Shown here piece by piece: positions 1 through 64,000 of a stretch of DNA of 64,000 nt (positions are counted from its first letter, which is position 1; each line of letters begins with the position of its first letter). Source of the stretch: Nitrosopumilus sp. (GTDB taxonomy: Archaea > Thermoproteota > Nitrososphaeria > Nitrososphaerales > Nitrosopumilaceae); contig OZ245040.1 in assembly GCA_965224195.1 (NCBI GenBank), positions 928,001 through 992,000 of the forward strand, read 5' to 3'. The position numbers were made by a program, and so were the translations under genes. The notes beneath the pieces are model-generated. The model saw nothing but the letters and a program-made list of their open reading frames with translations, was not told the origin of the DNA and searched no databases.

Positions 1-1
1 A

Positions 2-124
2 CCACCTAAACCTGCAAAATTACAAGTTAACTCTCTTCTAGATAGGAAAGAGTTACTGACGTCTGTAATTGTCTCGATTATGGACATGTATCAAAAATCT
101 CTGGATATTTCATATAAACCTTGA
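2..124 (+). CDS. 3' end of a gene truncated by the window edge (PPKPAKLQVNSLLDRKELL...YKP*)
   Basis: Open frame from base 2 to TGA at 122-124, abutting the next ORF. Confidence 0.55.
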   Translation, partial: PPKPAKLQVNSLLDRKELLTSVIVSIMDMYQKSLDISYKP

Positions 125-730
125 TTGAAATTGCAGAAGAAATTTAAGAAATTCCCTCAACAGTATATTGTGGAACGCTATTTGTTGCATTTAAAAAATG
201 AGAAATATTTGCCTCAAAATTGTAGAGAACTAGCACATCTGGCTCGAGATCTTGCATCTGACATGGATGTTTCAGTTAGACTTGCCAGGGTTGCTTCTAA
301 ATTTATTGAGTTTGATGTTGCTTCAGAAAAAGCAGATCTAGATTCTCTTGTAGAAAGATTGTCCTCAATTGGAGAAATTGATAATGTACGACATGTTGTT
401 GAAGAACACATAGATAAAGACAAAGGAATCAAGGATGGAATATTTTACTATAACAATGAACGATTTTGGGAATGCCATGAAGCATTTGAAGGTGTTTGGA
501 ATCAATGTTATGGACGAGAAAAAGAACTTGTTCAGGGGATTATTCTAGTTGCCGTTGCTTTTGCACATCAACAAGAAAATGAAGAAAGTATAGGTATTGG
601 AATGTTGAAACGAGCTTTGGAAAAACTAGGCACTTCTCCATCTATGTATTATTCAATAGATGTTGATAGGATTAGAAAAAAAGTCGTTGAAATGCAGCAA
701 GCAAAAAAACTGACTAGATTTGAGATTTAA
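125..730 (+). CDS. DUF309-domain protein
   Basis: C-terminal YNNERFWECHEAFEGVW...LVQGIILVAVAFAH motif typical of DUF309. Confidence 0.8.
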   Translation: MKLQKKFKKFPQQYIVERYLLHLKNEKYLPQNCRELAHLARDLASDMDVSVRLARVASKFIEFDVASEKADLDSLVERLSSIGEIDNVRHVVEEHIDKDKGIKDGIFYYNNERFWECHEAFEGVWNQCYGREKELVQGIILVAVAFAHQQENEESIGIGMLKRALEKLGTSPSMYYSIDVDRIRKKVVEMQQAKKLTRFEI

Positions 731-2000
731 TCAATTCTAAAGCTTTTGAAACAACTTCGGCTCCTTGAAGCAATCCTATGTTTCCTTTTTTGGCTTGTTC
801 CTCTGTCATTCTAGTTGTTCCATCGTTTTTGATAAAATCACCTGAAACAAGAACTGGAACTGGATCATCACTATGTCCTTTGTTAATACATGGAGTTGAG
901 TGATCTGCAGAAATTATTATTGCAACTTTGCTAGAGTCAATATTATCTACAAGTGTTTTAAAGAATCTTTGATCAATTTCTTCAATATTTTTCATTTTTC
1001 CAATTGCGTCCCCGTCGTGACCAAATTCATCTGGCCCTTTAAGGTGCACATAAATTGAATTTTGAGTTTCCATTGCCTTTGCAGCGACTTTTGCTTTTTC
1101 TTCATAATCTGTTAATCCTCCAGCTTCAAATGCTTTCATTTTTAGAACTTCTGAAATTCCAAGTTCTACTGGCATATCTACTATACATGAAAAATTCATT
1201 CCATATTTTTCATTAATTGGAATAACGTCTGGATATTTGTTTCCTGCATCTCTTAACAAAATACAACTAAGTTGTTTTTTATTTTCCTCTTGTCTTTTTT
1301 TGTTAATTTGACTGTTCTTCATAATTTCAATTGATTTTTCTGAAAATTCATTTACTAAATTTGCAGTAAATTTTGAATCTTCAGTATCTTCTAATGGCAA
1401 ACATTTTTCAATTTTAAGAAAGTCTCCAACAGCTTTTGCAACCCCCATGCCTCCGATATTACTATAGGCTGGATCTGTGTTAGTGATTTTTGAAGATAAT
1501 TTTTGAGATTCTTTTCTAATTCTTACTGTTACTCTATGCCCTATTGTTGGTGCTACTACTACTGAAATGTCTGGAGATGCTAATTTGATTTTTTCTTCAA
1601 TTTCTTTTGCAATTCCATCTGCATCTTCTTTTTCAATATGTCTTCCTGCTCTTCTATCGATAATTATCTCTTCATCATTTAATGTAGAATAATTTCCTCG
1701 AAGAGCCAAGTCGCCATCTTTAAAATTAATACCTACACCTATTGCCTCAATTACTCCCCTGCCTGCATAGTCTGCATGTCTGAATTTGTATCCTAACATA
1801 TTGAATACTGCAATATCTGATTCTGGAGCAATTCCTTTTCCAACTGAAATGACTTCTCCAATAGTACCATTACTGGCAATTTTGTCTAATGTTGGAGTAT
1901 TTGCAGCCTGTAATGGTGTTTTTCCATCTAAATCAGGATGTGGAAGATCTCCTACTCCGTCTAAAAGAACATAGATCATATGAACATCAGAATTATCCAA
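714..2000 (-). CDS. apgM: 2,3-bisphosphoglycerate-independent phosphoglycerate mutase, archaeal type
   Basis: LLDGVGD, GKTPLQAA, PESD, HLKGPDEFGHDGD, ADHSTP, HSDDPVP motifs. Confidence 0.93.
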   Translation of the reverse strand: MDNSDVHMIYVLLDGVGDLPHPDLDGKTPLQAANTPTLDKIASNGTIGEVISVGKGIAPESDIAVFNMLGYKFRHADYAGRGVIEAIGVGINFKDGDLALRGNYSTLNDEEIIIDRRAGRHIEKEDADGIAKEIEEKIKLASPDISVVVAPTIGHRVTVRIRKESQKLSSKITNTDPAYSNIGGMGVAKAVGDFLKIEKCLPLEDTEDSKFTANLVNEFSEKSIEIMKNSQINKKRQEENKKQLSCILLRDAGNKYPDVIPINEKYGMNFSCIVDMPVELGISEVLKMKAFEAGGLTDYEEKAKVAAKAMETQNSIYVHLKGPDEFGHDGDAIGKMKNIEEIDQRFFKTLVDNIDSSKVAIIISADHSTPCINKGHSDDPVPVLVSGDFIKNDGTTRMTEEQAKKGNIGLLQGAEVVSKALELIKSQI

Positions 2001-2232
2001 AACAGTCTCTGTTTATTCAAAATCCGATGCTCTGTTTTAAATCTTGCAACAAATTTTGCGATCAAAATAAAACAACAGTTCATGAAATTTTTAACTAAAC
2101 TTTTTCATTAGATTTTTTGATGAAAATGGGATTTTCTTAATTTTTTAAAATAAAATTGAATAATTATTTTTAAAATTAATTTGTATAGATTTAGTAAACG
2201 TTTTAACATACATTTTACTTCAATTAACCATT

Positions 2233-3249
2233 ATGGGGGACATGCGCAAAGATTATGTTTCTGAGCGTTTTATGATTGTCTCAAAAAAAGGCGACAAAGT
2301 CATTGATCATAAAAAATCCCCATTTGCCCTTGGCAACGAAGCTATGACAAATCCTTCTGTTTTGTCTCTCGTTGAAAAAGACGGAATGTTGCAACGTCTT
2401 CAAGATAGTGATGATGATTATGTTAAAAATTGGGCTATACGCGTTTTTGAAAGTAAAAACCCTATTGTCTCAATTGAAACAGAAAATTCTTACAGTGATA
2501 AACCGTTTTACAGTGAACCTGCATATGGCTACCATTACATTGTAGTTGCATCTCCAAATGAAAAAGATTCATTTGCAACAATAGATCCTGAACAGTGGTC
2601 CAATGTACTAGTTGTCGTTCAAGATAGATTACGGTGGCTTTACACGCAAAAAGGTGTAACTTATGTTGCAATTTACGGTGATCATGGTGATTTAGCAGGT
2701 GATTCAAACCCTCATCCTCACCTTAACCTTCTGACCTTTTCAACCATTCCTCCTGTGATTGAGTCTGAGGCAGAAGCGTCTCATAAAATACTGAATGAAA
2801 AAGGCGTTTGCCCAATGTGCCAGACCATAAATGAAGAAATCGGTGGTCCGAGACAGGTTCTTCAAACTGAAGGATTTATTGCATATTGTCCATGGGCTCC
2901 TTCATATCCTTATGAATTCTGGATTTCTCCAAAAAAACATAATACTAGTTTCTCAAAAATAAGTCAAAAAGACATTAATGATTTATCATTAATTTTAAGA
3001 TCAACTCTTGGGGGATTATCAAAAACCGTAAAGAACGTATCATACAATTTGGTTTTTCATCTTTCTCCTGAAAAGAAAAATAGCCGACAAATTCATTGGC
3101 ATATTGAAATTTATCCAATTACAAAATCTTGGTCTGGATTAGAACGTGGGTATGGTATTTTCTTAAATGATGTGTCCCCTGAACAATCTGCAGAAAAACT
3201 TGGAGCAGCTTGCAGAAAAGAATTAGCCAGCCTAGTTGGCATTATATGA
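2233..3249 (+). CDS. galT: Galactose-1-phosphate uridylyltransferase-like (HIT superfamily)
   Basis: HPH motif (NPHPHL), CPMC, PWAPSYPYE, HWHIEIYP, GLERGYG. Confidence 0.8.
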   Translation: MGDMRKDYVSERFMIVSKKGDKVIDHKKSPFALGNEAMTNPSVLSLVEKDGMLQRLQDSDDDYVKNWAIRVFESKNPIVSIETENSYSDKPFYSEPAYGYHYIVVASPNEKDSFATIDPEQWSNVLVVVQDRLRWLYTQKGVTYVAIYGDHGDLAGDSNPHPHLNLLTFSTIPPVIESEAEASHKILNEKGVCPMCQTINEEIGGPRQVLQTEGFIAYCPWAPSYPYEFWISPKKHNTSFSKISQKDINDLSLILRSTLGGLSKTVKNVSYNLVFHLSPEKKNSRQIHWHIEIYPITKSWSGLERGYGIFLNDVSPEQSAEKLGAACRKELASLVGII

Positions 3250-3291
3250 TTTTTTGAATGGTTTATTTATCAACTAAAATCTGTTAAATTT

Positions 3292-3732
3292 ATGGCAATA
3301 GAAAAATGGCTTGCAGTCACCAGTCTTGGATTATTTGCAATGTTTGCTGGTGAAATGATTTCTGTTTATTATTTTATGACTGATGTTCCTGAAGCTATAG
3401 AGTTTTCAATAATATTTGATGCTGATCCAAAAATATTTCAATTCATTTCCATTGGTGTTGCACCAGCTGCAATACTAGCTGCTGTTCCTTATATTATGAC
3501 AAGACACTATGGCTCTAAGCCTATAGGTGGATTGATTGCTGCAGGTGGAGTGATTATGTTGATAGGAATGTTTGTCACTTATTCTCTAATTGATAAAATT
3601 GATGCCGCCTATATCACAGATGTTGTAAAGTATTCTCCTATACTGTTCATGATATTGTCAATCCCCGTGATTGCTGTTGGTGTATACCTAACAAAAGAAA
3701 AAAAGCGACGCCCAAAAAGAGAATTTTTCTAA
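3292..3732 (+). CDS. Hypothetical membrane protein (~4 TM)
   Basis: 146-aa ORF with four hydrophobic segments and a basic C-terminal tail. Confidence 0.7.
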   Translation: MAIEKWLAVTSLGLFAMFAGEMISVYYFMTDVPEAIEFSIIFDADPKIFQFISIGVAPAAILAAVPYIMTRHYGSKPIGGLIAAGGVIMLIGMFVTYSLIDKIDAAYITDVVKYSPILFMILSIPVIAVGVYLTKEKKRRPKREFF

Positions 3733-4166
3733 ACATTATCTAATCTTAATTCATTAGCTACTTGTTTAAAACCTAATTTTTCATAAAATGGTTTCACATC
3801 GTCTGTACAATCCAAAATTGTCTTGTAACAGCCACGATTTTTCGCAATTTCGATAAGATAGTTCATTATTTTCTCACCAATTTTTTGACCATGATGTTCT
3901 TTATTCACTACTACATCCTCAATATGGCCAACCAAGCCTCCATCATGAATGAATTTAGTTTCTATGAGCAGTGTCGTGGACCCTACAATTTTCCCATCTA
4001 ATTCTGCAACTGCTATGATATGATCTGGATTGGCATTAATTTTTTCAAAAATCTCTTTTGCTTTAGATTTTTCAATATTGCTTGCTTGTTTTAATGAGTC
4101 AAGTGATTTTAGGAAACCATTCCAAAGGTCTGCTTCTTTTAATTCTCTAATTATTACATCGCTCAT
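3729..4166 (-). CDS. GNAT acetyltransferase, glucosamine-6-phosphate N-acetyltransferase (GNA1)-like
   Basis: KFIHDGGLVGHIEDVVV, GCYKTILDC, FYEKLGF. Confidence 0.85.
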   Translation of the reverse strand: MSDVIIRELKEADLWNGFLKSLDSLKQASNIEKSKAKEIFEKINANPDHIIAVAELDGKIVGSTTLLIETKFIHDGGLVGHIEDVVVNKEHHGQKIGEKIMNYLIEIAKNRGCYKTILDCTDDVKPFYEKLGFKQVANELRLDNV

Positions 4167-4864
4167 TTTTTTCCTCGTTTTTGAGTATGTTCTTTAGATG
4201 CTTTTTCATATGATGCTTTGTTTCCTATGTCTGTAAATTCATTTTTTGTAATGAAACTGCTAACTAATTTTTTATTGGTCATGGCCTTTTTAATAACGTC
4301 ATCCATCCCATATGGTTTATTTTTTGGAATTAGACTGAACACCCTTGGCTCCATTACATAACAACCCATGTTTACATTTGCCTTTATCTCTGGCTTTTCT
4401 TTCCAACTTAACACCTTACCTGTTTTTGACACATCTATTACTCCGTATTCTAAATTAGTTTTGTATTCGTTCAGACTCATAGTAACAAATGCTCTTTTTG
4501 CTTTGTGTTGCTTTATCATGTTTCTCAGACTAAAATCAAATATTGAATCTCCATACATGCAAACAAAAGTATCATCAATGAATTCTTCTGCAGTTTTTAG
4601 TTGACCTGCAGTAGCAAGTGGTTTATTTGAAATTGCATATTCTATGTTTACTCCAAAATTTTCTCCGTCCCCAAAATAATCCTCAATTGTTTTTCGAAGA
4701 TGACTTACACACAAAACAATTGATTTTACTCCGTTTTTTTTATTCCAATCAATGAGATGCTCTAAAATTGGTTTTTTACCTAATGGTAACATGGGTTTTG
4801 GAGTTTTCTTTGTCAATGGAAGTAATCTGGTACCTAGTCCTCCTGCTAAAATTACTGCCTTCAC
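4163..4864 (-). CDS. Sugar-phosphate nucleotidyltransferase
   Basis: ILAGGLGTRLLPLT..PKPM signature. Confidence 0.88.
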   Translation of the reverse strand: MKAVILAGGLGTRLLPLTKKTPKPMLPLGKKPILEHLIDWNKKNGVKSIVLCVSHLRKTIEDYFGDGENFGVNIEYAISNKPLATAGQLKTAEEFIDDTFVCMYGDSIFDFSLRNMIKQHKAKRAFVTMSLNEYKTNLEYGVIDVSKTGKVLSWKEKPEIKANVNMGCYVMEPRVFSLIPKNKPYGMDDVIKKAMTNKKLVSSFITKNEFTDIGNKASYEKASKEHTQKRGKK

Positions 4865-4919
4865 AAATGCTATTTGAGATGTGACTATTTATGTTCGAGG
4901 ATGTTTTTAGACTAGAATT

Positions 4920-6221
4920 TTATCCTACAATTTTTGATAATTTTTTTAAAATACTTTTTGGTTTATCTCCAAAAATTATTATCATGGGCTCTTTCCCAAA
5001 ATCCCCCTTGTGAAAAATTATGTCTGGAGGTAATTTTAAATTTTTTATTGCATTACTAATTCCCCACTCTACTGATGATCCTTTAATTTTCACATCGCTG
5101 GGTTCTTTAACTCTGTCATAACTAGATGCTGAAAATTTTGATTTTTTAATTTTAGAAATTATTGATCTTTCATATTTTAAATTTATTGCAGATTGAATAT
5201 TTGGGAATTTTTTATTTACAACAAGTAATGCTGTGGCAACATGTTTTGATCCTCCATACGTTAGATTGCCTGCAACTATGACTTCTTTTCCTGCTTTCAC
5301 GATTCTTCCTGATAATCCTAAAATATCTTTTGTAGATTTGGGTTTTGGTTTTGAATATACAAAATTTGTCTGACATTCAGGAATGTTTTTGTATATATTT
5401 TTTATTTTTACAAATTCGTTAATTGACTGAGATAACTCTGAATTTATCATGTCTTTTTTCTGAATGTTTGTTATCCTGATTCCCTTTCCAACTTTTATTG
5501 AATTTTTAATTGAGTCTTGAGCAAATTCTTTTGCAAATTTTACTGATTCACGAATTGTTTTTTTGTTTGAAATTGCAAAGATTATTGCGGCTGAATAATT
5601 ACACCCACTTCCATGGTTTGTACTACTAATTTTGTCTCCTGAAATCAGATATTTTGCATTTTTTTCTAGGACAAAATCTATTATCTTGTTATTTTTTCCT
5701 TCAATTCCTGTAATCACCACATTTTTTGCTCCCATTTTTTGGATATTTTTCGCAATTTTTTCTATTGTATTTTTAGAATTAACCTTTGATTTTGATAATA
5801 TTTCAGCCTCAAATTTGTTCGGAGTGATAACTGTTGCAAGTGGAATTATATATTTTTGAAAATCTTTAATTGCCTTATTTTCTATCAGTGCCCCACCTGT
5901 TGTTGATTTAATAACTGGGTCTACAACAATTGGGATTTTTAATTTTTTTAATTGTTGATACAGTGTTTTAATTATTTCAGAATTAAACACCATTCCAATT
6001 TTTATCCCATCAATTTTAAAATCGGTAAATACTGATTCAAGTTGGTTTTTCAGTATTCTTTTTGACACTGCTTCAATCATTCCAAAGCTAGAAGTATTTT
6101 GTCCTGTGATTGCAGTGATAACTGTTAACCCATATGCGCCAAACTCTGAAAATGATTTCACATCACTTTGAATTCCAGCGCCTGATGATGGATCAGAACC
6201 TCCGATTGAAAGTAGATTCAT
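4920..6221 (-). CDS. thiD: Bifunctional HMP/HMP-P kinase with C-terminal ThiN domain (ThiDN)
   Basis: GGSDPSSGAGIQSD, ITPNKFEA, HGSGC; C-terminal IPECQTN, GGSKHVA, GDFGKEP. Confidence 0.9.
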   Translation of the reverse strand: MNLLSIGGSDPSSGAGIQSDVKSFSEFGAYGLTVITAITGQNTSSFGMIEAVSKRILKNQLESVFTDFKIDGIKIGMVFNSEIIKTLYQQLKKLKIPIVVDPVIKSTTGGALIENKAIKDFQKYIIPLATVITPNKFEAEILSKSKVNSKNTIEKIAKNIQKMGAKNVVITGIEGKNNKIIDFVLEKNAKYLISGDKISSTNHGSGCNYSAAIIFAISNKKTIRESVKFAKEFAQDSIKNSIKVGKGIRITNIQKKDMINSELSQSINEFVKIKNIYKNIPECQTNFVYSKPKPKSTKDILGLSGRIVKAGKEVIVAGNLTYGGSKHVATALLVVNKKFPNIQSAINLKYERSIISKIKKSKFSASSYDRVKEPSDVKIKGSSVEWGISNAIKNLKLPPDIIFHKGDFGKEPMIIIFGDKPKSILKKLSKIVG

Positions 6222-6330
6222 TATATTTTCTTATTTCATAGCACTAATCTGTATTTCCATTTTAGGTATGTTTTTTCTAATATCTATTTTATACTTGAAC
6301 TCCTATCTTTTTTTGATGACAAAAATTTTC

Positions 6331-6507
6331 ATGGCAGATGATGTTACCCCTGATACTTTACAGTGTACCACTTGCTTGTTGCCAATGCAGTATCAAACAA
6401 TTAAGGATGATAAATTTCTCTGGCAATGTTTCAAATGTGGAAAGCAGTATCTTATTTCAAAAAATATGGATGACACCATGGAGGAGAGTTGGAGTCCGCC
6501 GAGATAA
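6331..6507 (+). CDS. Small zinc-ribbon protein (58 aa)
   Basis: CTTC...CFKC pairs; ATG at 6331 chosen over upstream starts. Confidence 0.65.
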   Translation: MADDVTPDTLQCTTCLLPMQYQTIKDDKFLWQCFKCGKQYLISKNMDDTMEESWSPPR

Positions 6508-6578
6508 TGGATGTATCTGAATTAGATTCTTTAAAATCTGAAAACCAAAAACTTTGAAATTACATCACTTTAGTTTGA
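6507..6578 (+). pseudogene. 5' remnant of a small coiled-coil gene (MDVSELDSLKSENQKL*NYITLV*) at the left edge of the Cas island
   Basis: ATG overlaps the upstream stop (TAATG); heptad-like sequence; in-frame TGA at 6555. Confidence 0.45.
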
Positions 6579-6607
6579 TCAATTCGATAAAAAATTCCTT
6601 TTTGATG

Positions 6608-9232
6608 TTAGGTAGGAATTTTGAATGACTTTCCATCCAGCTGTGCACGATCTATCCCTTCCTCGTTTGAATAATATTCATTTTTTAGTAACGGAATCCC
6701 GTTATCAAAATTAAGAATATCAGACAACTTTGCAGAGCCATGAGAATTTTTAATGTTTACTGTAAACTTGGAAAGTATACTACTCCAAATCTTGGTATTA
6801 ATTTTCTTATCAATATGTCCTCCTTGAAAGTTCTTAAGAAATTCATTATACATTTTCCAGATCTGCCTACCTGAAACTTTCTCGCAGGATTGACCTTTAT
6901 GTTGAATAAATTTTAATTCAGATTCTGTAAAATTATCTTCATCTTTTGGAACATCAGCATCAATAATTAAAGAGATTGAATCTTGTTTTATGACATCCAC
7001 CTTGTTAAGTTCTTCAAAATCTAAATGTCGTATGCCTTTTTTAACAACACCAAGTGAAGATGCTTTTATCATGTCGTTGTCTCGGGTTTTTATATGCTCC
7101 AATACTTTGTTGTAATAATCATCAAAATTTCTTTTTTCTAGAAAACCTTGCACCAGTTTAGGCGTATTAAAATCGTCTCCAAGGATTGTTTTCCAGCGGT
7201 GAGAGTCTGCATAAATGAAGCTTGCTGCTTGCTTTTGCCCTTCCTTTAAATTGGTAACAATCAGTTTTGCAGTGTTTTTTTGATTATTCGAATTGCGATT
7301 GATTCTACCTGCAATTTGTTCAATAGAATCAAAAATTGCAAAATCCCTAATTCCGAAATCACAGTCTATGTCTACTCCTGCCTCCACACTTTGTGTGGAA
7401 ATTAAAATTACCTTACCACTAGCATTCATTTTTCCTATGATCTCTTTTCGTCTATGTGGCAGAATTGTTGAATTTAGAAGATATGGATAAAAGCCCATAC
7501 TTGATATTTTTTTGTCTTTTTTTATTTTTTTGTACAATTCCAGAGAAGTTTGAATGGTGTTAACAACCAACAGTATCTTGTTCATGTCATCATTGAGTTC
7601 ATCATTTAATACATTCAATAATTGTTCCAGATCATTAACATTCTGTCTGTATTGAATGGATACGCGATTTTTAAATAATGGAAGATCAGAGTATCTGTTA
7701 GAGTTAATCAGATTCAAGGCAAGGTCAGACTCTTTTGTATCAGATAAAGCATCAAGTCTTGGTAGTGTTGCACTCATGATAATAAAGTAAATGTTAAGAT
7801 ATTTGGAACCATACATTATAAGATCGTTGAAGAGTGTCCAATCCTTGTCATTTAGGCTCTGAATTTCATCTATGACCACAATAGAGTTGGCCAAATTAAC
7901 AAGACGGTAATTACTAGTTTTTCCTGATTTTACAAAGGTGTTAAAAAAATTCACATTACTCATAACAACAAATTCATGATTAAGAAACTCATTATCAATT
8001 ACATATTGTAGACGTTCCTCGTCTTTTTCTGATTCAACATTCCAAGCAGATGAGGAATAGATAGATGATAATTCCTTATCCAAACAAAATGTTTTTTTTA
8101 TCACATCGTGGTTTTGCTCAATTATATTGATGAATGGAAATATGTAAAAGACTCTCTTTATGTTATTCTTTGATTTTAGCAAGGTAAGAGCAAGTTTAAG
8201 GGAAATGTTTGTCTTGCCACCACCTGTAGGAATATTTAGATAAAATACCTTTTGCTCTGGGTGGTTTGATATGGCATTCTCAAGTTCGCAGTCAGTTTCT
8301 AAAAGTATTCTTGTCCTTAATTCATTCAAATCATCAATATCAGAAATATTTGAATCAATTGTATTTTTGGAATGTTTGCTAGTGCGTAGATTTTTATTGA
8401 AATCATAATTGTAAAAGTTCTTTTCACATCTTTTAACCAAGTCTGATGTTATCACAGAGATTTTATCAAAGTAAGAAATATTTTGTATAAAATCACTAGT
8501 AGCATAATAATCACTTGTAATCAAAAGGGAGTAAACTGTTTTGTAAAGATAAAACAGGGATTCTTGTTTTTCTTCAGTATCATAAACATTTCGAATATCA
8601 TCTTTATTTTTATTTTTGAAATTATAAGCATCACAAAAATTTTTTACGGGTGGAAGGTCTTGACAGTCAATGAAAAAAGTATGAGAAATTGTGTTTAAAT
8701 CATCTAATTCTTTTTGAATTGTGTTGTAAGAGATTGTATTGGCACACATTTTTTTGTAAAGAAAGTCAATATCTCTTAATGCTGTATGGTGTCTATCTAT
8801 TGTTTGGGACAAAAGAAAAAAAAGAATTTGACATTTTGTGTCATGGAATTTGTCGTAAAAATCCTTAAAAAATAAATGATCAAATAATATTTTACCATAA
8901 AAAGAATGATTAGAATTGAGATTTTCTATATTGATACATAAATCATTTCTCATCTTTTCTTTCTGAAAAATAGGATTAATCTTACCTAGATCATGATAAT
9001 AAATAATAGACCTAATCAACTCAAGAATATCGGATGTTGGGGTGTCAGGTACTAGCTTTGACAAAATACCATTAAAATTTTCTTTTAGTGATAACGTGTC
9101 AATTAAATGATTACAGTATTTCAATGTCTTCTCCGAATGTTCAATTAGTGTTTCCGAATTTTTGTTACTTGAAGTATGTGCAAAAATTTTGTTGCAATAT
9201 TCAGGTTTTAATATCTGGTTGTATGTTTTCAT
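6608..9232 (-). CDS. cas3: Cas3 HD nuclease-helicase
   Basis: ETLIEHS, YYHDLGK (HD), IPTGGGKT, IDEIQ, MSAT, STQSVEAGVDID, QIAGRINR. Confidence 0.96.
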   Translation of the reverse strand: MKTYNQILKPEYCNKIFAHTSSNKNSETLIEHSEKTLKYCNHLIDTLSLKENFNGILSKLVPDTPTSDILELIRSIIYYHDLGKINPIFQKEKMRNDLCINIENLNSNHSFYGKILFDHLFFKDFYDKFHDTKCQILFFLLSQTIDRHHTALRDIDFLYKKMCANTISYNTIQKELDDLNTISHTFFIDCQDLPPVKNFCDAYNFKNKNKDDIRNVYDTEEKQESLFYLYKTVYSLLITSDYYATSDFIQNISYFDKISVITSDLVKRCEKNFYNYDFNKNLRTSKHSKNTIDSNISDIDDLNELRTRILLETDCELENAISNHPEQKVFYLNIPTGGGKTNISLKLALTLLKSKNNIKRVFYIFPFINIIEQNHDVIKKTFCLDKELSSIYSSSAWNVESEKDEERLQYVIDNEFLNHEFVVMSNVNFFNTFVKSGKTSNYRLVNLANSIVVIDEIQSLNDKDWTLFNDLIMYGSKYLNIYFIIMSATLPRLDALSDTKESDLALNLINSNRYSDLPLFKNRVSIQYRQNVNDLEQLLNVLNDELNDDMNKILLVVNTIQTSLELYKKIKKDKKISSMGFYPYLLNSTILPHRRKEIIGKMNASGKVILISTQSVEAGVDIDCDFGIRDFAIFDSIEQIAGRINRNSNNQKNTAKLIVTNLKEGQKQAASFIYADSHRWKTILGDDFNTPKLVQGFLEKRNFDDYYNKVLEHIKTRDNDMIKASSLGVVKKGIRHLDFEELNKVDVIKQDSISLIIDADVPKDEDNFTESELKFIQHKGQSCEKVSGRQIWKMYNEFLKNFQGGHIDKKINTKIWSSILSKFTVNIKNSHGSAKLSDILNFDNGIPLLKNEYYSNEEGIDRAQLDGKSFKIPT

Positions 9233-9239
9233 TGTTGTA

Positions 9240-10235
9240 TTAGAAGAGGTATATTATATATCCATCTATCTCAAGAAGACTCCCTTTCTCCAAGTCTATT
9301 GAAGACAGGTCACAGCTTTCTGCAAATTGTACAACTTGAAGTTTGTAGTGCATGTCTTGAGAATAACTTGTCGGATAATTTTCAATAAATCTAAATCCAG
9401 TAGGAAGGCCTTCTATTGTACAAGAATCATTGTTTTTTTCAAGAGGATTTGATCTGCTATTTTTTTCATCGCTATTACCAATACTTTTTCTATTTGTGAT
9501 GAATACAGATGATACATGTTCTGTATTTTTTATCTGTCTAACATTATCTATTGTTTGAATGTTATCAAAAGATACAATAAACTCGTTTTTTCCAAGATAT
9601 GGCATAAAAATCGGATTGTTGTCCTCTATCCTTTTTGACAGCTCATCAATTAGCTCTTCTTTGGTGTCGTCATACACGTAAATCCTGTAGGATGGTTTTA
9701 TCAGAAGCTGCTCGTCACAAATTATGTTTTCATACTTGCCGCCACCAAAATAGCTGTTGCGGCTGTTATATCTATTCACTATTTTGTTAAACGGAAAATT
9801 GCCGTTTGGTTTTATTCCAATCTTAAGATGTTTGAGTCTTTTATAATATTCAGGATACTGGATCTCAGATTCTAACTCTTCTATGATTTTATAGTACTCG
9901 TCGCCGTGGTCAAAGTTGCCTTTTTTTATATCTTTTAGGGTGTTTAGTAATTCAAGCAATCTATCACGTGCCTTGAACTTTAATCTTTCAAGTATGATCT
10001 GAATTAAATCGATATCAATTTTATCTTGTTTTTTTGTTGACTTTAACGATTCCAATTGAAGATACTCCAAATTTTCATATTGCTTGTTTATTCCACCCAT
10101 CCCCAATATGCTACCGATTATTCCCAAAATTGCAGGTTTTGGAGGCAGATTGTATGTTAGGCTTATTTTGTTGATATCAGGTTTCTTAAAAAAGCCAAAA
10201 TCCGAACTAATATCAAAGGAGATAAGACTTGTCAT
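9240..10235 (-). CDS. cas5: Type I-B Cas5 with a long internal insertion
   Basis: DFGFFKKPDIN..LTYNLPPKPAILGIIGSILG, EQLLIKPSYRIY, PYLGKNEF. Confidence 0.88.
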   Translation of the reverse strand: MTSLISFDISSDFGFFKKPDINKISLTYNLPPKPAILGIIGSILGMGGINKQYENLEYLQLESLKSTKKQDKIDIDLIQIILERLKFKARDRLLELLNTLKDIKKGNFDHGDEYYKIIEELESEIQYPEYYKRLKHLKIGIKPNGNFPFNKIVNRYNSRNSYFGGGKYENIICDEQLLIKPSYRIYVYDDTKEELIDELSKRIEDNNPIFMPYLGKNEFIVSFDNIQTIDNVRQIKNTEHVSSVFITNRKSIGNSDEKNSRSNPLEKNNDSCTIEGLPTGFRFIENYPTSYSQDMHYKLQVVQFAESCDLSSIDLEKGSLLEIDGYIIYLF

Positions 10236-10255
10236 CAGAATCACACCTAGTTGAT

Positions 10256-11236
10256 TTACTTGTTGTGGATTTCTTCTAAGGTAACAATATGTCTTTTTTT
10301 AACAGGGAACATTTCTATTCCACTTAATTCAGTTTCATTATCATCATAATACAGTTCCACACTTGAAATATATTTTTTATAATTTTTTTCAAATATAATA
10401 AAAAGATCTTCTAAATCTATTTGAGTTTTTCCATTGCTCTTGTTTATTTTGACATGATCTTTCATCATAGGCAGTATATGGGATTCTATTTTTTCATCTT
10501 TTTCATCAGCATTCATTTCAATGAACATGAACAATTCAGAATCAGATCCAATTTTGGAAGCAGATGTAGTATGGCTAACACTACGGCACATTGCTTCTTT
10601 GAACAGTTCTACATCTAATTCTGACAAAAGTGATTCGTTAGTTTTTTTGTCACTATATACTAGCGAATTAATCAAATTATTGGGATTGATCACAAAATCA
10701 TATACATAGTGAGCCTCTAGTGTCTTTGTTTCATTTCCAAGAGTTTGTTGTTTTGCCTCTTTCTTTTTTTCACTTGCCTTTAGATCTGCATATGGAGAAA
10801 GTATTTGATTGTTAAAAAACAGATTTTCATCAAGTTTGTTAATGCCATAAGAAATCTGTGTTGTTCCGGTTAGTGAAACATTAGTTTTTCCAGCATATGT
10901 GGCACCAAATAATCTAACATCAAGTGCAGATGACAATTTGTCAATTGTGTCTGGTTTATTATCAGATGGTTTTGAATTAAAAACCGATTCATAGTTGTCA
11001 TCTATATTGCATGGATTGCCATCTTTTTTGTATCTCCTCCAAACAAACACTTTCTTGCCTTTGTCATGCAAATATTTTCTAACACAATATTTTAGTGCCT
11101 TATCTGTAGCATATATTGTTCCATTGTTATCAGGCAATCTTCGTGGTAATCCGCTAAAATCACTGTTAAAAGAGCTGTTTTGTGTCCTTACAATCAATAG
11201 GCCTTGTGCAAATTTCTTAAAATGTTTGCTTGTCAT
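10256..11236 (-). CDS. cas7: Type I-B Cas7 (Csh2-like)
   Basis: FNSDFSGLPR, ATDKALKYCVRKY, DVRLFGAT, SLTGTTQISYG; start taken at MTSKH. Confidence 0.9.
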   Translation of the reverse strand: MTSKHFKKFAQGLLIVRTQNSSFNSDFSGLPRRLPDNNGTIYATDKALKYCVRKYLHDKGKKVFVWRRYKKDGNPCNIDDNYESVFNSKPSDNKPDTIDKLSSALDVRLFGATYAGKTNVSLTGTTQISYGINKLDENLFFNNQILSPYADLKASEKKKEAKQQTLGNETKTLEAHYVYDFVINPNNLINSLVYSDKKTNESLLSELDVELFKEAMCRSVSHTTSASKIGSDSELFMFIEMNADEKDEKIESHILPMMKDHVKINKSNGKTQIDLEDLFIIFEKNYKKYISSVELYYDDNETELSGIEMFPVKKRHIVTLEEIHNK

Positions 11237-11261
11237 AGACACATCATTCCTTTTTCTTGTA

Positions 11262-12953
11262 TTAAATAATGTTTTCGTCAAATGCTCCAACATAAAATGG
11301 GATCTTTAATGGTATAAACGAACTGTCAGTTTCGTATGAAAGAACACATGATGCAATCTTTCTAAAACGCATATTGCTAAGATTTATCTCATGTCTATAT
11401 TGCTCTATAAGTTGTTCAATTGTTTTCTTGACTAGTTGTGTAGTAGACTTGTTGGTAAACGGTTCAAGAAGCCCATAGGTTTTGTCTTTTGATTTGGACA
11501 AAGACACCAAGTAGTAAGCTATTTGACCTGTAAAGTATGCCCATGCCTCATGACTAGCAATCTCAAATTTTTCAATCTCATTGGATGTAATCTTTTCTTT
11601 TGCATCTTTGATATGGTCTAAAACACAGTTAGTCTTATCTTTATTCTGCAATAACAAATGTCTGTTAAAAAACAAATTAAAGGTTTCCCTATAGTAGAAT
11701 GTAGTGTTATTTCTTATACTTTTTTCCACCCTAAACAAAATGATGTTTTGCAAATCTCTGTCAGTTAGCGTACGCTGATTTCTATAGACAAAATCAAATA
11801 CCTTTTGTCTTAGAGAATAAGTCAAGGTGGTCTGCTGCTGATCTTTTGCACTTATTATTTTACCAAAATATTGAATGTGGGGTTTATCAGTTAATGCTTT
11901 AGATATCTCTGATTCAATTTGAATACGAGTAACGGAATATGACTGTCTATCCTCATCAAAAAAATCTACATATTCACCAATTTCCCATTTATATCCCGTG
12001 ACATAATCAAAGAAATAATAATCATCGTGGGTAATTACAACAAGATAAAAATCAAATATTTTCTTGTCTTGTTTGAGTTGTTTAAAAATAAAATCAAATT
12101 TATTTTCATCTTTTTCTAGGTTAGATCCTAATAATTTGATTTCTGCATTTAGTTCATCAGGTACAATGAACAAAGGAAAAATTTTGATTTTGTAATGTTT
12201 TAGTATTTTATCAAATTTATCTAATTTTAGTACACAATCCCTGCATGCTCTAAGTGGAATACCTTTACCATTTTTACTAAACTTGGTAACATGTTTTAAA
12301 AAAATTTTCTTTTCATCATAGTTGGTCAAAAAATTAGGATTTGAAATTGTAGTGTTTTTGTTACATACAAAACACTCCCCATCAATGACAAGAGATGCCT
12401 TTCCTTGTGCTGTTTTCTTATTAATAGAATCAGATGCAATTTTTTCCCATTGAACAAATCTTTCTTCACCAGTATGAATCAATACATAAAAATTCAGATA
12501 CTTGAAAGTGTTATCGTTTTTTTCTTTCAAATCATCCGCCGCATCTTTTAGAATTTTGTGAATGTTTTTGATTAGTGTTTCATGTTCATTCTTTGAGAAT
12601 TTTGTTTGGCTTATTTTTTTCAAAAAACAGTTGAGGTTTTTGTCTGAAAGTTTGAAGGCAAAAAAAGAGTATGTTGCTAATCCACTCATACTGCCCAATG
12701 CTTTCTGTAGCATAGACGGCAAAATATAACCATCAAAGTTCTTTATTATTTTTTCATAATACTTGTTTTTATCAATCCATTCTTTGATTTTAGAATCATC
12801 ATCTAATATTTCAAGCTCATCATATTCAAGGAAGTTATTCTTTTCTTTGGTTTTAACTATGATAATTTTTTTTCCTGCATAATCTTTTTCAAATTTTTGT
12901 TCTGGTTTGTTTTTGTCATATGTATCAATAAACACGATTATCTCTTTTAGCAT
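11262..12953 (-). CDS. cas8b: Type I-B large subunit Cas8b
   Basis: Position between cas6 and cas7; CFVC...CRDC zinc finger; C-terminal YFTGQIAYYLVSLSKS..YGLLEPF. Confidence 0.8.
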   Translation of the reverse strand: MLKEIIVFIDTYDKNKPEQKFEKDYAGKKIIIVKTKEKNNFLEYDELEILDDDSKIKEWIDKNKYYEKIIKNFDGYILPSMLQKALGSMSGLATYSFFAFKLSDKNLNCFLKKISQTKFSKNEHETLIKNIHKILKDAADDLKEKNDNTFKYLNFYVLIHTGEERFVQWEKIASDSINKKTAQGKASLVIDGECFVCNKNTTISNPNFLTNYDEKKIFLKHVTKFSKNGKGIPLRACRDCVLKLDKFDKILKHYKIKIFPLFIVPDELNAEIKLLGSNLEKDENKFDFIFKQLKQDKKIFDFYLVVITHDDYYFFDYVTGYKWEIGEYVDFFDEDRQSYSVTRIQIESEISKALTDKPHIQYFGKIISAKDQQQTTLTYSLRQKVFDFVYRNQRTLTDRDLQNIILFRVEKSIRNNTTFYYRETFNLFFNRHLLLQNKDKTNCVLDHIKDAKEKITSNEIEKFEIASHEAWAYFTGQIAYYLVSLSKSKDKTYGLLEPFTNKSTTQLVKKTIEQLIEQYRHEINLSNMRFRKIASCVLSYETDSSFIPLKIPFYVGAFDENII

Positions 12954-12993
12954 CTATCACACAACATTGTAATCAATAATTCTAAATTATATA

Positions 12994-13743
12994 TCATTTT
13001 AAAATTATCTTTTTAATAACAGGATTCACAAAACCAAAACCAAGTGAATTTCGTTCCCCTAATCCACAATCAAGAGCAAACTTTTGAATTTTAGGCGAAA
13101 TACCAGATGAAAACTCTATATTCCATAATGACCCAATAATTGGAATTTTTGACGTTCCCTGCTCAATTTTAGTTGATACCTGTTTTTTGAATTCATATCG
13201 CTCAAAGATTCTTTTTTTAATTTGTAATCCAGTAAACTCGGTATATTTTTTTCGCATATTGGCCTCAAGTGCATCAATGAACAGGTCAACTGGATGATCA
13301 GATCTCCACAGGACTGACTTGTAAGGAGCAGTATTCGTTATTTTCCCATAATATTTTTCAATAGGTATACGCACAATTATCGGAGATTGGGTAACTATTT
13401 TTAATGGAAATACTAAATTTTTTTCAGGTACTTTTGTTACCTTAATTATCTTAAATAAACTTCCAATTGATATTAGTACATGATTGTCAATGATTTTGTT
13501 TAATTGATCATGTATCTGGTTTATGAGTTCTTTATCAGGTGAAGATATAATCAAATGGTAATGCTTATAATTTGTTGATTTGAATATGTTTGAAAAGCAA
13601 AAGAACTTGTATCCTTTTTTATCATGTAGTTGATCAAAGCTGCTATTTCGAAGAAAAGAGTAGATAAATCCTTGGATTTTTCCATGATATTCAAAATTAA
13701 TTTGATAATTTTGTAATGGTTTTATGAAAAGCAGTATACGCAT
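12994..13743 (-). CDS. cas6: Cas6 crRNA-processing endoribonuclease
   Basis: LHDKKGYKFFCFSNIF and G-rich loop GLGERNSLGFGF. Confidence 0.95.
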   Translation of the reverse strand: MRILLFIKPLQNYQINFEYHGKIQGFIYSFLRNSSFDQLHDKKGYKFFCFSNIFKSTNYKHYHLIISSPDKELINQIHDQLNKIIDNHVLISIGSLFKIIKVTKVPEKNLVFPLKIVTQSPIIVRIPIEKYYGKITNTAPYKSVLWRSDHPVDLFIDALEANMRKKYTEFTGLQIKKRIFERYEFKKQVSTKIEQGTSKIPIIGSLWNIEFSSGISPKIQKFALDCGLGERNSLGFGFVNPVIKKIILK

Positions 13744-13811
13744 ACTATAATTGATTGAGTTTGCTTATTTCATCTTTTAGTTGAAAAATATGTTTAAGGA
13801 GGTCTTCTCCA

Positions 13812-16800
13812 ATTTCAATCCTCAGTAGTTGGGAAAGTAAAATCTAATTACTTGAGTTTCGGTTATTCCACATCGATTTTATGATGATATTTCTATTAAT
13901 CCTATAATTTGAGCCCGATATTTGTCTAGGCACAAAAATCAATATGGAAAATTTAGTGAAAATCGCCCTCTCACAAGTTACTTTCCCAAGTACTGATCCT
14001 ATAATAGTTCGATTCAAACGAGCCATAATGATGTAGCAACTTTGAAAGATTGGTAATTTCAATCCTATAATAGTTCGATTCAAACTGGGATTTTACTTGT
14101 TGCAGGACAGAGTACCTGGTACATTTCAATCCTATAATAGTTCGATTCAAACCCTTGTCGTCGGTTATGCCAAGGTAAGTTCGTACATAATTTCAATCCT
14201 ATAATAGTTCGATTCAAACTGTCTCGGCCTGGAGGCTTTGGAAACGTTTCCTGGCATTTCAATCCTATAATAGTTCGATTCAAACTGGAAAGCGATGCGG
14301 GATGTGCGACATATATCTGACTATTTCAATCCTATAATAGTTCGATTCAAACGAGCAATGAGGATCTATATAAAAAGATAAATTCACAATTTCAATCCTA
14401 TAATAGTTCGATTCAAACTTGATGAAATTAGAACATCATCTGAGATGTTCTCCGATTTCAATCCTATAATAGTTCGATTCAAACCTAATCGCAAAATCGA
14501 CAACAAGATATTTCCATTCAATTTCAATCCTATAATAGTTCGATTCAAACGTATAGCTCTGAAACATGATATCCTGCTGTGATGCCTATTTCAATCCTAT
14601 AATAGTTCGATTCAAACTAATCAAACCTCCGATCCAGATGTGAATACTTCATCATTTCAATCCTATAATAGTTCGATTCAAACGATCCTGCGTCCTTTAC
14701 CTCGCCGGAAAACGAGTCAAATTTCAATCCTATAATAGTTCGATTCAAACGACGACAATATTAACATGTGAGCGTATGTTAGTTTCATTTCAATCCTATA
14801 ATAGTTCGATTCAAACTCGTAACATAGGCACAAATGCGGCAGGAGTTGGGGTATTTCAATCCTATAATAGTTCGATTCAAACCAGCTGTTACAGCATAAC
14901 AAACATGCTAAATTCCCAATTTCAATCCTATAATAGTTCGATTCAAACTGGTATTGAATCCTATAATAACATCTCAAACGCATAATTTCAATCCTATAAT
15001 AGTTCGATTCAAACACGAAAGCGATGCGGGATGTGTGCCATATACCTGGTGATTTCAATCCTATAATAGTTCGATTCAAACAAGACATGAACAGACTGCT
15101 AAACGCTCAAATTTGTGATTTCAATCCTATAATAGTTCGATTCAAACATGCGCGCTTGATGTATACGCCTACTGTAGATACATCCCATTTCAATCCTATA
15201 ATAGTTCGATTCAAACAGTTCCAAACGATTATAATTATATCGTGATGGCATAATTTCAATCCTATAATAGTTCGATTCAAACATGGCAATCGCCAAGTTC
15301 TAAGACACATTGTAATTTAATTTCAATCCTATAATAGTTCGATTCAAACAATCCATGTCAGCACCTGTCCGTCTGGCGTTATCGTATTTCAATCCTATAA
15401 TAGTTCGATTCAAACCGACAGCAAACGCGCATTCTGCAGGTGTCGCGGCAATATTTCAATCCTATAATAGTTCGATTCAAACCCACGATCAGAGACAGAA
15501 GGAAAAGGGAAACGGATTCATTTCAATCCTATAATAGTTCGATTCAAACCTTGATCCAATAGAATGGGAAACAAGGCATAATACCATTTCAATCCTATAA
15601 TAGTTCGATTCAAACGACAGATCATACTGTTGATATGCCGCGTATATCATGCATTTCAATCCTATAATAGTTCGATTCAAACGCGCACATTTGTATCGTG
15701 AACACTATAAGAGTATTCAATTTCAATCCTATAATAGTTCGATTCAAACTATTGTAATCTGTCATGTAAGCGGTCATTGCGTATTCATTTCAATCCTATA
15801 ATAGTTCGATTCAAACCTTGATCCAATAGAATGGGAAACAAGGCATAATACCATTTCAATCCTATAATAGTTCGATTCAAACGACAGATCATACTGTTGA
15901 TATGCCGCGTATATCATGCATTTCAATCCTATAATAGTTCGATTCAAACCTCAACAGACAAGACGGCAGCGGGGTCAGTGACCTCATTTCAATCCTATAA
16001 TAGTTCGATTCAAACGGCAAACACTCCCCTCCATGTATCACTGCAGCAAAAATTTCAATCCTATAATAGTTCGATTCAAACCGCAGAATATGATAGTGTT
16101 AACAATGTCTACAACAAATTTCAATCCTATAATAGTTCGATTCAAACACGGCACATGGGCAATCAGATCAGCCGGCACCTGATTTCAATCCTATAATAGT
16201 TCGATTCAAACTTTATTCTGTCAGCCATTGTTAAATAAGTTTAATTGTATTTCAATCCTATAATAGTTCGATTCAAACAGTCCGGCGCCACAATACACGT
16301 CTCACCCGCTATTACATTTCAATCCTATAATAGTTCGATTCAAACCAATTCTGGAAATGGATCATCCTCGTCAAACTCGTCATTTCAATCCTATAATAGT
16401 TCGATTCAAACCAGAAATGGAAAAAATACCATCAAACTCTGTAGACCATTTCAATCCTATAATAGTTCGATTCAAACCGCCTTGGGGCAGAGGTATTAAC
16501 ATATTAGATTCTCATTTCAATCCTATAATAGTTCGATTCAAACTTGATACGAATTGCAATGATGGAGGATTCTCTGCAAATTTCAATCCTATAATAGTTC
16601 GATTCAAACCTGTATCAGAATTCATATTCAAACTGAACTTTATGCATTTCAATCCTATAATAGTTCGATTCAAACAATTTGCAAAAATCTTCATTGCAAC
16701 TGTGGGATAAGATTTCAATCCTATAATAGTTCGATTCAAACTGTTCTGTCATATCCGCTAAAATCATGATCCGAATAAATTTCAATCCTATAATAGTTCG

Positions 16801-18529
16801 ATTCAAACTAATTTGCCACTGGACATCATACCCCACTTCATCAAATTTCAATCCTATAATAGTTCGATTCAAACACGAAGATAGAAGCGAGTGCTACACC
16901 GACTACTACATTTCAATCCTATAATAGTTCGATTCAAACGGGTCTGATACAGCCCAAAGAACGCAAAATGCAGAATTTCAATCCTATAATAGTTCGATTC
17001 AAACCGGCAAAGATACAACCGCTAGTGGCTTACACCCCCTATTTCAATCCTATAATAGTTCGATTCAAACGCATTTTTTACACCGTTTGAATCGTTTACC
17101 AGCTTCAATTTCAATCCTATAATAGTTCGATTCAAACGCGGCACATACACAAACGCTGTATCAAGGGGTTGGATTTCAATCCTATAATAGTTCGATTCAA
17201 ACCCAGCTGATGGCAGTGACTTTCAATTATTATAATTTCAATCCTATAATAGTTCGATTCAAACTTATTTCCTGGCCTTGGCTATGATACAGCCTATAAG
17301 ATTTCAATCCTATAATAGTTCGATTCAAACTTTGTCTAGCAAATCTTGCAATCCACCATAAGTTAATTTCAATCCTATAATAGTTCGATTCAAACAAGTC
17401 TGAATTATTGACAATGCCATATACCCATAGAATTTCAATCCTATAATAGTTCGATTCAAACAAAGAATTGCACACATTCACATGTCCGACATCACACATT
17501 TCAATCCTATAATAGTTCGATTCAAACTAAGCGATGACCTAGATGATGCAAAGGTCGATTACGAATTTCAATCCTATAATAGTTCGATTCAAACAAGTAA
17601 CAGATCCTTCTAGTTGTGCTATGTAATCATATTTCAATCCTATAATAGTTCGATTCAAACGAACAACACTTAGGCGTTAAATCCTTCGAGGTTCTAATTT
17701 CAATCCTATAATAGTTCGATTCAAACCTATTACTTTGGTCTTTGATTCTCACTTTGCTCTGAAATTTCAATCCTATAATAGTTCGATTCAAACCAAAAAC
17801 TAGGCTCCTGGATAAAATGCGATGAAGAAGAATTTCAATCCTATAATAGTTCGATTCAAACTTTGCTCGTAAGAGATATCACGGTATGAGAATGACCTAC
17901 ATTTCAATCCTATAATAGTTCGATTCAAACGAGATAACTGATGATGATCTCTGGCAAAGAATACAGTCATTTCAATCCTATAATAGTTCGATTCAAACGT
18001 CTCTAACAGAACAGCAACACGACAGTCATACCACTATTTCAATCCTATAATAGTTCGATTCAAACATGCAACTGATGCGCTGTATTATGTTACAGTTGAT
18101 GATTTCAATCCTATAATAGTTCGATTCAAACAAATTACTATGGCACTATATCCAGGATCGGTAAATGATTTCAATCCTATAATAGTTCGATTCAAACGTT
18201 CCGAAGAGACCGGGATGAGGATGAGGATAAGAATTTCAATCCTATAATAGTTCGATTCAAACTGGAATTGGTGAATCCTGTGAATTTCTGAATTCTTGAA
18301 ATTTCAATCCTATAATAGTTCGATTCAAACTTTGACCGAATTAGCTATGAATCTAGATTTGCATCAATTTCAATCCTATAATAGTTCGATTCAAACTATA
18401 TCAGAATCGTTATAGCAGCGAGGGCAAAGATGAATTTCAATCCTATAATAGTTCGATTCAAACCAGAACTGCCACTAGTGCTATTGTTCCCTATTGGTTA
18501 TTTCAATCCTATAATAGTTCGATTCAAAC
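13812..18529 (-). CRISPR. CRISPR array: 69 repeats of 30 bp (GTTTGAATCGAACTATTATAGGATTGAAAT on the minus strand) and 68 spacers of about 32-39 bp; the terminal repeat is split by a MITE
   Basis: ATTTCAATCCTATAATAGTTCGATTCAAAC recurs every ~66 bp from 14056 to 18529. The ATTGAAAT 3' handle and the leader at 18530+ give minus-strand orientation. Counts are by hand. Confidence 0.98.
13823..13995. mobile_element. 173-bp MITE, ISH3-family-like, with 18-bp TIRs and 5-bp TSD ATCCT
   Basis: Left TIR CAGTAGTTGGGAAAGTAA (13823-13840) and right TIR TTACTTTCCCAAGTACTG (13978-13995), 17/18 match. ATCCT at 13818-13822 and 13996-14000. Removing it restores a perfect repeat. Confidence 0.9.
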
Positions 18530-18679
18530 CCCGCCGTATTTGTGCGTAAGTACTTGTCCTAGCCCATTCTTTATTATTCTATCCCAAGTGCTGCATATGC
18601 TATATAATGGCAGCGATGCAATGTCGTAACTCTCCTTTAGCTGGTTTAATATGGCACCTATTTTTATTATATTTTCCAA
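18530..18679. promoter_or_regulatory. CRISPR leader shared with the divergent cas4 promoter
   Basis: 150-bp non-coding gap; TATA-like TATATAA at ~18601 and TTTAATAT at ~18645. Confidence 0.7.
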
Positions 18680-19171
18680 ATGGCAGATCCCCCCAATCTT
18701 ACTGGAACACAGATAAACTACTATTTTGTGTGCAAGAGAAAGCTCTGGCTGTCCTCACATAACATTGCCTTTGAGTCAAGCTCTGATCTGGTAAAAATTG
18801 GCAGTCTAATAGACAAGGACTCTTTTAAGAGAAAGAAAAAAAACATCCGGATAGGAGACATATCAATAGACCATATTGACAAGGGGGTAATACACGAGGT
18901 CAAAAAATCCGACAAGATTCATGATGCCCATGAATACCAGCTGCTCTACTACATCTACTATCTCAAAAAACTAGGAATAAGGACGACTGGCATACTCAAC
19001 TATCCAAAGCTGAAAAAAACGGTAAAGGTAGTCCTGACAAAACAGAAGCAGGCCTTTTTGGATAACATAGTCCGTGATGCTGCCAAGATAATCTCTGAGA
19101 AAAAGCCTCAAGCTGCAGAATACAAGCCAATATGTGACAAGTGCGCCTATGCGGAGTACTGCTGGTCATGA
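18680..19171 (+). CDS. cas4: Cas4
   Basis: YYFVCKRKLWL, HEVKKS, QLLYYIYYL, CDKCAYAEYC Fe-S cysteines. Confidence 0.95.
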   Translation: MADPPNLTGTQINYYFVCKRKLWLSSHNIAFESSSDLVKIGSLIDKDSFKRKKKNIRIGDISIDHIDKGVIHEVKKSDKIHDAHEYQLLYYIYYLKKLGIRTTGILNYPKLKKTVKVVLTKQKQAFLDNIVRDAAKIISEKKPQAAEYKPICDKCAYAEYCWS

Positions 19172-20154
19172 ACGATTACTACATATTCAAGGGAGGACGG
19201 GTCAAGCGTACTCAAAACACCATACAGATAATATCTGCTGACGATGAGAAAAAATCAATATCTGTAATGGATGTCAGGGCACTGCACATATTTGGCCAGT
19301 GTGACTTTAATTCGGCGTTGATAGTTTTTTTAAACACAAAGGGGATTGCGGTACATTTTTACAACTATTATGGAAATTATGCAGGAAGCTACTATCCGCG
19401 TGAGAAGCTCCTGTCTGGTCTGGTGACAGTACGGCAGGTACAGCATTATCTGAATCAGCAAAAAAGAATGTATCTTGCATCTGAATTCATACGTGCAGCT
19501 ACGCACAACATGCTTGCAAACCTGCGCTATTACAAGTCAAAGAAAAAGGACGTCTCTGTCCACATTGAAAAAATACAGCAACTGCAACAGAAGATGCCCT
19601 CATGCAGTAATATTGATGAGCTGATGGGAATAGAGGGAAACTGCAGAAACATATACTATGATTCATTTGACAGTTTTCTGAGGGATGACTTTAAGATGGA
19701 AAAAAGAACCAGAATGCCGCCACAAAACATGCTTAACTCGCTGATATCGTTTGGAAACAGCATGATGTATGGAAGTGCCGTAACTGAGATATATCACTCA
19801 CAGTTGGATCCTACCGTAAGCTATCTGCACGAGCCTGGATACAGAAGATTTTCATTGTCTTTGGACATCGCCGAGGTGTTCAAACCCGTAATCGTGGACA
19901 AGACAATATTTAAGATCGTAAACAGCAGGATGCTTGGTTCTGGAGACTTTGATGACTCTATGAATGGCTGTTACCTTGGAGAATCTGGGAGGAAGACGTT
20001 TGTCAAAGAGTATGATGAAAGACTGGACAGTACCGTCTATGTCTCTTCATTGAAAAAAAATGTGAGTTACAGGCGACTGTTGAGGATGGAATGCCACAAG
20101 ATAGTCAAGCACATTGTGGAGGATGCACGCTATGTCGGATTCAGACAGAGATAA
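19168..20154 (+). CDS. cas1: Type I-B Cas1
   Basis: HFYNYYGNYAGSYYPRE, LMGIEG, NSLISFGNS, SYLHEP, SLDIAEVFKP; ATG at 19168 overlaps the cas4 stop. Confidence 0.96.
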   Translation: MNDYYIFKGGRVKRTQNTIQIISADDEKKSISVMDVRALHIFGQCDFNSALIVFLNTKGIAVHFYNYYGNYAGSYYPREKLLSGLVTVRQVQHYLNQQKRMYLASEFIRAATHNMLANLRYYKSKKKDVSVHIEKIQQLQQKMPSCSNIDELMGIEGNCRNIYYDSFDSFLRDDFKMEKRTRMPPQNMLNSLISFGNSMMYGSAVTEIYHSQLDPTVSYLHEPGYRRFSLSLDIAEVFKPVIVDKTIFKIVNSRMLGSGDFDDSMNGCYLGESGRKTFVKEYDERLDSTVYVSSLKKNVSYRRLLRMECHKIVKHIVEDARYVGFRQR

Positions 20155-20417
20155 TGTATTGCATAATAACGTATGACATTGGCACAGAGCGGATTGACGC
20201 AGTGCGTATAATGATCAAGCAATACCTCAACTGGATTCAAAATTCGGTCTTTGAAGGAGACATATCTGTGTCAAACTTGGCAGAGTTAAAGTCCAGAGTA
20301 TCTGACCTGATAAATGATGGCGAGGATTCGGTTCTTGTATTTACTGTAAACAATCCTGCATGGATAAAAAAAGAGGTGGTGGGAATTGATAAAAATAACC
20401 TGGATAACATAATATAG
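20154..20417 (+). CDS. cas2: Cas2
   Basis: MYCIITYDI...YLNWIQNSVFEG; TAATG coupling with cas1. Confidence 0.95.
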   Translation: MYCIITYDIGTERIDAVRIMIKQYLNWIQNSVFEGDISVSNLAELKSRVSDLINDGEDSVLVFTVNNPAWIKKEVVGIDKNNLDNII

Positions 20418-20591
20418 TTGTGACATCTTGTCTGGCAAGCCGTTATGGATGGCCTTATCTTTGCAGTTGGCTTGTTATCTGATCTGGCAGCAACATCCAA
20501 AGCAGCTTTTGCAACTGTTTTTGGATGGTCTGAAGAATGTTTTTTTATTTTATTTCTAGAAAATGAACTCAATCTTATCTAATCTAAATTA

Positions 20592-20690
20592 TTATGCTGA
20601 TGTTTGAGTAACACAATCATTGGAGCAAAACTCGTCTTTCATACTGTGAAATTCTCTTCCGCAATGTCTGCACTCCCTGATTGTTCTCAT
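20592..20690 (-). CDS. 32-aa zinc-finger microprotein (MRTIRECRHCGREFHSMKDEFCSNDCVTQTSA)
   Basis: CxxC-x11-CSxxC pattern; not in the ORF track. Confidence 0.6.
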   Translation of the reverse strand: MRTIRECRHCGREFHSMKDEFCSNDCVTQTSA

Positions 20691-20820
20691 ATGCTCTATA
20701 CGCAATTATGACATAAAAGATCTATCCTTTTTCTTAATATATAATATGACATTTTCTTGCGATCATAACTTTTTGTGATTTTCACGATTGTTTAAATCAG
20801 GTAAAAACATAGAATATGTT

Positions 20821-22149
20821 ATGGCAACTCAAATGACTTCCGCAAGACGTGGAGTGGCAACTGATGAAATGAAACAAGTTGCAAAAGATGAAGACGTTTC
20901 ACTTGAATGGCTAATCCCTAAAATTGCAAAAGGCTCGATAATTATTCCAAGCAATAATGTAAGACCGCAAAAAATTCACAATGTTGGAATTGGTAAGGGT
21001 CTGAAAACCAAAGTTAATGTCAACATTGGAACTTCTACATTAAATGTAAACATTGAGGAAGAAGTAGAAAAAGCTAAAGTTGCAATAAAATATCATGCAG
21101 ATACTATTATGGACCTCAGTGATGGTGGCGATGTTAAAAAAATACGTCAAATACTAATGGATGCTGCACCAATTACTTTTGGAACTGTTCCGATTTATGA
21201 GGCTTACAACTATGGAGTTGAAGTCCACAAGAATCCTTTGAATTTAATTGAAGATGATTATATCAAAGCATTTGAAAATAATGCAAAAGATGGAGTTGAC
21301 TATACAACAGTTCACTGTGGAATCACAAAAGATATCGCTAAAAGGATTCTCAAAGTTCAACGATATGGTGGTGTTGTGAGTAAAGGTGGTACAATCACTG
21401 CTGCATGGATGTTAAAACACGATAAAGAAAATCCATACATCACTCATTATGATTACATGATGGAAATTGCCAAAAAATATGATGTCACATTTAGCCTCGG
21501 AGATGCATTAAGACCAGGCTCAATTTTAGATTCCCATGATGAATTACAGGTTCAAGAGATGATCAACATATCTAGATTAACAAAACGTGCACATGAACAT
21601 GATATCCAAGTAATGGTTGAAGGTCCCGGCCACGTTCCATTAAACGAAGTTGCTGCAAATGTAAGATTGGCAAAATCCCTAATTGGCGATGTTCCATACT
21701 ATGTTCTAGGTCCATTGGTTACAGATGTTGCATCTGGACATGATCATATTGCTAGTGCAATTGGTGCTGCAATCTCTGCCAGTGAAGGTGTGGATCTTCT
21801 ATGTTATCTTACACCTTCTGAACATTTAGCATTACCAAACGCTGATGAAGTAAAGGCTGGATTAATTGCATATAGAATTGCAGCTCATGCAGGAGATCTT
21901 GTAAAAATTCGTGATAAAGTGATAAAATGGGATATGGAGATGACTGAAGCTCGACGTACATTGGATTGGGAGAAGCAACTAGCATTGTCTATTGATCCTG
22001 AAGAGGCTGCAAAAATTCATAGTAGAACAGGACAACATCCTGGCAATAATGTTCCTTGCACTATGTGTGGTGGTGCTTGTGTTTACATGATGTTGCCACA
22101 ACAGAAAAAATATGATAAAGAAAATGAAAATTTACAACAAGTTGAATAA
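20821..22149 (+). CDS. thiC: Phosphomethylpyrimidine synthase
   Basis: TKVNVNIGTS, MDLS, GTVPIY, SLGDALRPG, MVEGPGH, GHDHI, CTMCGGAC. Confidence 0.97.
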   Translation: MATQMTSARRGVATDEMKQVAKDEDVSLEWLIPKIAKGSIIIPSNNVRPQKIHNVGIGKGLKTKVNVNIGTSTLNVNIEEEVEKAKVAIKYHADTIMDLSDGGDVKKIRQILMDAAPITFGTVPIYEAYNYGVEVHKNPLNLIEDDYIKAFENNAKDGVDYTTVHCGITKDIAKRILKVQRYGGVVSKGGTITAAWMLKHDKENPYITHYDYMMEIAKKYDVTFSLGDALRPGSILDSHDELQVQEMINISRLTKRAHEHDIQVMVEGPGHVPLNEVAANVRLAKSLIGDVPYYVLGPLVTDVASGHDHIASAIGAAISASEGVDLLCYLTPSEHLALPNADEVKAGLIAYRIAAHAGDLVKIRDKVIKWDMEMTEARRTLDWEKQLALSIDPEEAAKIHSRTGQHPGNNVPCTMCGGACVYMMLPQQKKYDKENENLQQVE

Positions 22150-22536
22150 TACTTTTTGAAGACTAGGTACTGTTTCATATTTTTCTAATTCTTCGATGCT
22201 AATCCATTTAAAATCTGAATTCTCCCAGTTTAGTTTGATTGTGGGTTTACTTGATTCAAACAAAAATGGGAATATTTCCCATTCGTGATTTTTGTACTGT
22301 GGTGAATGAATTTTCATTTCTTCACTTGCTTTAATTAATGTGATTTTATCTTCTGTAATTCCAGATTCTTCAAAAATTTCAATTTTTGCCCTAGAAAGAG
22401 GCTCTTCATTATTTTCAATAATTCCACTAATTCCTGCCCATAATCCCTTCATAGATTTTACTTTATCACTCCGTTTGAGAATTAGTAATTTTTCATTATC
22501 TCTAATGAACGATGTAACGATCTTTGTATAACGCAT
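22132..22536 (-). CDS. NUDIX hydrolase
   Basis: LILKRS...W..ISG..E..E....AKIEIFEESG Nudix box. Confidence 0.85.
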   Translation of the reverse strand: MRYTKIVTSFIRDNEKLLILKRSDKVKSMKGLWAGISGIIENNEEPLSRAKIEIFEESGITEDKITLIKASEEMKIHSPQYKNHEWEIFPFLFESSKPTIKLNWENSDFKWISIEELEKYETVPSLQKVLFNLL

Positions 22537-22541
22537 GTCGG

Positions 22542-23393
22542 CTATTTTTCGACTGCTTTTGCCATTTTTGCCATTCTTTTGTGGGATTCAGTAACATCCG
22601 TATGTTTTGCAAGTCTCTCTTGGCATTCTTTGATGTAATTTACAACCTCTTCTGTTTTTGATTCTTGAACAGCTGTTAGCAGTCTGCCAATATCTTTCCA
22701 AAGCTCTTCTGCAACTCTTCGAATCTCTGGGTTTGCAATGATAGTCTCAATTAGTTCTGGAGATTCTGTCATGATACTTTCTGCCAATGTTTTTTGAACT
22801 CTGAAAGTTGTACCTGACATTTTTTCTGTGAGATTCATTTTTTCATCTTTTGAAATGATGTTTGCAAAAACTAAATTCATCAAGTGTGTTAATCCTAAAA
22901 TCACTGCTATCTTTTTGTCATGTTCTGCTGCATCTATTGTTACAAAGTTAGCTCCACTGAACAATGATTTTGTAACAGTCAGTTCTTTTTTGGCATCTTT
23001 GATTGGAACTGAAATAATATTTTGGCCTTTGATTGTTTTTGTTCCTGGACCAAACATTGGATGAATACAAATAGGATTAATTTTTGCTGGCATTTTTGAT
23101 AATGATGATACCACTTTGGATTTTTCTGATGATATTTCAATAAGATATGTATCTCGTTTCATCTCTTTGGCAATCAATCTGATAATTTCAGGTGTTCTTC
23201 TTGTAGGTGTACAAAGAACAACATAATCTGCTTTTAAAATCCCCCCTACTAGTGATTCTGATATTTTAATGTCTTTTCCAGATACTTTATTTTCAGAGTC
23301 GTATCCAGTTACTTCGAATCCTTCGCTTGCAAAATATTTTACAAACCATCGTCCCATTTGACCTCCTGCGCCAATTATTGTAATCTTTTTCAT
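22542..23393 (-). CDS. tyrA: Prephenate dehydrogenase
   Basis: IIGAGGQMG, IHPMFGPG, EHDKKIA..LGLTH. Confidence 0.9.
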   Translation of the reverse strand: MKKITIIGAGGQMGRWFVKYFASEGFEVTGYDSENKVSGKDIKISESLVGGILKADYVVLCTPTRRTPEIIRLIAKEMKRDTYLIEISSEKSKVVSSLSKMPAKINPICIHPMFGPGTKTIKGQNIISVPIKDAKKELTVTKSLFSGANFVTIDAAEHDKKIAVILGLTHLMNLVFANIISKDEKMNLTEKMSGTTFRVQKTLAESIMTESPELIETIIANPEIRRVAEELWKDIGRLLTAVQESKTEEVVNYIKECQERLAKHTDVTESHKRMAKMAKAVEK

Positions 23394-24760
23394 TGGTTAC
23401 TCCTCATGATGTTACTTAGTATTTTCATTCCTTCTACTAATGTCTCTTCGTCTTGACATGCAGATAATCTGATAAAGTTCTTGTAATCTCCAAACCCTTC
23501 TCCTGGTGCTACTGCCAAACCTTTCTCTAGTGCACTATTGGCAAATTCAACTCCATCGAAACCCTCTTGATTAATTCTTGCAAAAATGTACATTGCACCA
23601 TCAGGGGTGATGAAATCTAATCCCATCTTACTTGCTTTTTCTGCCAACACATCTAGTCGGGTTTGTACTGTATTAGTATTATTGGATGTGTCTGCTTCAA
23701 GGGCTTTCATGGCTACATATTGGATTGGTTCAGAGACATTTGTAAGACACAAGGCTTCCAGTTTTGCCATTTTTTCAATTATTTTTGAATCTGCAATACC
23801 GTATCCAATTCTAAACCCTGTCATTGCATGTGATTTTGAAAATGATTGGGTAACGATACTTTTATCATAATTATAACTTAGAATGCTTTTCCAATTACTC
23901 TTTGCATATTGCGAATAAATTTCATCACTTAGTACATAGAGATTATTTTTCTTTGCAATTTCAATAATGTCATCTTGTAATTTCTCATCTAGGATTTTTC
24001 CTGTAGGGTTATTTGGATAGTTTAGAACAATCATTTTTGTATTTGAATTAATTGTATTTTTGATCTGCTCTAAGGATGGTTCCCACTTGTCTTCAAAAGT
24101 TGTATTGATGGTTCTAACTTTAATCCCAGAATTTAATGCGCAATCTTTGTAGGCAGGCCATGCAGGCTCAATTACTATCATTTCATCTCCTGGATTCAGA
24201 AGAGTTGTAATTGCTGTGAAAATTGAAAATCTTGCACCTGGACTTACAATTATGTTGTCTTGTTGAATATTTACGTTGAACTTTTTTGATACGTATTTTG
24301 CAAGAGCCTCTATAAAGACTGGCATTCCTTTTGCTTGACCATATTTTAGAAATCCTTTATCAAATACTTCTTCTAATGCATCTTTGACAATTTTTGGTGG
24401 CAAAAAGTCTGGTTCCCCTACTTCCATGCGAATAATTTTTTTCCCTTGTGCTTCAAGTGATTTTGCCTTTAAGAAGATTGAAAGGTGTGTTTGTTTATTT
24501 GTAGTTTGAACTTTAACTGATTCATTTAAAAGAAAATTTAGAAACTTTGTGGCCATGGTTTCATCTAATTCTATGTTGTTACATAGTGAAATTACTTTTC
24601 CACGTAAACTGTCTTCTCTTATTTCATCTGTAACTCCTTTTCCAATATTTTTTTTAATTTCTCCAATCTCTTTTGCGATATTTGTTCTGGTCTTTAGTAG
24701 CTCTATCATTTTTAGAGTAACCTCATCCATTTTATTTCGTAGTTCGTTGATATCTGACAT
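23390..24760 (-). CDS. Chorismate mutase fused to a class I/II aminotransferase
   Basis: N-terminal AroQ-like INELRNKMDEV..R..IAKEIGEIK; GEPDF, NYPNNPTG, SDEIY, SFSKSHAMTGFRIGY. Confidence 0.88.
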   Translation of the reverse strand: MSDINELRNKMDEVTLKMIELLKTRTNIAKEIGEIKKNIGKGVTDEIREDSLRGKVISLCNNIELDETMATKFLNFLLNESVKVQTTNKQTHLSIFLKAKSLEAQGKKIIRMEVGEPDFLPPKIVKDALEEVFDKGFLKYGQAKGMPVFIEALAKYVSKKFNVNIQQDNIIVSPGARFSIFTAITTLLNPGDEMIVIEPAWPAYKDCALNSGIKVRTINTTFEDKWEPSLEQIKNTINSNTKMIVLNYPNNPTGKILDEKLQDDIIEIAKKNNLYVLSDEIYSQYAKSNWKSILSYNYDKSIVTQSFSKSHAMTGFRIGYGIADSKIIEKMAKLEALCLTNVSEPIQYVAMKALEADTSNNTNTVQTRLDVLAEKASKMGLDFITPDGAMYIFARINQEGFDGVEFANSALEKGLAVAPGEGFGDYKNFIRLSACQDEETLVEGMKILSNIMRSNQ

Positions 24761-24764
24761 TTTC

Positions 24765-25862
24765 TTATAGGACTGGTTTGATTGCTCCTGAAAGGAGTGC
24801 ATGGTCTGCAATTGTTAATGCAACAAGTGAATCAACTACTGGTGGGGCTCTAGGTACTACACATGGGTCATGTCTTCCTTTAACTTGAAGAATAGTTTCT
24901 TTTTTTGTTTTAATATCTATAGTTTTTTGTTTTTGAGCAATTGATGATGCTGGCTTGAAAGCAATTCTCATGGTGATTGGCATTCCATTTGAAATCCCTC
25001 CTAGAATTCCACCAGATCTGTTTGTTTCGGTAACGATTTTTCCTCTCTTTACTGTATACAAGTCATTATTTTCAGAACCATAAAGTTCTGAGCCTTGAAA
25101 TCCTGAACCAAATTCAATTCCTTTTACTGATGGAATGGAAAAAATTGCTTTGCTTAAATCTGATTCCAATGAACCAAAAATTGGCTCCCCTAATCCTACT
25201 GGAACATTTGTTGTAACTGATTCAATTATTCCTCCAAGTGAGTCTCCTTTCTTTCTTGCATCTAGAATGTTCTCTCTCATGATTTTTGCTGTTTTAGTTT
25301 CAGGACATCTTACTTCATTTTTATAAATTGAATTAATCATTTTATCATTAAATTCTCTTTCCATCTTTATTTTTCCAATCTGTGATGTGAATGAGTTTGT
25401 TTCAACCTCTAATGCTACTTTAAGTAATTTTCTTGCAATGGCTCCTCCCATAACATGAGTTGCTGTTAATCTTCCAGAAAACCTTCCTCCTCCTCGATGA
25501 TCATTATAGTGATTATATTTTACCATGGCTGGATAATCTGAATGACCTGGTCTTAGATTTGTTTTCAAATTTTCATAATCTTTTGATTTTTGATCACTAT
25601 TCCAAATTACCATTGTAATTGGTGCACCTGTTGTGTGACCTCTGAATACCCCTGAAATTATTTCAACAACATCTCCTTCTTTTCTCTGAGTTGAAATTAG
25701 ATTTTGACCTGGTCTTCTAAGATCTAACATTTTTTGAATATCTTTTTCATCAATCTCTAATCCTGCAGGACAACCATCTAAAACTGCCCCGATTGATTTT
25801 CCATGACTTTCACCAAAACTTGTTAAAACAAGACGCTGACCTATAGAACTTCCCGGCAACAT
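24765..25862 (-). CDS. aroC: Chorismate synthase
   Basis: SFGESHG, RPGHSD, GGGRFSGR, GGILGGISNG, GRHDPC. Confidence 0.97.
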   Translation of the reverse strand: MLPGSSIGQRLVLTSFGESHGKSIGAVLDGCPAGLEIDEKDIQKMLDLRRPGQNLISTQRKEGDVVEIISGVFRGHTTGAPITMVIWNSDQKSKDYENLKTNLRPGHSDYPAMVKYNHYNDHRGGGRFSGRLTATHVMGGAIARKLLKVALEVETNSFTSQIGKIKMEREFNDKMINSIYKNEVRCPETKTAKIMRENILDARKKGDSLGGIIESVTTNVPVGLGEPIFGSLESDLSKAIFSIPSVKGIEFGSGFQGSELYGSENNDLYTVKRGKIVTETNRSGGILGGISNGMPITMRIAFKPASSIAQKQKTIDIKTKKETILQVKGRHDPCVVPRAPPVVDSLVALTIADHALLSGAIKPVL

Positions 25863-26192
25863 ACTATCAAAGTTAATCGATGTTTATAATTCCTCATTCT
25901 GAAACTTGCAGAATTTTTTTCTTATAATTCACTATTTTTTAATAACGTTTCACACCTGTTTAAAAATTATATAATTATTGGATAAAACATGAAATAATTA
26001 TAATCTATTCTTAAATATCATGATAACATATATGATATATGCAAAATAGTGTAAATTATAACGAATAATTTGCGCGACTCTGCGAAAAATACATGTTATC
26101 TACGCAAAAGCGTTGTGGGTGAGGAGAATGCTTTTCACTCTATACAGGGTCGTGCCTTTTATCTCCCGGAATAATTTTTTTGAAAAATGATT

Positions 26193-27461
26193 TTAATAGA
26201 TTAAGATTTTTGCACCCATGCGATTCATCTCCTCTACAAAATTTGGATATGAAACTTTGACTGATTCAGGATCTGTAACGGTACAATTTCCAACATACAT
26301 TCCTGCAATACAAAACGACATGAATAGTCTGTGGTCTTCTTCTGATATCAAATCCGCACCAGAAATGTTTCCTGATGATTCTAAAATCATACCATCTTCT
26401 TTTTCTTGAATGTTAATCCCGAGTTTTACTAATTCTCTTGAAATAATTGCAATTCTGTCTGTCTCTTTTAATCTTGCATGTTTTACATTGAATATTTCAA
26501 TTGGGGCTGATGAACACAATGCCAAAATTGCAAGTGGTGGAAGTAGATCTGGTGAATTACTCAAATCAAATTTCCCACCAATTAATTTTTCAGGGGATTT
26601 AATTTTAATTTGTTCATCATTCATAATAATTTCAACCCCTAATTGTTCTAAAATATCAATAAATACTTCGTCTCCTTGAGGTAAATTTCCGATGTTTCCC
26701 TTTATTGTAACGTCTTCTCCGTTTAGAACAGTTGCAGAAAGAAGAAGAGCAAGACTAGAAAAATCTATTGGAATCATAAATGTAGTTTTTTTATATATTT
26801 GTGGAGATATATTGTATCTTTTGTATGGGATTAATGTTTGCACTGTTACTCCAAACTTTCGCATTGTAGCAATTGTGGCATCAAGATATGGTTTTGATAC
26901 TAGATTTCCTTCTATGATTAGATTGATTCCTTTCTCAGTTAGTGGTGCACAAATTAATAATGCAGAAATAAATTGGCTGGAAAAATTCCCTGGTATTTTT
27001 ACTTCTCCTCCTGCGATTTTCCCTTTAATTTTGATTGGCGGTTTCCCATCCGTTGAACTACATTGTGCGCCTATCCTTGACAATGCATCTAAGAGTGGCT
27101 GCATTGGTCTTTTCTGTAAACTTGAATCTCCAGTTAGAATAATTTCATCCGAATACAAACTAGCAATCCCTGATGCAATTCTAATTGTGGTACCTGAGTT
27201 TTCAGTGTTAATTTCAGGCACTTTTGTGCCTATTTTTATTGGATTTTTAACGATTATTGATGAATCTGCGGTTTCAATTTCTGCTCCAAATTTCTTACAA
27301 GCTTCAATTGTTGCTTTTGTATCTGCTGAAAGTAAGACATTCTCCACTTTACTATTATTCCCAGCAAGAGATGCAAGGAAAATTGCTCTATGTGAATAAC
27401 TCTTGTTTGGAGGACAAATTATTTGTCCTGAAATTTTTGATTTTTCAATTTTACACTTCAT
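26193..27461 (-). CDS. aroA: EPSP synthase
   Basis: KSYSHRA, NSGTTIR, SSQFISAL, RLKETDR, DHR, SYPNF. Confidence 0.96.
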   Translation of the reverse strand: MKCKIEKSKISGQIICPPNKSYSHRAIFLASLAGNNSKVENVLLSADTKATIEACKKFGAEIETADSSIIVKNPIKIGTKVPEINTENSGTTIRIASGIASLYSDEIILTGDSSLQKRPMQPLLDALSRIGAQCSSTDGKPPIKIKGKIAGGEVKIPGNFSSQFISALLICAPLTEKGINLIIEGNLVSKPYLDATIATMRKFGVTVQTLIPYKRYNISPQIYKKTTFMIPIDFSSLALLLSATVLNGEDVTIKGNIGNLPQGDEVFIDILEQLGVEIIMNDEQIKIKSPEKLIGGKFDLSNSPDLLPPLAILALCSSAPIEIFNVKHARLKETDRIAIISRELVKLGINIQEKEDGMILESSGNISGADLISEEDHRLFMSFCIAGMYVGNCTVTDPESVKVSYPNFVEEMNRMGAKILIY

Positions 27462-28308
27462 GAACTTCTGCCTTTTTGTTACTAATTTTTGAAATGATAA
27501 TGTTCCCTTCTAATGCCGAAAATACTTTTTTAATTGCAGATTCATTTTCTTTTTTTATAATTGCTGCAATTGATGGTCCATTGCCTGAAACTGATGCCCC
27601 CAGTGCTCCTTTTTCAATTAAATCTGAAATTATTTTAGGATCTGAATTTAATATTGCTGAAGTAGCTAATCCATTAATTATCATTGCATCCCAATAATTT
27701 GCTTTCTTAGATAATTCCCATGCGTTTTCGAAAGTAGATGATAAAATCTTGAGTTTTTTTAGATTACCTCTCTTTCTATTTTTTGGAATAAAAATTACTG
27801 CTATTAAATTGGATGGGGCTTTTTCAAATTGAATTCTTTTCTTTTTTGCATTATCTGTAACATTGAATCCACCATAGTAACAAGAACATGCATCATCATA
27901 TGCTCCCGTGATACTAACTTTGGATTCAATTGATGCCTCTACTCCTGCAAGTAATATTTGTTGATCGGTGAATTTTGGTTTGAATATTTTTGCACATGCT
28001 AGAGCAATAGCTGAAGAAATGGCACTAGAGCTTTTTAATCCATACCCTGTAGGGATTTCTGAATCTAATGTAATTGAAATTTTATTTTGTTCTAAATCTT
28101 TCTTTGAAATTATTTTTTCTATTGTTTTGTTAATTAACCGAGAACTTAGGCTCTTATTTTCAGACTGTATTGAAATTCCTTTTCCAGGACTAGTCTCCAC
28201 GGTTGCCTCTACTTTTAATTCAATTCCTAAGGTGGCTCCTTTTTGGTTTGCAATTGCATTTACTAATGAGACTGCCCCGTGGACTGTAGCCTTTGCTTTT
28301 GCCATCAA
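27451..28308 (-). CDS. aroK: Archaeal (GHMP-family) shikimate kinase
   Basis: IPTGYGLKSSSA, SITGAYDDA, SGNGPS. Confidence 0.93.
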   Translation of the reverse strand: MMAKAKATVHGAVSLVNAIANQKGATLGIELKVEATVETSPGKGISIQSENKSLSSRLINKTIEKIISKKDLEQNKISITLDSEIPTGYGLKSSSAISSAIALACAKIFKPKFTDQQILLAGVEASIESKVSITGAYDDACSCYYGGFNVTDNAKKKRIQFEKAPSNLIAVIFIPKNRKRGNLKKLKILSSTFENAWELSKKANYWDAMIINGLATSAILNSDPKIISDLIEKGALGASVSGNGPSIAAIIKKENESAIKKVFSALEGNIIISKISNKKAEVHEV

Positions 28309-29126
28309 AATCCTCCTAGCAATGCTTTTTTCATGGCATTATAAGGTGCTTCTATACCGTGCCAAATTTCAAAAGCCCTAACTGCTTGGCCTAGAAGCAT
28401 TTCATAACCATAAATTATGATTGCTTTCTCTTCTTTTGCTTTTTTAATAAAATCTGTATTCATTGGCATGTATACGATATCATATACAATTGTTTTTTCA
28501 TTAATTCCTTTTAATTCAATAACACTGGATTCATTTTTGAGACCAACTGATGTAGCATTAACGATGATGTCGTAATCTTTTACTGTATCTTTAATGTCTT
28601 CAATCTCTATTGCATTTGCATCTAGTCCAATTGTTTTTGCAAATTTTGAAAGATTAGTTGCTTTTTCTAATGTTTTATTTGCAATAATGATGCTTTTTGC
28701 TTTCTCTTTTGCAAATCCTGCAACTATTGCCCTTGCAGCCCCACCAGCTCCAATTAAAAGAACTTTGGTTCCGTTGATGTTTAATTCTTTTTTCTTAAAT
28801 GGTTCCAAAAATCCGTCCATGTCTGTGTTGTATCCTTTTAGAATTCCGTCTTTGCTTGATACTGTATTGACTGCACCAATCAAACTACACGATTCATCAA
28901 TTTTATCTAAATATTTCATCATCTCTATTTTGTGTGGAATTGTAATGTTAAAGCCGTCAATCTTTATTTTTTTCAATCCTTCAATGCCTCCCTCTAATTC
29001 TCCTTTTGGAATTCTATATGCAATGTATGATGAATCTAAATCTAATTCTCTAAATGCTGCACTGTGAATATTTGGTGATAATGAATGATCAATAGGATCC
29101 CCAATTACTGCAAATGATTTACCCAT
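28305..29126 (-). CDS. aroE: Shikimate dehydrogenase
   Basis: HSLSP, NITIPHK, GAVNT, NTDMDG, GAGGAARA. Confidence 0.96.
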   Translation of the reverse strand: MGKSFAVIGDPIDHSLSPNIHSAAFRELDLDSSYIAYRIPKGELEGGIEGLKKIKIDGFNITIPHKIEMMKYLDKIDESCSLIGAVNTVSSKDGILKGYNTDMDGFLEPFKKKELNINGTKVLLIGAGGAARAIVAGFAKEKAKSIIIANKTLEKATNLSKFAKTIGLDANAIEIEDIKDTVKDYDIIVNATSVGLKNESSVIELKGINEKTIVYDIVYMPMNTDFIKKAKEEKAIIIYGYEMLLGQAVRAFEIWHGIEAPYNAMKKALLGGF

Positions 29127-29176
29127 CTTATTTTCTTGAGTATTATGATTGATTTAAACTCTCAACTATTATGATA

Positions 29177-29848
29177 TCATTTTTTTAAATTAGTAATTTT
29201 TTTCACTTCGTTCACACTAAATTGTCCTGGGGCTATTGCTTTTCCGAGTGAGACATATGTATATGGACTGCCAAGATATAGGCACAAAATCCTTGAAATC
29301 CTGCCATGATCTCCCATGGCAAAAGAAATTAGATTATTTTTCCCTTTTTTACTATACAATTCCAACATTCTAGTTGAATCATCTGCTGATTTTGCAGTGC
29401 TCACTATTTTTACATTTGATGAAAATTTACTCATTTGAGCAACCTTCTTTTTTAATTCTGCAGAACTTGGGGTCTTTTTAAAATCGTGCCAAGAAACAAG
29501 TAATTTTGTTTTTGTTGATTTCAAATATTTTGCTAACGCTGAATTTTTCCTTAAGGTGTTAAACTCTACATCCAACAGAAATGGGTTATATTCTGCAATT
29601 AATTTTAGAATTGCAATTCTTTCTTTTTCATTTCCTGAAAATTTTCCACCTTCATTTGTAGGTCTTAACGTACATACTATTTTGTTAAGATCCTTCTTTA
29701 TCATTTCTAATGTTTCTGGAATTTGTCCAACTTTAAGAAAATCAAATCTCACTTCTACAAAATCTGATTTTGCAAGAGCAATTTTTAATATTTTTTTAGT
29801 TTTTGCTGGTGTTATTTCTGCAATAGAAACACATGTTTTGTATTTCAT
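29177..29848 (-). CDS. aroD: Type I 3-dehydroquinate dehydratase
   Basis: EVRFD, TLR..EGG, SWHDF, AMG..G.ISR, APGQ. Confidence 0.94.
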   Translation of the reverse strand: MKYKTCVSIAEITPAKTKKILKIALAKSDFVEVRFDFLKVGQIPETLEMIKKDLNKIVCTLRPTNEGGKFSGNEKERIAILKLIAEYNPFLLDVEFNTLRKNSALAKYLKSTKTKLLVSWHDFKKTPSSAELKKKVAQMSKFSSNVKIVSTAKSADDSTRMLELYSKKGKNNLISFAMGDHGRISRILCLYLGSPYTYVSLGKAIAPGQFSVNEVKKITNLKK

Positions 29849-30903
29849 TTTTCTAAAATATATTCATCCGAAACTTCCATTCCAAAGTGTCTGCCTGTTG
29901 CAGGCTTTGAATGCACCATTACTGTGTCCCCTTTCTTTAGGTGTGTAACTGAAACTAGTTGTCCATTTGATTTTACAAAGCGAATTGTTTCTGCATCTTG
30001 TGCAATAATTCCGCCTGTTTCTCCTCCTACTGTAGCTTTTATCATCAACATTGGCCTGCGTTCGATCTTTGATCTTCCCACAGTAGCTCTTCTTGCCTTC
30101 CCTTTTGAATTAAGAATTAAAACTTCCGAACCTGTCTCTACTTCTGAGAGATAATTTGTTGTTCCATCTGGGGATAATGTGTAACAATGAACTGCACCTG
30201 CGTTTACTCTAAATGGTCTTGGTGATGTAAATGATGATCCTACTGATTCATTATGAACTAGAAACAAAAAGTTTGATCTACTGCCAATCAACATGCCTTC
30301 TCCTTTGTGAAGCATAGATGCTGTATCTACACAAACTCGTTCTCCATCTCCTACTTCTTTAATCTCTGTAATCTTTGCTGGCTTCATGTCGAAACTCTTT
30401 GTTCCCAAGTATACCATGACTTCACGAATTTCATTAATTGATGAAGTGTTAAAGATTACTCCATCTGCTCCTACTTCTAAAATTGAAAACATCTTCCTAA
30501 CTTCTTCAGGAGTTTTAGCTATGGCAAAGATCTTAGTGTGAATTTTATGTAATTTTGCAATAATATTTTCTAGTGGAATGATTTTCCAGTCTTTTACTTC
30601 TATAATTACAAAGTCTAATCCTTTTTTGGCTATGCTGAGAACATTTTCAATATCTGTGTTTGATAGAATTTGGAATTTTTTCCCAACTTTCTTACCCTTT
30701 GGTTTTGGACCATCTTTTTCTAATACGACATAATTTGCTGCACTAGAAGGAAATACTGTTTGAAGTTTGATTTTCCCCTTGCCTATCTTTTTTGGGTCAA
30801 GATACACCATTTTGATTCCTTCATTTATCAATTGAGGAAGAAGTTTAGCTAATTGTGCTTGTGACCCTTTGGGTGAAATTATTAATTCTCTTGATTTACT
30901 CAA
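29845..30903 (-). CDS. 3-dehydroquinate synthase II (archaeal AroB')
   Basis: GERVCVDT, GEGMLIGS, RPFRVNAGAVH, QDAETIR, GRHFG. Confidence 0.93.
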   Translation of the reverse strand: MSKSRELIISPKGSQAQLAKLLPQLINEGIKMVYLDPKKIGKGKIKLQTVFPSSAANYVVLEKDGPKPKGKKVGKKFQILSNTDIENVLSIAKKGLDFVIIEVKDWKIIPLENIIAKLHKIHTKIFAIAKTPEEVRKMFSILEVGADGVIFNTSSINEIREVMVYLGTKSFDMKPAKITEIKEVGDGERVCVDTASMLHKGEGMLIGSRSNFLFLVHNESVGSSFTSPRPFRVNAGAVHCYTLSPDGTTNYLSEVETGSEVLILNSKGKARRATVGRSKIERRPMLMIKATVGGETGGIIAQDAETIRFVKSNGQLVSVTHLKKGDTVMVHSKPATGRHFGMEVSDEYILEK

Positions 30904-31678
30904 TTTTTTTCATTGCTTCCTTTGCTGTTCCTTTTCTGAAAATTATTTCGGCTAGTGCTTCTACCATTTTTTCAGGTGTTTTATGTGCAAAGATATTTCT
31001 ACCATATGTGACTCCTTTAGCTCCTGCAGTCATTGCATCTTCAGTCATTTGAAGAATATCTAAATCTGTTTTAGCTTTTGGTCCGCCAGCAATTACAATT
31101 GGAACTGGTGTGCTTTTTACAATTTTTGCAAATGAATCAATATCACCTGTGTAGAATGTTTTTACAATATCTGCACCACACTCTGCTCCTATTCTTGCAA
31201 CATGTGCAACAACTTCTGGATCATGCGGGTTTTTGATATTTTCCCCTCTTGGATACATCATTGCTAAAAGTGGCATTCCCCATTTGTGACATTGATCTGC
31301 AGTCATTCCGAGCTGCTCTAACATCTCTGGTTCTTCCTTACCTCCGATATTGATGTGTAATGAAACTCCATCAGCTCCCATAGCTGCTGCTTCTTTTACT
31401 GTTCCAGTTAACATTTTGCGATTTGGTGCTAGTGATAATGATGTACTACTTGAAAAATGAACTAAAATTCCTATTTTGGTTGGTTTTGGTAATGCTTTGA
31501 TAATCCCTTTGTTGATAATTACACTTGTAAGTCCGTGTCCTTCACATTTGTAAATTGCTGATATTGGATCTTCAAGGCCTTCAATAGGTCCGTTAGAAAT
31601 ACCGTGATCCATTGGAATACAAAGCATTCTTCCTTTTCTAAGAATTCGATTAAGTCTAATTTGATTTCCTGATACCAT
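30896..31678 (-). CDS. 2-amino-3,7-dideoxy-D-threo-hept-6-ulosonate synthase (archaeal AroA', DhnA-type aldolase)
   Basis: PMDHG, MMYPRG, GADIVKT, AGGPK, GRNIF; adjacent to DHQ synthase II. Confidence 0.9.
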
Positions 31679-31835
31679 GATTTGATCTGATTTTTGTGCC
31701 CTACTTAAAAATAACGTGAATCTTTGAACTCATATTTCTCAAAAATTGCGCACAAATCACTCATTTTTCTAATTTCTTTTTTTGTTTATCATTTCTATCA
31801 AGGATTAAATAGAAATTCTAAAGGATTATGATTAC

Positions 31836-32954
31836 TTGAGTCAGACAACTGAGCAGATACAAAAAAGCGATATTAAAGATATTTTGGATAATTCTCTTCA
31901 TAGCAAGAGACCTGGTCCTGAAGATATCTTGAGATTATTGGAATCAGATGATGTTCATTTTATGGGTCTTACTGCTGGCCATATTACAAGAAAACAATTT
32001 GGCAAAAAAGCATCTTTCGTAAATAATATTATTTTGAATTACACAAATATCTGTATTACTGATTGCAAGTTTTGTGCATTTTATAGATCTCCTGGCGCTG
32101 AGGATTCTTACACCTTAACTCTTGATGAAATTGAAACTAGAGTCAAAACATCTTATGACATGTTTAAGATTAGACAGGTTTTGATTCAAGGTGGCCATAA
32201 TCCTAATTTAAAAATTGAATATTATGAAGATGCATTTAGAATGATTAGAGAAAAATTCCCCACAGTTGGAGTTCATGGACTATCTACATCTGAAATTGAC
32301 ATGATTGCAAGAGTTGAAAAATCCTCAACTAAAGAAATTTTATCTAGATTAAAAGATGCTGGATTACAATCCATTCCTGGGGCTGGTGCTGAAATCTTAA
32401 CTGATTCAGTTAAAGAAATTATCAGTCCTAAAAAAATCTCTAGTGCTGATTGGATTAGAATTATGGATGAGGCACATTCTCTTGGTATTCCTGGATCTGC
32501 AACAATGATGTATGGTAGTGTAGAGAACAATAATGATATTGTTGAGCACTTTTCTAAAATTGTAAAATTACAAGAAAAAACTAAAGGCTTCATGGCATTC
32601 ATTCCATGGAATTTTGAACCAAACAATACCTTGATGCAAGAAGAAGGCATTGTGGATTATGGAACTGGTGGAACCCAGCTACTGAAAATGATTGCAATAT
32701 CTAGATTAGTTCTTGATGGACTAATCCCACATATTCAATCTTCATGGCTAACTAATGGAGTTGGTATGGCTCAACTTGCATTACAATATGGTGCTGATGA
32801 CTTTGGTGGTACACTCATTGGAGAAGAAGTGGTTTCATGTACTGGTGCATGTTCAACTGAACTAACTGATAAAATAATTATTGATGCTATCCATCAAATT
32901 GGCTATCAAGTAGAAGAGCGAGATAATTTCTATAATCCTATTTCTGTATCATAA
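31836..32954 (+). CDS. mqnC: Radical SAM cyclic dehypoxanthine futalosine synthase (MqnC-like)
   Basis: NYTNICITDCKFCAF, QGG.NP, FMAFIPWNF, HIQSSW, YGADDFGGT; next to a UbiD-family gene. Confidence 0.8.
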   Translation: MSQTTEQIQKSDIKDILDNSLHSKRPGPEDILRLLESDDVHFMGLTAGHITRKQFGKKASFVNNIILNYTNICITDCKFCAFYRSPGAEDSYTLTLDEIETRVKTSYDMFKIRQVLIQGGHNPNLKIEYYEDAFRMIREKFPTVGVHGLSTSEIDMIARVEKSSTKEILSRLKDAGLQSIPGAGAEILTDSVKEIISPKKISSADWIRIMDEAHSLGIPGSATMMYGSVENNNDIVEHFSKIVKLQEKTKGFMAFIPWNFEPNNTLMQEEGIVDYGTGGTQLLKMIAISRLVLDGLIPHIQSSWLTNGVGMAQLALQYGADDFGGTLIGEEVVSCTGACSTELTDKIIIDAIHQIGYQVEERDNFYNPISVS

Positions 32955-34391
32955 TCCATAACTGGACCATTTAGAATCTACTAGATCTTTTGTCTTATCA
33001 TCAACTTTGACTAGTTGTTGAATTTCTCTTTCATATCCTTCTTCTTTGGTTTTTTGAGTTGCATCAATTCCCATCTTCGAACCCAGGTTCACTAATGGTG
33101 ATGCTGGATCTAGTGTGTCTGTTGGGGTGTTGTTGATTATTGTAGTGTCTCTTGCTGCATCTGCTCTTATAGTAATTGCCCAAATTACATCATTGATGTC
33201 ATGAACATTGATGTCCTCATCTACAACAACGAACATTTTTGTAAGTGATAACTGTCCCATTCCCCAAAGACCCATCATGACTTTTTTTGCTTGACCTGGA
33301 TACCTTTTTTTAATTGATATGATTGCAAATCCTTGGAACCATCCTGCTGCTGGCATGCTAAAGTCTATTACTTCTGGATGGAACATTTGAATTAGTGGCA
33401 AAAATGAACGCTCAATTACTTTGCCAATGAATGCATCTTCTAGAATTGGCTTTCCGACAACTGTTGTAACGTATATTGGATCTTTCCTTCGCATTATTCC
33501 TGTTAGGGTAAATGTTGGATATGGTTCAACTGGGGTATAGTATCCAGTGTGGTCTCCAAATGGCCCTTCGTCTCTAATGTCTGCTGGATCTACGTATCCT
33601 TCTAAAACAATCTCTGCATTTGCTGGAACATCTAAATCGATTGTTTTGCACTTTACCGTTTTGATTCCTTCTTTTCTTGTAATTCCTGCAAAAAGATACT
33701 TGTCTAACCCTTCTGGAACTGGAGCAATTGATGAAAATATTGTGGCAGGCTCTCCTCCAATGATAATTGCAGTGGGAATTTTCTCTCCTTTCTCTTTTGA
33801 AATATCGCTGTGATGTGCACCTCTTTTGTGTTTTTGCCAGTGCATTAATGCATGTGTTTTATCTACAATTTGCATTCTGTAAACTCCGAGATTTCTAACT
33901 CCTGTTTCTGGATGTTTAGTTGCAACTAGTCCTAAAGTGATGAATCGACCTGCATCATCAGGCCATGATTTTAGAATTGGTATGTCATCAAATGATGCAT
34001 CACTTGATGTAATCTCAGTTACTGGCCCACTTGTTTCTGCTTTAGGAAATGATGCAGTCATTTTGTTAAGTTCTGGAAGTTTTTTAATTTTATTTAGTAA
34101 TCCTGATGGCATGTCCATCTTTGTCATATCTACAATACGTTGACCAATTTCTGTAAAGTCTGTCATTTCTAGTCCAATTTCTAATCTCTTCATAGAACCA
34201 AATGCATTTCCTAAAACTGGAATATTGTATCCTTTTACATTTTCAAAAAGTATTGCTGGACCGTTTGAATACATTTCACGTCTCATGATTTCAGCAATTT
34301 CTAAATCTGAATCAACTTCTGTTTTGACTCTCTTTAGTTCTCCATGCTTTTCAAGTTCTACGATGAAATCTCTAATATCTTCTATTCCCAC
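32949..34391 (-). CDS. UbiD-family (menaquinone biosynthesis) decarboxylase
   Basis: RNLGVYRMQ, EIVLEG, EGPFGDHTGYY, VVDEDI, SKMGIDAT. Confidence 0.92.
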   Translation of the reverse strand: MGIEDIRDFIVELEKHGELKRVKTEVDSDLEIAEIMRREMYSNGPAILFENVKGYNIPVLGNAFGSMKRLEIGLEMTDFTEIGQRIVDMTKMDMPSGLLNKIKKLPELNKMTASFPKAETSGPVTEITSSDASFDDIPILKSWPDDAGRFITLGLVATKHPETGVRNLGVYRMQIVDKTHALMHWQKHKRGAHHSDISKEKGEKIPTAIIIGGEPATIFSSIAPVPEGLDKYLFAGITRKEGIKTVKCKTIDLDVPANAEIVLEGYVDPADIRDEGPFGDHTGYYTPVEPYPTFTLTGIMRRKDPIYVTTVVGKPILEDAFIGKVIERSFLPLIQMFHPEVIDFSMPAAGWFQGFAIISIKKRYPGQAKKVMMGLWGMGQLSLTKMFVVVDEDINVHDINDVIWAITIRADAARDTTIINNTPTDTLDPASPLVNLGSKMGIDATQKTKEEGYEREIQQLVKVDDKTKDLVDSKWSSYGL

Positions 34392-34431
34392 ATTGATTCT
34401 CTAGTCAGATCAAGTATAAGCTTAACTGGTT

Positions 34432-34806
34432 TTACATTGGCGGAAGTTCTGTTTTTCTATCATGTCCACCAGAACCAAATTTACAATAAAAACACAATTC
34501 TGATTCCATATACTTTAATTGCTCAACTTGAATTGCTCCTAATTTTAGTGCAATTTTTGTTAGAATTTTATATTTTAATGGCATTGCGGGAATTACTTCA
34601 TCCATGTATACTCTGTAATGATCTGGACAGAACTTTAGAGTGACTTTTGATGGCTCTTTGCCTTTTTCATTAACTTGCTTTGTAAAGTTGATCTGTTCTC
34701 TAATGTATTCATGCTTTGGACATGGACAGTCTTTTCCTCCTGGATGTTTGTAGGCTGGAGTATTCTTCCAATCAAAATCTGGAAATTCTTTTTCAAAGTC
34801 ATCCAT
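34432..34806 (-). CDS. Conserved hypothetical Cys/His metal-binding protein
   Basis: CPCPKH, FCPDH and CFYC motifs. Confidence 0.7.
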   Translation of the reverse strand: MDDFEKEFPDFDWKNTPAYKHPGGKDCPCPKHEYIREQINFTKQVNEKGKEPSKVTLKFCPDHYRVYMDEVIPAMPLKYKILTKIALKLGAIQVEQLKYMESELCFYCKFGSGGHDRKTELPPM

Positions 34807-34902
34807 GCCATCAAATATCCAAATTAGCATATAAAACTTGATTAAAATTAGTTGGCGTAATCAACCCAAATGTACATAAACCCCAGATTGGTCATCAAAA
34901 TT

Positions 34903-35592
34903 ATGGCAGCTGCTAAAAAGCAAACAAAACAAGATCTTGAAAACAAGATTGCCGAATTAGAAGCAAAGCTAAACAAACTTTCTACTCAGCTAGAATCTAA
35001 ACCAGCTGAAGTAAAGCCAGCAGAAACTAAACCTGCTGAGGTAAAACCAGCTGAGACCAAACCAAAAGGTACACTACCTAAAGGTACGGATACAAAACCA
35101 GCTGAAGTAAAGCCAGCTGAGAGACCTGCAGCAACTACCAAACCAAAAGGTACACTACCTAAAGGAACGGAAGAAAAACCAGCAGAAGCTCCAAAACCAG
35201 CTGAAACTACATCACAACCTCCAGCAACTGTACAAGACGCATTAGAGAATGCATACATGACTGCTCCTATGACATCATTCCATGATTATAGAGCAAAAGT
35301 CACAGGCTATTCTCCAGCTCCTAACAGATACTTTGTCAGACTAACTGCTCCTGTAGGTAAAGTCCCAACCAAAAATTGGAATGATCAAAAAGCAGTAGTA
35401 ACAGGTTACACTGCACCATCAAACCAATACTTTGCAACAAGAGCAAGAATGGCATACCATCCTGCTGATAAAACATTTGGAAGTTTTAGTGGAATCAATA
35501 TGTCAGTTGAAGGCGTTGATGCACCAGCACAACAAACTCCAACTCCAGAACCACCAAAGCCTGCAAAAGGTACACTACCAAAAGGTTTCTAA
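34903..35592 (+). CDS. Low-complexity KPAE/GTLPKG-repeat protein, paralog 1
   Basis: N-terminal coiled coil, KPAE(V/T) repeats, 3 GTLPKG motifs. Confidence 0.8.
   Translation: MAAAKKQTKQDLENKIAELEAKLNKLSTQLESKPAEVKPAETKPAEVKPAETKPKGTLPKGTDTKPAEVKPAERPAATTKPKGTLPKGTEEKPAEAPKPAETTSQPPATVQDALENAYMTAPMTSFHDYRAKVTGYSPAPNRYFVRLTAPVGKVPTKNWNDQKAVVTGYTAPSNQYFATRARMAYHPADKTFGSFSGINMSVEGVDAPAQQTPTPEPPKPAKGTLPKGF
35094..35586 (+). repeat. 493-bp direct repeat, copy 1
   Basis: Near-identical to 36107-36599; about 4 substitutions seen by eye. Confidence 0.9.
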
Positions 35593-35660
35593 TTCAATTA
35601 CGCCCTTTATTTTATATTTTTAAAAGTAATATTCATCTCTGATCATATTCTATATCATAC

Positions 35661-35852
35661 ATGGCTCCAAAAATCAAATGTCCTAACTGTCAACAAAATG
35701 AATGGCTTGAAAACAATGAACTAAGCTATCTCCCAACAGTTATGAAAATGGATGATGGAACTTATGCTGCAGATCCTAATAATGGAATTCACGTTAGATT
35801 GTGGCGTTGTAACAATTGCATGTATATGCTGCAATTTTGGGAACCTGATTAA
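35661..35852 (+). CDS. Small zinc-ribbon protein (63 aa)
   Basis: CPNC...CNNC. Confidence 0.75.
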   Translation: MAPKIKCPNCQQNEWLENNELSYLPTVMKMDDGTYAADPNNGIHVRLWRCNNCMYMLQFWEPD

Positions 35853-35963
35853 TAACAAACTAATGTAATTTTTACAAAATATTGTCGAATTTTACTAATT
35901 AATTTGAACAAAGATTTTGGATGATCAAAATGTAAATAAACAATGCAATGTTTACTGTAAGGA

Positions 35964-36875
35964 ATGGCAGCAAAAAGCAAAGCAAGTACAAAAAAGGATC
36001 TAGAATCCAAAATTGCTGAACTAGAGGCAAAATTAACAAAATTAGCAACACAGCTTGAATCTAAACCAGCTAAAGTAAAGCCAGCAGAAACTAAACCTGC
36101 TGAGGTAAAACCAGCTGAAGTAAAGCCAGCTGAGAGACCTGCAGCAACTACCAAGCCAAAAGGTACACTACCTAAAGGAACGGAAGAAAAACCAGCAGAA
36201 GCTCCAAAATCAGCTGAAACTACATCACAACCTCCAGCAACTGTACAAGACGCATTAGAGAATGCATACATGACTGCTCCTATGACATCATTCCATGATT
36301 ATAGAGCAAAAGTCACAGGCTATTCTCCAGCTCCTAACAGATACTTTGTCAGACTAACTGCTCCTGTAGGTAAAGTCCCAACCAAAAATTGGAATGATCA
36401 AAAAGCAGTAGTAACAGGTTACACTGCACCATCAAACCAATACTTTGCAACAAGAGCAAGAATGGCATACCATTCTGCTGATAAAACATTTGGAAGTTTT
36501 AGTGGAATCAATATGTCAGTTGAAGGCGTTGATGCACCAGCACAACAAACTCCAACTCCAGAACCACCAAAGCCTGCAAAAGGTACACTACCAAAGGGTA
36601 TGGGGAAAACATCACCACAACAACAATCAACAAATGTTGCTGATGATGGAAAGTCTAGAGGAGATAAACTTGCAGACTATGAAGCAGATTACTTGCAAAG
36701 ACTTGAACAACAAAGAATAGATGAAGAAAAAGCCTTTGATGAATTACTAGAAGCAGAATCTAAAGCACGCTCTACCGCTAGTAGAGGCACTTTACCAAAA
36801 GGTTTTGAACCAAAACCAGAAGCAGAACCTGAAGCACCAAAAGCATCTAAAGGTACACTACCAAAAGGTTTCTAA
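35964..36875 (+). CDS. Low-complexity KPAE/GTLPKG-repeat protein, paralog 2, with an extra acidic helical segment
   Basis: Same architecture as paralog 1; 4 GTLPKG motifs. Confidence 0.8.
   Translation: MAAKSKASTKKDLESKIAELEAKLTKLATQLESKPAKVKPAETKPAEVKPAEVKPAERPAATTKPKGTLPKGTEEKPAEAPKSAETTSQPPATVQDALENAYMTAPMTSFHDYRAKVTGYSPAPNRYFVRLTAPVGKVPTKNWNDQKAVVTGYTAPSNQYFATRARMAYHSADKTFGSFSGINMSVEGVDAPAQQTPTPEPPKPAKGTLPKGMGKTSPQQQSTNVADDGKSRGDKLADYEADYLQRLEQQRIDEEKAFDELLEAESKARSTASRGTLPKGFEPKPEAEPEAPKASKGTLPKGF
36107..36599 (+). repeat. 493-bp direct repeat, copy 2
   Basis: Near-identical to 35094-35586. Confidence 0.9.
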
Positions 36876-36905
36876 TCTATCTACAATCTTTTCTTTTACT
36901 TATTT

Positions 36906-37370
36906 TTATTTTAAATTTAGAAAATCTTCTAAAACATCTTTAGAATGTCCTGCAGGTTTTACCTTGGGATATATTTTAAAAATTTTTCCCTTTTCATTTA
37001 CAAGAAATGTGCTTCTCATAACACCCATGTATTCACGTCCCATGAATTTCTTCTTCCCCCAAACACCAAATGAATTTGAGACTTCTTTGTCGACATCTGC
37101 TAATAGTGGATATTTGATTTTCATTTTATCACAGAATTTTTTGTGAGAGTCTACATCGTCTGGACTGACTCCGATGATTTCTATTCCTTCTTTTTGGAAT
37201 TTTTTATAATCTTTAGAAAACTCATCAGCTTCTGTAGTGCACCCTGGAGTGAAATCCTTTGGGTAAAAGTAGATGACATGTTTTTTGCCGTTAAAATCAC
37301 TAGACTTTACTTTGTTACCATTTGCATCATTTACTGCAAATTTTGGAACAGAATCGCCTTCAGAAACCAT
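36906..37370 (-). CDS. bcp: Peroxiredoxin, Bcp/PrxQ family
   Basis: YFYPKDFTPGCTTEA, SHKKF, RSTFLV. Confidence 0.92.
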   Translation of the reverse strand: MVSEGDSVPKFAVNDANGNKVKSSDFNGKKHVIYFYPKDFTPGCTTEADEFSKDYKKFQKEGIEIIGVSPDDVDSHKKFCDKMKIKYPLLADVDKEVSNSFGVWGKKKFMGREYMGVMRSTFLVNEKGKIFKIYPKVKPAGHSKDVLEDFLNLK

Positions 37371-37473
37371 GTATTCTAAAATGGATTTATCCATAATTAA
37401 TTACTTTTTGAGATCAATAGATCCAAATTCAAGGTCGAATCTTTTATATGGATATACGCGAGGCTTTAGCTTA

Positions 37474-38178
37474 ATGGTTAATCCAAGAGCATATCTTGCA
37501 GAAGCAATTGCAACTTATGGTTTAGTATTCTTTGGTCCTCTTTCAGTAATTCTAGCAGTTTCTGCATTTGGAGAAGAACTAACAACACAATCCGTATTGT
37601 TCATTTCTCTTGGACACGGTGGTGCCATTGCTTTGATGGTTTATGCATTCGGACATGTTTCTGGTGCTCACATTAATCCAGCAGTTACAATTCCTATGAT
37701 AATCACAAAAAAGATTGGAATTGTCGATGGAGTTGGGTATATTATTTCACAATTAATCGGTGCAGTAGCCGCAGCTGCAACACTTGCAGCAATATTGCCT
37801 GAGCTTGGCGCCAAAGTTAACTTTGCAACTCAAGGCGGTCCAAGTGACTTAATCAACAATAGTATTGGTTCTGGATTTGCAATTGAGGCAATCTTGACAT
37901 TCTTTCTAGTCACTGTAATCTTTATGGTCGCTGTTCACAAAAAAGCAACTCCTGGAATTCAAGGACTTGCAATTGGTGGAATGGTTTTCCTAATTCACTT
38001 AGTTGCAGTACCTTTAACAGGTGCATCAGTAAATCCTGCAAGAACATTTGGCCCTGCTTTAATTTCTGGATTCTGGGAATTCCATTGGTTATACTGGGCA
38101 GCCCCAATCTTGGGTGGAATTATAGCTGGTTTGATAATGAATTATGTTTATACCAAGCCTGCAGAAAAAGAAGCATAA
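37474..38178 (+). CDS. Aquaporin (MIP family)
   Basis: SGAHINPAVT and GASVNPART NPA motifs. Confidence 0.95.
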   Translation: MVNPRAYLAEAIATYGLVFFGPLSVILAVSAFGEELTTQSVLFISLGHGGAIALMVYAFGHVSGAHINPAVTIPMIITKKIGIVDGVGYIISQLIGAVAAAATLAAILPELGAKVNFATQGGPSDLINNSIGSGFAIEAILTFFLVTVIFMVAVHKKATPGIQGLAIGGMVFLIHLVAVPLTGASVNPARTFGPALISGFWEFHWLYWAAPILGGIIAGLIMNYVYTKPAEKEA

Positions 38179-38217
38179 TCCTAACGTTTTTAAAAATTTG
38201 AACTTTTAATTTTTCAT

Positions 38218-38655
38218 ATGACATCTTCTGATTCTATTTCTCAAATGTTTGATTCTGAATCTCAAAAACTCCAAAATCTCATTGATACTGCAAATTTAAA
38301 AACTGATATGAATATTCATGAAATTGTAGAGACGTACTACCAAGTCATGAATGTCTCATCTATGGCTACAATGCTTAAACAACAGGCTGATTCTGAGCCT
38401 AATTCTTTGTTGTCAAAAATACAAGAAACTGAGAAAATGATTTCTGACAAATTTGATTCTATAATACATCCAAAAATTTTGGCAAAAATATCTCTAGTAA
38501 TCCAAGAAATGACAAAAAATTTACAATCCGGAAATTCTGGAGAAAAATCAAAAGAACAAACAGAATCTGATGCAAAATTGTTTGAGGAATTACGTCAAAC
38601 TATGAGTACCAAAGAATTTGTTGAACAATATGAGAATGAAATTTCTCATGATTGA
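38218..38655 (+). CDS. Hypothetical helical protein
   Basis: 145-aa ORF with host-like codon use, overlapping the next start. Confidence 0.7.
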   Translation: MTSSDSISQMFDSESQKLQNLIDTANLKTDMNIHEIVETYYQVMNVSSMATMLKQQADSEPNSLLSKIQETEKMISDKFDSIIHPKILAKISLVIQEMTKNLQSGNSGEKSKEQTESDAKLFEELRQTMSTKEFVEQYENEISHD

Positions 38656-39469
38656 AGAACTTGCAGAAAACTTAGTTGAACTCAAAAAAGAATTTGTTAG
38701 AATCTATGATGGTAAAAGTCAGATACAAGAAGTAATTCCAAAATCAAAATCAGAACTATTTCCAATTGAAGAAGCTCATTTAGATTTGTTACACCAATTT
38801 GCAACAAAGAATCCCATCTATTACAATTCTTTTGAAAAAAAAATTGGTTCAGTTGATTGTATCGTATATGAGGGAGACATTAACAAATATTGGCTAAACA
38901 GTATTCAGCACGGTTCAAGTAAAGCTCCGTTTTCTCCTACTTGGATATTATCTGGATATATTGGAGCAATGTTTGCAAAGGAATTGGGATACTTGCAAGT
39001 AATTGATATTGGTTCAGGTGATGGACGAATTGCATATTGTGCAAAAATTCTTGATTTGGAATCATACAGTATTGAAATTGATGATATGTTAGTTGATTTG
39101 CAAAATCTCCTAACTTCCATACTGAACTTTCATCCTTACTGTGCAGATGCTATTTCTTTTAATTATTCTTCTCTGAATCTTTTGCAACCTATCTTTTTCA
39201 TTGGAGGATTAGCACAAATGGGTGGAATTTTTCTTGCAACTGGAGTGTTAGATAAAATCAATTCGATATCTAATTTGAAACAGAATTCTGGATGGGTGTT
39301 TGCAGGAACTCTATCTCAAAAATATACGCCTGATCCTAAAAATGAGGCTGGATGGGGTACATTCATTGAAAAAAATAATCTAAAATCAATTCAAAATATT
39401 TCATTACCTGCTGCTTGGACTATTCATGAATCTGATGATGTACAATACATTTTTGCAGAATCTAACTAA
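38648..39469 (+). CDS. Putative SAM-dependent methyltransferase
   Basis: VIDIGSGDGRI motif I followed by SIEID. Confidence 0.7.
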   Translation: MIEELAENLVELKKEFVRIYDGKSQIQEVIPKSKSELFPIEEAHLDLLHQFATKNPIYYNSFEKKIGSVDCIVYEGDINKYWLNSIQHGSSKAPFSPTWILSGYIGAMFAKELGYLQVIDIGSGDGRIAYCAKILDLESYSIEIDDMLVDLQNLLTSILNFHPYCADAISFNYSSLNLLQPIFFIGGLAQMGGIFLATGVLDKINSISNLKQNSGWVFAGTLSQKYTPDPKNEAGWGTFIEKNNLKSIQNISLPAAWTIHESDDVQYIFAESN

Positions 39470-39507
39470 TAGCAATCCAAATTAAGCCTAAATTTCCAAA
39501 ACTTTTT

Positions 39508-39582
39508 GGACTCGTTGCATAGCTTGGATAGTGCGATTGCTTGCGGAGCAATAGGTCGTCGGTTCGAATCCGATCGGGTCCG
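39508..39582 (+). tRNA. tRNA-Arg(GCG)
   Basis: Acceptor GGACTCG/CGGGTCC; anticodon arm ATTGC-TTGCGGA-GCAAT; T-arm GGTTCGAATCC. Confidence 0.93.
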
Positions 39583-40068
39583 TTCTCTTGTCTTGATTAT
39601 AATTTTAAACAATTCAAATTACAATACTAATTGGAAAAATTATGGGTGTGGAACTTGAGCTTGAATCTGGCACCATTATAGACGCACAATTTCAATAATT
39701 TTAGGATTTTTTAGAAACAACTTGTAGGCCTACTCTTTCGTAATATCTTGTGACAGGCATGATCTTAAATTGAATTTTGTGCTAAAGAATCCATGATGAT
39801 AGGTGTCACAAAATTAAGAACACCTCAACAAGTATCAAAAAAGATGATAAATGAAGAGAGAACGATTATGGATTTAGAGCTGGCAATTAAAAAAGAACAG
39901 TTCAGAAATACCCTGATAGAGAAATATGATTTTGATGAATGATATACAAAAGTTACAGACACGGCATCACATGAACTTGATATGTATGCTGTATGCTGGT
40001 GTACAGAATAATCTTGATAATTCCAAATTAATTAAAACTTTATTCTACTAGTCGGGTCAATAAGTTTT

Positions 40069-40752
40069 ATGATCAAAGAAAGTCCAAAAGACCTTGTTCC
40101 GATGTTTTTTAATGATACTTTTAATTCATATGATAAAATCGTAAATTATACTACTTTTGGAAAAGATAGTTTTTGGAAACATAAAATTCTAGAACAGTTA
40201 TCTACTGAAAAAACTGTATTGGATCTTGCTTGTGGTACTGGTATTCTTACAAAACAAATTGCAGAAAAACTCCCTCATGCAGAAATTACAGGTGTGGATG
40301 TTACCAAAAGCTATCTTGAAAAAGCAAAAGAAAAACTAATTTCATTTCAAAAAATTTCTTTTGTAAATCAAGATGCTGAAAAGCTTAATCTAGGAAAAAA
40401 ATTTGACTGTATTACTGCATCATACTTGCCAAAATATTGTATGTCTGATGTTCTAGTCAAAAATTGCATAAAGCATCTTAATGATGGTGGAAAAATAGTT
40501 TTACATGATTTTACATACCCAAAAAATAAATTAATTCAAAAACTATGGAATTTTTATTTCAAAGTGCTTAATTTCGTAGGATTCTTTATTCCTAATTGGA
40601 AACAAGTTTTCCTTGATTTACCTAATCTAATAAGAACCACAAATTGGGTAGAAGATTATAAAGAGACTATGAAAAACTATGGCCTAAAAATACATGCACA
40701 AGATTTGACATGGGGCTCTTCAACTATTATTGTTGGAACCAAGATTAACTAA
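40069..40752 (+). CDS. UbiE/MenG-like SAM methyltransferase
   Basis: YDKIVNYTTFGKDSFWK, VLDLACGTG. Confidence 0.8.
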   Translation: MIKESPKDLVPMFFNDTFNSYDKIVNYTTFGKDSFWKHKILEQLSTEKTVLDLACGTGILTKQIAEKLPHAEITGVDVTKSYLEKAKEKLISFQKISFVNQDAEKLNLGKKFDCITASYLPKYCMSDVLVKNCIKHLNDGGKIVLHDFTYPKNKLIQKLWNFYFKVLNFVGFFIPNWKQVFLDLPNLIRTTNWVEDYKETMKNYGLKIHAQDLTWGSSTIIVGTKIN

Positions 40753-41157
40753 TCTTATTTCTTCTATTATGGTGAACCAAATTATCCCATTGTGAATAAT
40801 TTCATACTCTCTTGTTACTTTGTTCTCATCCTGATTGCGATTCAAGGAAATTATCTTTCTAGTAGCGTTGATCTTATTTGCATTAAGAATATCTCCAACA
40901 CCTTGTTTTTTCTTTAAAAGATCAGCCAGAATTAATTCTGGTAAACCAGTAGAGTCAAATTTCACGTTAGCTTTTATCACTGGAAATCCTTGTGCAGTAA
41001 TTGAGACCTTTCTCACAAATTGATTGGAAGTTACGGCATTCTGTTCAATTACTTCAAGTTTAATATTATCATCTAAATTATCTCTAAGAACAGTAATTAC
41101 CTTACCTACTGGAGCATCTAATATTTTATCTAACAAATCTTCAGAAAATTTATTCAT
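40720..41157 (-). CDS. Chorismate-lyase/UTRA-fold-like protein
   Basis: LEVIEQ...RKVSI...GVGDIL...R.I...TREYEI...IIEE pattern resembles the UbiC/DUF98 fold. Confidence 0.45.
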   Translation of the reverse strand: MNKFSEDLLDKILDAPVGKVITVLRDNLDDNIKLEVIEQNAVTSNQFVRKVSITAQGFPVIKANVKFDSTGLPELILADLLKKKQGVGDILNANKINATRKIISLNRNQDENKVTREYEIIHNGIIWFTIIEEIRLVNLGSNNNS

Positions 41158-41181
41158 ACTATTTTATCTTGTTTTAATGAA

Positions 41182-41862
41182 TTAAAGGTACCTTAACATA
41201 AAAAAGAAAATTGTGCCAAATATTACAACAAAACTTATGATTTTTAGAATTACTTCATTTTTGTAATATGTTTTCTGATTTTCTTTTTTTAGTCGTTTAT
41301 ATTTTCTAGATGTAACTATCAAAATATAACTTGCAAAACCCGCAATTGTAGAAAAAATAATGGTTTCACCCGTTATGGAATTAGATTGAATTACAGCTCC
41401 TGCAAAAACAGGTAAAATTCCCCAGGAAATTACAAATGATAAATTGTTGTGAAATTTACCGCGAAATAATTCAAGATTATATGCAAAAAGAAAAAACCCT
41501 TCTGCTATTCCTATTGGAATTAGTAACCAAGAGTCTAAAAATGCGTAATACAGTCCGATAGAAAAAGATATGATTAAAAAAATTATTGCTGTTGACCATA
41601 GCTTTGAATGTGATATGTCTCCCCAAGGCTTTTTCTTACTTCCTACTGCATCAAGACAATGTGCTGATATACCAATTGCAAAAAAATAGAGTAAACCAAT
41701 GGATACTAATCTATCCAGACTAAATTCTACTGAAAGAGAGCCCCATATGGCAAATGATACCACCATTCCAGTATATGGTAGAAATAAAATCCCTATTGAC
41801 AATCTAAAATTTCGAGAACCAAATTTTGGGACAAACCATTCAGATAATCTGTCTTCTGGCAT
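41182..41862 (-). CDS. Polytopic membrane protein, possibly UbiA-like
   Basis: 7-8 TM segments; AHCLD, AYNLELF.GKFHN, WG.LPV motifs. Confidence 0.55.
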   Translation of the reverse strand: MPEDRLSEWFVPKFGSRNFRLSIGILFLPYTGMVVSFAIWGSLSVEFSLDRLVSIGLLYFFAIGISAHCLDAVGSKKKPWGDISHSKLWSTAIIFLIISFSIGLYYAFLDSWLLIPIGIAEGFFLFAYNLELFRGKFHNNLSFVISWGILPVFAGAVIQSNSITGETIIFSTIAGFASYILIVTSRKYKRLKKENQKTYYKNEVILKIISFVVIFGTIFFFMLRYL

Positions 41863-42280
41863 TACTTTTTAATAATAATCTTACATTAAATGATTTGAAT
41901 CCAAAAATACTTCAAGCCTTCATGATTTGATTAAAAGTCCACCATGGTATCGGTCAATTACTGATTTTTCCATGATCCCTATTAACAAATTATTCATACA
42001 CTCTTTGAAGACTGTTGAATATTGAAACACAAATCAAAACATTAGACTCCGAAATGGAGTTTCTTTTCAAAGCTACTAATGATATTTTGATAAAAATTAA
42101 ACAACAAACCACTGGATTATCAAAATAAATCTACACAATCAAATCAATCTGTTTGAATCTATTTCAAAGATTTGTAAAAATCATCCATTATCTGTGAATT
42201 AACCTTATTGGCAGATCTTGTAAAGTCCAGTAAATTCATTTTCTGTAAAACTCTAATAATTCATAATATGACAAATATCA

Positions 42281-42643
42281 TTGGATTATGAAAAATTCTG
42301 CTCTCAAATTTTAGATGTAGACCCTAAGATTCGATTTGCCACAGTATTTGATGAATGGTCAGTTAAAGTAGGCGGTGGAATGAGAGATGGCGTGGAGAGT
42401 TTACTCTCAGAGCGTGCATCAAAAGAACTTGTCAATCTTGCAACCTTTGATTGGAAATCTAGAAAAGATATATCTAAAATGCTAGGGAAAACCAAATACA
42501 CTTTAGCCGAATATGAAACAATTAAGCGTTTTTCATTTTACCTTGGTGATGATTATTTACTTCTTGTAAGTGCTGAAAAAGACTGTGATACTAATCTTGT
42601 AGTTAATCAAGTAATCAAACTTTATTACAAAAATCAAGAATGA
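42281..42643 (+). CDS. Nitrososphaerota roadblock-like hypothetical protein
   Basis: DPKIRFATV..GGMR.G...LGKTKY pattern. Confidence 0.65.
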   Translation: MDYEKFCSQILDVDPKIRFATVFDEWSVKVGGGMRDGVESLLSERASKELVNLATFDWKSRKDISKMLGKTKYTLAEYETIKRFSFYLGDDYLLLVSAEKDCDTNLVVNQVIKLYYKNQE

Positions 42644-42695
42644 TACTTTGAAAACCAACTTGAATCTTTTTATGAGTAAACAATAAACTAGTATT

Positions 42696-43211
42696 GTGGA
42701 ATTAAAATCAGAAAAATCCATTAAGGAATACCTGAAAAAATTACCTGATGATACTATAATCAAATATTATCTTGATGTAGAGTATAGTCCATTTCCAATA
42801 CTGGTCATTGAAGAGTATACTAGACGATTTAAAAGAAAAACCAAAAATGAAATTATTAAAGATCTTAAATTACAATCTCGTTTTGCCAAAAAGAAAACCA
42901 AAGAAATAGGTTCTATGGCTAAAAAGCACAAGCTAGTTGATGACGTTACAAGAAAAAAATCTGAAGAAATAATCAAACAAGCAAAGAAGAAAGGCTACAA
43001 AATAAGTAAAAAATTAGCTTCAAAGGGAAGTATTTTGGGTTCTAAATTAAAAAGGAAAACAAAATCTACGCTAAAATCTGGAAGAAATCTAAAATCCTCA
43101 TCAAGTAAAGATCTTGATTTATTGAAAAAGCTTGGAGATTTACAAAAGGCAGGAATAATCACCAAGAAAGAATTTGAAGAAAAGAAGAAAAAGATCCTTT
43201 CTAAAATTTAG
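42696..43211 (+). CDS. Lys-rich protein with C-terminal SHOCT domain
   Basis: LLKKLGDLQKAGIITKKEFEEKKKKIL. Confidence 0.75.
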   Translation: MELKSEKSIKEYLKKLPDDTIIKYYLDVEYSPFPILVIEEYTRRFKRKTKNEIIKDLKLQSRFAKKKTKEIGSMAKKHKLVDDVTRKKSEEIIKQAKKKGYKISKKLASKGSILGSKLKRKTKSTLKSGRNLKSSSSKDLDLLKKLGDLQKAGIITKKEFEEKKKKILSKI

Positions 43212-43214
43212 AAT

Positions 43215-44303
43215 ATGACACTCCTTTCTCAATTTTTGCTATTTGGAATTTTTACAACGTCTGTATTATTTTTAGTAGATTTGCCTTTTGCAGAGGCAAC
43301 TCAGGCTGAAGGAAAATCAGGATGGGTAGTAATGTCAGACAAAGTTTGTGGAGATAAATTATGCTCCGAAATTACTTCTGTTTCTGAAAATCCTACTTTT
43401 TCATCTATCGCATATTTTCCTCCTCCTTTAATTCAAATTTCGCAAGGTGTTGATCCTTCTAACATAACATGTACTGAAGGGAAAGTATTGGTTCTAAAAC
43501 AATCAAATGGATTACCTGCATGTGTGAATCCCTCAAGTATTGAGACACTAATTACAAGAGGTTGGGCAATTCATGTTTTAGCTGATTATACAAATAAAAA
43601 TAATAATTCTGAAATATTTGCACTAGGGGAATTTACTGTAACATCTGAAACTGTAACTTATTTTGAGGATGTATCTGGATATTTAGCAAAACCTGTTGAT
43701 GATGGAAATCACCCTGGAGTTATAATGATTCATGAATGGTGGGGATTAAATGATAACATCAAAGAGATGGCAGACAAACTTGCATCTCATGGATATGTAG
43801 TACTAGCTGTTGATCTTTATGATGGAAAAGTTGCAACAACTTCTAATCAAGCACGACAACTAATTACATCATTTGATTCTGAATATGGGATACAAAACAT
43901 GAATTCTGCGGTTTCATTATTGAGTAATGATTATTCTGCAAACACCGTAGGTTCAATTGGTTGGTGTTTTGGCGGTGGTCAATCTCTAAACCTTGCACTT
44001 GATAATAATGAAATGGATGCTACCGTAATTTACTACGGTTCACTTGTAACAAATTCTGAAAACCTCTCTTCTATTGATTGGCCTGTTCTTGGAATATTTG
44101 CTGAATTAGATAAAGGAATTCCAGTTGCCACTGTCAATGAATTTGAATCGGTATTAAATGAAATAGGTGTAGACAATCAAATTTACATCTATGATGGTGT
44201 TGATCATGCTTTTGCTAACCCTTCTGGAGAACGATATGCCCCTGAAGAATCAAAATCTGCTTGGGACCAAACCCTCTCCTTTTTAGAATTAAATTTAAAA
44301 TAA
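43215..44303 (+). CDS. Secreted dienelactone hydrolase-family protein
   Basis: Signal peptide; IHEWWGLN, GWCFGG, HAFANPSG. Confidence 0.88.
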   Translation: MTLLSQFLLFGIFTTSVLFLVDLPFAEATQAEGKSGWVVMSDKVCGDKLCSEITSVSENPTFSSIAYFPPPLIQISQGVDPSNITCTEGKVLVLKQSNGLPACVNPSSIETLITRGWAIHVLADYTNKNNNSEIFALGEFTVTSETVTYFEDVSGYLAKPVDDGNHPGVIMIHEWWGLNDNIKEMADKLASHGYVVLAVDLYDGKVATTSNQARQLITSFDSEYGIQNMNSAVSLLSNDYSANTVGSIGWCFGGGQSLNLALDNNEMDATVIYYGSLVTNSENLSSIDWPVLGIFAELDKGIPVATVNEFESVLNEIGVDNQIYIYDGVDHAFANPSGERYAPEESKSAWDQTLSFLELNLK

Positions 44304-44363
44304 TTTAAAAGAAAAGTTATTTGGATATGAAGATCTTAAATATTATAATTCTTTAAACAAACA

Positions 44364-44762
44364 ATGGATCGTGAAGATTTCAGCTATTCCTCTATCAAAA
44401 TTCAAGATATTATGACTAAGGCATTAATCACTGTTAATCGTTCTACCACTGCATTACAAGTAGCAAAAATGATGGAACAAGGCGGAATAGGTGCAGTATT
44501 TGTACAAGATAATGGTAATCCTGTGGGAATTGTAATTGACAGAGATTATGCAACAAGAATTGCTGCAAATGATCTTCCTCTTGCCACTGCTGTAGAACAC
44601 ATAATGTCTACTCCTTTGATCACTATTAATCACAATGAACCAATTTCTGCTGCAGCAGAAAGAATGACCACTAAAAAAATTAGAAAACTGGCTGTTACTG
44701 AAAATGGTAAAATCGTTGGTGTAATTACATCCAGTGATTTAGTAACTCAATTAGCAAAATAA
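44364..44762 (+). CDS. CBS-domain protein
   Basis: Tandem CBS pair (DIMTK..., IMSTPLITI..., KIVGVIT.SDL). Confidence 0.9.
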   Translation: MDREDFSYSSIKIQDIMTKALITVNRSTTALQVAKMMEQGGIGAVFVQDNGNPVGIVIDRDYATRIAANDLPLATAVEHIMSTPLITINHNEPISAAAERMTTKKIRKLAVTENGKIVGVITSSDLVTQLAK

Positions 44763-45188
44763 CTAGAAAGTTTTTGTCTTTCTAAGAAAAACTGTAACTG
44801 ATGTCATGTAGCATCCTGTTGCAATAACTTCTGAAATTAGTGATGCCAAGTATGGTTCAATTCTAATTTCTAAAAAGTAATACAATGTTGGTCATCTTAT
44901 TCCAAGATAAATTATCTCACCTATTCCAAATAATGAAATCAAAGCTAACAGTTCTTTTTTAATTAAATTTGATTTCATAGACTTGTAACGATCTTTATTA
45001 TCGAAATAAAACAAGATTGAAAAAATTCCAAAGTAAATGATGTAACCAATAATTATTGTAATTGTTGTGTTTAGATAATTTTCTTGTTCTTCTAATAATT
45101 GAGCAGCTACTGCTGATAATGATGCTGAAATAATAAAACAAATGAGAAAGTTTCTGTTAATTTGTAATAATTGTGAATTTAATTTCAT
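44763..45188 (-). pseudogene. Membrane protein gene with an internal TGA at 44892-44894
   Basis: Hydrophobic frame continues past the stop (IYLGIR*PTLYYFLEIRIEPYLASLISEVIATGCYMTSVTVFLRKTKTF*). Confidence 0.7.
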
Positions 45189-45236
45189 GATGTGTCTTTG
45201 GTAACTGTTATTTTGAATCATCTCATAAACCAAACT

Positions 45237-45791
45237 ATGAAAAAAAGATGTGAATGGGCAAAAGATGAACCTAACACCACATACCATGATGAAGAATGGG
45301 GAACCCCACAACATGATGATCAAAAATTATTTGAATTTCTAATATTGGAGGGGGCTCAGGCTGGCCTTTCATGGGTGACTATCCTCAAGAGGCGAGATGG
45401 GTATAGGAAGGTATTTTCAAATTTTGACCCCAAAAAAGTGGCAAAATACTCTCAAAAACGTGTTGGAAAGATGCTTTTAGACGAATCAATAATTCGTAAT
45501 AGACTCAAGGTAAATTCTGCAATTAACAATGCAAAACAATTCCTAAAAATCCAATCAGAATTTGGCACTTTTGATAGTTATTTGTGGGGATTTGTAAATC
45601 ATAAACAAATTAAAAATAAATTTAAAAAAATATCTGATTTACCTGCAACTAGTGAGATTTCTGAAAAATTAAGTAAAGATCTTAAAAAACGTGGTTTTAA
45701 TTTTGTAGGCCCTACAATTTGCTATGCATTAATGCAAGCAACAGGTATGGTAAATGATCACACTTCTAATTGTTATTTGTACAAAAAATAA
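45237..45791 (+). CDS. tag: DNA-3-methyladenine glycosylase I
   Basis: RCEW, YHDEEWG, LEGAQAGLSW, IIRNRLK, FVGPTICYA.MQA.GMVNDH. Confidence 0.95.
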   Translation: MKKRCEWAKDEPNTTYHDEEWGTPQHDDQKLFEFLILEGAQAGLSWVTILKRRDGYRKVFSNFDPKKVAKYSQKRVGKMLLDESIIRNRLKVNSAINNAKQFLKIQSEFGTFDSYLWGFVNHKQIKNKFKKISDLPATSEISEKLSKDLKKRGFNFVGPTICYALMQATGMVNDHTSNCYLYKK

Positions 45792-45821
45792 TTTTTAAGG
45801 CAGAGTATTTTTCATTTAATC

Positions 45822-46187
45822 ATGGCTGAAGGAAAATTTGCAACATCTGTATCTTGTATGGATGGAAGAATTCAGATTCCATTAAACAAATGGATTAAAG
45901 ACCATTTTTCAGCAGACTATGTCGATACAATAACTGAACCTGGAGTAGATAAAACCATTACAGATATGGTTGAATCAATTAAAACAAAAATTGGAATTTC
46001 TATCAATGCTCATAAATCTGAACTAGTTGTTGTATCAGGTCACTATGATTGCGCTGCAAATCCTGTATCTGATGAAGAGCATATTACTCAAATTAAAAAT
46101 GCAGTAGAAGTAATTTCTTCATGGAATTTTAATGCCAAGATTATTGGTGTCTGGGTTGATGGTTCTTGGAATATAGTCCTTGTTTGA
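45822..46187 (+). CDS. Putative minimal beta-type carbonic anhydrase-like protein
   Basis: CMDGR and GHYDC zinc-ligand motifs. Confidence 0.7.
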   Translation: MAEGKFATSVSCMDGRIQIPLNKWIKDHFSADYVDTITEPGVDKTITDMVESIKTKIGISINAHKSELVVVSGHYDCAANPVSDEEHITQIKNAVEVISSWNFNAKIIGVWVDGSWNIVLV

Positions 46188-47457
46188 TACAATGAATCAA
46201 AAATTATCTAGATTTTTCAAAACTGCAGGACCTGGTATTTTGTTTGCTAGTACTGCTATTGGCGTTTCACATCTAATTCAATCCACAAGAGCTGGTGCTG
46301 ACTTTGGTTTGTTGATTATGGGCTTTGTAATTTTAGCCATAATATTGAAATATCCTTTCTTTGAATATGGTTCCCGTTATGCTAATTCTACACAAACAAG
46401 TATTATTGATGGTTACAAAAAACTAGGCAAACCTGCATTGTGGTTGTATTTCATTTTAATAATCACTTCAATGTTTTTTGTTACAGGTGCAGTAGGATTT
46501 GTTACTGCGGGATTTTTTGAAAATCTTTTTGGAATTGGTTTTTTAGGTGAATGGACTGTAGTCATTTTATTTGCTATCTGTGTTGTAATATTGGTAATTG
46601 GAAAATATAATGCTCTTGATGGTTTGATCAAAATTGTTGCAATAGTGATGTTGGTATCTACTGTAACTGCTTTTCTTCTTGTTTTATACAATGGACCGAT
46701 AGAACCTGTTGAAGGATTTACGCCAAAAGATTTGCTAACTGTATCTGGTATTTTCTTTTTGTTGGCATTAATGGGATGGATGCCTGCACCCTTAGAGATA
46801 TCTAGTTGGAATAGTTTGTGGACATTAGAACGAATTAAACAATCAAACTACAAACCTCGATTGAAAGAAACTATATTTGAATTTAAATTTGCATATTTCC
46901 TTACAGGTGTTCTTACAATAATGTTTGTAACTTTAGGTTCTTACATTTTTTTTGGGTCTGGAGAAGAACTTCCAAATAACAATGCTCAATTTGCACATGA
47001 AGTAGTTACGTTATACACTCAAACTATTGGGGATTGGAGCCACGTCATAATTTCGGCTTCAGCTTTTGCAATAATGTTTGGGACTATTATTGCAGTATTT
47101 GACGGATATTCTAGGTCTTTGAAAAGAACTATTGAGCTCCTTTTTACTCAAAATGAAAATATCTCAGGCATAAAATCTAGAATTTTGTATGTTGTTCTTC
47201 TCTTGATAATTGCTATTGGCTCACTAGTTGTAATATTTCAGTTTGGTAATAATCTCAAAGCCTTAGTAGATTTTGCTACTGTTTTGTCTTTTGTTGTTGC
47301 ACCTATAATTGCTATTTTTAATTTTAGATTAGTTACTGGAAAATACCTTCCAAAATTAGACCATCCATCTATAATTATGAAAATTACTAGTGTTGCAGGA
47401 ATTATATTTTTAATTGGGTTTGCATTATTATTTTTAATAATCAAGTTTTCTTCTTAA
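46180..47457 (+). CDS. Nramp-like/APC-superfamily divalent metal transporter
   Basis: GPGILFASTAIGVSHLIQSTRAGA, GWMPAP; ~11 TM. Confidence 0.8.
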   Translation: MFDTMNQKLSRFFKTAGPGILFASTAIGVSHLIQSTRAGADFGLLIMGFVILAIILKYPFFEYGSRYANSTQTSIIDGYKKLGKPALWLYFILIITSMFFVTGAVGFVTAGFFENLFGIGFLGEWTVVILFAICVVILVIGKYNALDGLIKIVAIVMLVSTVTAFLLVLYNGPIEPVEGFTPKDLLTVSGIFFLLALMGWMPAPLEISSWNSLWTLERIKQSNYKPRLKETIFEFKFAYFLTGVLTIMFVTLGSYIFFGSGEELPNNNAQFAHEVVTLYTQTIGDWSHVIISASAFAIMFGTIIAVFDGYSRSLKRTIELLFTQNENISGIKSRILYVVLLLIIAIGSLVVIFQFGNNLKALVDFATVLSFVVAPIIAIFNFRLVTGKYLPKLDHPSIIMKITSVAGIIFLIGFALLFLIIKFSS

Positions 47458-47532
47458 TCCTTTAAATTTAATAAAAAACCTACAACTAAAAACAATTAAA
47501 CACATTAAAGAGATTTGATAAGAATACACATA

Positions 47533-48213
47533 ATGAAAATATTTACGGTGTTTGGAATAATTTTAATTGCTGGTTTTGGATTATCATTTACCGTTTTTGC
47601 TGAAGACTCTTCAATTCCTGATTGGGTAAAAAATAATGCAAAGTGGTGGTCTGAAGGAACAATTAGTGAATCTGATTATATTACGTCTTTAGAATACTTG
47701 ATTCAAAATGGAATGATTGATTTACCAACTCTAATTACTGAAGTGACTGCTTCTCAAACTATGTATTCTGAAGAAGAACGCGCACAATCCTTTAGAGTTA
47801 CAATTTCAAATATTGTAGAACCATTACCTGTACACTTTTTTGAAAAATTTGAATTAACCTCATCTACTACAGGTGATGCTGATGATCCACGTGGAAGAAT
47901 GTATGAATTTCGTGATTCCCCAAAATTTTTCTTAGAGTCCATTCCTAGTACTGATAAAAAACTATTTTATGATTTTGTATCTGACTGGATGGATAGAGGG
48001 AATTTACTAAATGAATTTGATGTGGATGTAACTGTGCTTGATGGAACTGGTGCTGAAATTCAAACCTGGGCTTTTACTACTTGTGAGATTACAAATTATG
48101 GGACATATCTTCAAGATACTATATTTATCTACCAATTCTCTGGTGAACAAGACTCTGAAATTAGAGATAGGACAAGTTTTTCTTGTGCTGGTATACCTCT
48201 TGAAACTCTATAA
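47533..48213 (+). CDS. Secreted protein with an IPxWVKNNAxWW module and a tube-like beta domain
   Basis: Signal peptide; IPDWVKNNAKWWSEG.ISESDY; C-terminal FDVDVTVLDG.G..IQTW.F..C. Confidence 0.7.
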   Translation: MKIFTVFGIILIAGFGLSFTVFAEDSSIPDWVKNNAKWWSEGTISESDYITSLEYLIQNGMIDLPTLITEVTASQTMYSEEERAQSFRVTISNIVEPLPVHFFEKFELTSSTTGDADDPRGRMYEFRDSPKFFLESIPSTDKKLFYDFVSDWMDRGNLLNEFDVDVTVLDGTGAEIQTWAFTTCEITNYGTYLQDTIFIYQFSGEQDSEIRDRTSFSCAGIPLETL

Positions 48214-48260
48214 TTTTAGCAAGTTATTTTAATACATACAAATCAAGTATGTTATCCGTC

Positions 48261-48776
48261 ATGAAACTTTCTCCTAAAATGAAAAAAGCCCTAAATGATC
48301 AAGTGACTCTTGAAGCATCTGCTGCAAACAGCTATTTGGCAATGGCATCTTGGTGTGAAGTAACAGGGTATCAAGGAGCTGCAAATTACTTTTACGTCCA
48401 ATCTGATGAAGAGCGAACTCATATGCTAAAAATTGTACATTATCTTAACTCACTTGGTATAATTGCAACAATCCCTGCAACAAAAGCTCCATCTGGTTCT
48501 TACAAATCCCTTGAAGTACTAATCAATACTGCACTAAAAAATGAACAAGCAGTAACTAAAGCAATTCATAACATGGTGGAGATTGCACAAAAAGAAAAAG
48601 ATCATTCGACATATGTTTTTCTAGAATGGTTTGTGAATGAACAAGTACAAGAAGAAACAAAGTTTGAAACAATATTACAAAAGTTTGATCTTCTTGGTCG
48701 AGATAAATTAGGAATAAATGAAATTGACAAATTCCTTGCTACAGAGGCTACTGCACCTGCAGATCCTGTCGCATAA
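48261..48776 (+). CDS. Ferritin
   Basis: E..A..YLAMASW, EERTH, NEQAVT, FLEWFVNEQVQEE. Confidence 0.93.
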   Translation: MKLSPKMKKALNDQVTLEASAANSYLAMASWCEVTGYQGAANYFYVQSDEERTHMLKIVHYLNSLGIIATIPATKAPSGSYKSLEVLINTALKNEQAVTKAIHNMVEIAQKEKDHSTYVFLEWFVNEQVQEETKFETILQKFDLLGRDKLGINEIDKFLATEATAPADPVA

Positions 48777-48818
48777 ATTTTCTAAAATAATTAATACCTC
48801 GTCATTTTCAACTCTTTC

Positions 48819-49151
48819 ATGACAGTTATTGTAACTAGAAAGCCAGGTGGTATGACTCAACTATTCAATACTGAAACTGGTAGAGTTACCTACAAGTGCA
48901 GGGCAGAATCAGCATTTATGCTAATTGAAGCCTTTGGAGGAATTGTAAAATTCAATCAAAAAGGAGCTATAGCTACTGTCACTGGGCATATTACTGAACT
49001 TGAATCCTGCGATGTAATTAAGAAAGGACATTCAGAATACAAAGAAGCATTGATTGCTATTGTCACAGCACACAAAGAATTTACACAAAACGTTTCTGAT
49101 TCATATCAAAAAGAAATTAAGGAACTTGAAAACAAACTATCTGCTCTTTAA
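48819..49151 (+). CDS. Hypothetical protein
   Basis: 110-aa ORF with a C-terminal coiled coil. Confidence 0.6.
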   Translation: MTVIVTRKPGGMTQLFNTETGRVTYKCRAESAFMLIEAFGGIVKFNQKGAIATVTGHITELESCDVIKKGHSEYKEALIAIVTAHKEFTQNVSDSYQKEIKELENKLSAL

Positions 49152-49184
49152 TTTTAGTACATAAAAAAATTCTACAAAATTACT

Positions 49185-49358
49185 TTAACCATAAATCATA
49201 CAGTGTTCGCATTCACAAACTTCTTGTTCTTTTGATTTCTTTAGGCATTTTTTGTGTTGACCTGCTTGGCATTGTACACAAACTTCTTCAATGTTCTCAA
49301 CACTTGTGTATTTTTTAGACTGATCAAATCCAAATCCTCCATCCTGTGGTCCTACCAT
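49185..49358 (-). CDS. 57-aa Cys-rich microprotein
   Basis: MVGPQDGGFGFDQ...CVQCQAGQHKKC...CECEHCMIYG; not in the ORF track. Confidence 0.6.
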   Translation of the reverse strand: MVGPQDGGFGFDQSKKYTSVENIEEVCVQCQAGQHKKCLKKSKEQEVCECEHCMIYG

Positions 49359-49392
49359 ATGTCTACTAAATTGAGGTTCTATTTCTACTTCA

Positions 49393-49692
49393 CTAATTGA
49401 TTGCTGATTTTATTGCTTCTTGTAAATCTATTTTGTGAGTTTCAATTATTCCTCGTATTTCAAAAGTATCTACGTATCCTCCAGCTGATGCTCTAGTTGC
49501 TTTGAGGAGATAACGTAGAGATCCTTCTTCAATTTTTCCCACATAGTACCCGTAGAGAAAATCTACTTCGTCTTTACATTTCCAAATTTGTTTGATTGCT
49601 GGGAATGTTTGTTTAATTTCAGTGGGAATTTCTAAAATTCTTCTTTGAATGTATTGATCTAATGATTTTCTAATTGTTGAATCTTGTAACAA
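49393..49692 (-). CDS. Conserved hypothetical protein
   Basis: IWKC..EVDFLYGYYVGKIE motif; 99 aa. Confidence 0.7.
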   Translation of the reverse strand: MLQDSTIRKSLDQYIQRRILEIPTEIKQTFPAIKQIWKCKDEVDFLYGYYVGKIEEGSLRYLLKATRASAGGYVDTFEIRGIIETHKIDLQEAIKSAIN

Positions 49693-49720
49693 CTCAAAGT
49701 CTTATTGATGTCCTTGCATT

Positions 49721-49867
49721 TTAGTCCTTTTTCTTTTTATCTTTAACTTCGTCTGGTTTGTCCCACATGTGCATTGTACCTCTAACCATGAATGACCCTA
49801 CAATTATGGCAACCAATCCGGTAACTATGAATAAAAATAATTTTCCAATATCCTTGATACTTGCCAC
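49721..49867 (-). CDS. 48-aa single-TM microprotein
   Basis: GTG start; MASIKDIGKLFLFIVTGLVAIIVGSFMVRG...DKKKKD. Confidence 0.55.
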   Translation of the reverse strand: MASIKDIGKLFLFIVTGLVAIIVGSFMVRGTMHMWDKPDEVKDKKKKD

Positions 49868-49950
49868 ATTATATTCAGTTAATCTGTCTAATTATAATTG
49901 TCTGAGATGGGCAATTAGATTCAATAGTGAGTTTGAAAAAATCTTCTCAA

Positions 49951-50049
49951 ATGTCTAAAATTAAACAAATTGCAGCCTGGATTGCAATTATTGGTGGCGG
50001 AATTGGATTCTTCTTCTTTTCAATTGAGATGGCTGAATTCATGCGATAG
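49951..50049 (+). CDS. 32-aa single-TM microprotein
   Basis: MSKIKQIAAWIAIIGGGIGFFFFSIEMAEFMR. Confidence 0.5.
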   Translation: MSKIKQIAAWIAIIGGGIGFFFFSIEMAEFMR

Positions 50050-50087
50050 TGTGAAAACTAAATACATTCAATTTTGAAATATTATTT

Positions 50088-50528
50088 GTGATTACTAAAG
50101 AAATTAAGAATTTTTTAAATTTGCAAAACCTTGGATATGTTGCAACTGTCTCCCATGATAGAAAACCAAACATTTCTCCAAAGGGCACTATTATTGGATG
50201 GTCTTCTGAAACACTTGCTTTTGTAGATATTCGTTCACCTGATACTGTGAAAAATTTGGTTGACAATCCAAATGTGGAAATCAATGTAATTGATCCTCTT
50301 CTTCGTAAAGGATACTTGTTTCAAGGAACTGCTAGACTTTTACAAGATGGTACTCTATACCAAGAAATTCTAAATCATTATAGACAAAATGGAATTAAAA
50401 GTCCAATTAGATCAATCATACTAGTAGATGTTTCCTGCGTGTCTGATGTAATTTCTCCCTTGTATGATCTTGTAATTTCTGAAGATGAAATAAAATCAAA
50501 ATGGCAAAAACATTTTTTCACCCTATGA
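50088..50528 (+). CDS. Pyridoxamine 5'-phosphate oxidase-like FMN-binding protein
   Basis: YVATVS....PNISPKG, TVKNL..NPNVE. Confidence 0.85.
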   Translation: MITKEIKNFLNLQNLGYVATVSHDRKPNISPKGTIIGWSSETLAFVDIRSPDTVKNLVDNPNVEINVIDPLLRKGYLFQGTARLLQDGTLYQEILNHYRQNGIKSPIRSIILVDVSCVSDVISPLYDLVISEDEIKSKWQKHFFTL

Positions 50529-51299
50529 TTTATCAAGTGATTGTGTAGTTTGTTTAAGATTTTCTAATTCTTTTTTTGTTTTTTCATGTTCTGCTCTTTC
50601 TTTTTCTAATAATGACTGAATTGTCTCTAATTCTTTCAGTGTTGTGTTGAGTTTTGATTTTAGTGAGCCTACAACTGCACTTGCAGCCTCAATAATCCCT
50701 GCAGAACTCTTTTGACTTTTATTATCTACTCCGATGAATTTTTTTTCAGATGTTGTGAGAATACTGGTATCCTCAAAAGTGTCTTTTTTATCTAATTCAT
50801 TTTTTGCATTGTATAGTCTAGAATTTGCCTCCTCTAATTCTTTTTCAACTTCTACCTGTTGTTTTTTAATATTGTGTAATGAGGCTTGTTCTTTTTCAAG
50901 TTGCTCTTTAATTTCATCATGTTTTTTTGTAAATCCATCCAACTCTTCCTTTATTTTTGAATGATCCCCTTCTGTTTTGTTAAATTTTTCAACTGATTTT
51001 GAATCTTTAATTAATTCTGCTTTTTTGGCTTTCTCTCTTGTTTCTCTGTATTCTCGTTGAATTATGTCTAGTTCCATCTTTTTTTGATTAAGTTCTTTTT
51101 TTACTAACATCAAGCTGCCAATTGTTGAATCATATTCTTCTTTGACGGTGGTAATCCTTTGAGTGATTTCATCTAACTCTGTTTGTTTTTCTCTGAATGC
51201 TTTTTGTACTTTTTCAACTTCTTCTTCAAGTTCTGTTTTCAGGGTTGTCTCTGCAGTGTTATCTGGTATGTCTTCTTTCTTTTTACCAAAAAATCCCAT
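50523..51299 (-). CDS. Long coiled-coil protein
   Basis: E/K-rich heptads; IIEAASAVVGSLKSKL segment. Confidence 0.75.
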   Translation of the reverse strand: MGFFGKKKEDIPDNTAETTLKTELEEEVEKVQKAFREKQTELDEITQRITTVKEEYDSTIGSLMLVKKELNQKKMELDIIQREYRETREKAKKAELIKDSKSVEKFNKTEGDHSKIKEELDGFTKKHDEIKEQLEKEQASLHNIKKQQVEVEKELEEANSRLYNAKNELDKKDTFEDTSILTTSEKKFIGVDNKSQKSSAGIIEAASAVVGSLKSKLNTTLKELETIQSLLEKERAEHEKTKKELENLKQTTQSLDKS

Positions 51300-51334
51300 A
51301 TCTGTCTCTACCTTTTCCAAAAGATGAACCTTTC

Positions 51335-51535
51335 TTATCCTTGTTTTACTCGCCATCTGAAAAATTTCAGATAGAATCCAATGCTACCAATTGCAATGCC
51401 TGCAATCCATGCAATAGGCCCTAATCCCATCTCATTAGTGCTCTCTTGAGGAGCAAGAAACAGCAATAATGCTCCCAGTATGATTAATGCAAACCCTCCA
51501 CTGTTCTTTGATCTGTTATGTTCTCCGTGAACCAT
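51335..51535 (-). CDS. Small 2-TM membrane protein
   Basis: 66 aa with two hydrophobic helices, directly downstream of lysS. Confidence 0.65.
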   Translation of the reverse strand: MVHGEHNRSKNSGGFALIILGALLLFLAPQESTNEMGLGPIAWIAGIAIGSIGFYLKFFRWRVKQG

Positions 51536-51537
51536 GA

Positions 51538-53127
51538 TTAAACATACTCTGAAAGTGTCTTTGCCACTTGCTTTCGTCCAATGTCTGAAATGAATGGGCC
51601 TATTTTTGGTCCTCTTGAGGTTCCAAGTATGATTTGATATAATATCTTAAAGAAATTTTTTGGTTGAATATCATTTGCTTTTGCAATTTGGTATATTGTA
51701 TTTTGAATATCTTCTAGTTCTTTATCTCCGTCTAATTCCTCTACGAGTAATTTCAATGCCTTTTTTGCAGTGTCATCTAAATCAATTTGAATTTTTTCTT
51801 GTTCATCAAATTCATTTGAATAATTTCCTGCAAGTTCGATGAGTTTTTCTATTTCTGGTTCTGGATTTTTTATTACTCCATAATCTAACAATTTTTTCAT
51901 AACTCGTTCACTTCTATCTTCTTTGAAAATTTTTGCTAATTCAATTAACAGTCTATAGTTGACATGTGTGGTTGATTGTTTTGGAGGGTTTAGGAGATTT
52001 ACATATTCATACAATCCTTTATTTTTTATCAGTTTTGCTTGGTTGTCTACTTTGATTCGTCCAAAATAGATGTCTTCTAATTCATTATATTCACTCATCA
52101 ATCCTGGAATATCATCAAATCCTAGTTCTCTTGCACCTGTAATTCTCTTGTAAAGTAATAATAGGATTGATTTTGGACTGCCAAACTCTAACCATTTTTG
52201 TGCAGTGATTACATTTCCTAAAGATTTTGAAATCTTTTTTCCACCTTTATCTAAAAACATCTCATATTTTACATGGTGAGGGTATGGAAATTCTAAAATT
52301 TCATCTGCAACCCAATCATTTACCTTAACTGAATCCATGATGTCTTTTCCATATGCTTCAAATCTAATGTCAAATGCTGTCCATCTTGCTGCAAATTCTA
52401 CTTTCCATGCTAATTTTCCGAGATCTTTTTCGATATCTGCCTCGCCAATATGACCACATCCTTTGACTATTTTTGAGTCAATTTCTGTATCGTGACAAGT
52501 GTACTTTACTTTCTTTTCATCTGCAATGTATTCAGAAGCTTTTGCTGTATAGAGGCAATTACAGTTAGCACAAACTGGAAAATATGGTAGATATTTTTGA
52601 TATTTTTCTTGTCCTACTAATTCTGAAATTTTATCTCCAATTTTTACACTGTTTTGTAAAATTGCATGGATTTGATCTTTTAGCAATCCTTGCTTGTAAG
52701 TGTCAACTGCTCTTCTAAATTCATATTTTATTCCTACTTTGTTTAATCCATCTAATAGAATACTGCTCATATGCATTCCGTAAGAGTCATGACATCCATA
52801 AGGATCTGGAATTAGAGATACTGGTTTTGCAATGTGTTCTTCTAACCCAAACTCTTGCATTCCTTCAGGAATTTTTCTTAATCCATCAAGATCATCTGAA
52901 TATGCAATTAATTCTGATTTGTATCCTAAATTTTCTAATGCAAGTTTAACACCGTATGCCCTTACCGCATCTCCTAAACTTCCAATGTGTGGAATTCCAG
53001 AAGCTCCTAATCCACTTTCAACTCTAAGTAGATCTGTATTCCTTCCTAGGGCTTTTTCTCGTTCGAGTAATTCTGAAGCTAATTTATCAATCCAAGTTCC
53101 TTTTCCGATAATTTTTTGTTCTGTCAT
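51538..53127 (-). CDS. lysS: Class I lysine--tRNA ligase
   Basis: SGIPHIGS (HIGH-like), KISKSLGN (KMSKS-like), GPKIG. Confidence 0.95.
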   Translation of the reverse strand: MTEQKIIGKGTWIDKLASELLEREKALGRNTDLLRVESGLGASGIPHIGSLGDAVRAYGVKLALENLGYKSELIAYSDDLDGLRKIPEGMQEFGLEEHIAKPVSLIPDPYGCHDSYGMHMSSILLDGLNKVGIKYEFRRAVDTYKQGLLKDQIHAILQNSVKIGDKISELVGQEKYQKYLPYFPVCANCNCLYTAKASEYIADEKKVKYTCHDTEIDSKIVKGCGHIGEADIEKDLGKLAWKVEFAARWTAFDIRFEAYGKDIMDSVKVNDWVADEILEFPYPHHVKYEMFLDKGGKKISKSLGNVITAQKWLEFGSPKSILLLLYKRITGARELGFDDIPGLMSEYNELEDIYFGRIKVDNQAKLIKNKGLYEYVNLLNPPKQSTTHVNYRLLIELAKIFKEDRSERVMKKLLDYGVIKNPEPEIEKLIELAGNYSNEFDEQEKIQIDLDDTAKKALKLLVEELDGDKELEDIQNTIYQIAKANDIQPKNFFKILYQIILGTSRGPKIGPFISDIGRKQVAKTLSEYV

Positions 53128-53136
53128 ATCTTTTCT

Positions 53137-54723
53137 CTAATTCAATGTTTTGGACATGTATGGCCCATATAACGAATACCCTAATTTTTGATAATATTCT
53201 CTTGTACCAACTGCACTGATCACTAGAAGTTTTTTAGCATCAAACTCTTCTCTAGATATTTTTTCAGCTTCTTTCATCAAATTCTTTCCTAATCCTGAAT
53301 GTTGAATTTCTTCTTTTTCTTTTTCTCCTAGTTTCAATGACCTGCCATACACGTGGATTTCTCTTACTATGCATGTATCTTGATTAATTTCATCTCTGTG
53401 TGCGTCAACACTTGGTTTTCTTAATCTCAAAAATCCGTAAATTGATTCATTCTTGTCTTCATATGACAAGAATATTTCTTTTCCGCCAGATGAATCATAA
53501 TCAATTCTGTTTAATTTTATCTCGCCGCCATCTAATTTTTTATTTGAAAGTCCTGCTTCTCTACATCTGATACATTTACACGAAAGTCCTTGTTTTGCAA
53601 GATTTTGATGCACAATTTGCCTCAAATTTCCTGATTTTGGGCCTGCGATTATTTCTTTTGGAGAAATCTCTCTCTGAATTCTCATAATTCTTACCCATTT
53701 TGGAATGTTTCTTTTAGCTTCAGTTAGAACTTTGATCATATCTTCATCTGAATAGGGTGTGTATTTTCCTTGCTTGTATTCTTCGTATAATGGAGTGTTT
53801 TCAATAACCAATGATGGATAAATTTTCAACATATCTGGACGCAATTGTGGATCCGAAAATAATTTTTTAAAATCTGTAATATCTCCTTCCGGAGTCATTG
53901 TAGGTAGCCCTGGCATCATATGTGCAACTAGTTTGTAACCTGCATCTTTTGAAATTTGAAATGATTCTACTACATCATTGTAATCATGTCCTCTGTTAAC
54001 TATTTTGTAAACTCGCTCTTGTAATGATTGAACTCCAATTTCTACTCTTGTAATTCCATAACTTAACATTAAATCAACATGTTCTTTTTTACAATAATCT
54101 GGTTTTGTTTCAATTGTAAAACCTACATTTCTTATTGCAGCGTGTTCGTTGTTTGATTTTGCTTGCTCCAAATCTTTTGAATCTGTTCCGTTTAATGCAT
54201 CATAACATGATTTGATAAAATCTTTTTGATAGTTTTTTGGCATAAATAGAAATGTTCCGCCAACAATTACTATTTCCATTTTAGATGGGTCATGTCCAAA
54301 TGCAATTAGTTTTTCAATTTTTGATGTGATTTGTAATTTAGGATCAAATTTGTTTTCAATTGCATTTAGTGATGATGGTTCTTTTCCTGTGTAACTATTG
54401 GGAGAATTAAATTCAATTCCTCCTGGACAATAAGTGCATCTTCCATGTGGACATGCATATGGTTTTGGCATTAATGCAACAACTGATACTCCTGATGCTG
54501 TTTTAGCTGGTTTTCGTATCAACACTTTTTTTAATTTATCAAAATCTGCTTTTTTTGCCATTGATAATATTTCATAATTTCTTGGAATTCTTTCTAGTGC
54601 GTATTTTGTACAAATTTTTATAATTTCTTCTTTTACCTGCTTTTTACTTGGCTCTTGTATTGTTAGCAGATTCTGAGTGATCTCATCACATGCTTTGGAT
54701 GTGATGGGGTCAAGCTTATTCAT
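53137..54723 (-). CDS. elp3: Elp3 tRNA uridine(34) acetyltransferase (radical SAM + GNAT)
   Basis: CPHGRCTYCPGG, ETKPD, LKIYP, REIHVYG, QHSGLG, ISAVGTREYY. Confidence 0.95.
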   Translation of the reverse strand: MNKLDPITSKACDEITQNLLTIQEPSKKQVKEEIIKICTKYALERIPRNYEILSMAKKADFDKLKKVLIRKPAKTASGVSVVALMPKPYACPHGRCTYCPGGIEFNSPNSYTGKEPSSLNAIENKFDPKLQITSKIEKLIAFGHDPSKMEIVIVGGTFLFMPKNYQKDFIKSCYDALNGTDSKDLEQAKSNNEHAAIRNVGFTIETKPDYCKKEHVDLMLSYGITRVEIGVQSLQERVYKIVNRGHDYNDVVESFQISKDAGYKLVAHMMPGLPTMTPEGDITDFKKLFSDPQLRPDMLKIYPSLVIENTPLYEEYKQGKYTPYSDEDMIKVLTEAKRNIPKWVRIMRIQREISPKEIIAGPKSGNLRQIVHQNLAKQGLSCKCIRCREAGLSNKKLDGGEIKLNRIDYDSSGGKEIFLSYEDKNESIYGFLRLRKPSVDAHRDEINQDTCIVREIHVYGRSLKLGEKEKEEIQHSGLGKNLMKEAEKISREEFDAKKLLVISAVGTREYYQKLGYSLYGPYMSKTLN

Positions 54724-54779
54724 GAATGATCAATCTGATTTGGACATAAATTCGTTAAATAATTTGGTATATTTGATAT

Positions 54780-54968
54780 CTATTTACGCCTAGTTGTCTT
54801 TCTTTTAGCCGTCTTTCTAGCTGGTTTTCTCTTTACTGCCTTTTTCTTTGCTACAGTCTTTCTTCCGATATTTTTTTTGATGTTTTTTAATTCATTTAAT
54901 TCTGTTTGAATTCTTTTAATTTCAGCAATCATTTCTGTTTTGAATGAATCATTGTTTGTTTCTGACAT
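54780..54968 (-). CDS. Small protein: coiled coil plus very basic histone-H1-like tail
   Basis: KKNIGRKTVAKKKAVKRKPARKTAKRKTTRRK. Confidence 0.65.
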   Translation of the reverse strand: MSETNNDSFKTEMIAEIKRIQTELNELKNIKKNIGRKTVAKKKAVKRKPARKTAKRKTTRRK

Positions 54969-55015
54969 GAGTTGACCTGAAGAATTTTCTATATAATTTA
55001 AGACTTGTTAAGGAG

Positions 55016-56260
55016 TTATTCTGGTTTTTTCTTAATATCTTTTGGAGGTGAATCATTTCCTTTTTGCTCTTTTCTATATTCCATCTTTAACCATATTGGA
55101 GTGATGATTGTTGTTACTGCTACCATAATTACAATTGTTGAATACACTTCAGATGTAAGTATTCCTAATGTAACTCCTACTCCTGCTACAATTAATCCTA
55201 CTTCTCCTCTTGAAATCATTCCAATACCCACTCGCATTCCTTGTTGTTTGCTTTTCAAAAATAACATTGCAGGTAATCCACATCCAAATAGTTTTGTTAC
55301 GACTGCTACTACAATTACAACTGCACTAACGAGTAAAATTTCAACATTAACTGCTCTTAGGTCTACTTGGGCTCCAATAATTGCAAAAAACAATGGTGCA
55401 AAAATTAATCCTATTTTCCCTATGTAATTTTCAATCTTCTCAAACACTTTGGTAGTTGATAATGCCATTCCTACTGCAAACGCTCCCACGATAGGGGACA
55501 ATCCTATGGATCCTGCAAGAGCTGCCGCACCAAAGAACGACGCTGTTGCAATTCCTTCCACACTTCCTTTTGCCTTCCATAATCTTGGTGTGATAATTTT
55601 TGGAATGACTACTACTGCTACTACTAACATTATTGCAAAGAATCCTAATACTTTCAAAATTGTAATTGTAACTTCTGTAATGTCGATACTGTCTATTCCT
55701 CCATCTGAACCTGCAATTGATGACACCACTGATAATACTGCAATTGCCAAAATGTCATCTATCACTGCTGCACCGATGATTAGTCTAGCTTCTGGTGTTT
55801 TGATTTTACCAAATTCAGTTAGTACTTGAATTGAAATTGCAATGCTTGTTGCAGTAAGTGCTGTTGCAATTAACATTGATTGTAACGCATCAAATCCAAA
55901 TAATTGGAATACTGCCAATCCTGCAAAGAATGGAACTACAACACCTAATGTTCCAACTGTAAATGATGCCTTTCCTCCTTTGAGGAATTCTTTTGGAGTC
56001 ATTTCCAATCCTGCCATAAATAAAATTACAATCGCCCCCATTTCTCCAAGTATTTTGATTTCATCATTGATGTGAAGTAATTGTCTTCCATCAACTACGA
56101 AAAATGCTCCTAATGCAAATGGTCCTACAATCATTCCAGCTAATAATTCCCCTAAAACAATTGGAAGTTTTAATCTGAGGAAAACTTCTGCCATTAATTT
56201 AGCTGCAAAAAGTAGTATTCCTACTCCGATGATTGTTTCAATAAATTGAGCCTCGGACAT
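55016..56260 (-). CDS. Cation:proton antiporter (CPA2/NapA-like)
   Basis: GELLAG, LFMAGLE, TATSIAI, AAVIDD, GMISRGEV. Confidence 0.92.
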   Translation of the reverse strand: MSEAQFIETIIGVGILLFAAKLMAEVFLRLKLPIVLGELLAGMIVGPFALGAFFVVDGRQLLHINDEIKILGEMGAIVILFMAGLEMTPKEFLKGGKASFTVGTLGVVVPFFAGLAVFQLFGFDALQSMLIATALTATSIAISIQVLTEFGKIKTPEARLIIGAAVIDDILAIAVLSVVSSIAGSDGGIDSIDITEVTITILKVLGFFAIMLVVAVVVIPKIITPRLWKAKGSVEGIATASFFGAAALAGSIGLSPIVGAFAVGMALSTTKVFEKIENYIGKIGLIFAPLFFAIIGAQVDLRAVNVEILLVSAVVIVVAVVTKLFGCGLPAMLFLKSKQQGMRVGIGMISRGEVGLIVAGVGVTLGILTSEVYSTIVIMVAVTTIITPIWLKMEYRKEQKGNDSPPKDIKKKPE

Positions 56261-56365
56261 CTCTCTATAGGCCTAGAAAAATCTGTCATATAAGGTGATA
56301 TTTTGTGAGAATTCTTTTACTGTTGTTAAAAAACCCTTTTTCAACATGATCTTTATTTTGAAGAA

Positions 56366-56587
56366 TTATTTTTTATCTTTGAGCAAAATTTCCATTATTT
56401 CGGTATTGGATTTGATCCAAACTTTAAGATATTCTGAAAATAAATTTTCTAAGGCATCCATTGGCAAACCTGCAAATCTAGGATCTGCTTATAGATCTAC
56501 AAATTGTTCATGAAGTTGTTCTAAGTTTAATTTCTGTTCTTTGTTTGTCGTATCTAATTTTTCAATAGCATCCATTACTGTGTTCAT
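56366..56587 (-). pseudogene. Small helical protein gene with an internal TAA at 56489-56491
   Basis: MNTVMDAIEKL...FVDL*ADPRFAGLPMDALENLFSEYLKVWIKSNTEIMEILLKDKK*. Confidence 0.55.
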
Positions 56588-56651
56588 TTCATTTTTAGTA
56601 TTTTCTTAAAACTTAAAGTTTTTGTGTATATTTGAATTTTCTAAATTTAAC

Positions 56652-57674
56652 TTAGGCAATTTTTATGGAATTTACAAAAACACCTTTCTTTGAAATGATC
56701 TGTCCGATTTCTTGACTTGAAATTTTATGCTTTTTGAATATTGATTTTATTCTTGTTGCTTGATTTTTTGGTGCAACTACACAGAATCCTATTCCCATGT
56801 TGAACGTTTTGTACATTTCTTCTGGTTTTACCCCCTGCTCTTCTACCAGTCCCATAATTGGTGGAATTTTTGGCAATGAGTCTATTTCATAACCAATATT
56901 TTTGAGACGTAATAATTTGGTAAATGCACCTCCTGTTATGTGTGCAAATCCATTGACTTTACATTTTTTGTTTATTTCAAGAATTGGGTTTGTGTAAATT
57001 TCAGTTGGTTTTAGCAATGCATCACCAATAATTCCAACCCCTTTGACTTTATCTTTTACAGAATATTTTGTTAATAGTGCTTTTCTTGCTAGTGAATATC
57101 CGTTTGAATGAATACCTGAACTATTTACACCTATAATTACATTTCCTGCTTTGATTTTGTTTCCAAGCACCATCTCTTTTTTCTCTAATAGTCCTACTAC
57201 CATGCCTGCCAAATCAAATGCAAATCCTTCACCTTCAATTACATCTGGCATGATTGCTGTTTCTCCTCCAACTATTGGCATTGCTGATTTTTTAGCACCT
57301 GTTACTAGCCCTTCCACAATTTTTTTGAATATTGTTACATCGTTTTTGTTTGCAGCAATATAGTCTACAAATGCAATTGGTGTTGCGCCAATACAAATTA
57401 TATCATTAACGTTCATTGCAACACAATCGATTCCTATGGTGTTGTATTTTTTCATCATGCTCGCAATTATAACTTTGGTTCCAACACCGTCCGTATGTGT
57501 TGCTAATAATTTTCCTCCTGGAATTTCTACAATTCCTGCATAGTGACCAAACCCATGTGTCATTTTGGCTTTTTTCTGAAGTTTATGGGTTGATGAAATT
57601 AATTTGCCAATGGCTTTTTGACTTTGTTTAATTTTAGAAATATCCACTCCTGCTTTTTTGTAAGTTAGAGCCAT
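56652..57674 (-). CDS. purM: Phosphoribosylformylglycinamidine cyclo-ligase
   Basis: TYKKAGVD, TDGVGTK, GGETA, SSGIHSNGYSL, AHITGG, TFNMGIG. Confidence 0.97.
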   Translation of the reverse strand: MALTYKKAGVDISKIKQSQKAIGKLISSTHKLQKKAKMTHGFGHYAGIVEIPGGKLLATHTDGVGTKVIIASMMKKYNTIGIDCVAMNVNDIICIGATPIAFVDYIAANKNDVTIFKKIVEGLVTGAKKSAMPIVGGETAIMPDVIEGEGFAFDLAGMVVGLLEKKEMVLGNKIKAGNVIIGVNSSGIHSNGYSLARKALLTKYSVKDKVKGVGIIGDALLKPTEIYTNPILEINKKCKVNGFAHITGGAFTKLLRLKNIGYEIDSLPKIPPIMGLVEEQGVKPEEMYKTFNMGIGFCVVAPKNQATRIKSIFKKHKISSQEIGQIISKKGVFVNSIKIA

Positions 57675-57723
57675 AGTTTGTTGCGCTTTTGCTGTGAATA
57701 AAAGAATTTGCCCTGTGTTTCGA

Positions 57724-58449
57724 TCACATGTACATGCCAGATATCTCTTCTCTATGTTCTGCATATTTCTGAGATAATTCGCTGAATTCTGAATGGATTC
57801 TATCTTTTTCTTTTTTGAGTTCTGAAGTATTGATTTTCATATCATAAAATCGATTTACTGCTTCAATTAGAGTAATTGCTGCTGCTGAATCTGGTGCTTC
57901 TTTATTTGCTTTGGCCAATAGAGTTAACCCTTGAATCTCTCTAACTAGGCACTCATTTAGTATCCCTCCTGGAATTCCAGTGATGAATCCTTGAGGAATC
58001 ATGCTGATATTTTTATCTGCCATTGTTCTAACTAAATCTTCCTCTGCTGCACAGTATGCTTTGTCATCATGCTCTGTACTGGCAACTCCATCTAAAATCA
58101 CAATTTCTTTAGAGCCTTTCTGTGCTGCCCAATCTAAAATCGAAGATACTAATGTGAATAATCCCTCCATTCTTAATGTAATTTCACAAATTATTGCACA
58201 AACGGTTCCTTCCTTATTTGCATAAAATCTGAATGGGTGTCGTAATCTACCCCTCATGAATACTGTTGATGGTGGTAAGTATTTTGATCTCATTACTGCA
58301 ATTTCCTCCATTTTCAATTCTGCAATGATATGATTAATTGCAACTGGACCTACTAGGCCTGCACCTACAAATCCTGCAAAAATTATTGGACTGTTTAATC
58401 CTGTTTTTTTGATTTCAAACACTTCAGCTTCTGGAAATTCTTTTTGCAC
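57724..58449 (-). CDS. PAC2-family proteasome assembly chaperone
   Basis: GFVGAGLVG, HPFRFY, ITGIPGGIL, PDSAAA. Confidence 0.88.
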   Translation of the reverse strand: MQKEFPEAEVFEIKKTGLNSPIIFAGFVGAGLVGPVAINHIIAELKMEEIAVMRSKYLPPSTVFMRGRLRHPFRFYANKEGTVCAIICEITLRMEGLFTLVSSILDWAAQKGSKEIVILDGVASTEHDDKAYCAAEEDLVRTMADKNISMIPQGFITGIPGGILNECLVREIQGLTLLAKANKEAPDSAAAITLIEAVNRFYDMKINTSELKKEKDRIHSEFSELSQKYAEHREEISGMYM

Positions 58450-58523
58450 TGTTTACGTCGATTTGTTCTGATTAATTACTTTTGTCAATAAGTAGATTGT
58501 ATATGAAAATAAAAGATGAGGGA

Positions 58524-58880
58524 TTATGCTCCGTAGTTGTTCTTTTGCACAAATAGATTCAACATTATTCGTCCCTTATCTGTAATTGTATAGATCACAT
58601 TTGCACCTCTTGCTTCTTTTTCTATGAATTTGTAATCTACACATAAGTGCAAATAGTTTAGAAATGATTTCTTCATTCTAATCTTTGATTTTGAATACAA
58701 ATCAGAGAATGTCATTGGATTGCCTTTTAGTTGGTATAGCAATTTCAATAAAGATAACGTACTGTAATCTTTTGTTCTTGCTTTTACTGCATCGAGTACT
58801 TGTTCATCTCTATGTATGATAAAATCCTCGAATTGGTCTGCCACTTCTAATGGTACATATGTTAGTCTTGCTCGCATCAT
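58524..58880 (-). CDS. Winged helix-turn-helix protein
   Basis: FSDLYSKS.IRMKKSFLNYL..C....FI...YTITDKG. Confidence 0.8.
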   Translation of the reverse strand: MMRARLTYVPLEVADQFEDFIIHRDEQVLDAVKARTKDYSTLSLLKLLYQLKGNPMTFSDLYSKSKIRMKKSFLNYLHLCVDYKFIEKEARGANVIYTITDKGRIMLNLFVQKNNYGA

Positions 58881-59061
58881 ACCGTATAGTACGGTACATT
58901 ACCTTATTAGTGTTTGACATGAGTTTTGTTGATCTTCTCAGCTGGTTTTTTTACACCTGATCATGACTAGATCGGCTGTTTTTAAAATTAGCTTGAATTG
59001 TTTGAATTGTGAAATTATAGTATATCACCTGATTTAAACGGTCAAAACTCAAAATCAATTT

Positions 59062-59997
59062 ATGGAAATTGCAATAAGTGCTATACTAACTGTAGTTGGA
59101 TTAGTTATGCTATGCTTTGGTGGTAACTGGTTAGTTAGCGGTGGTGTAGCAATTGCAAAAAAATTCCGTATCAGTAATTTAGTAATTGGTATGACTATTG
59201 TAGCATATGGTACTTCAACTCCTGAGCTTGCAGCAAGTGTTGCAGCAGCTGGAGAATACAGTGCAATAATTCTTGGAAATATCATTGGTAGTAACATTGC
59301 AAATGTCGGTATGGTGGTTGGTATTGCAGCAATCCTTGTCCCACTTGCAGTATACAAATCTACACTACGAAAAGAAATTCCAATAATGTTGGGTGTTTCA
59401 TTTTTACTAATTTTATTATCTATTGATGGTGAGATTTCTCAGTATGACGGCATAATCTTACTTGTTGGTTTGGGGGTATTTGCATATTATACATTCAAAG
59501 ATGCAATGAAACAAAGATCAGAAAATAAAGAACCAGTAGAACCTAGTAAAAAGAATCTCTATTTTAAATCTGCAGGACTAATTGGTATTGGTGTAATTCT
59601 TTTGTATATTGGTGCTAGACTTACAATTGATAATGCCATGGTACTAGCAACAGAATTTGGTTTATCTGAAAAGATAATTGGATTGACTGTAATTGCCATT
59701 GGAACTTCTCTTCCAGAATTAATCACATCAATTATTGCAATCAGAAAAGGTCATACTGATATTGGAATTGGAAATATTATCGGAAGTAACATCTACAACA
59801 TTTTGATGATTATGGGAGTAGGTGCAGCACTTGGAGGTGTGATGGTTGGTGCTGATGTTTATGTTGATTACGCAATAATGATCATATTCAGTTTATCTTT
59901 GCTCATTGCTTTGAAGACTGGAATAATTGGTAGACCGATGGGCATTGCTTTGACTATTGGTTATGCTGCCTATCTTATAGTCACGTTTTTCAAATAA
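59062..59997 (+). CDS. Ca2+/Na+ antiporter (YrbG-like)
   Basis: Two alpha repeats: GTSTPE..GNIIGSN and GTSLPE..GNIIGSN. Confidence 0.93.
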   Translation: MEIAISAILTVVGLVMLCFGGNWLVSGGVAIAKKFRISNLVIGMTIVAYGTSTPELAASVAAAGEYSAIILGNIIGSNIANVGMVVGIAAILVPLAVYKSTLRKEIPIMLGVSFLLILLSIDGEISQYDGIILLVGLGVFAYYTFKDAMKQRSENKEPVEPSKKNLYFKSAGLIGIGVILLYIGARLTIDNAMVLATEFGLSEKIIGLTVIAIGTSLPELITSIIAIRKGHTDIGIGNIIGSNIYNILMIMGVGAALGGVMVGADVYVDYAIMIIFSLSLLIALKTGIIGRPMGIALTIGYAAYLIVTFFK

Positions 59998-60004
59998 TTT
60001 ATGC

Positions 60005-61354
60005 CTAAATGGTGTTTACTGTGATGTTTTCTGCCTTTAGTGATGGAGTAATTGATGGAAGGGATGCCCATTGAATGACATTTTTTGATTATTTCCAATG
60101 GCTGAAATATTTTTCAACATGTTTGGAAGGCTGTGAATTATTCTAACTGATTTCCCTGGCCCTACGATTTCTCCATTCTCAATAATCCTAATTCCACTTC
60201 TTGCAGTACATGAAAAATCTCCTCTGATTGGATTTACTGCATATGTATACCATAATCTTCCTACAAGCAAACCGTGTTTTGTTTCTTTTATTATTTCTTC
60301 TTGGGAAAAATCACCTGAAATTATTTTCAAATTATGGGGAGATGATATTGGAATTGATTCAGAACCTCTTCCCATGGGGGATCCGGGACGTGATGCATTA
60401 CCTGTAGATTCTTTCCCTTCTTTGTAACTATCAAATAAATTTGAAAACGTATTTTTGAAAATACCTTTTTCGATTAGATTTTGTTTCTTTGTCTTGACTC
60501 CTTCGTCGTCTATTGATTTTGTTCCAAGCCCTTCTGGAATATGTGGGTCATCAATTAAATTAAATTCTTCAACTGCAATTTCTTTTTTATAACTATTTGA
60601 AAAACAACTTTTTTTTCTGAAAATGTTTTAAAATTAAAATTGGATGCTACAACAAAAGCCAATAATTCTCCTACTGAGTATGGTTCAAAAATTATAGAAT
60701 ATACATCTGAATTAATTTTTTGTGGATTTATTGATTCTATACACATTGTTTTTGCATCTTTGCCTATTTGCTCTGGAGAAAAATTTGACAATGTTCTACC
60801 ACATGCATGTCCAATTCCTGACACTGGTGTTTCTCCATGCTCTGATTCCGCATTAATAATTCCTGAAATGTATGTGGCTTTATCTGAAAAATCAAGTCCG
60901 TTAGAATTCATCAATTCAAATTTTTCAGATACTATGTGAAGAGATCCTGTAATTGTATTTACTTTATCATTATTTGCTGAATCAATCATACTTTGTGCGA
61001 TATCTGTGCATTCAGAGCCTGAAATGCATTCTAATTTTTCATCAAATGTCCCTTCTAATTGAATGTGGTCTGATTTGTATGGCAATCCTCCCCAAAATTC
61101 CCTCGATTTGATGATGCTCTCAAAGCTTTCAGCATTGTTTGTTCAATTTCTTTTTCATTTGTTGTTTGCATTGATGCAATTTTTTTATCATGAATTAATC
61201 TAATCCCAAAACTTTGATCAAAATTCTGTTTAATTTCAACAATCTCTGAATCTGTAAATCTAACTGTGATGATTTTTTTCTTTACTAATGTAACATCGCA
61301 TTCATCTATCTTTAATTTTTTTGCATTACTTAGTACCTTTTCTAAGGCGTACAA
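60005..61354 (-). pseudogene. PmbA/TldE-family gene broken by three frameshifts
   Basis: Consecutive fragments in different frames; motifs DPH...G...DDEG, GDFS, IIENGEI; breaks near 61105, 60610 and 60083. Confidence 0.8.
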
Positions 61355-61355
61355 A

Positions 61356-62618
61356 TTATTGTTTCCTGGGATTTTTGTAATTGAATTTATTTATTTTAAT
61401 TAATTCAACATATGATCCAAATTGTTTATCCGTAACAGTATCTAGTTTATCTTCTATTTCTTCTCCACCATCGAATTTTTTAAGAATTTCATAATGGGTG
61501 TTTCTTTCAGCAGGAATTCTTCCAATTTCTTTTACCATCCTTCTAATTTCTTTAGGTTTTAGTAACTGACCATATTCTGAACCTGCAGATGTTGAAATGC
61601 TTTCATTGATTAAAGTTCCACCAAAATCATTTGCTCCCCACATGAGTAACAATTGAGACATTTTTTGTCCTTCTTTTACCCATGACATTTGTATATTGTC
61701 AATTGAATTATTCAACATAATTCTTGAAACTGCATGTGTAAGTAAAACGTCATTTCCGCTACCTCCTTGCCTTATTCCTTCATGTAGTCCATGAATGTAC
61801 ATTGGTGCTTCAGTATGAATAAAGTTCAGTGGCACAAATTCTGTAAATCCACCTGTTTCTTTTTGAATCTCTCTTAATTTTACAATATGCTTTACTCTGT
61901 CCTCAAGTGTTTCTACATGTCCAAACATCATAGTTGAGGTTGTGTTAATTCCCATTTTGTGGGCACTTTTGATGACTGTTTCCCAATCCTCTACACTAAT
62001 CCTTCCTGGAGATATTTTGTCTCTTAGTTTTTGATCTAAAATTTCAGCTGATGTACCTGGGAGAGTGTTTACTCCTGCTTCTTTCATTCTTTTCAAAAAT
62101 TCTTCAATTGAAACATTTGAGCGCGTTGCACCATAGAGAATTTCTTCAGGGGAAAATCCGTGAATATGGATATCTGGGATTTCTTTTTTAATGTCTTTGC
62201 AAATTTTTTCATACAAATCCCCCTCCATATCTGGTGGTAGTCCTGCTTGAATGCAAACTTCTGTTGCTCCTAATTGATATGCCTCTTTTGCTCTACGTAC
62301 AATCTCTTCGTTTGGAAGAAAATATCCTTCTTCTTCTCTAAAATCTCTACTAAATGCACAAAAACCACACTGCTTGATACAGACATTTGTAAAATTGATA
62401 TTTCTATTTACCACATATGATACCACGTCTCCTACTTTTCTCTTTCTTAATTCGTCTGCAACAAGCCCAACTAAATGAAATCCAATTCCTTGTGCCTTGA
62501 ATAATTCTAATCCGTCATCTGCAGAAATTTCCTTTTCAGATAATGCATTATTTAGAATTCTTGCTAGTACAGGATCGGCATTTTTGAAAAGTGAATCTAT
62601 GTTAGTAATCATCTCCAA
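61356..62618 (-). CDS. cofH: FO synthase subunit CofH
   Basis: NRNINFTNVCIKQCGFCAF, LPGTSAEILD, IQMSWVK, GANDFGGTL.NESI; follows cofG. Confidence 0.9.
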   Translation of the reverse strand: MEMITNIDSLFKNADPVLARILNNALSEKEISADDGLELFKAQGIGFHLVGLVADELRKRKVGDVVSYVVNRNINFTNVCIKQCGFCAFSRDFREEEGYFLPNEEIVRRAKEAYQLGATEVCIQAGLPPDMEGDLYEKICKDIKKEIPDIHIHGFSPEEILYGATRSNVSIEEFLKRMKEAGVNTLPGTSAEILDQKLRDKISPGRISVEDWETVIKSAHKMGINTTSTMMFGHVETLEDRVKHIVKLREIQKETGGFTEFVPLNFIHTEAPMYIHGLHEGIRQGGSGNDVLLTHAVSRIMLNNSIDNIQMSWVKEGQKMSQLLLMWGANDFGGTLINESISTSAGSEYGQLLKPKEIRRMVKEIGRIPAERNTHYEILKKFDGGEEIEDKLDTVTDKQFGSYVELIKINKFNYKNPRKQ

Positions 62619-63778
62619 TACTCCTCTTTTACGAATCCTTCCTCATCTTCAATCACTGATATCTTATCTCTTAACTCTTTGCTAACAAAAGAAAAGTATT
62701 CTGGATATGTTGGGAATCTACATTTCAAATCAAAGCCTGCTTTCTTTGAATATTCATCTACTTTGCTAATTTCTGGCCAAGAAAATTCCGGATTTACAAA
62801 ATCCGGTGTAAGTGGAGATATTCCGCCCCAATCATTTATTCCAATTTTTAAGAAACCCTGATATGATTTTGGAGATAGGTTTGGAGGAATTTGTATATTC
62901 ATTTGTGGCATGATGATTCTTGATAGTGCTACAACTAGTTTGAAGTATCTTTCATCTGCAGATGGTTTATCTTTCATTCTGGTATCTGGCTTTGGTTGAA
63001 AGTTTTGTAAAATCACTTCTTGAATATTTCCGTGTTTATCATTTAGTTGTTTTATTGCAAACAATGAATCAATTATTTCCTCTATTGTCTCCCCAATTCC
63101 TACTAGAATGCCTGTAGTCATTGGGATGCCTATCTTTCCAGAGTTTTCTAAAATTTCTAATCTTGCTTTTGGTCTTTTGCTTGCTGCTAAATGATGCGGC
63201 ATACCTTTTTCTGTTAATCGATCACTAACATTTTCTAGCATTACACCCATTGATACATTAGTTTTCTTCAATTCTTTCATCTCTTCATAATTTAGATTTC
63301 CAGCATTTGTATGTGGGAACAATCCCATCTCTAATGCAATCTCCGAAGAATGAATTAAATATTCTACAGTAGATTTGAAACCGTTTTCTTTTAACCAATC
63401 TCGAGCTTCTTGATATCTTTGTTCTGGTTGTTCTCCTGTAACAAAAAGTGCTTCAACACATTTGTATTTTTTTGCAAGTGTAAGCAATTCAATAATCTGT
63501 TGTTTTGACATCAACGAAAGTTTTGTCTCGCCAAGTTCAGATTTGTAAGTACAGTATGAACAAGTATCTTTACATAGATTCACAATATTGAAAAATGCTT
63601 TTTTAGAAAATGTTACAGAATCTTTTTTGAATTTTTTTCTTAAATTTTGTGAGACTTGAAACAGGTCATCTGGGTTTTTTGTTGCTCTTTGATATATCTC
63701 AATAATATCTTGACGAGAAACTGATTTGTTCTCTAAAATGTTGTTTAAACTCTCTGAATCAAAGACAAGATTGTTCAA
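62609..63778 (-). CDS. cofG: FO synthase subunit CofG
   Basis: CKDTCSYC, PHTNAG, SMGVMLE, QEVILQNF, IQIPPNL, DWGGISP. Confidence 0.92.
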   Translation of the reverse strand: MNNLVFDSESLNNILENKSVSRQDIIEIYQRATKNPDDLFQVSQNLRKKFKKDSVTFSKKAFFNIVNLCKDTCSYCTYKSELGETKLSLMSKQQIIELLTLAKKYKCVEALFVTGEQPEQRYQEARDWLKENGFKSTVEYLIHSSEIALEMGLFPHTNAGNLNYEEMKELKKTNVSMGVMLENVSDRLTEKGMPHHLAASKRPKARLEILENSGKIGIPMTTGILVGIGETIEEIIDSLFAIKQLNDKHGNIQEVILQNFQPKPDTRMKDKPSADERYFKLVVALSRIIMPQMNIQIPPNLSPKSYQGFLKIGINDWGGISPLTPDFVNPEFSWPEISKVDEYSKKAGFDLKCRFPTYPEYFSFVSKELRDKISVIEDEEGFVKEEYWR

Positions 63779-63820
63779 TAGAAGAATTTCTTGTTAGCAA
63801 GTATTTATGCTTGTATTGAT

Positions 63821-64000
63821 TTAATTTCCATTTGGTCTTGCATCTAGTGTAATTGTGACATTTGTAGTCCTTCCATCCCTTAGGATTTCTAAAATCATTT
63901 CATCACCTACTGACTTTGCTCTTTGTAAATGAACTAAGATATCGTCAATTTTTCTAACCTCTTTTCCATCTACTGCTAAAATAATATCTCCACCCATTGG
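63821..64000 (-). CDS. C-terminal PDZ domain of an HtrA/DegP-like protease (partial)
   Basis: GGDIILAVDGKEVRKIDD...VGDEMILEILRDG. Confidence 0.8.
   Translation of the reverse strand, partial: PMGGDIILAVDGKEVRKIDDILVHLQRAKSVGDEMILEILRDGRTTNVTITLDARPNGN

What the first reader, a model, noticed from the sequence alone, without database searches (positions are those of the whole stretch)
13812..14019. MITE inserted precisely inside the terminal CRISPR repeat, next to the cas6 promoter
Seen: ATTTCA-ATCCT | CAGTAGTTGGGAAAGTAA ... TTACTTTCCCAAGTACTG | ATCCT-ATAATAGTTCGATTCAAAC. Removing the 173-bp element and one ATCCT restores a perfect repeat. Established: CAG-starting TIRs with 5-bp A-N3-T duplications fit archaeal ISH3-family elements. 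No transposase is in the window, so the element is non-autonomous. Inference: of 69 identical targets, the insertion persists only in the last one, where it affects just the oldest crRNA and lies ~80 bp from the cas6 start. It may terminate array transcription or alter cas operon expression, or represent a repeat-targeting MITE family. Array finders would mislabel it as a degenerate trailer repeat.
Basis: partly seen in the sequence, partly recalled or inferred. Interest (0 to 1): 0.78.

Follow-up and report, generated by a model that had tools for sequence, protein, structure and literature searches.

The report
Orphan MITE splitting the last CRISPR repeat
A 173-base dead "jumping gene" fragment sits inside the oldest repeat of an archaeal CRISPR array, in the one part of the array that is not needed, so it is a real but probably harmless relic.

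Summary
Window 13812-14019 is one 30-nt CRISPR repeat split by a 173-bp element (13823-13995). The element has 18-bp terminal inverted repeats (17/18) and a 5-bp duplication, ATCCT. The other 68 repeats are intact and identical.

The element is a true MITE. A same-genus genome (Nitrosopumilus by record titles) carries four 172-bp homologues, 78% identical. Identical termini bound 1317-1320-bp insertion sequences whose 371-aa DDE transposase best matches the ISH3 model, below its cut-off. The window's own genome has one copy and no cognate transposase, so the copy is stranded.

Comparison of eight related arrays puts the leader on the cas4 side, so the split repeat is the trailer (oldest) repeat. 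The insertion keeps repeat positions 1-24, including the predicted Cas6 cut site. Only the last 6 nt, which serve no crRNA, are displaced.

None of 82 other element ends lies in a CRISPR repeat, so repeat targeting is not supported. A regulatory role is untested because no RNA data were available. Four of eight related arrays have some transposable element at the trailer end and none inside the array. This fits a permissive site.

This is a new member of a known kind, of modest interest.

The parts
13823..13995 (.). 173-bp MITE. No ORF lies between the termini.
   Evidence: It is 78% identical over its full length to four 172-bp copies in G061. As RNA it folds at -46.2 kcal/mol, z -5.2, through pairing of the termini.
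13823..13840 (+). Left terminal inverted repeat, CAGTAGTTGGGAAAGTAA.
   Evidence: The same 18-mer, with C or G at position 6, bounds 1317-1320-bp IS copies in other genomes.
13978..13995 (-). Right terminal inverted repeat. It matches the left one at 17 of 18 positions and is identical to the IS consensus terminus.
13818..13822 (.). Target-site duplication, left copy (ATCCT).
13996..14000 (.). Target-site duplication, right copy (ATCCT).
13812..13822 (-). Distal piece of the split trailer repeat. It holds positions 20-30 of the repeat as transcribed (AGGATTGAAAT), i.e. the part that would be the 5' tag of a following crRNA, and no such crRNA exists.
   Evidence: Orientation.
13996..14019 (-). 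Proximal piece of the split trailer repeat. It holds positions 1-24 as transcribed, including the predicted Cas6 cut between positions 22 and 23.
   Evidence: Cas6b cutting 8 nt before the repeat-spacer junction comes from passages of PMC5965381. The position in this repeat is inferred.
14020..14055 (-). Oldest spacer (36 nt).
14056..18529 (-). 68 intact identical repeats with 67 spacers.
18530..18679 (-). Leader. The flank abutting the ...CAAAC end of the repeat is conserved in 8 of 8 related arrays (CCG/CCCG, ATGC[GC]TAA motif, TATATAAT-like box).
13744..13811 (-). 68-bp stretch between the array trailer and cas6. The block 13766-13780 (-37 to -23 from the ATG) is conserved with G158 and is the likely core promoter of cas6.
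   Evidence: Calling it a promoter is an inference.
12994..13743 (-). cas6.
   Evidence: Pfam Cas_Cas6_C. TIGR01877, 95.5 bits, above its cut-off.
6608..12953 (-). A large-subunit-sized ORF with no family hit (11262-12953), then cas7, cas5 (type I-B Cas5b model above its cut-off) and cas3.
18680..20417 (+). cas4, cas1 and cas2, divergent from the leader.

Best explanation
The 173-bp insert is a stranded miniature inverted-repeat transposable element (MITE). It belongs to an ISH3-like insertion-sequence family that is common in other, IS-rich members of the same genus (Nitrosopumilus, going by the titles of related records). A DDE transposase supplied in trans made a 5-bp staggered cut at ATCCT and pasted the element into the trailer-most repeat of a 69-repeat type I-B CRISPR array. 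That transposase came either from a since-lost IS or from an earlier host of this CRISPR-Cas island.

The array is transcribed on the minus strand from a leader next to cas4. The split repeat is therefore the last thing transcribed. Because of the duplication, the upstream half still carries repeat positions 1-24. This is the whole 3' handle of the oldest crRNA plus the predicted Cas6 cut site. The displaced piece (the last 6 nt, part of the 8-nt tag) would only serve a following spacer, and none exists.

The insertion also lies 43 bp beyond the conserved block upstream of cas6. It is therefore most likely selectively neutral. It cannot move, because the genome has no cognate transposase. It cannot be purged by recombination between flanking repeats, because no repeat lies beyond it.

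Shown: the anatomy, the family membership, the single copy, the absence of a transposase, the array polarity (comparative) and the lack of repeat targeting. Inferred: the Cas6 cut position, neutrality, the promoter location, and the reason the element persists.
For: Anatomy.

Homologous copies: four 172-bp copies in G061, 78% identical over the full length. Three were read. They are identical to one another and lie in three different contexts, with flanking duplications AATAC, TTTTT and a 6-bp TAGATC.

Autonomous partner: identical termini bound 1317/1320-bp elements (12 of 27 pairings) that encode a 371-aa protein. That protein hits Pfam DDE_Tnp_1 (28.5 bits, above the 23-bit cut-off). Its best NCBIfam hit is ISH3 (E 1.1e-39, profile positions 4-295 of 298). 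Homologues occur in 29 of 150 other genomes of the genus.

Own genome (99.85% complete, 2 contigs): 1 MITE copy. There are no hits to the transposase or to the ISH3 model, whose control genomes did ring. Terminus-like 18-mers with up to 3 mismatches number 9 beyond the MITE's own two, against 8 for the reversed control pattern.

Polarity: in 8 of 8 related arrays the ...CAAAC end abuts a conserved flank. cas4 or a cas4-like frame follows in the five arrays where that was looked at. All 4 variant repeats seen lie within six repeats of the opposite end, including a degenerate terminal repeat in G176. On the minus strand the repeat ends ATTGAAAT, like the usual 8-nt tag (recalled).

Permissive site: 4 of 8 arrays have a transposable element at the trailer end. 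These are this MITE, an IS630-family element in G009, an ISH3-like IS 26 bp from the repeat in G158 and an IS66-family transposase about 190 bp away in G173. Every repeat-to-repeat interval found in the stretches examined held a spacer of ordinary length, with no insertion (565 spacers of 25-50 nt; spacing).

The cas6 upstream block at -37 to -23 is conserved with G158 and intact.
Against: No transcript data exist, so neutrality is an inference. No MITE-free sister sequence was found (one search shows no joint across the element), so the empty site is reconstructed rather than observed.

The element folds into a strong hairpin (z -5.2) and carries one T5 run on the transcribed strand. It lies between the array and a co-directional cas6 operon, so an effect on read-through cannot be excluded.

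The ISH3 hit (136 bits) is below the model's 225-bit cut-off.

Rfam's CRISPR-DR2 model matched the repeat on the plus strand (27.9 bits, below the 37-bit gathering score). T-run strand bias gave no polarity signal (37 versus 27 runs).

16 of 27 terminus pairings in the other genomes lack a clear duplication.

One insertion in 69 equivalent targets could be chance.
Confidence: 0.75

Rival explanations
1. The MITE has been co-opted as a regulatory element. Its hairpin and T-run would stop or attenuate array read-through before it enters the co-directional cas6 operon, acting as an insulator. Alternatively, it carries an outward promoter that changes cas6-cas3 expression.
For: The element sits exactly between the array trailer and cas6, 80 bp from the ATG. 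It forms a strong hairpin, -46.2 kcal/mol, z -5.2. It has one T5 run on the minus strand at 13934-13938. G000 and G009 are the two genomes seen with the array upstream of, and co-directional with, cas6. Both have a transposable element at that junction.
Against: There are no RNA data. The array itself already contains 4 runs of five or more T on the transcribed strand, so one more is not special. The bacterial-type terminator scan found none, although that scan is not suited to archaea. The conserved block upstream of cas6 lies wholly within the 68-bp flank. Sister MITE copies in G061 sit in unrelated contexts. Four different element families occupy trailer ends, which speaks for tolerance rather than a specific function.
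Confidence: 0.12
2. The MITE family, or its transposase, specifically targets CRISPR repeats, in the way the Tn7-like array-targeting elements or phage PhiAP1.1 do.
For: This copy lies in a repeat. A degraded IS of the same family ends 26 bp from the trailer repeat of a homologous array in G158.
Against: 0 of 82 distinct element ends in the four IS-bearing assemblies lie inside a CRISPR repeat, and only that one end is near one. Clear duplications are diverse: GGACT, AATAC, TTTAT, AATAT, TTTTT, AGCAT, AGACT, GTAAT. The G061 sister copies are in non-CRISPR contexts. Related arrays in genomes that carry the transposase (G158, G176, G014, G009, G017) show no interrupted internal repeats in the stretches examined.
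Confidence: 0.03
3. The array is transcribed on the plus strand. The split repeat would then be the leader-proximal repeat, and the insertion would have disabled spacer acquisition.
For: The repeat is nearly symmetric at its ends (ATTCAAAC on the plus strand, ATTGAAAT on the minus strand). Rfam CRISPR-DR2 matched the plus strand, below threshold. All 69 repeats are identical, so this array offers no degenerate trailer repeat of its own.
Against: The flank on the cas4 side is conserved in 8 of 8 arrays, while the cas6-side flanks are unrelated. In G017 and G014 the same array-plus-flank unit keeps its orientation to cas4 while cas6 lies elsewhere. All 4 variant or degenerate repeats lie at the end far from cas4.
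Confidence: 0.05
4. The element did not insert in this genome. The whole CRISPR-Cas island, already carrying the MITE, was acquired from a relative that had the transposase.
For: The genome has no cognate transposase or second copy. The island lies between thiamine genes, ThiD/ThiN at 4920-6221 and ThiC at 20788-22149. Homologous cas6 DNA occurs in only 4 of 150 other genomes of the genus and related arrays in 7. cas modules are arranged three different ways among them.
Against: This was not tested directly. No donor with the same spacers or junction was found. It is a variant of the main explanation about where the insertion happened, not a different account of what the element is.
Confidence: 0.3

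Closest known systems
Archaeal MITEs mobilised in trans by resident IS (Sulfolobus SMN1/ISC1733 and SM3A/ISC1058)
   Same: These are short, ORF-less elements with TIRs and short flanking duplications that depend on a related IS transposase. SM3A copies are described as stranded in strains lacking a functional ISC1058 transposase (passages of PMC3718332). This copy is stranded in the same way.
   Different: The IS family and host phylum differ. Here only the 18-20-nt termini are shared with the IS and the interior is unrelated. The host genome has a single copy.
HqIRS37 MITE inside the residual CRISPR of Haloquadratum walsbyi HBSQ001
   Same: It is an archaeal MITE inserted inside a CRISPR array (passage of PMC3119063).
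   Different: That one is in a spacer of a cas-less remnant array. This one is inside a repeat, at the trailer, of a large array with a full set of cas genes.
ISH3 family insertion sequences
   Same: The partner IS is 1317-1320 bp and makes 5-bp duplications. Its DDE transposase has ISH3 as best NCBIfam match over nearly the whole profile. The termini begin CAGT. The family's usual size range, 4-5-bp duplication and terminal bases are recalled from ISfinder and were not checked here.
   Different: The score of 136 bits is well below the model's 225-bit cut-off, so this is at most a distant branch. Passages of PMC6563490 say ISH3 is among the IS families restricted to a single species in that 21-genome thaumarchaeal survey, and they describe an ISH3 element in a Nitrososphaera gargensis provirus.
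Tn7-like array-targeting transposons of cyanobacteria and phage PhiAP1.1 integration into CRISPR repeats
   Same: These are mobile DNA found inside CRISPR arrays. The Tn7-like elements often sit near the last repeat, and the authors suspect no harm to immunity (passages of PMC11837452).
   Different: Those elements recognise the repeat as an attachment site, and the Tn7-like ones insert in the spacer. Here there is no sign of repeat recognition (0 of 82 other ends), and the insertion is within the repeat.
IS and MITE insertions that inactivate CRISPR-Cas; IS6110 in the M. tuberculosis DR locus
   Same: Transposable elements landing in CRISPR-Cas loci are widespread (passages of PMC10359306). 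The IS6110 example is recalled. For it I saw only search listings.
   Different: The reported insertions in cas genes abolish immunity. This one spares all cas genes, the leader, all spacers and probably all crRNAs.

Membership tests
MITE (non-autonomous DNA transposon) | Short, with no coding capacity of its own | tested here: met
   The element is 173 bp. The only ORFs of 20 aa or more that overlap it run out of it into the array or are 24-30 aa long.
MITE (non-autonomous DNA transposon) | Terminal inverted repeats | tested here: met
   The termini are 18 nt and match at 17 of 18 positions. They are the only two matches in the window, against 0.04 expected.
MITE (non-autonomous DNA transposon) | Target-site duplication whose removal restores the target | tested here: met
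   ATCCT occurs on both sides, and removal restores the exact 30-nt repeat and the 66-bp period.
MITE (non-autonomous DNA transposon) | Homologous copies at other sites with their own duplications | tested here: met
   There are four 172-bp copies in G061. The three copies read are in different contexts, two with 5-bp and one with 6-bp duplications. The fourth has no clear duplication.
MITE (non-autonomous DNA transposon) | An autonomous IS with the same termini | tested here: met
   Elements of 1317/1320 bp with identical termini and a 371-aa DDE transposase exist in other genomes of the genus. None exists in the window's own genome.
MITE (non-autonomous DNA transposon) | Multiple copies in the host genome | tested here: not met
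   The 2.07-Mb genome holds a single copy. The element is a member of the family but is not amplified here.
ISH3 family (for the partner IS) | Transposase scores above the curated ISH3 model cut-off | tested here: not met
   NF033541 is the best hit (E 1.1e-39, profile positions 4-295 of 298), but it scores 136.3 bits against a 225-bit cut-off. I therefore call the IS 'ISH3-like'.
ISH3 family (for the partner IS) | DDE_Tnp_1 (IS4-type) catalytic domain | tested here: met
   PF01609 scores 28.5 bits against a 23-bit cut-off. The catalytic residues were not mapped.
ISH3 family (for the partner IS) | Short (4-5 bp) duplication and an element of about 1.2-1.5 kb (family values recalled) | tested here: met
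   9 of 27 pairings have identical 5-bp flanks, and 2 more have 6 bp by eye. Lengths are 1317/1320 bp in 12 pairings and 1460/1463 bp in 5. 16 of 27 show no clear duplication.
Type I-B CRISPR-Cas (context) | cas6, cas7, cas5, cas3, cas4, cas1 and cas2 present, with subtype-specific models | tested here: met
   Pfam hits for all seven. The Cas5 protein scores 106.4 bits on the type I-B Cas5b model, cut-off 97, and Cas6 passes TIGR01877.
Type I-B CRISPR-Cas (context) | Cas8b large subunit | tested here: inconclusive
   The 563-aa ORF in the expected position (11262-12953) hits no Pfam or NCBIfam family.
CRISPR-repeat-targeting mobile elements | Most copies lie at or in CRISPR repeats | tested here: not met
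   0 of 82 other element ends lie in a repeat, and 1 lies 26 bp from one.

The most novel reading that the evidence does not exclude
In this Nitrosopumilus type I-B lineage, the trailer end of the array may be a recurrent landing site for unrelated transposable elements. Four of eight arrays have one there: ISH3-like twice, IS630 once and IS66 once. The leader side is never hit. These elements may be more than tolerated. They could insulate the cas6 operon from array read-through in genomes where the effector module has moved downstream of the array. They could also be the agents that shuffle the effector module and the adaptation-plus-array module into the three architectures seen.
Probability: 0.12. 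Interest if true: 0.55.

Novelty: new member of a known kind. Interest (0 to 1): 0.3.

Why it matters
The practical point is for annotation. Array finders will report 68 repeats plus a 'degenerate' end, and they will miss both the 69th repeat and the element.

Biologically, the insertion is a clean natural example of where a CRISPR array can absorb mobile DNA without cost. That place is the 3' part of the trailer repeat, which decays by point mutation in a relative (G176). The insertion also documents an ISH3-like IS and MITE family in Nitrosopumilus. An earlier 21-genome survey of the phylum (passages of PMC6563490) listed ISH3 among the IS families restricted to a single species.

The stranded copy is a datable marker of past contact with that IS family, or of horizontal transfer of the CRISPR-Cas island. 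None of this changes how CRISPR or transposition is understood.

Tried and rejected
RNA evidence. The look-up of sequencing runs listed no RNA holder, so transcript ends across 13744-14060 could not be mapped.

Empty site. Read laying on X1-X4 gave no joint that skips the element. X3 and X4 gave only short pieces that stop at or before the junction.

Protospacers and PAM for polarity. The whole array searched against the phage collection gave no match. Against 151 genomes of the genus it gave only other arrays or solitary repeat-like hits.

T-run strand bias in 565 spacers of 8 arrays showed 37 T5+ runs against 27 A5+ runs, so there was no polarity signal.

Rfam gave only a sub-threshold CRISPR-DR2 hit on the plus strand, and nothing in the MITE.

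The bacterial promoter and terminator scan is not informative for an archaeon.

More MITE copies. A 22-nt internal motif shared by the two MITE variants found 3 metagenome contigs, all of which match only about 23-26 nt. I read these as chance hits. It found 0 viral contigs. Neither the MITE DNA nor the transposase protein matched the phage collection.

60 relatives gave only two short partial hits to the MITE.

The search for homologous proteins found 116 relatives of the transposase, but none carries a family name.

Of the 72 stretches holding the terminus 18-mer, 22 are single hits in unrelated bacteria. By my own arithmetic that is about what a random 18-mer gives in 596 Gb (roughly 35 expected), so I ignored them.

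Literature. Searches (12 papers; 16 papers; 64 papers, 15 listed) turned up no description of this MITE or of an ISH3-like IS in Nitrosopumilus. Supplementary tables of PMC6563490 and PMC13343696, which list IS coordinates, were closed and might name such elements.

Structure prediction, complex prediction and the search of protein representatives were not used because nothing in the question needed them.
Full report
**1. Observation.**

It reads ATTTCAATCCT (13812-13822), then a 173-bp insert (13823-13995), then ATCCTATAATAGTTCGATTCAAAC (13996-14019). The insert begins CAGTAGTTGGGAAAGTAA and ends TTACTTTCCCAAGTACTG.

The two 18-nt ends are inverted copies of each other at 17 of 18 positions. 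They are the only matches in the 64-kb window, against 0.04 expected. ATCCT flanks the insert on both sides. Removing the insert and one ATCCT gives the exact 30-nt repeat. It also restores the 66-bp period to the next repeat at 14056.

Sixty-eight further repeats, all identical, run from 14056 to 18529. The repeat occurs nowhere else in the 2.07-Mb genome. Contigs of two public runs from one study carry the insert without any difference. These runs may be the assembly's own source.

**2. What the insert is.**

It is single-copy in its own genome and was not found in 60 relatives. A scan of 185,579 species genomes for the terminus found 72 stretches. Fifty of them lie in four assemblies titled Nitrosopumilus sp., often as inverted pairs about 1.3 kb apart. 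The other 22 are single hits in unrelated bacteria, about the number chance predicts by my arithmetic.

The 1317/1320-bp pairs enclose one 371-aa ORF. It hits Pfam DDE_Tnp_1 above threshold. Its best NCBIfam match is the ISH3 transposase model (E 1.1e-39, nearly full profile), but at 136 bits against a 225-bit cut-off. I therefore call it ISH3-like.

One of these assemblies (G061) also holds four 172-bp elements that align with the window's insert over its full length at 78% identity. The three I read are identical to each other and lie in three unrelated places. Their flanking duplications are AATAC, TTTTT and, by eye, a 6-bp TAGATC.

Other short derivatives with the same termini also exist. 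These are 335, 333 and 444 bp long, and two of them have 5-bp duplications.

The insert shares only its 18-20 terminal bases with the full IS. It is therefore a genuine MITE of an ISH3-like IS family.

Of 27 terminus pairings, 9 have identical 5-bp flanks and 2 have 6-bp flanks by eye. The other 16 have none, as might be expected if IS copies recombine in IS-rich genomes. Counting the window's copy, 4 of 10 five-bp duplications fit A-N3-T, so that rule does not hold. Nine of the 10 end in T.

**3. The copy is stranded.**

The window's genome is 99.85% complete in 2 contigs. It gives no hit to the 371-aa transposase. It gives no hit to the ISH3 model either, and that model did ring in its control genomes. 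Terminus-like 18-mers are not above background, with 9 weak matches against 8 for the reversed control pattern.

The genome is not free of insertion sequences. It has 64 DDE_Tnp_1 matches, and the one I classified is an IS5-family transposase above its cut-off. Nothing suggests that IS5 enzymes recognise these termini.

Homologues of the ISH3-like transposase occur in 29 of 150 other genomes of the genus.

**4. Which end of the array is hit.**

The cas genes lie on both sides of the array.
- On the left, on the minus strand, are cas6, an unrecognised 563-aa ORF, cas7, cas5 (type I-B Cas5b model above its cut-off) and cas3.
- On the right, on the plus strand, are cas4, cas1 and cas2.

Arrays with the same or nearly the same repeat exist in seven other genomes of the genus. 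In all eight arrays the ...CAAAC end of the repeat abuts a related flank that starts CCG/CCCG and has an ATGC[GC]TAA motif about 10-17 nt on. Most also have a TATA-like box there.

About 150 bp beyond that flank comes cas4 (G000), a readable cas4-like frame (G009, G017 and G014) or a cas4-sized ORF (G158). I did not look at what follows in G036, G173 and G176.

In G017 and G014 this array-flank-cas4 unit keeps its orientation while cas6 lies downstream of cas2. The flank therefore travels with the array. It does not travel with cas6.

The flanks at the opposite end are unrelated to each other. All four variant repeats seen lie at that far end. They are G176 repeats 1 and 3, G173 repeat 6 of 61, and G158 repeat 2 of 12. 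The terminal G176 repeat is degenerate precisely in the part that is displaced here.

Read on the minus strand, the repeat ends ATTGAAAT, like the common 8-nt crRNA tag. That motif is recalled. Passages of PMC5965381 state that Cas6b cuts 8 nt before the repeat-spacer junction.

I conclude that the leader is 18530-18679, that the array is transcribed on the minus strand, and that the split repeat is the trailer. Two tests gave no help: T-run strand bias and a sub-threshold Rfam hit on the plus strand.

**5. Consequences of the insertion.**

As transcribed, the split repeat reads positions 1-24, then the MITE, then positions 20-30. The upstream piece keeps the whole 22-nt 3' handle of the oldest crRNA and 2 nt beyond the predicted cut. 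The displaced 6 nt belong to a tag that no spacer follows. All 68 spacers keep an intact repeat on their 5' side.

Upstream of cas6, a block at -37 to -23 (13766-13780) is conserved with the closest cas6 relative, G158 (81% DNA identity). Sequence further upstream is not conserved. The likely core promoter therefore lies inside the 68-bp flank, 43 bp from the insert.

The most economical reading is a neutral insertion. It persists because it cannot transpose, having no transposase. It also cannot be looped out by recombination between flanking repeats, having no distal repeat. The last two sentences are inference.

**6. Is the family aimed at repeats?**

It is not. Of 82 distinct element ends in the four IS-bearing assemblies, none lies in a CRISPR repeat. 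The stretches of the eight arrays that I examined gave 565 spacers of ordinary length and no interrupted internal repeat.

One end is near an array. A degraded IS of the same family stops 26 bp outside the trailer repeat of the 12-repeat array of G158.

G009 has a split IS630-family transposase between its intact trailer repeat and cas6. G173 has an IS66-family transposase about 190 bp from its trailer repeat.

The other four trailer flanks showed no transposase among the ORFs of at least 110 aa that I scanned. That was 5 ORFs in G176, G036 and G017. G014 has no ORF that long in its flank.

So 4 of 8 arrays carry some transposable element at the trailer end. None was seen in the leader flank of the five arrays where I looked at what follows the array. 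These genomes are IS-rich and the sample is small and related. I therefore read this as tolerance at a harmless site, not as proof of targeting.

**7. Comparison with what is known.**

MITEs stranded without their transposase are described in Sulfolobus (PMC3718332, passages). A MITE inside a CRISPR spacer is described in Haloquadratum (PMC3119063, passage). IS and MITE insertions into cas genes are widespread (PMC10359306, passages).

Elements that truly use CRISPR repeats as attachment sites exist: Tn7-like transposons and phage PhiAP1.1 (PMC11837452, passages). The present case shares the location with those but not the mechanism.

Passages of PMC6563490 say ISH3 is among the IS families restricted to a single species in a 21-genome thaumarchaeal survey. 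A 2026 survey notes a Nitrosopumilus assembly with 14.95% IS content (PMC13343696, passage). I found no paper naming this IS or MITE. Supplementary tables were closed.

**8. Verdict.**

The suggestions of repeat targeting and of an A-N3-T rule are not supported. A regulatory role remains untested and is, on present evidence, unlikely (about 0.12).

This is a new member of a known kind, with interest 0.3. The boldest reading still open is that trailer ends in this lineage are a functional sink or insulator site for transposable elements, tied to the shuffling of cas modules (probability about 0.12).

Noticed in passing
L116:6640-7830 (G009), between cas6 and the trailer repeat: An IS630-family transposase split into two overlapping ORFs (profile positions 15-135 and 183-297) lies between the intact terminal repeat of a 102-repeat array and cas6. 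This is the same junction that holds the MITE in the window. The element's boundaries were not mapped.
   Followed up: partly
L142:475-2229 (G158); the same junction is seen in L093: A degraded ISH3-like IS (911-2229, transposase frame broken) ends 26 bp outside the trailer repeat of a 12-repeat array with the same repeat. A further lone terminus lies at 475. No flanking duplication is seen.
   Followed up: partly
L132:1-1314 (G173): An IS66-family transposase (DDE_Tnp_IS66, E 5e-41) lies about 190 bp from the trailer repeat of a 61-repeat array of the same repeat family.
   Followed up: partly
window 6608-20417; L115, L117, L142: The effector module (cas6 to cas3) and the array-leader-cas4-cas1-cas2 module occur in three arrangements within the genus. 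In G000 and G009 the effector module is upstream of the trailer and co-directional with array transcription. In G017 and G014 the order is collinear: array, cas4-1-2, cas6. In G158 the modules are convergent and about 10 kb apart.
   Followed up: partly
window 4920-6221 and 20788-22149: The whole CRISPR-Cas locus sits between a ThiD/ThiN fusion gene and ThiC. This looks like an island inserted within a thiamine-biosynthesis neighbourhood. Relatives lacking the locus were not compared.
   Followed up: no
own genome G000, e.g. L144:1417-2283: The genome has 64 DDE_Tnp_1 matches. The one classified is an IS5-family transposase above its cut-off, present in several identical copies. The genome is therefore IS-rich although it lacks the MITE's own IS family.
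   Followed up: partly
window 11262-12953 (-): The 563-aa ORF in the Cas8b position has no Pfam or NCBIfam hit. It is possibly a divergent large subunit.
   Followed up: no
window 14261-14350: In run X1 a second contig of similar depth (177 versus 241) covers one repeat-spacer-repeat unit with 8 differences. Four of them are listed within the spacer, at 14307-14320. This suggests a variant of the spacer in the sampled population or a near-duplicate spacer elsewhere.
   Followed up: no
window 34987-35064 and 36057-36134: There are two short tandem arrays with period 15/30 and the same unit (AAACCAGCTGAAGTA-like), about 1 kb apart. They are probably a repeated peptide motif in a coding region.
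   Followed up: no
window 18595-18615; L118, L117: A TATATAAT-like box with a flanking CTGCAT is conserved in the leader of G000 and G009, midway between the first repeat and cas4. It may serve divergent transcription of the array and cas4.
   Followed up: no
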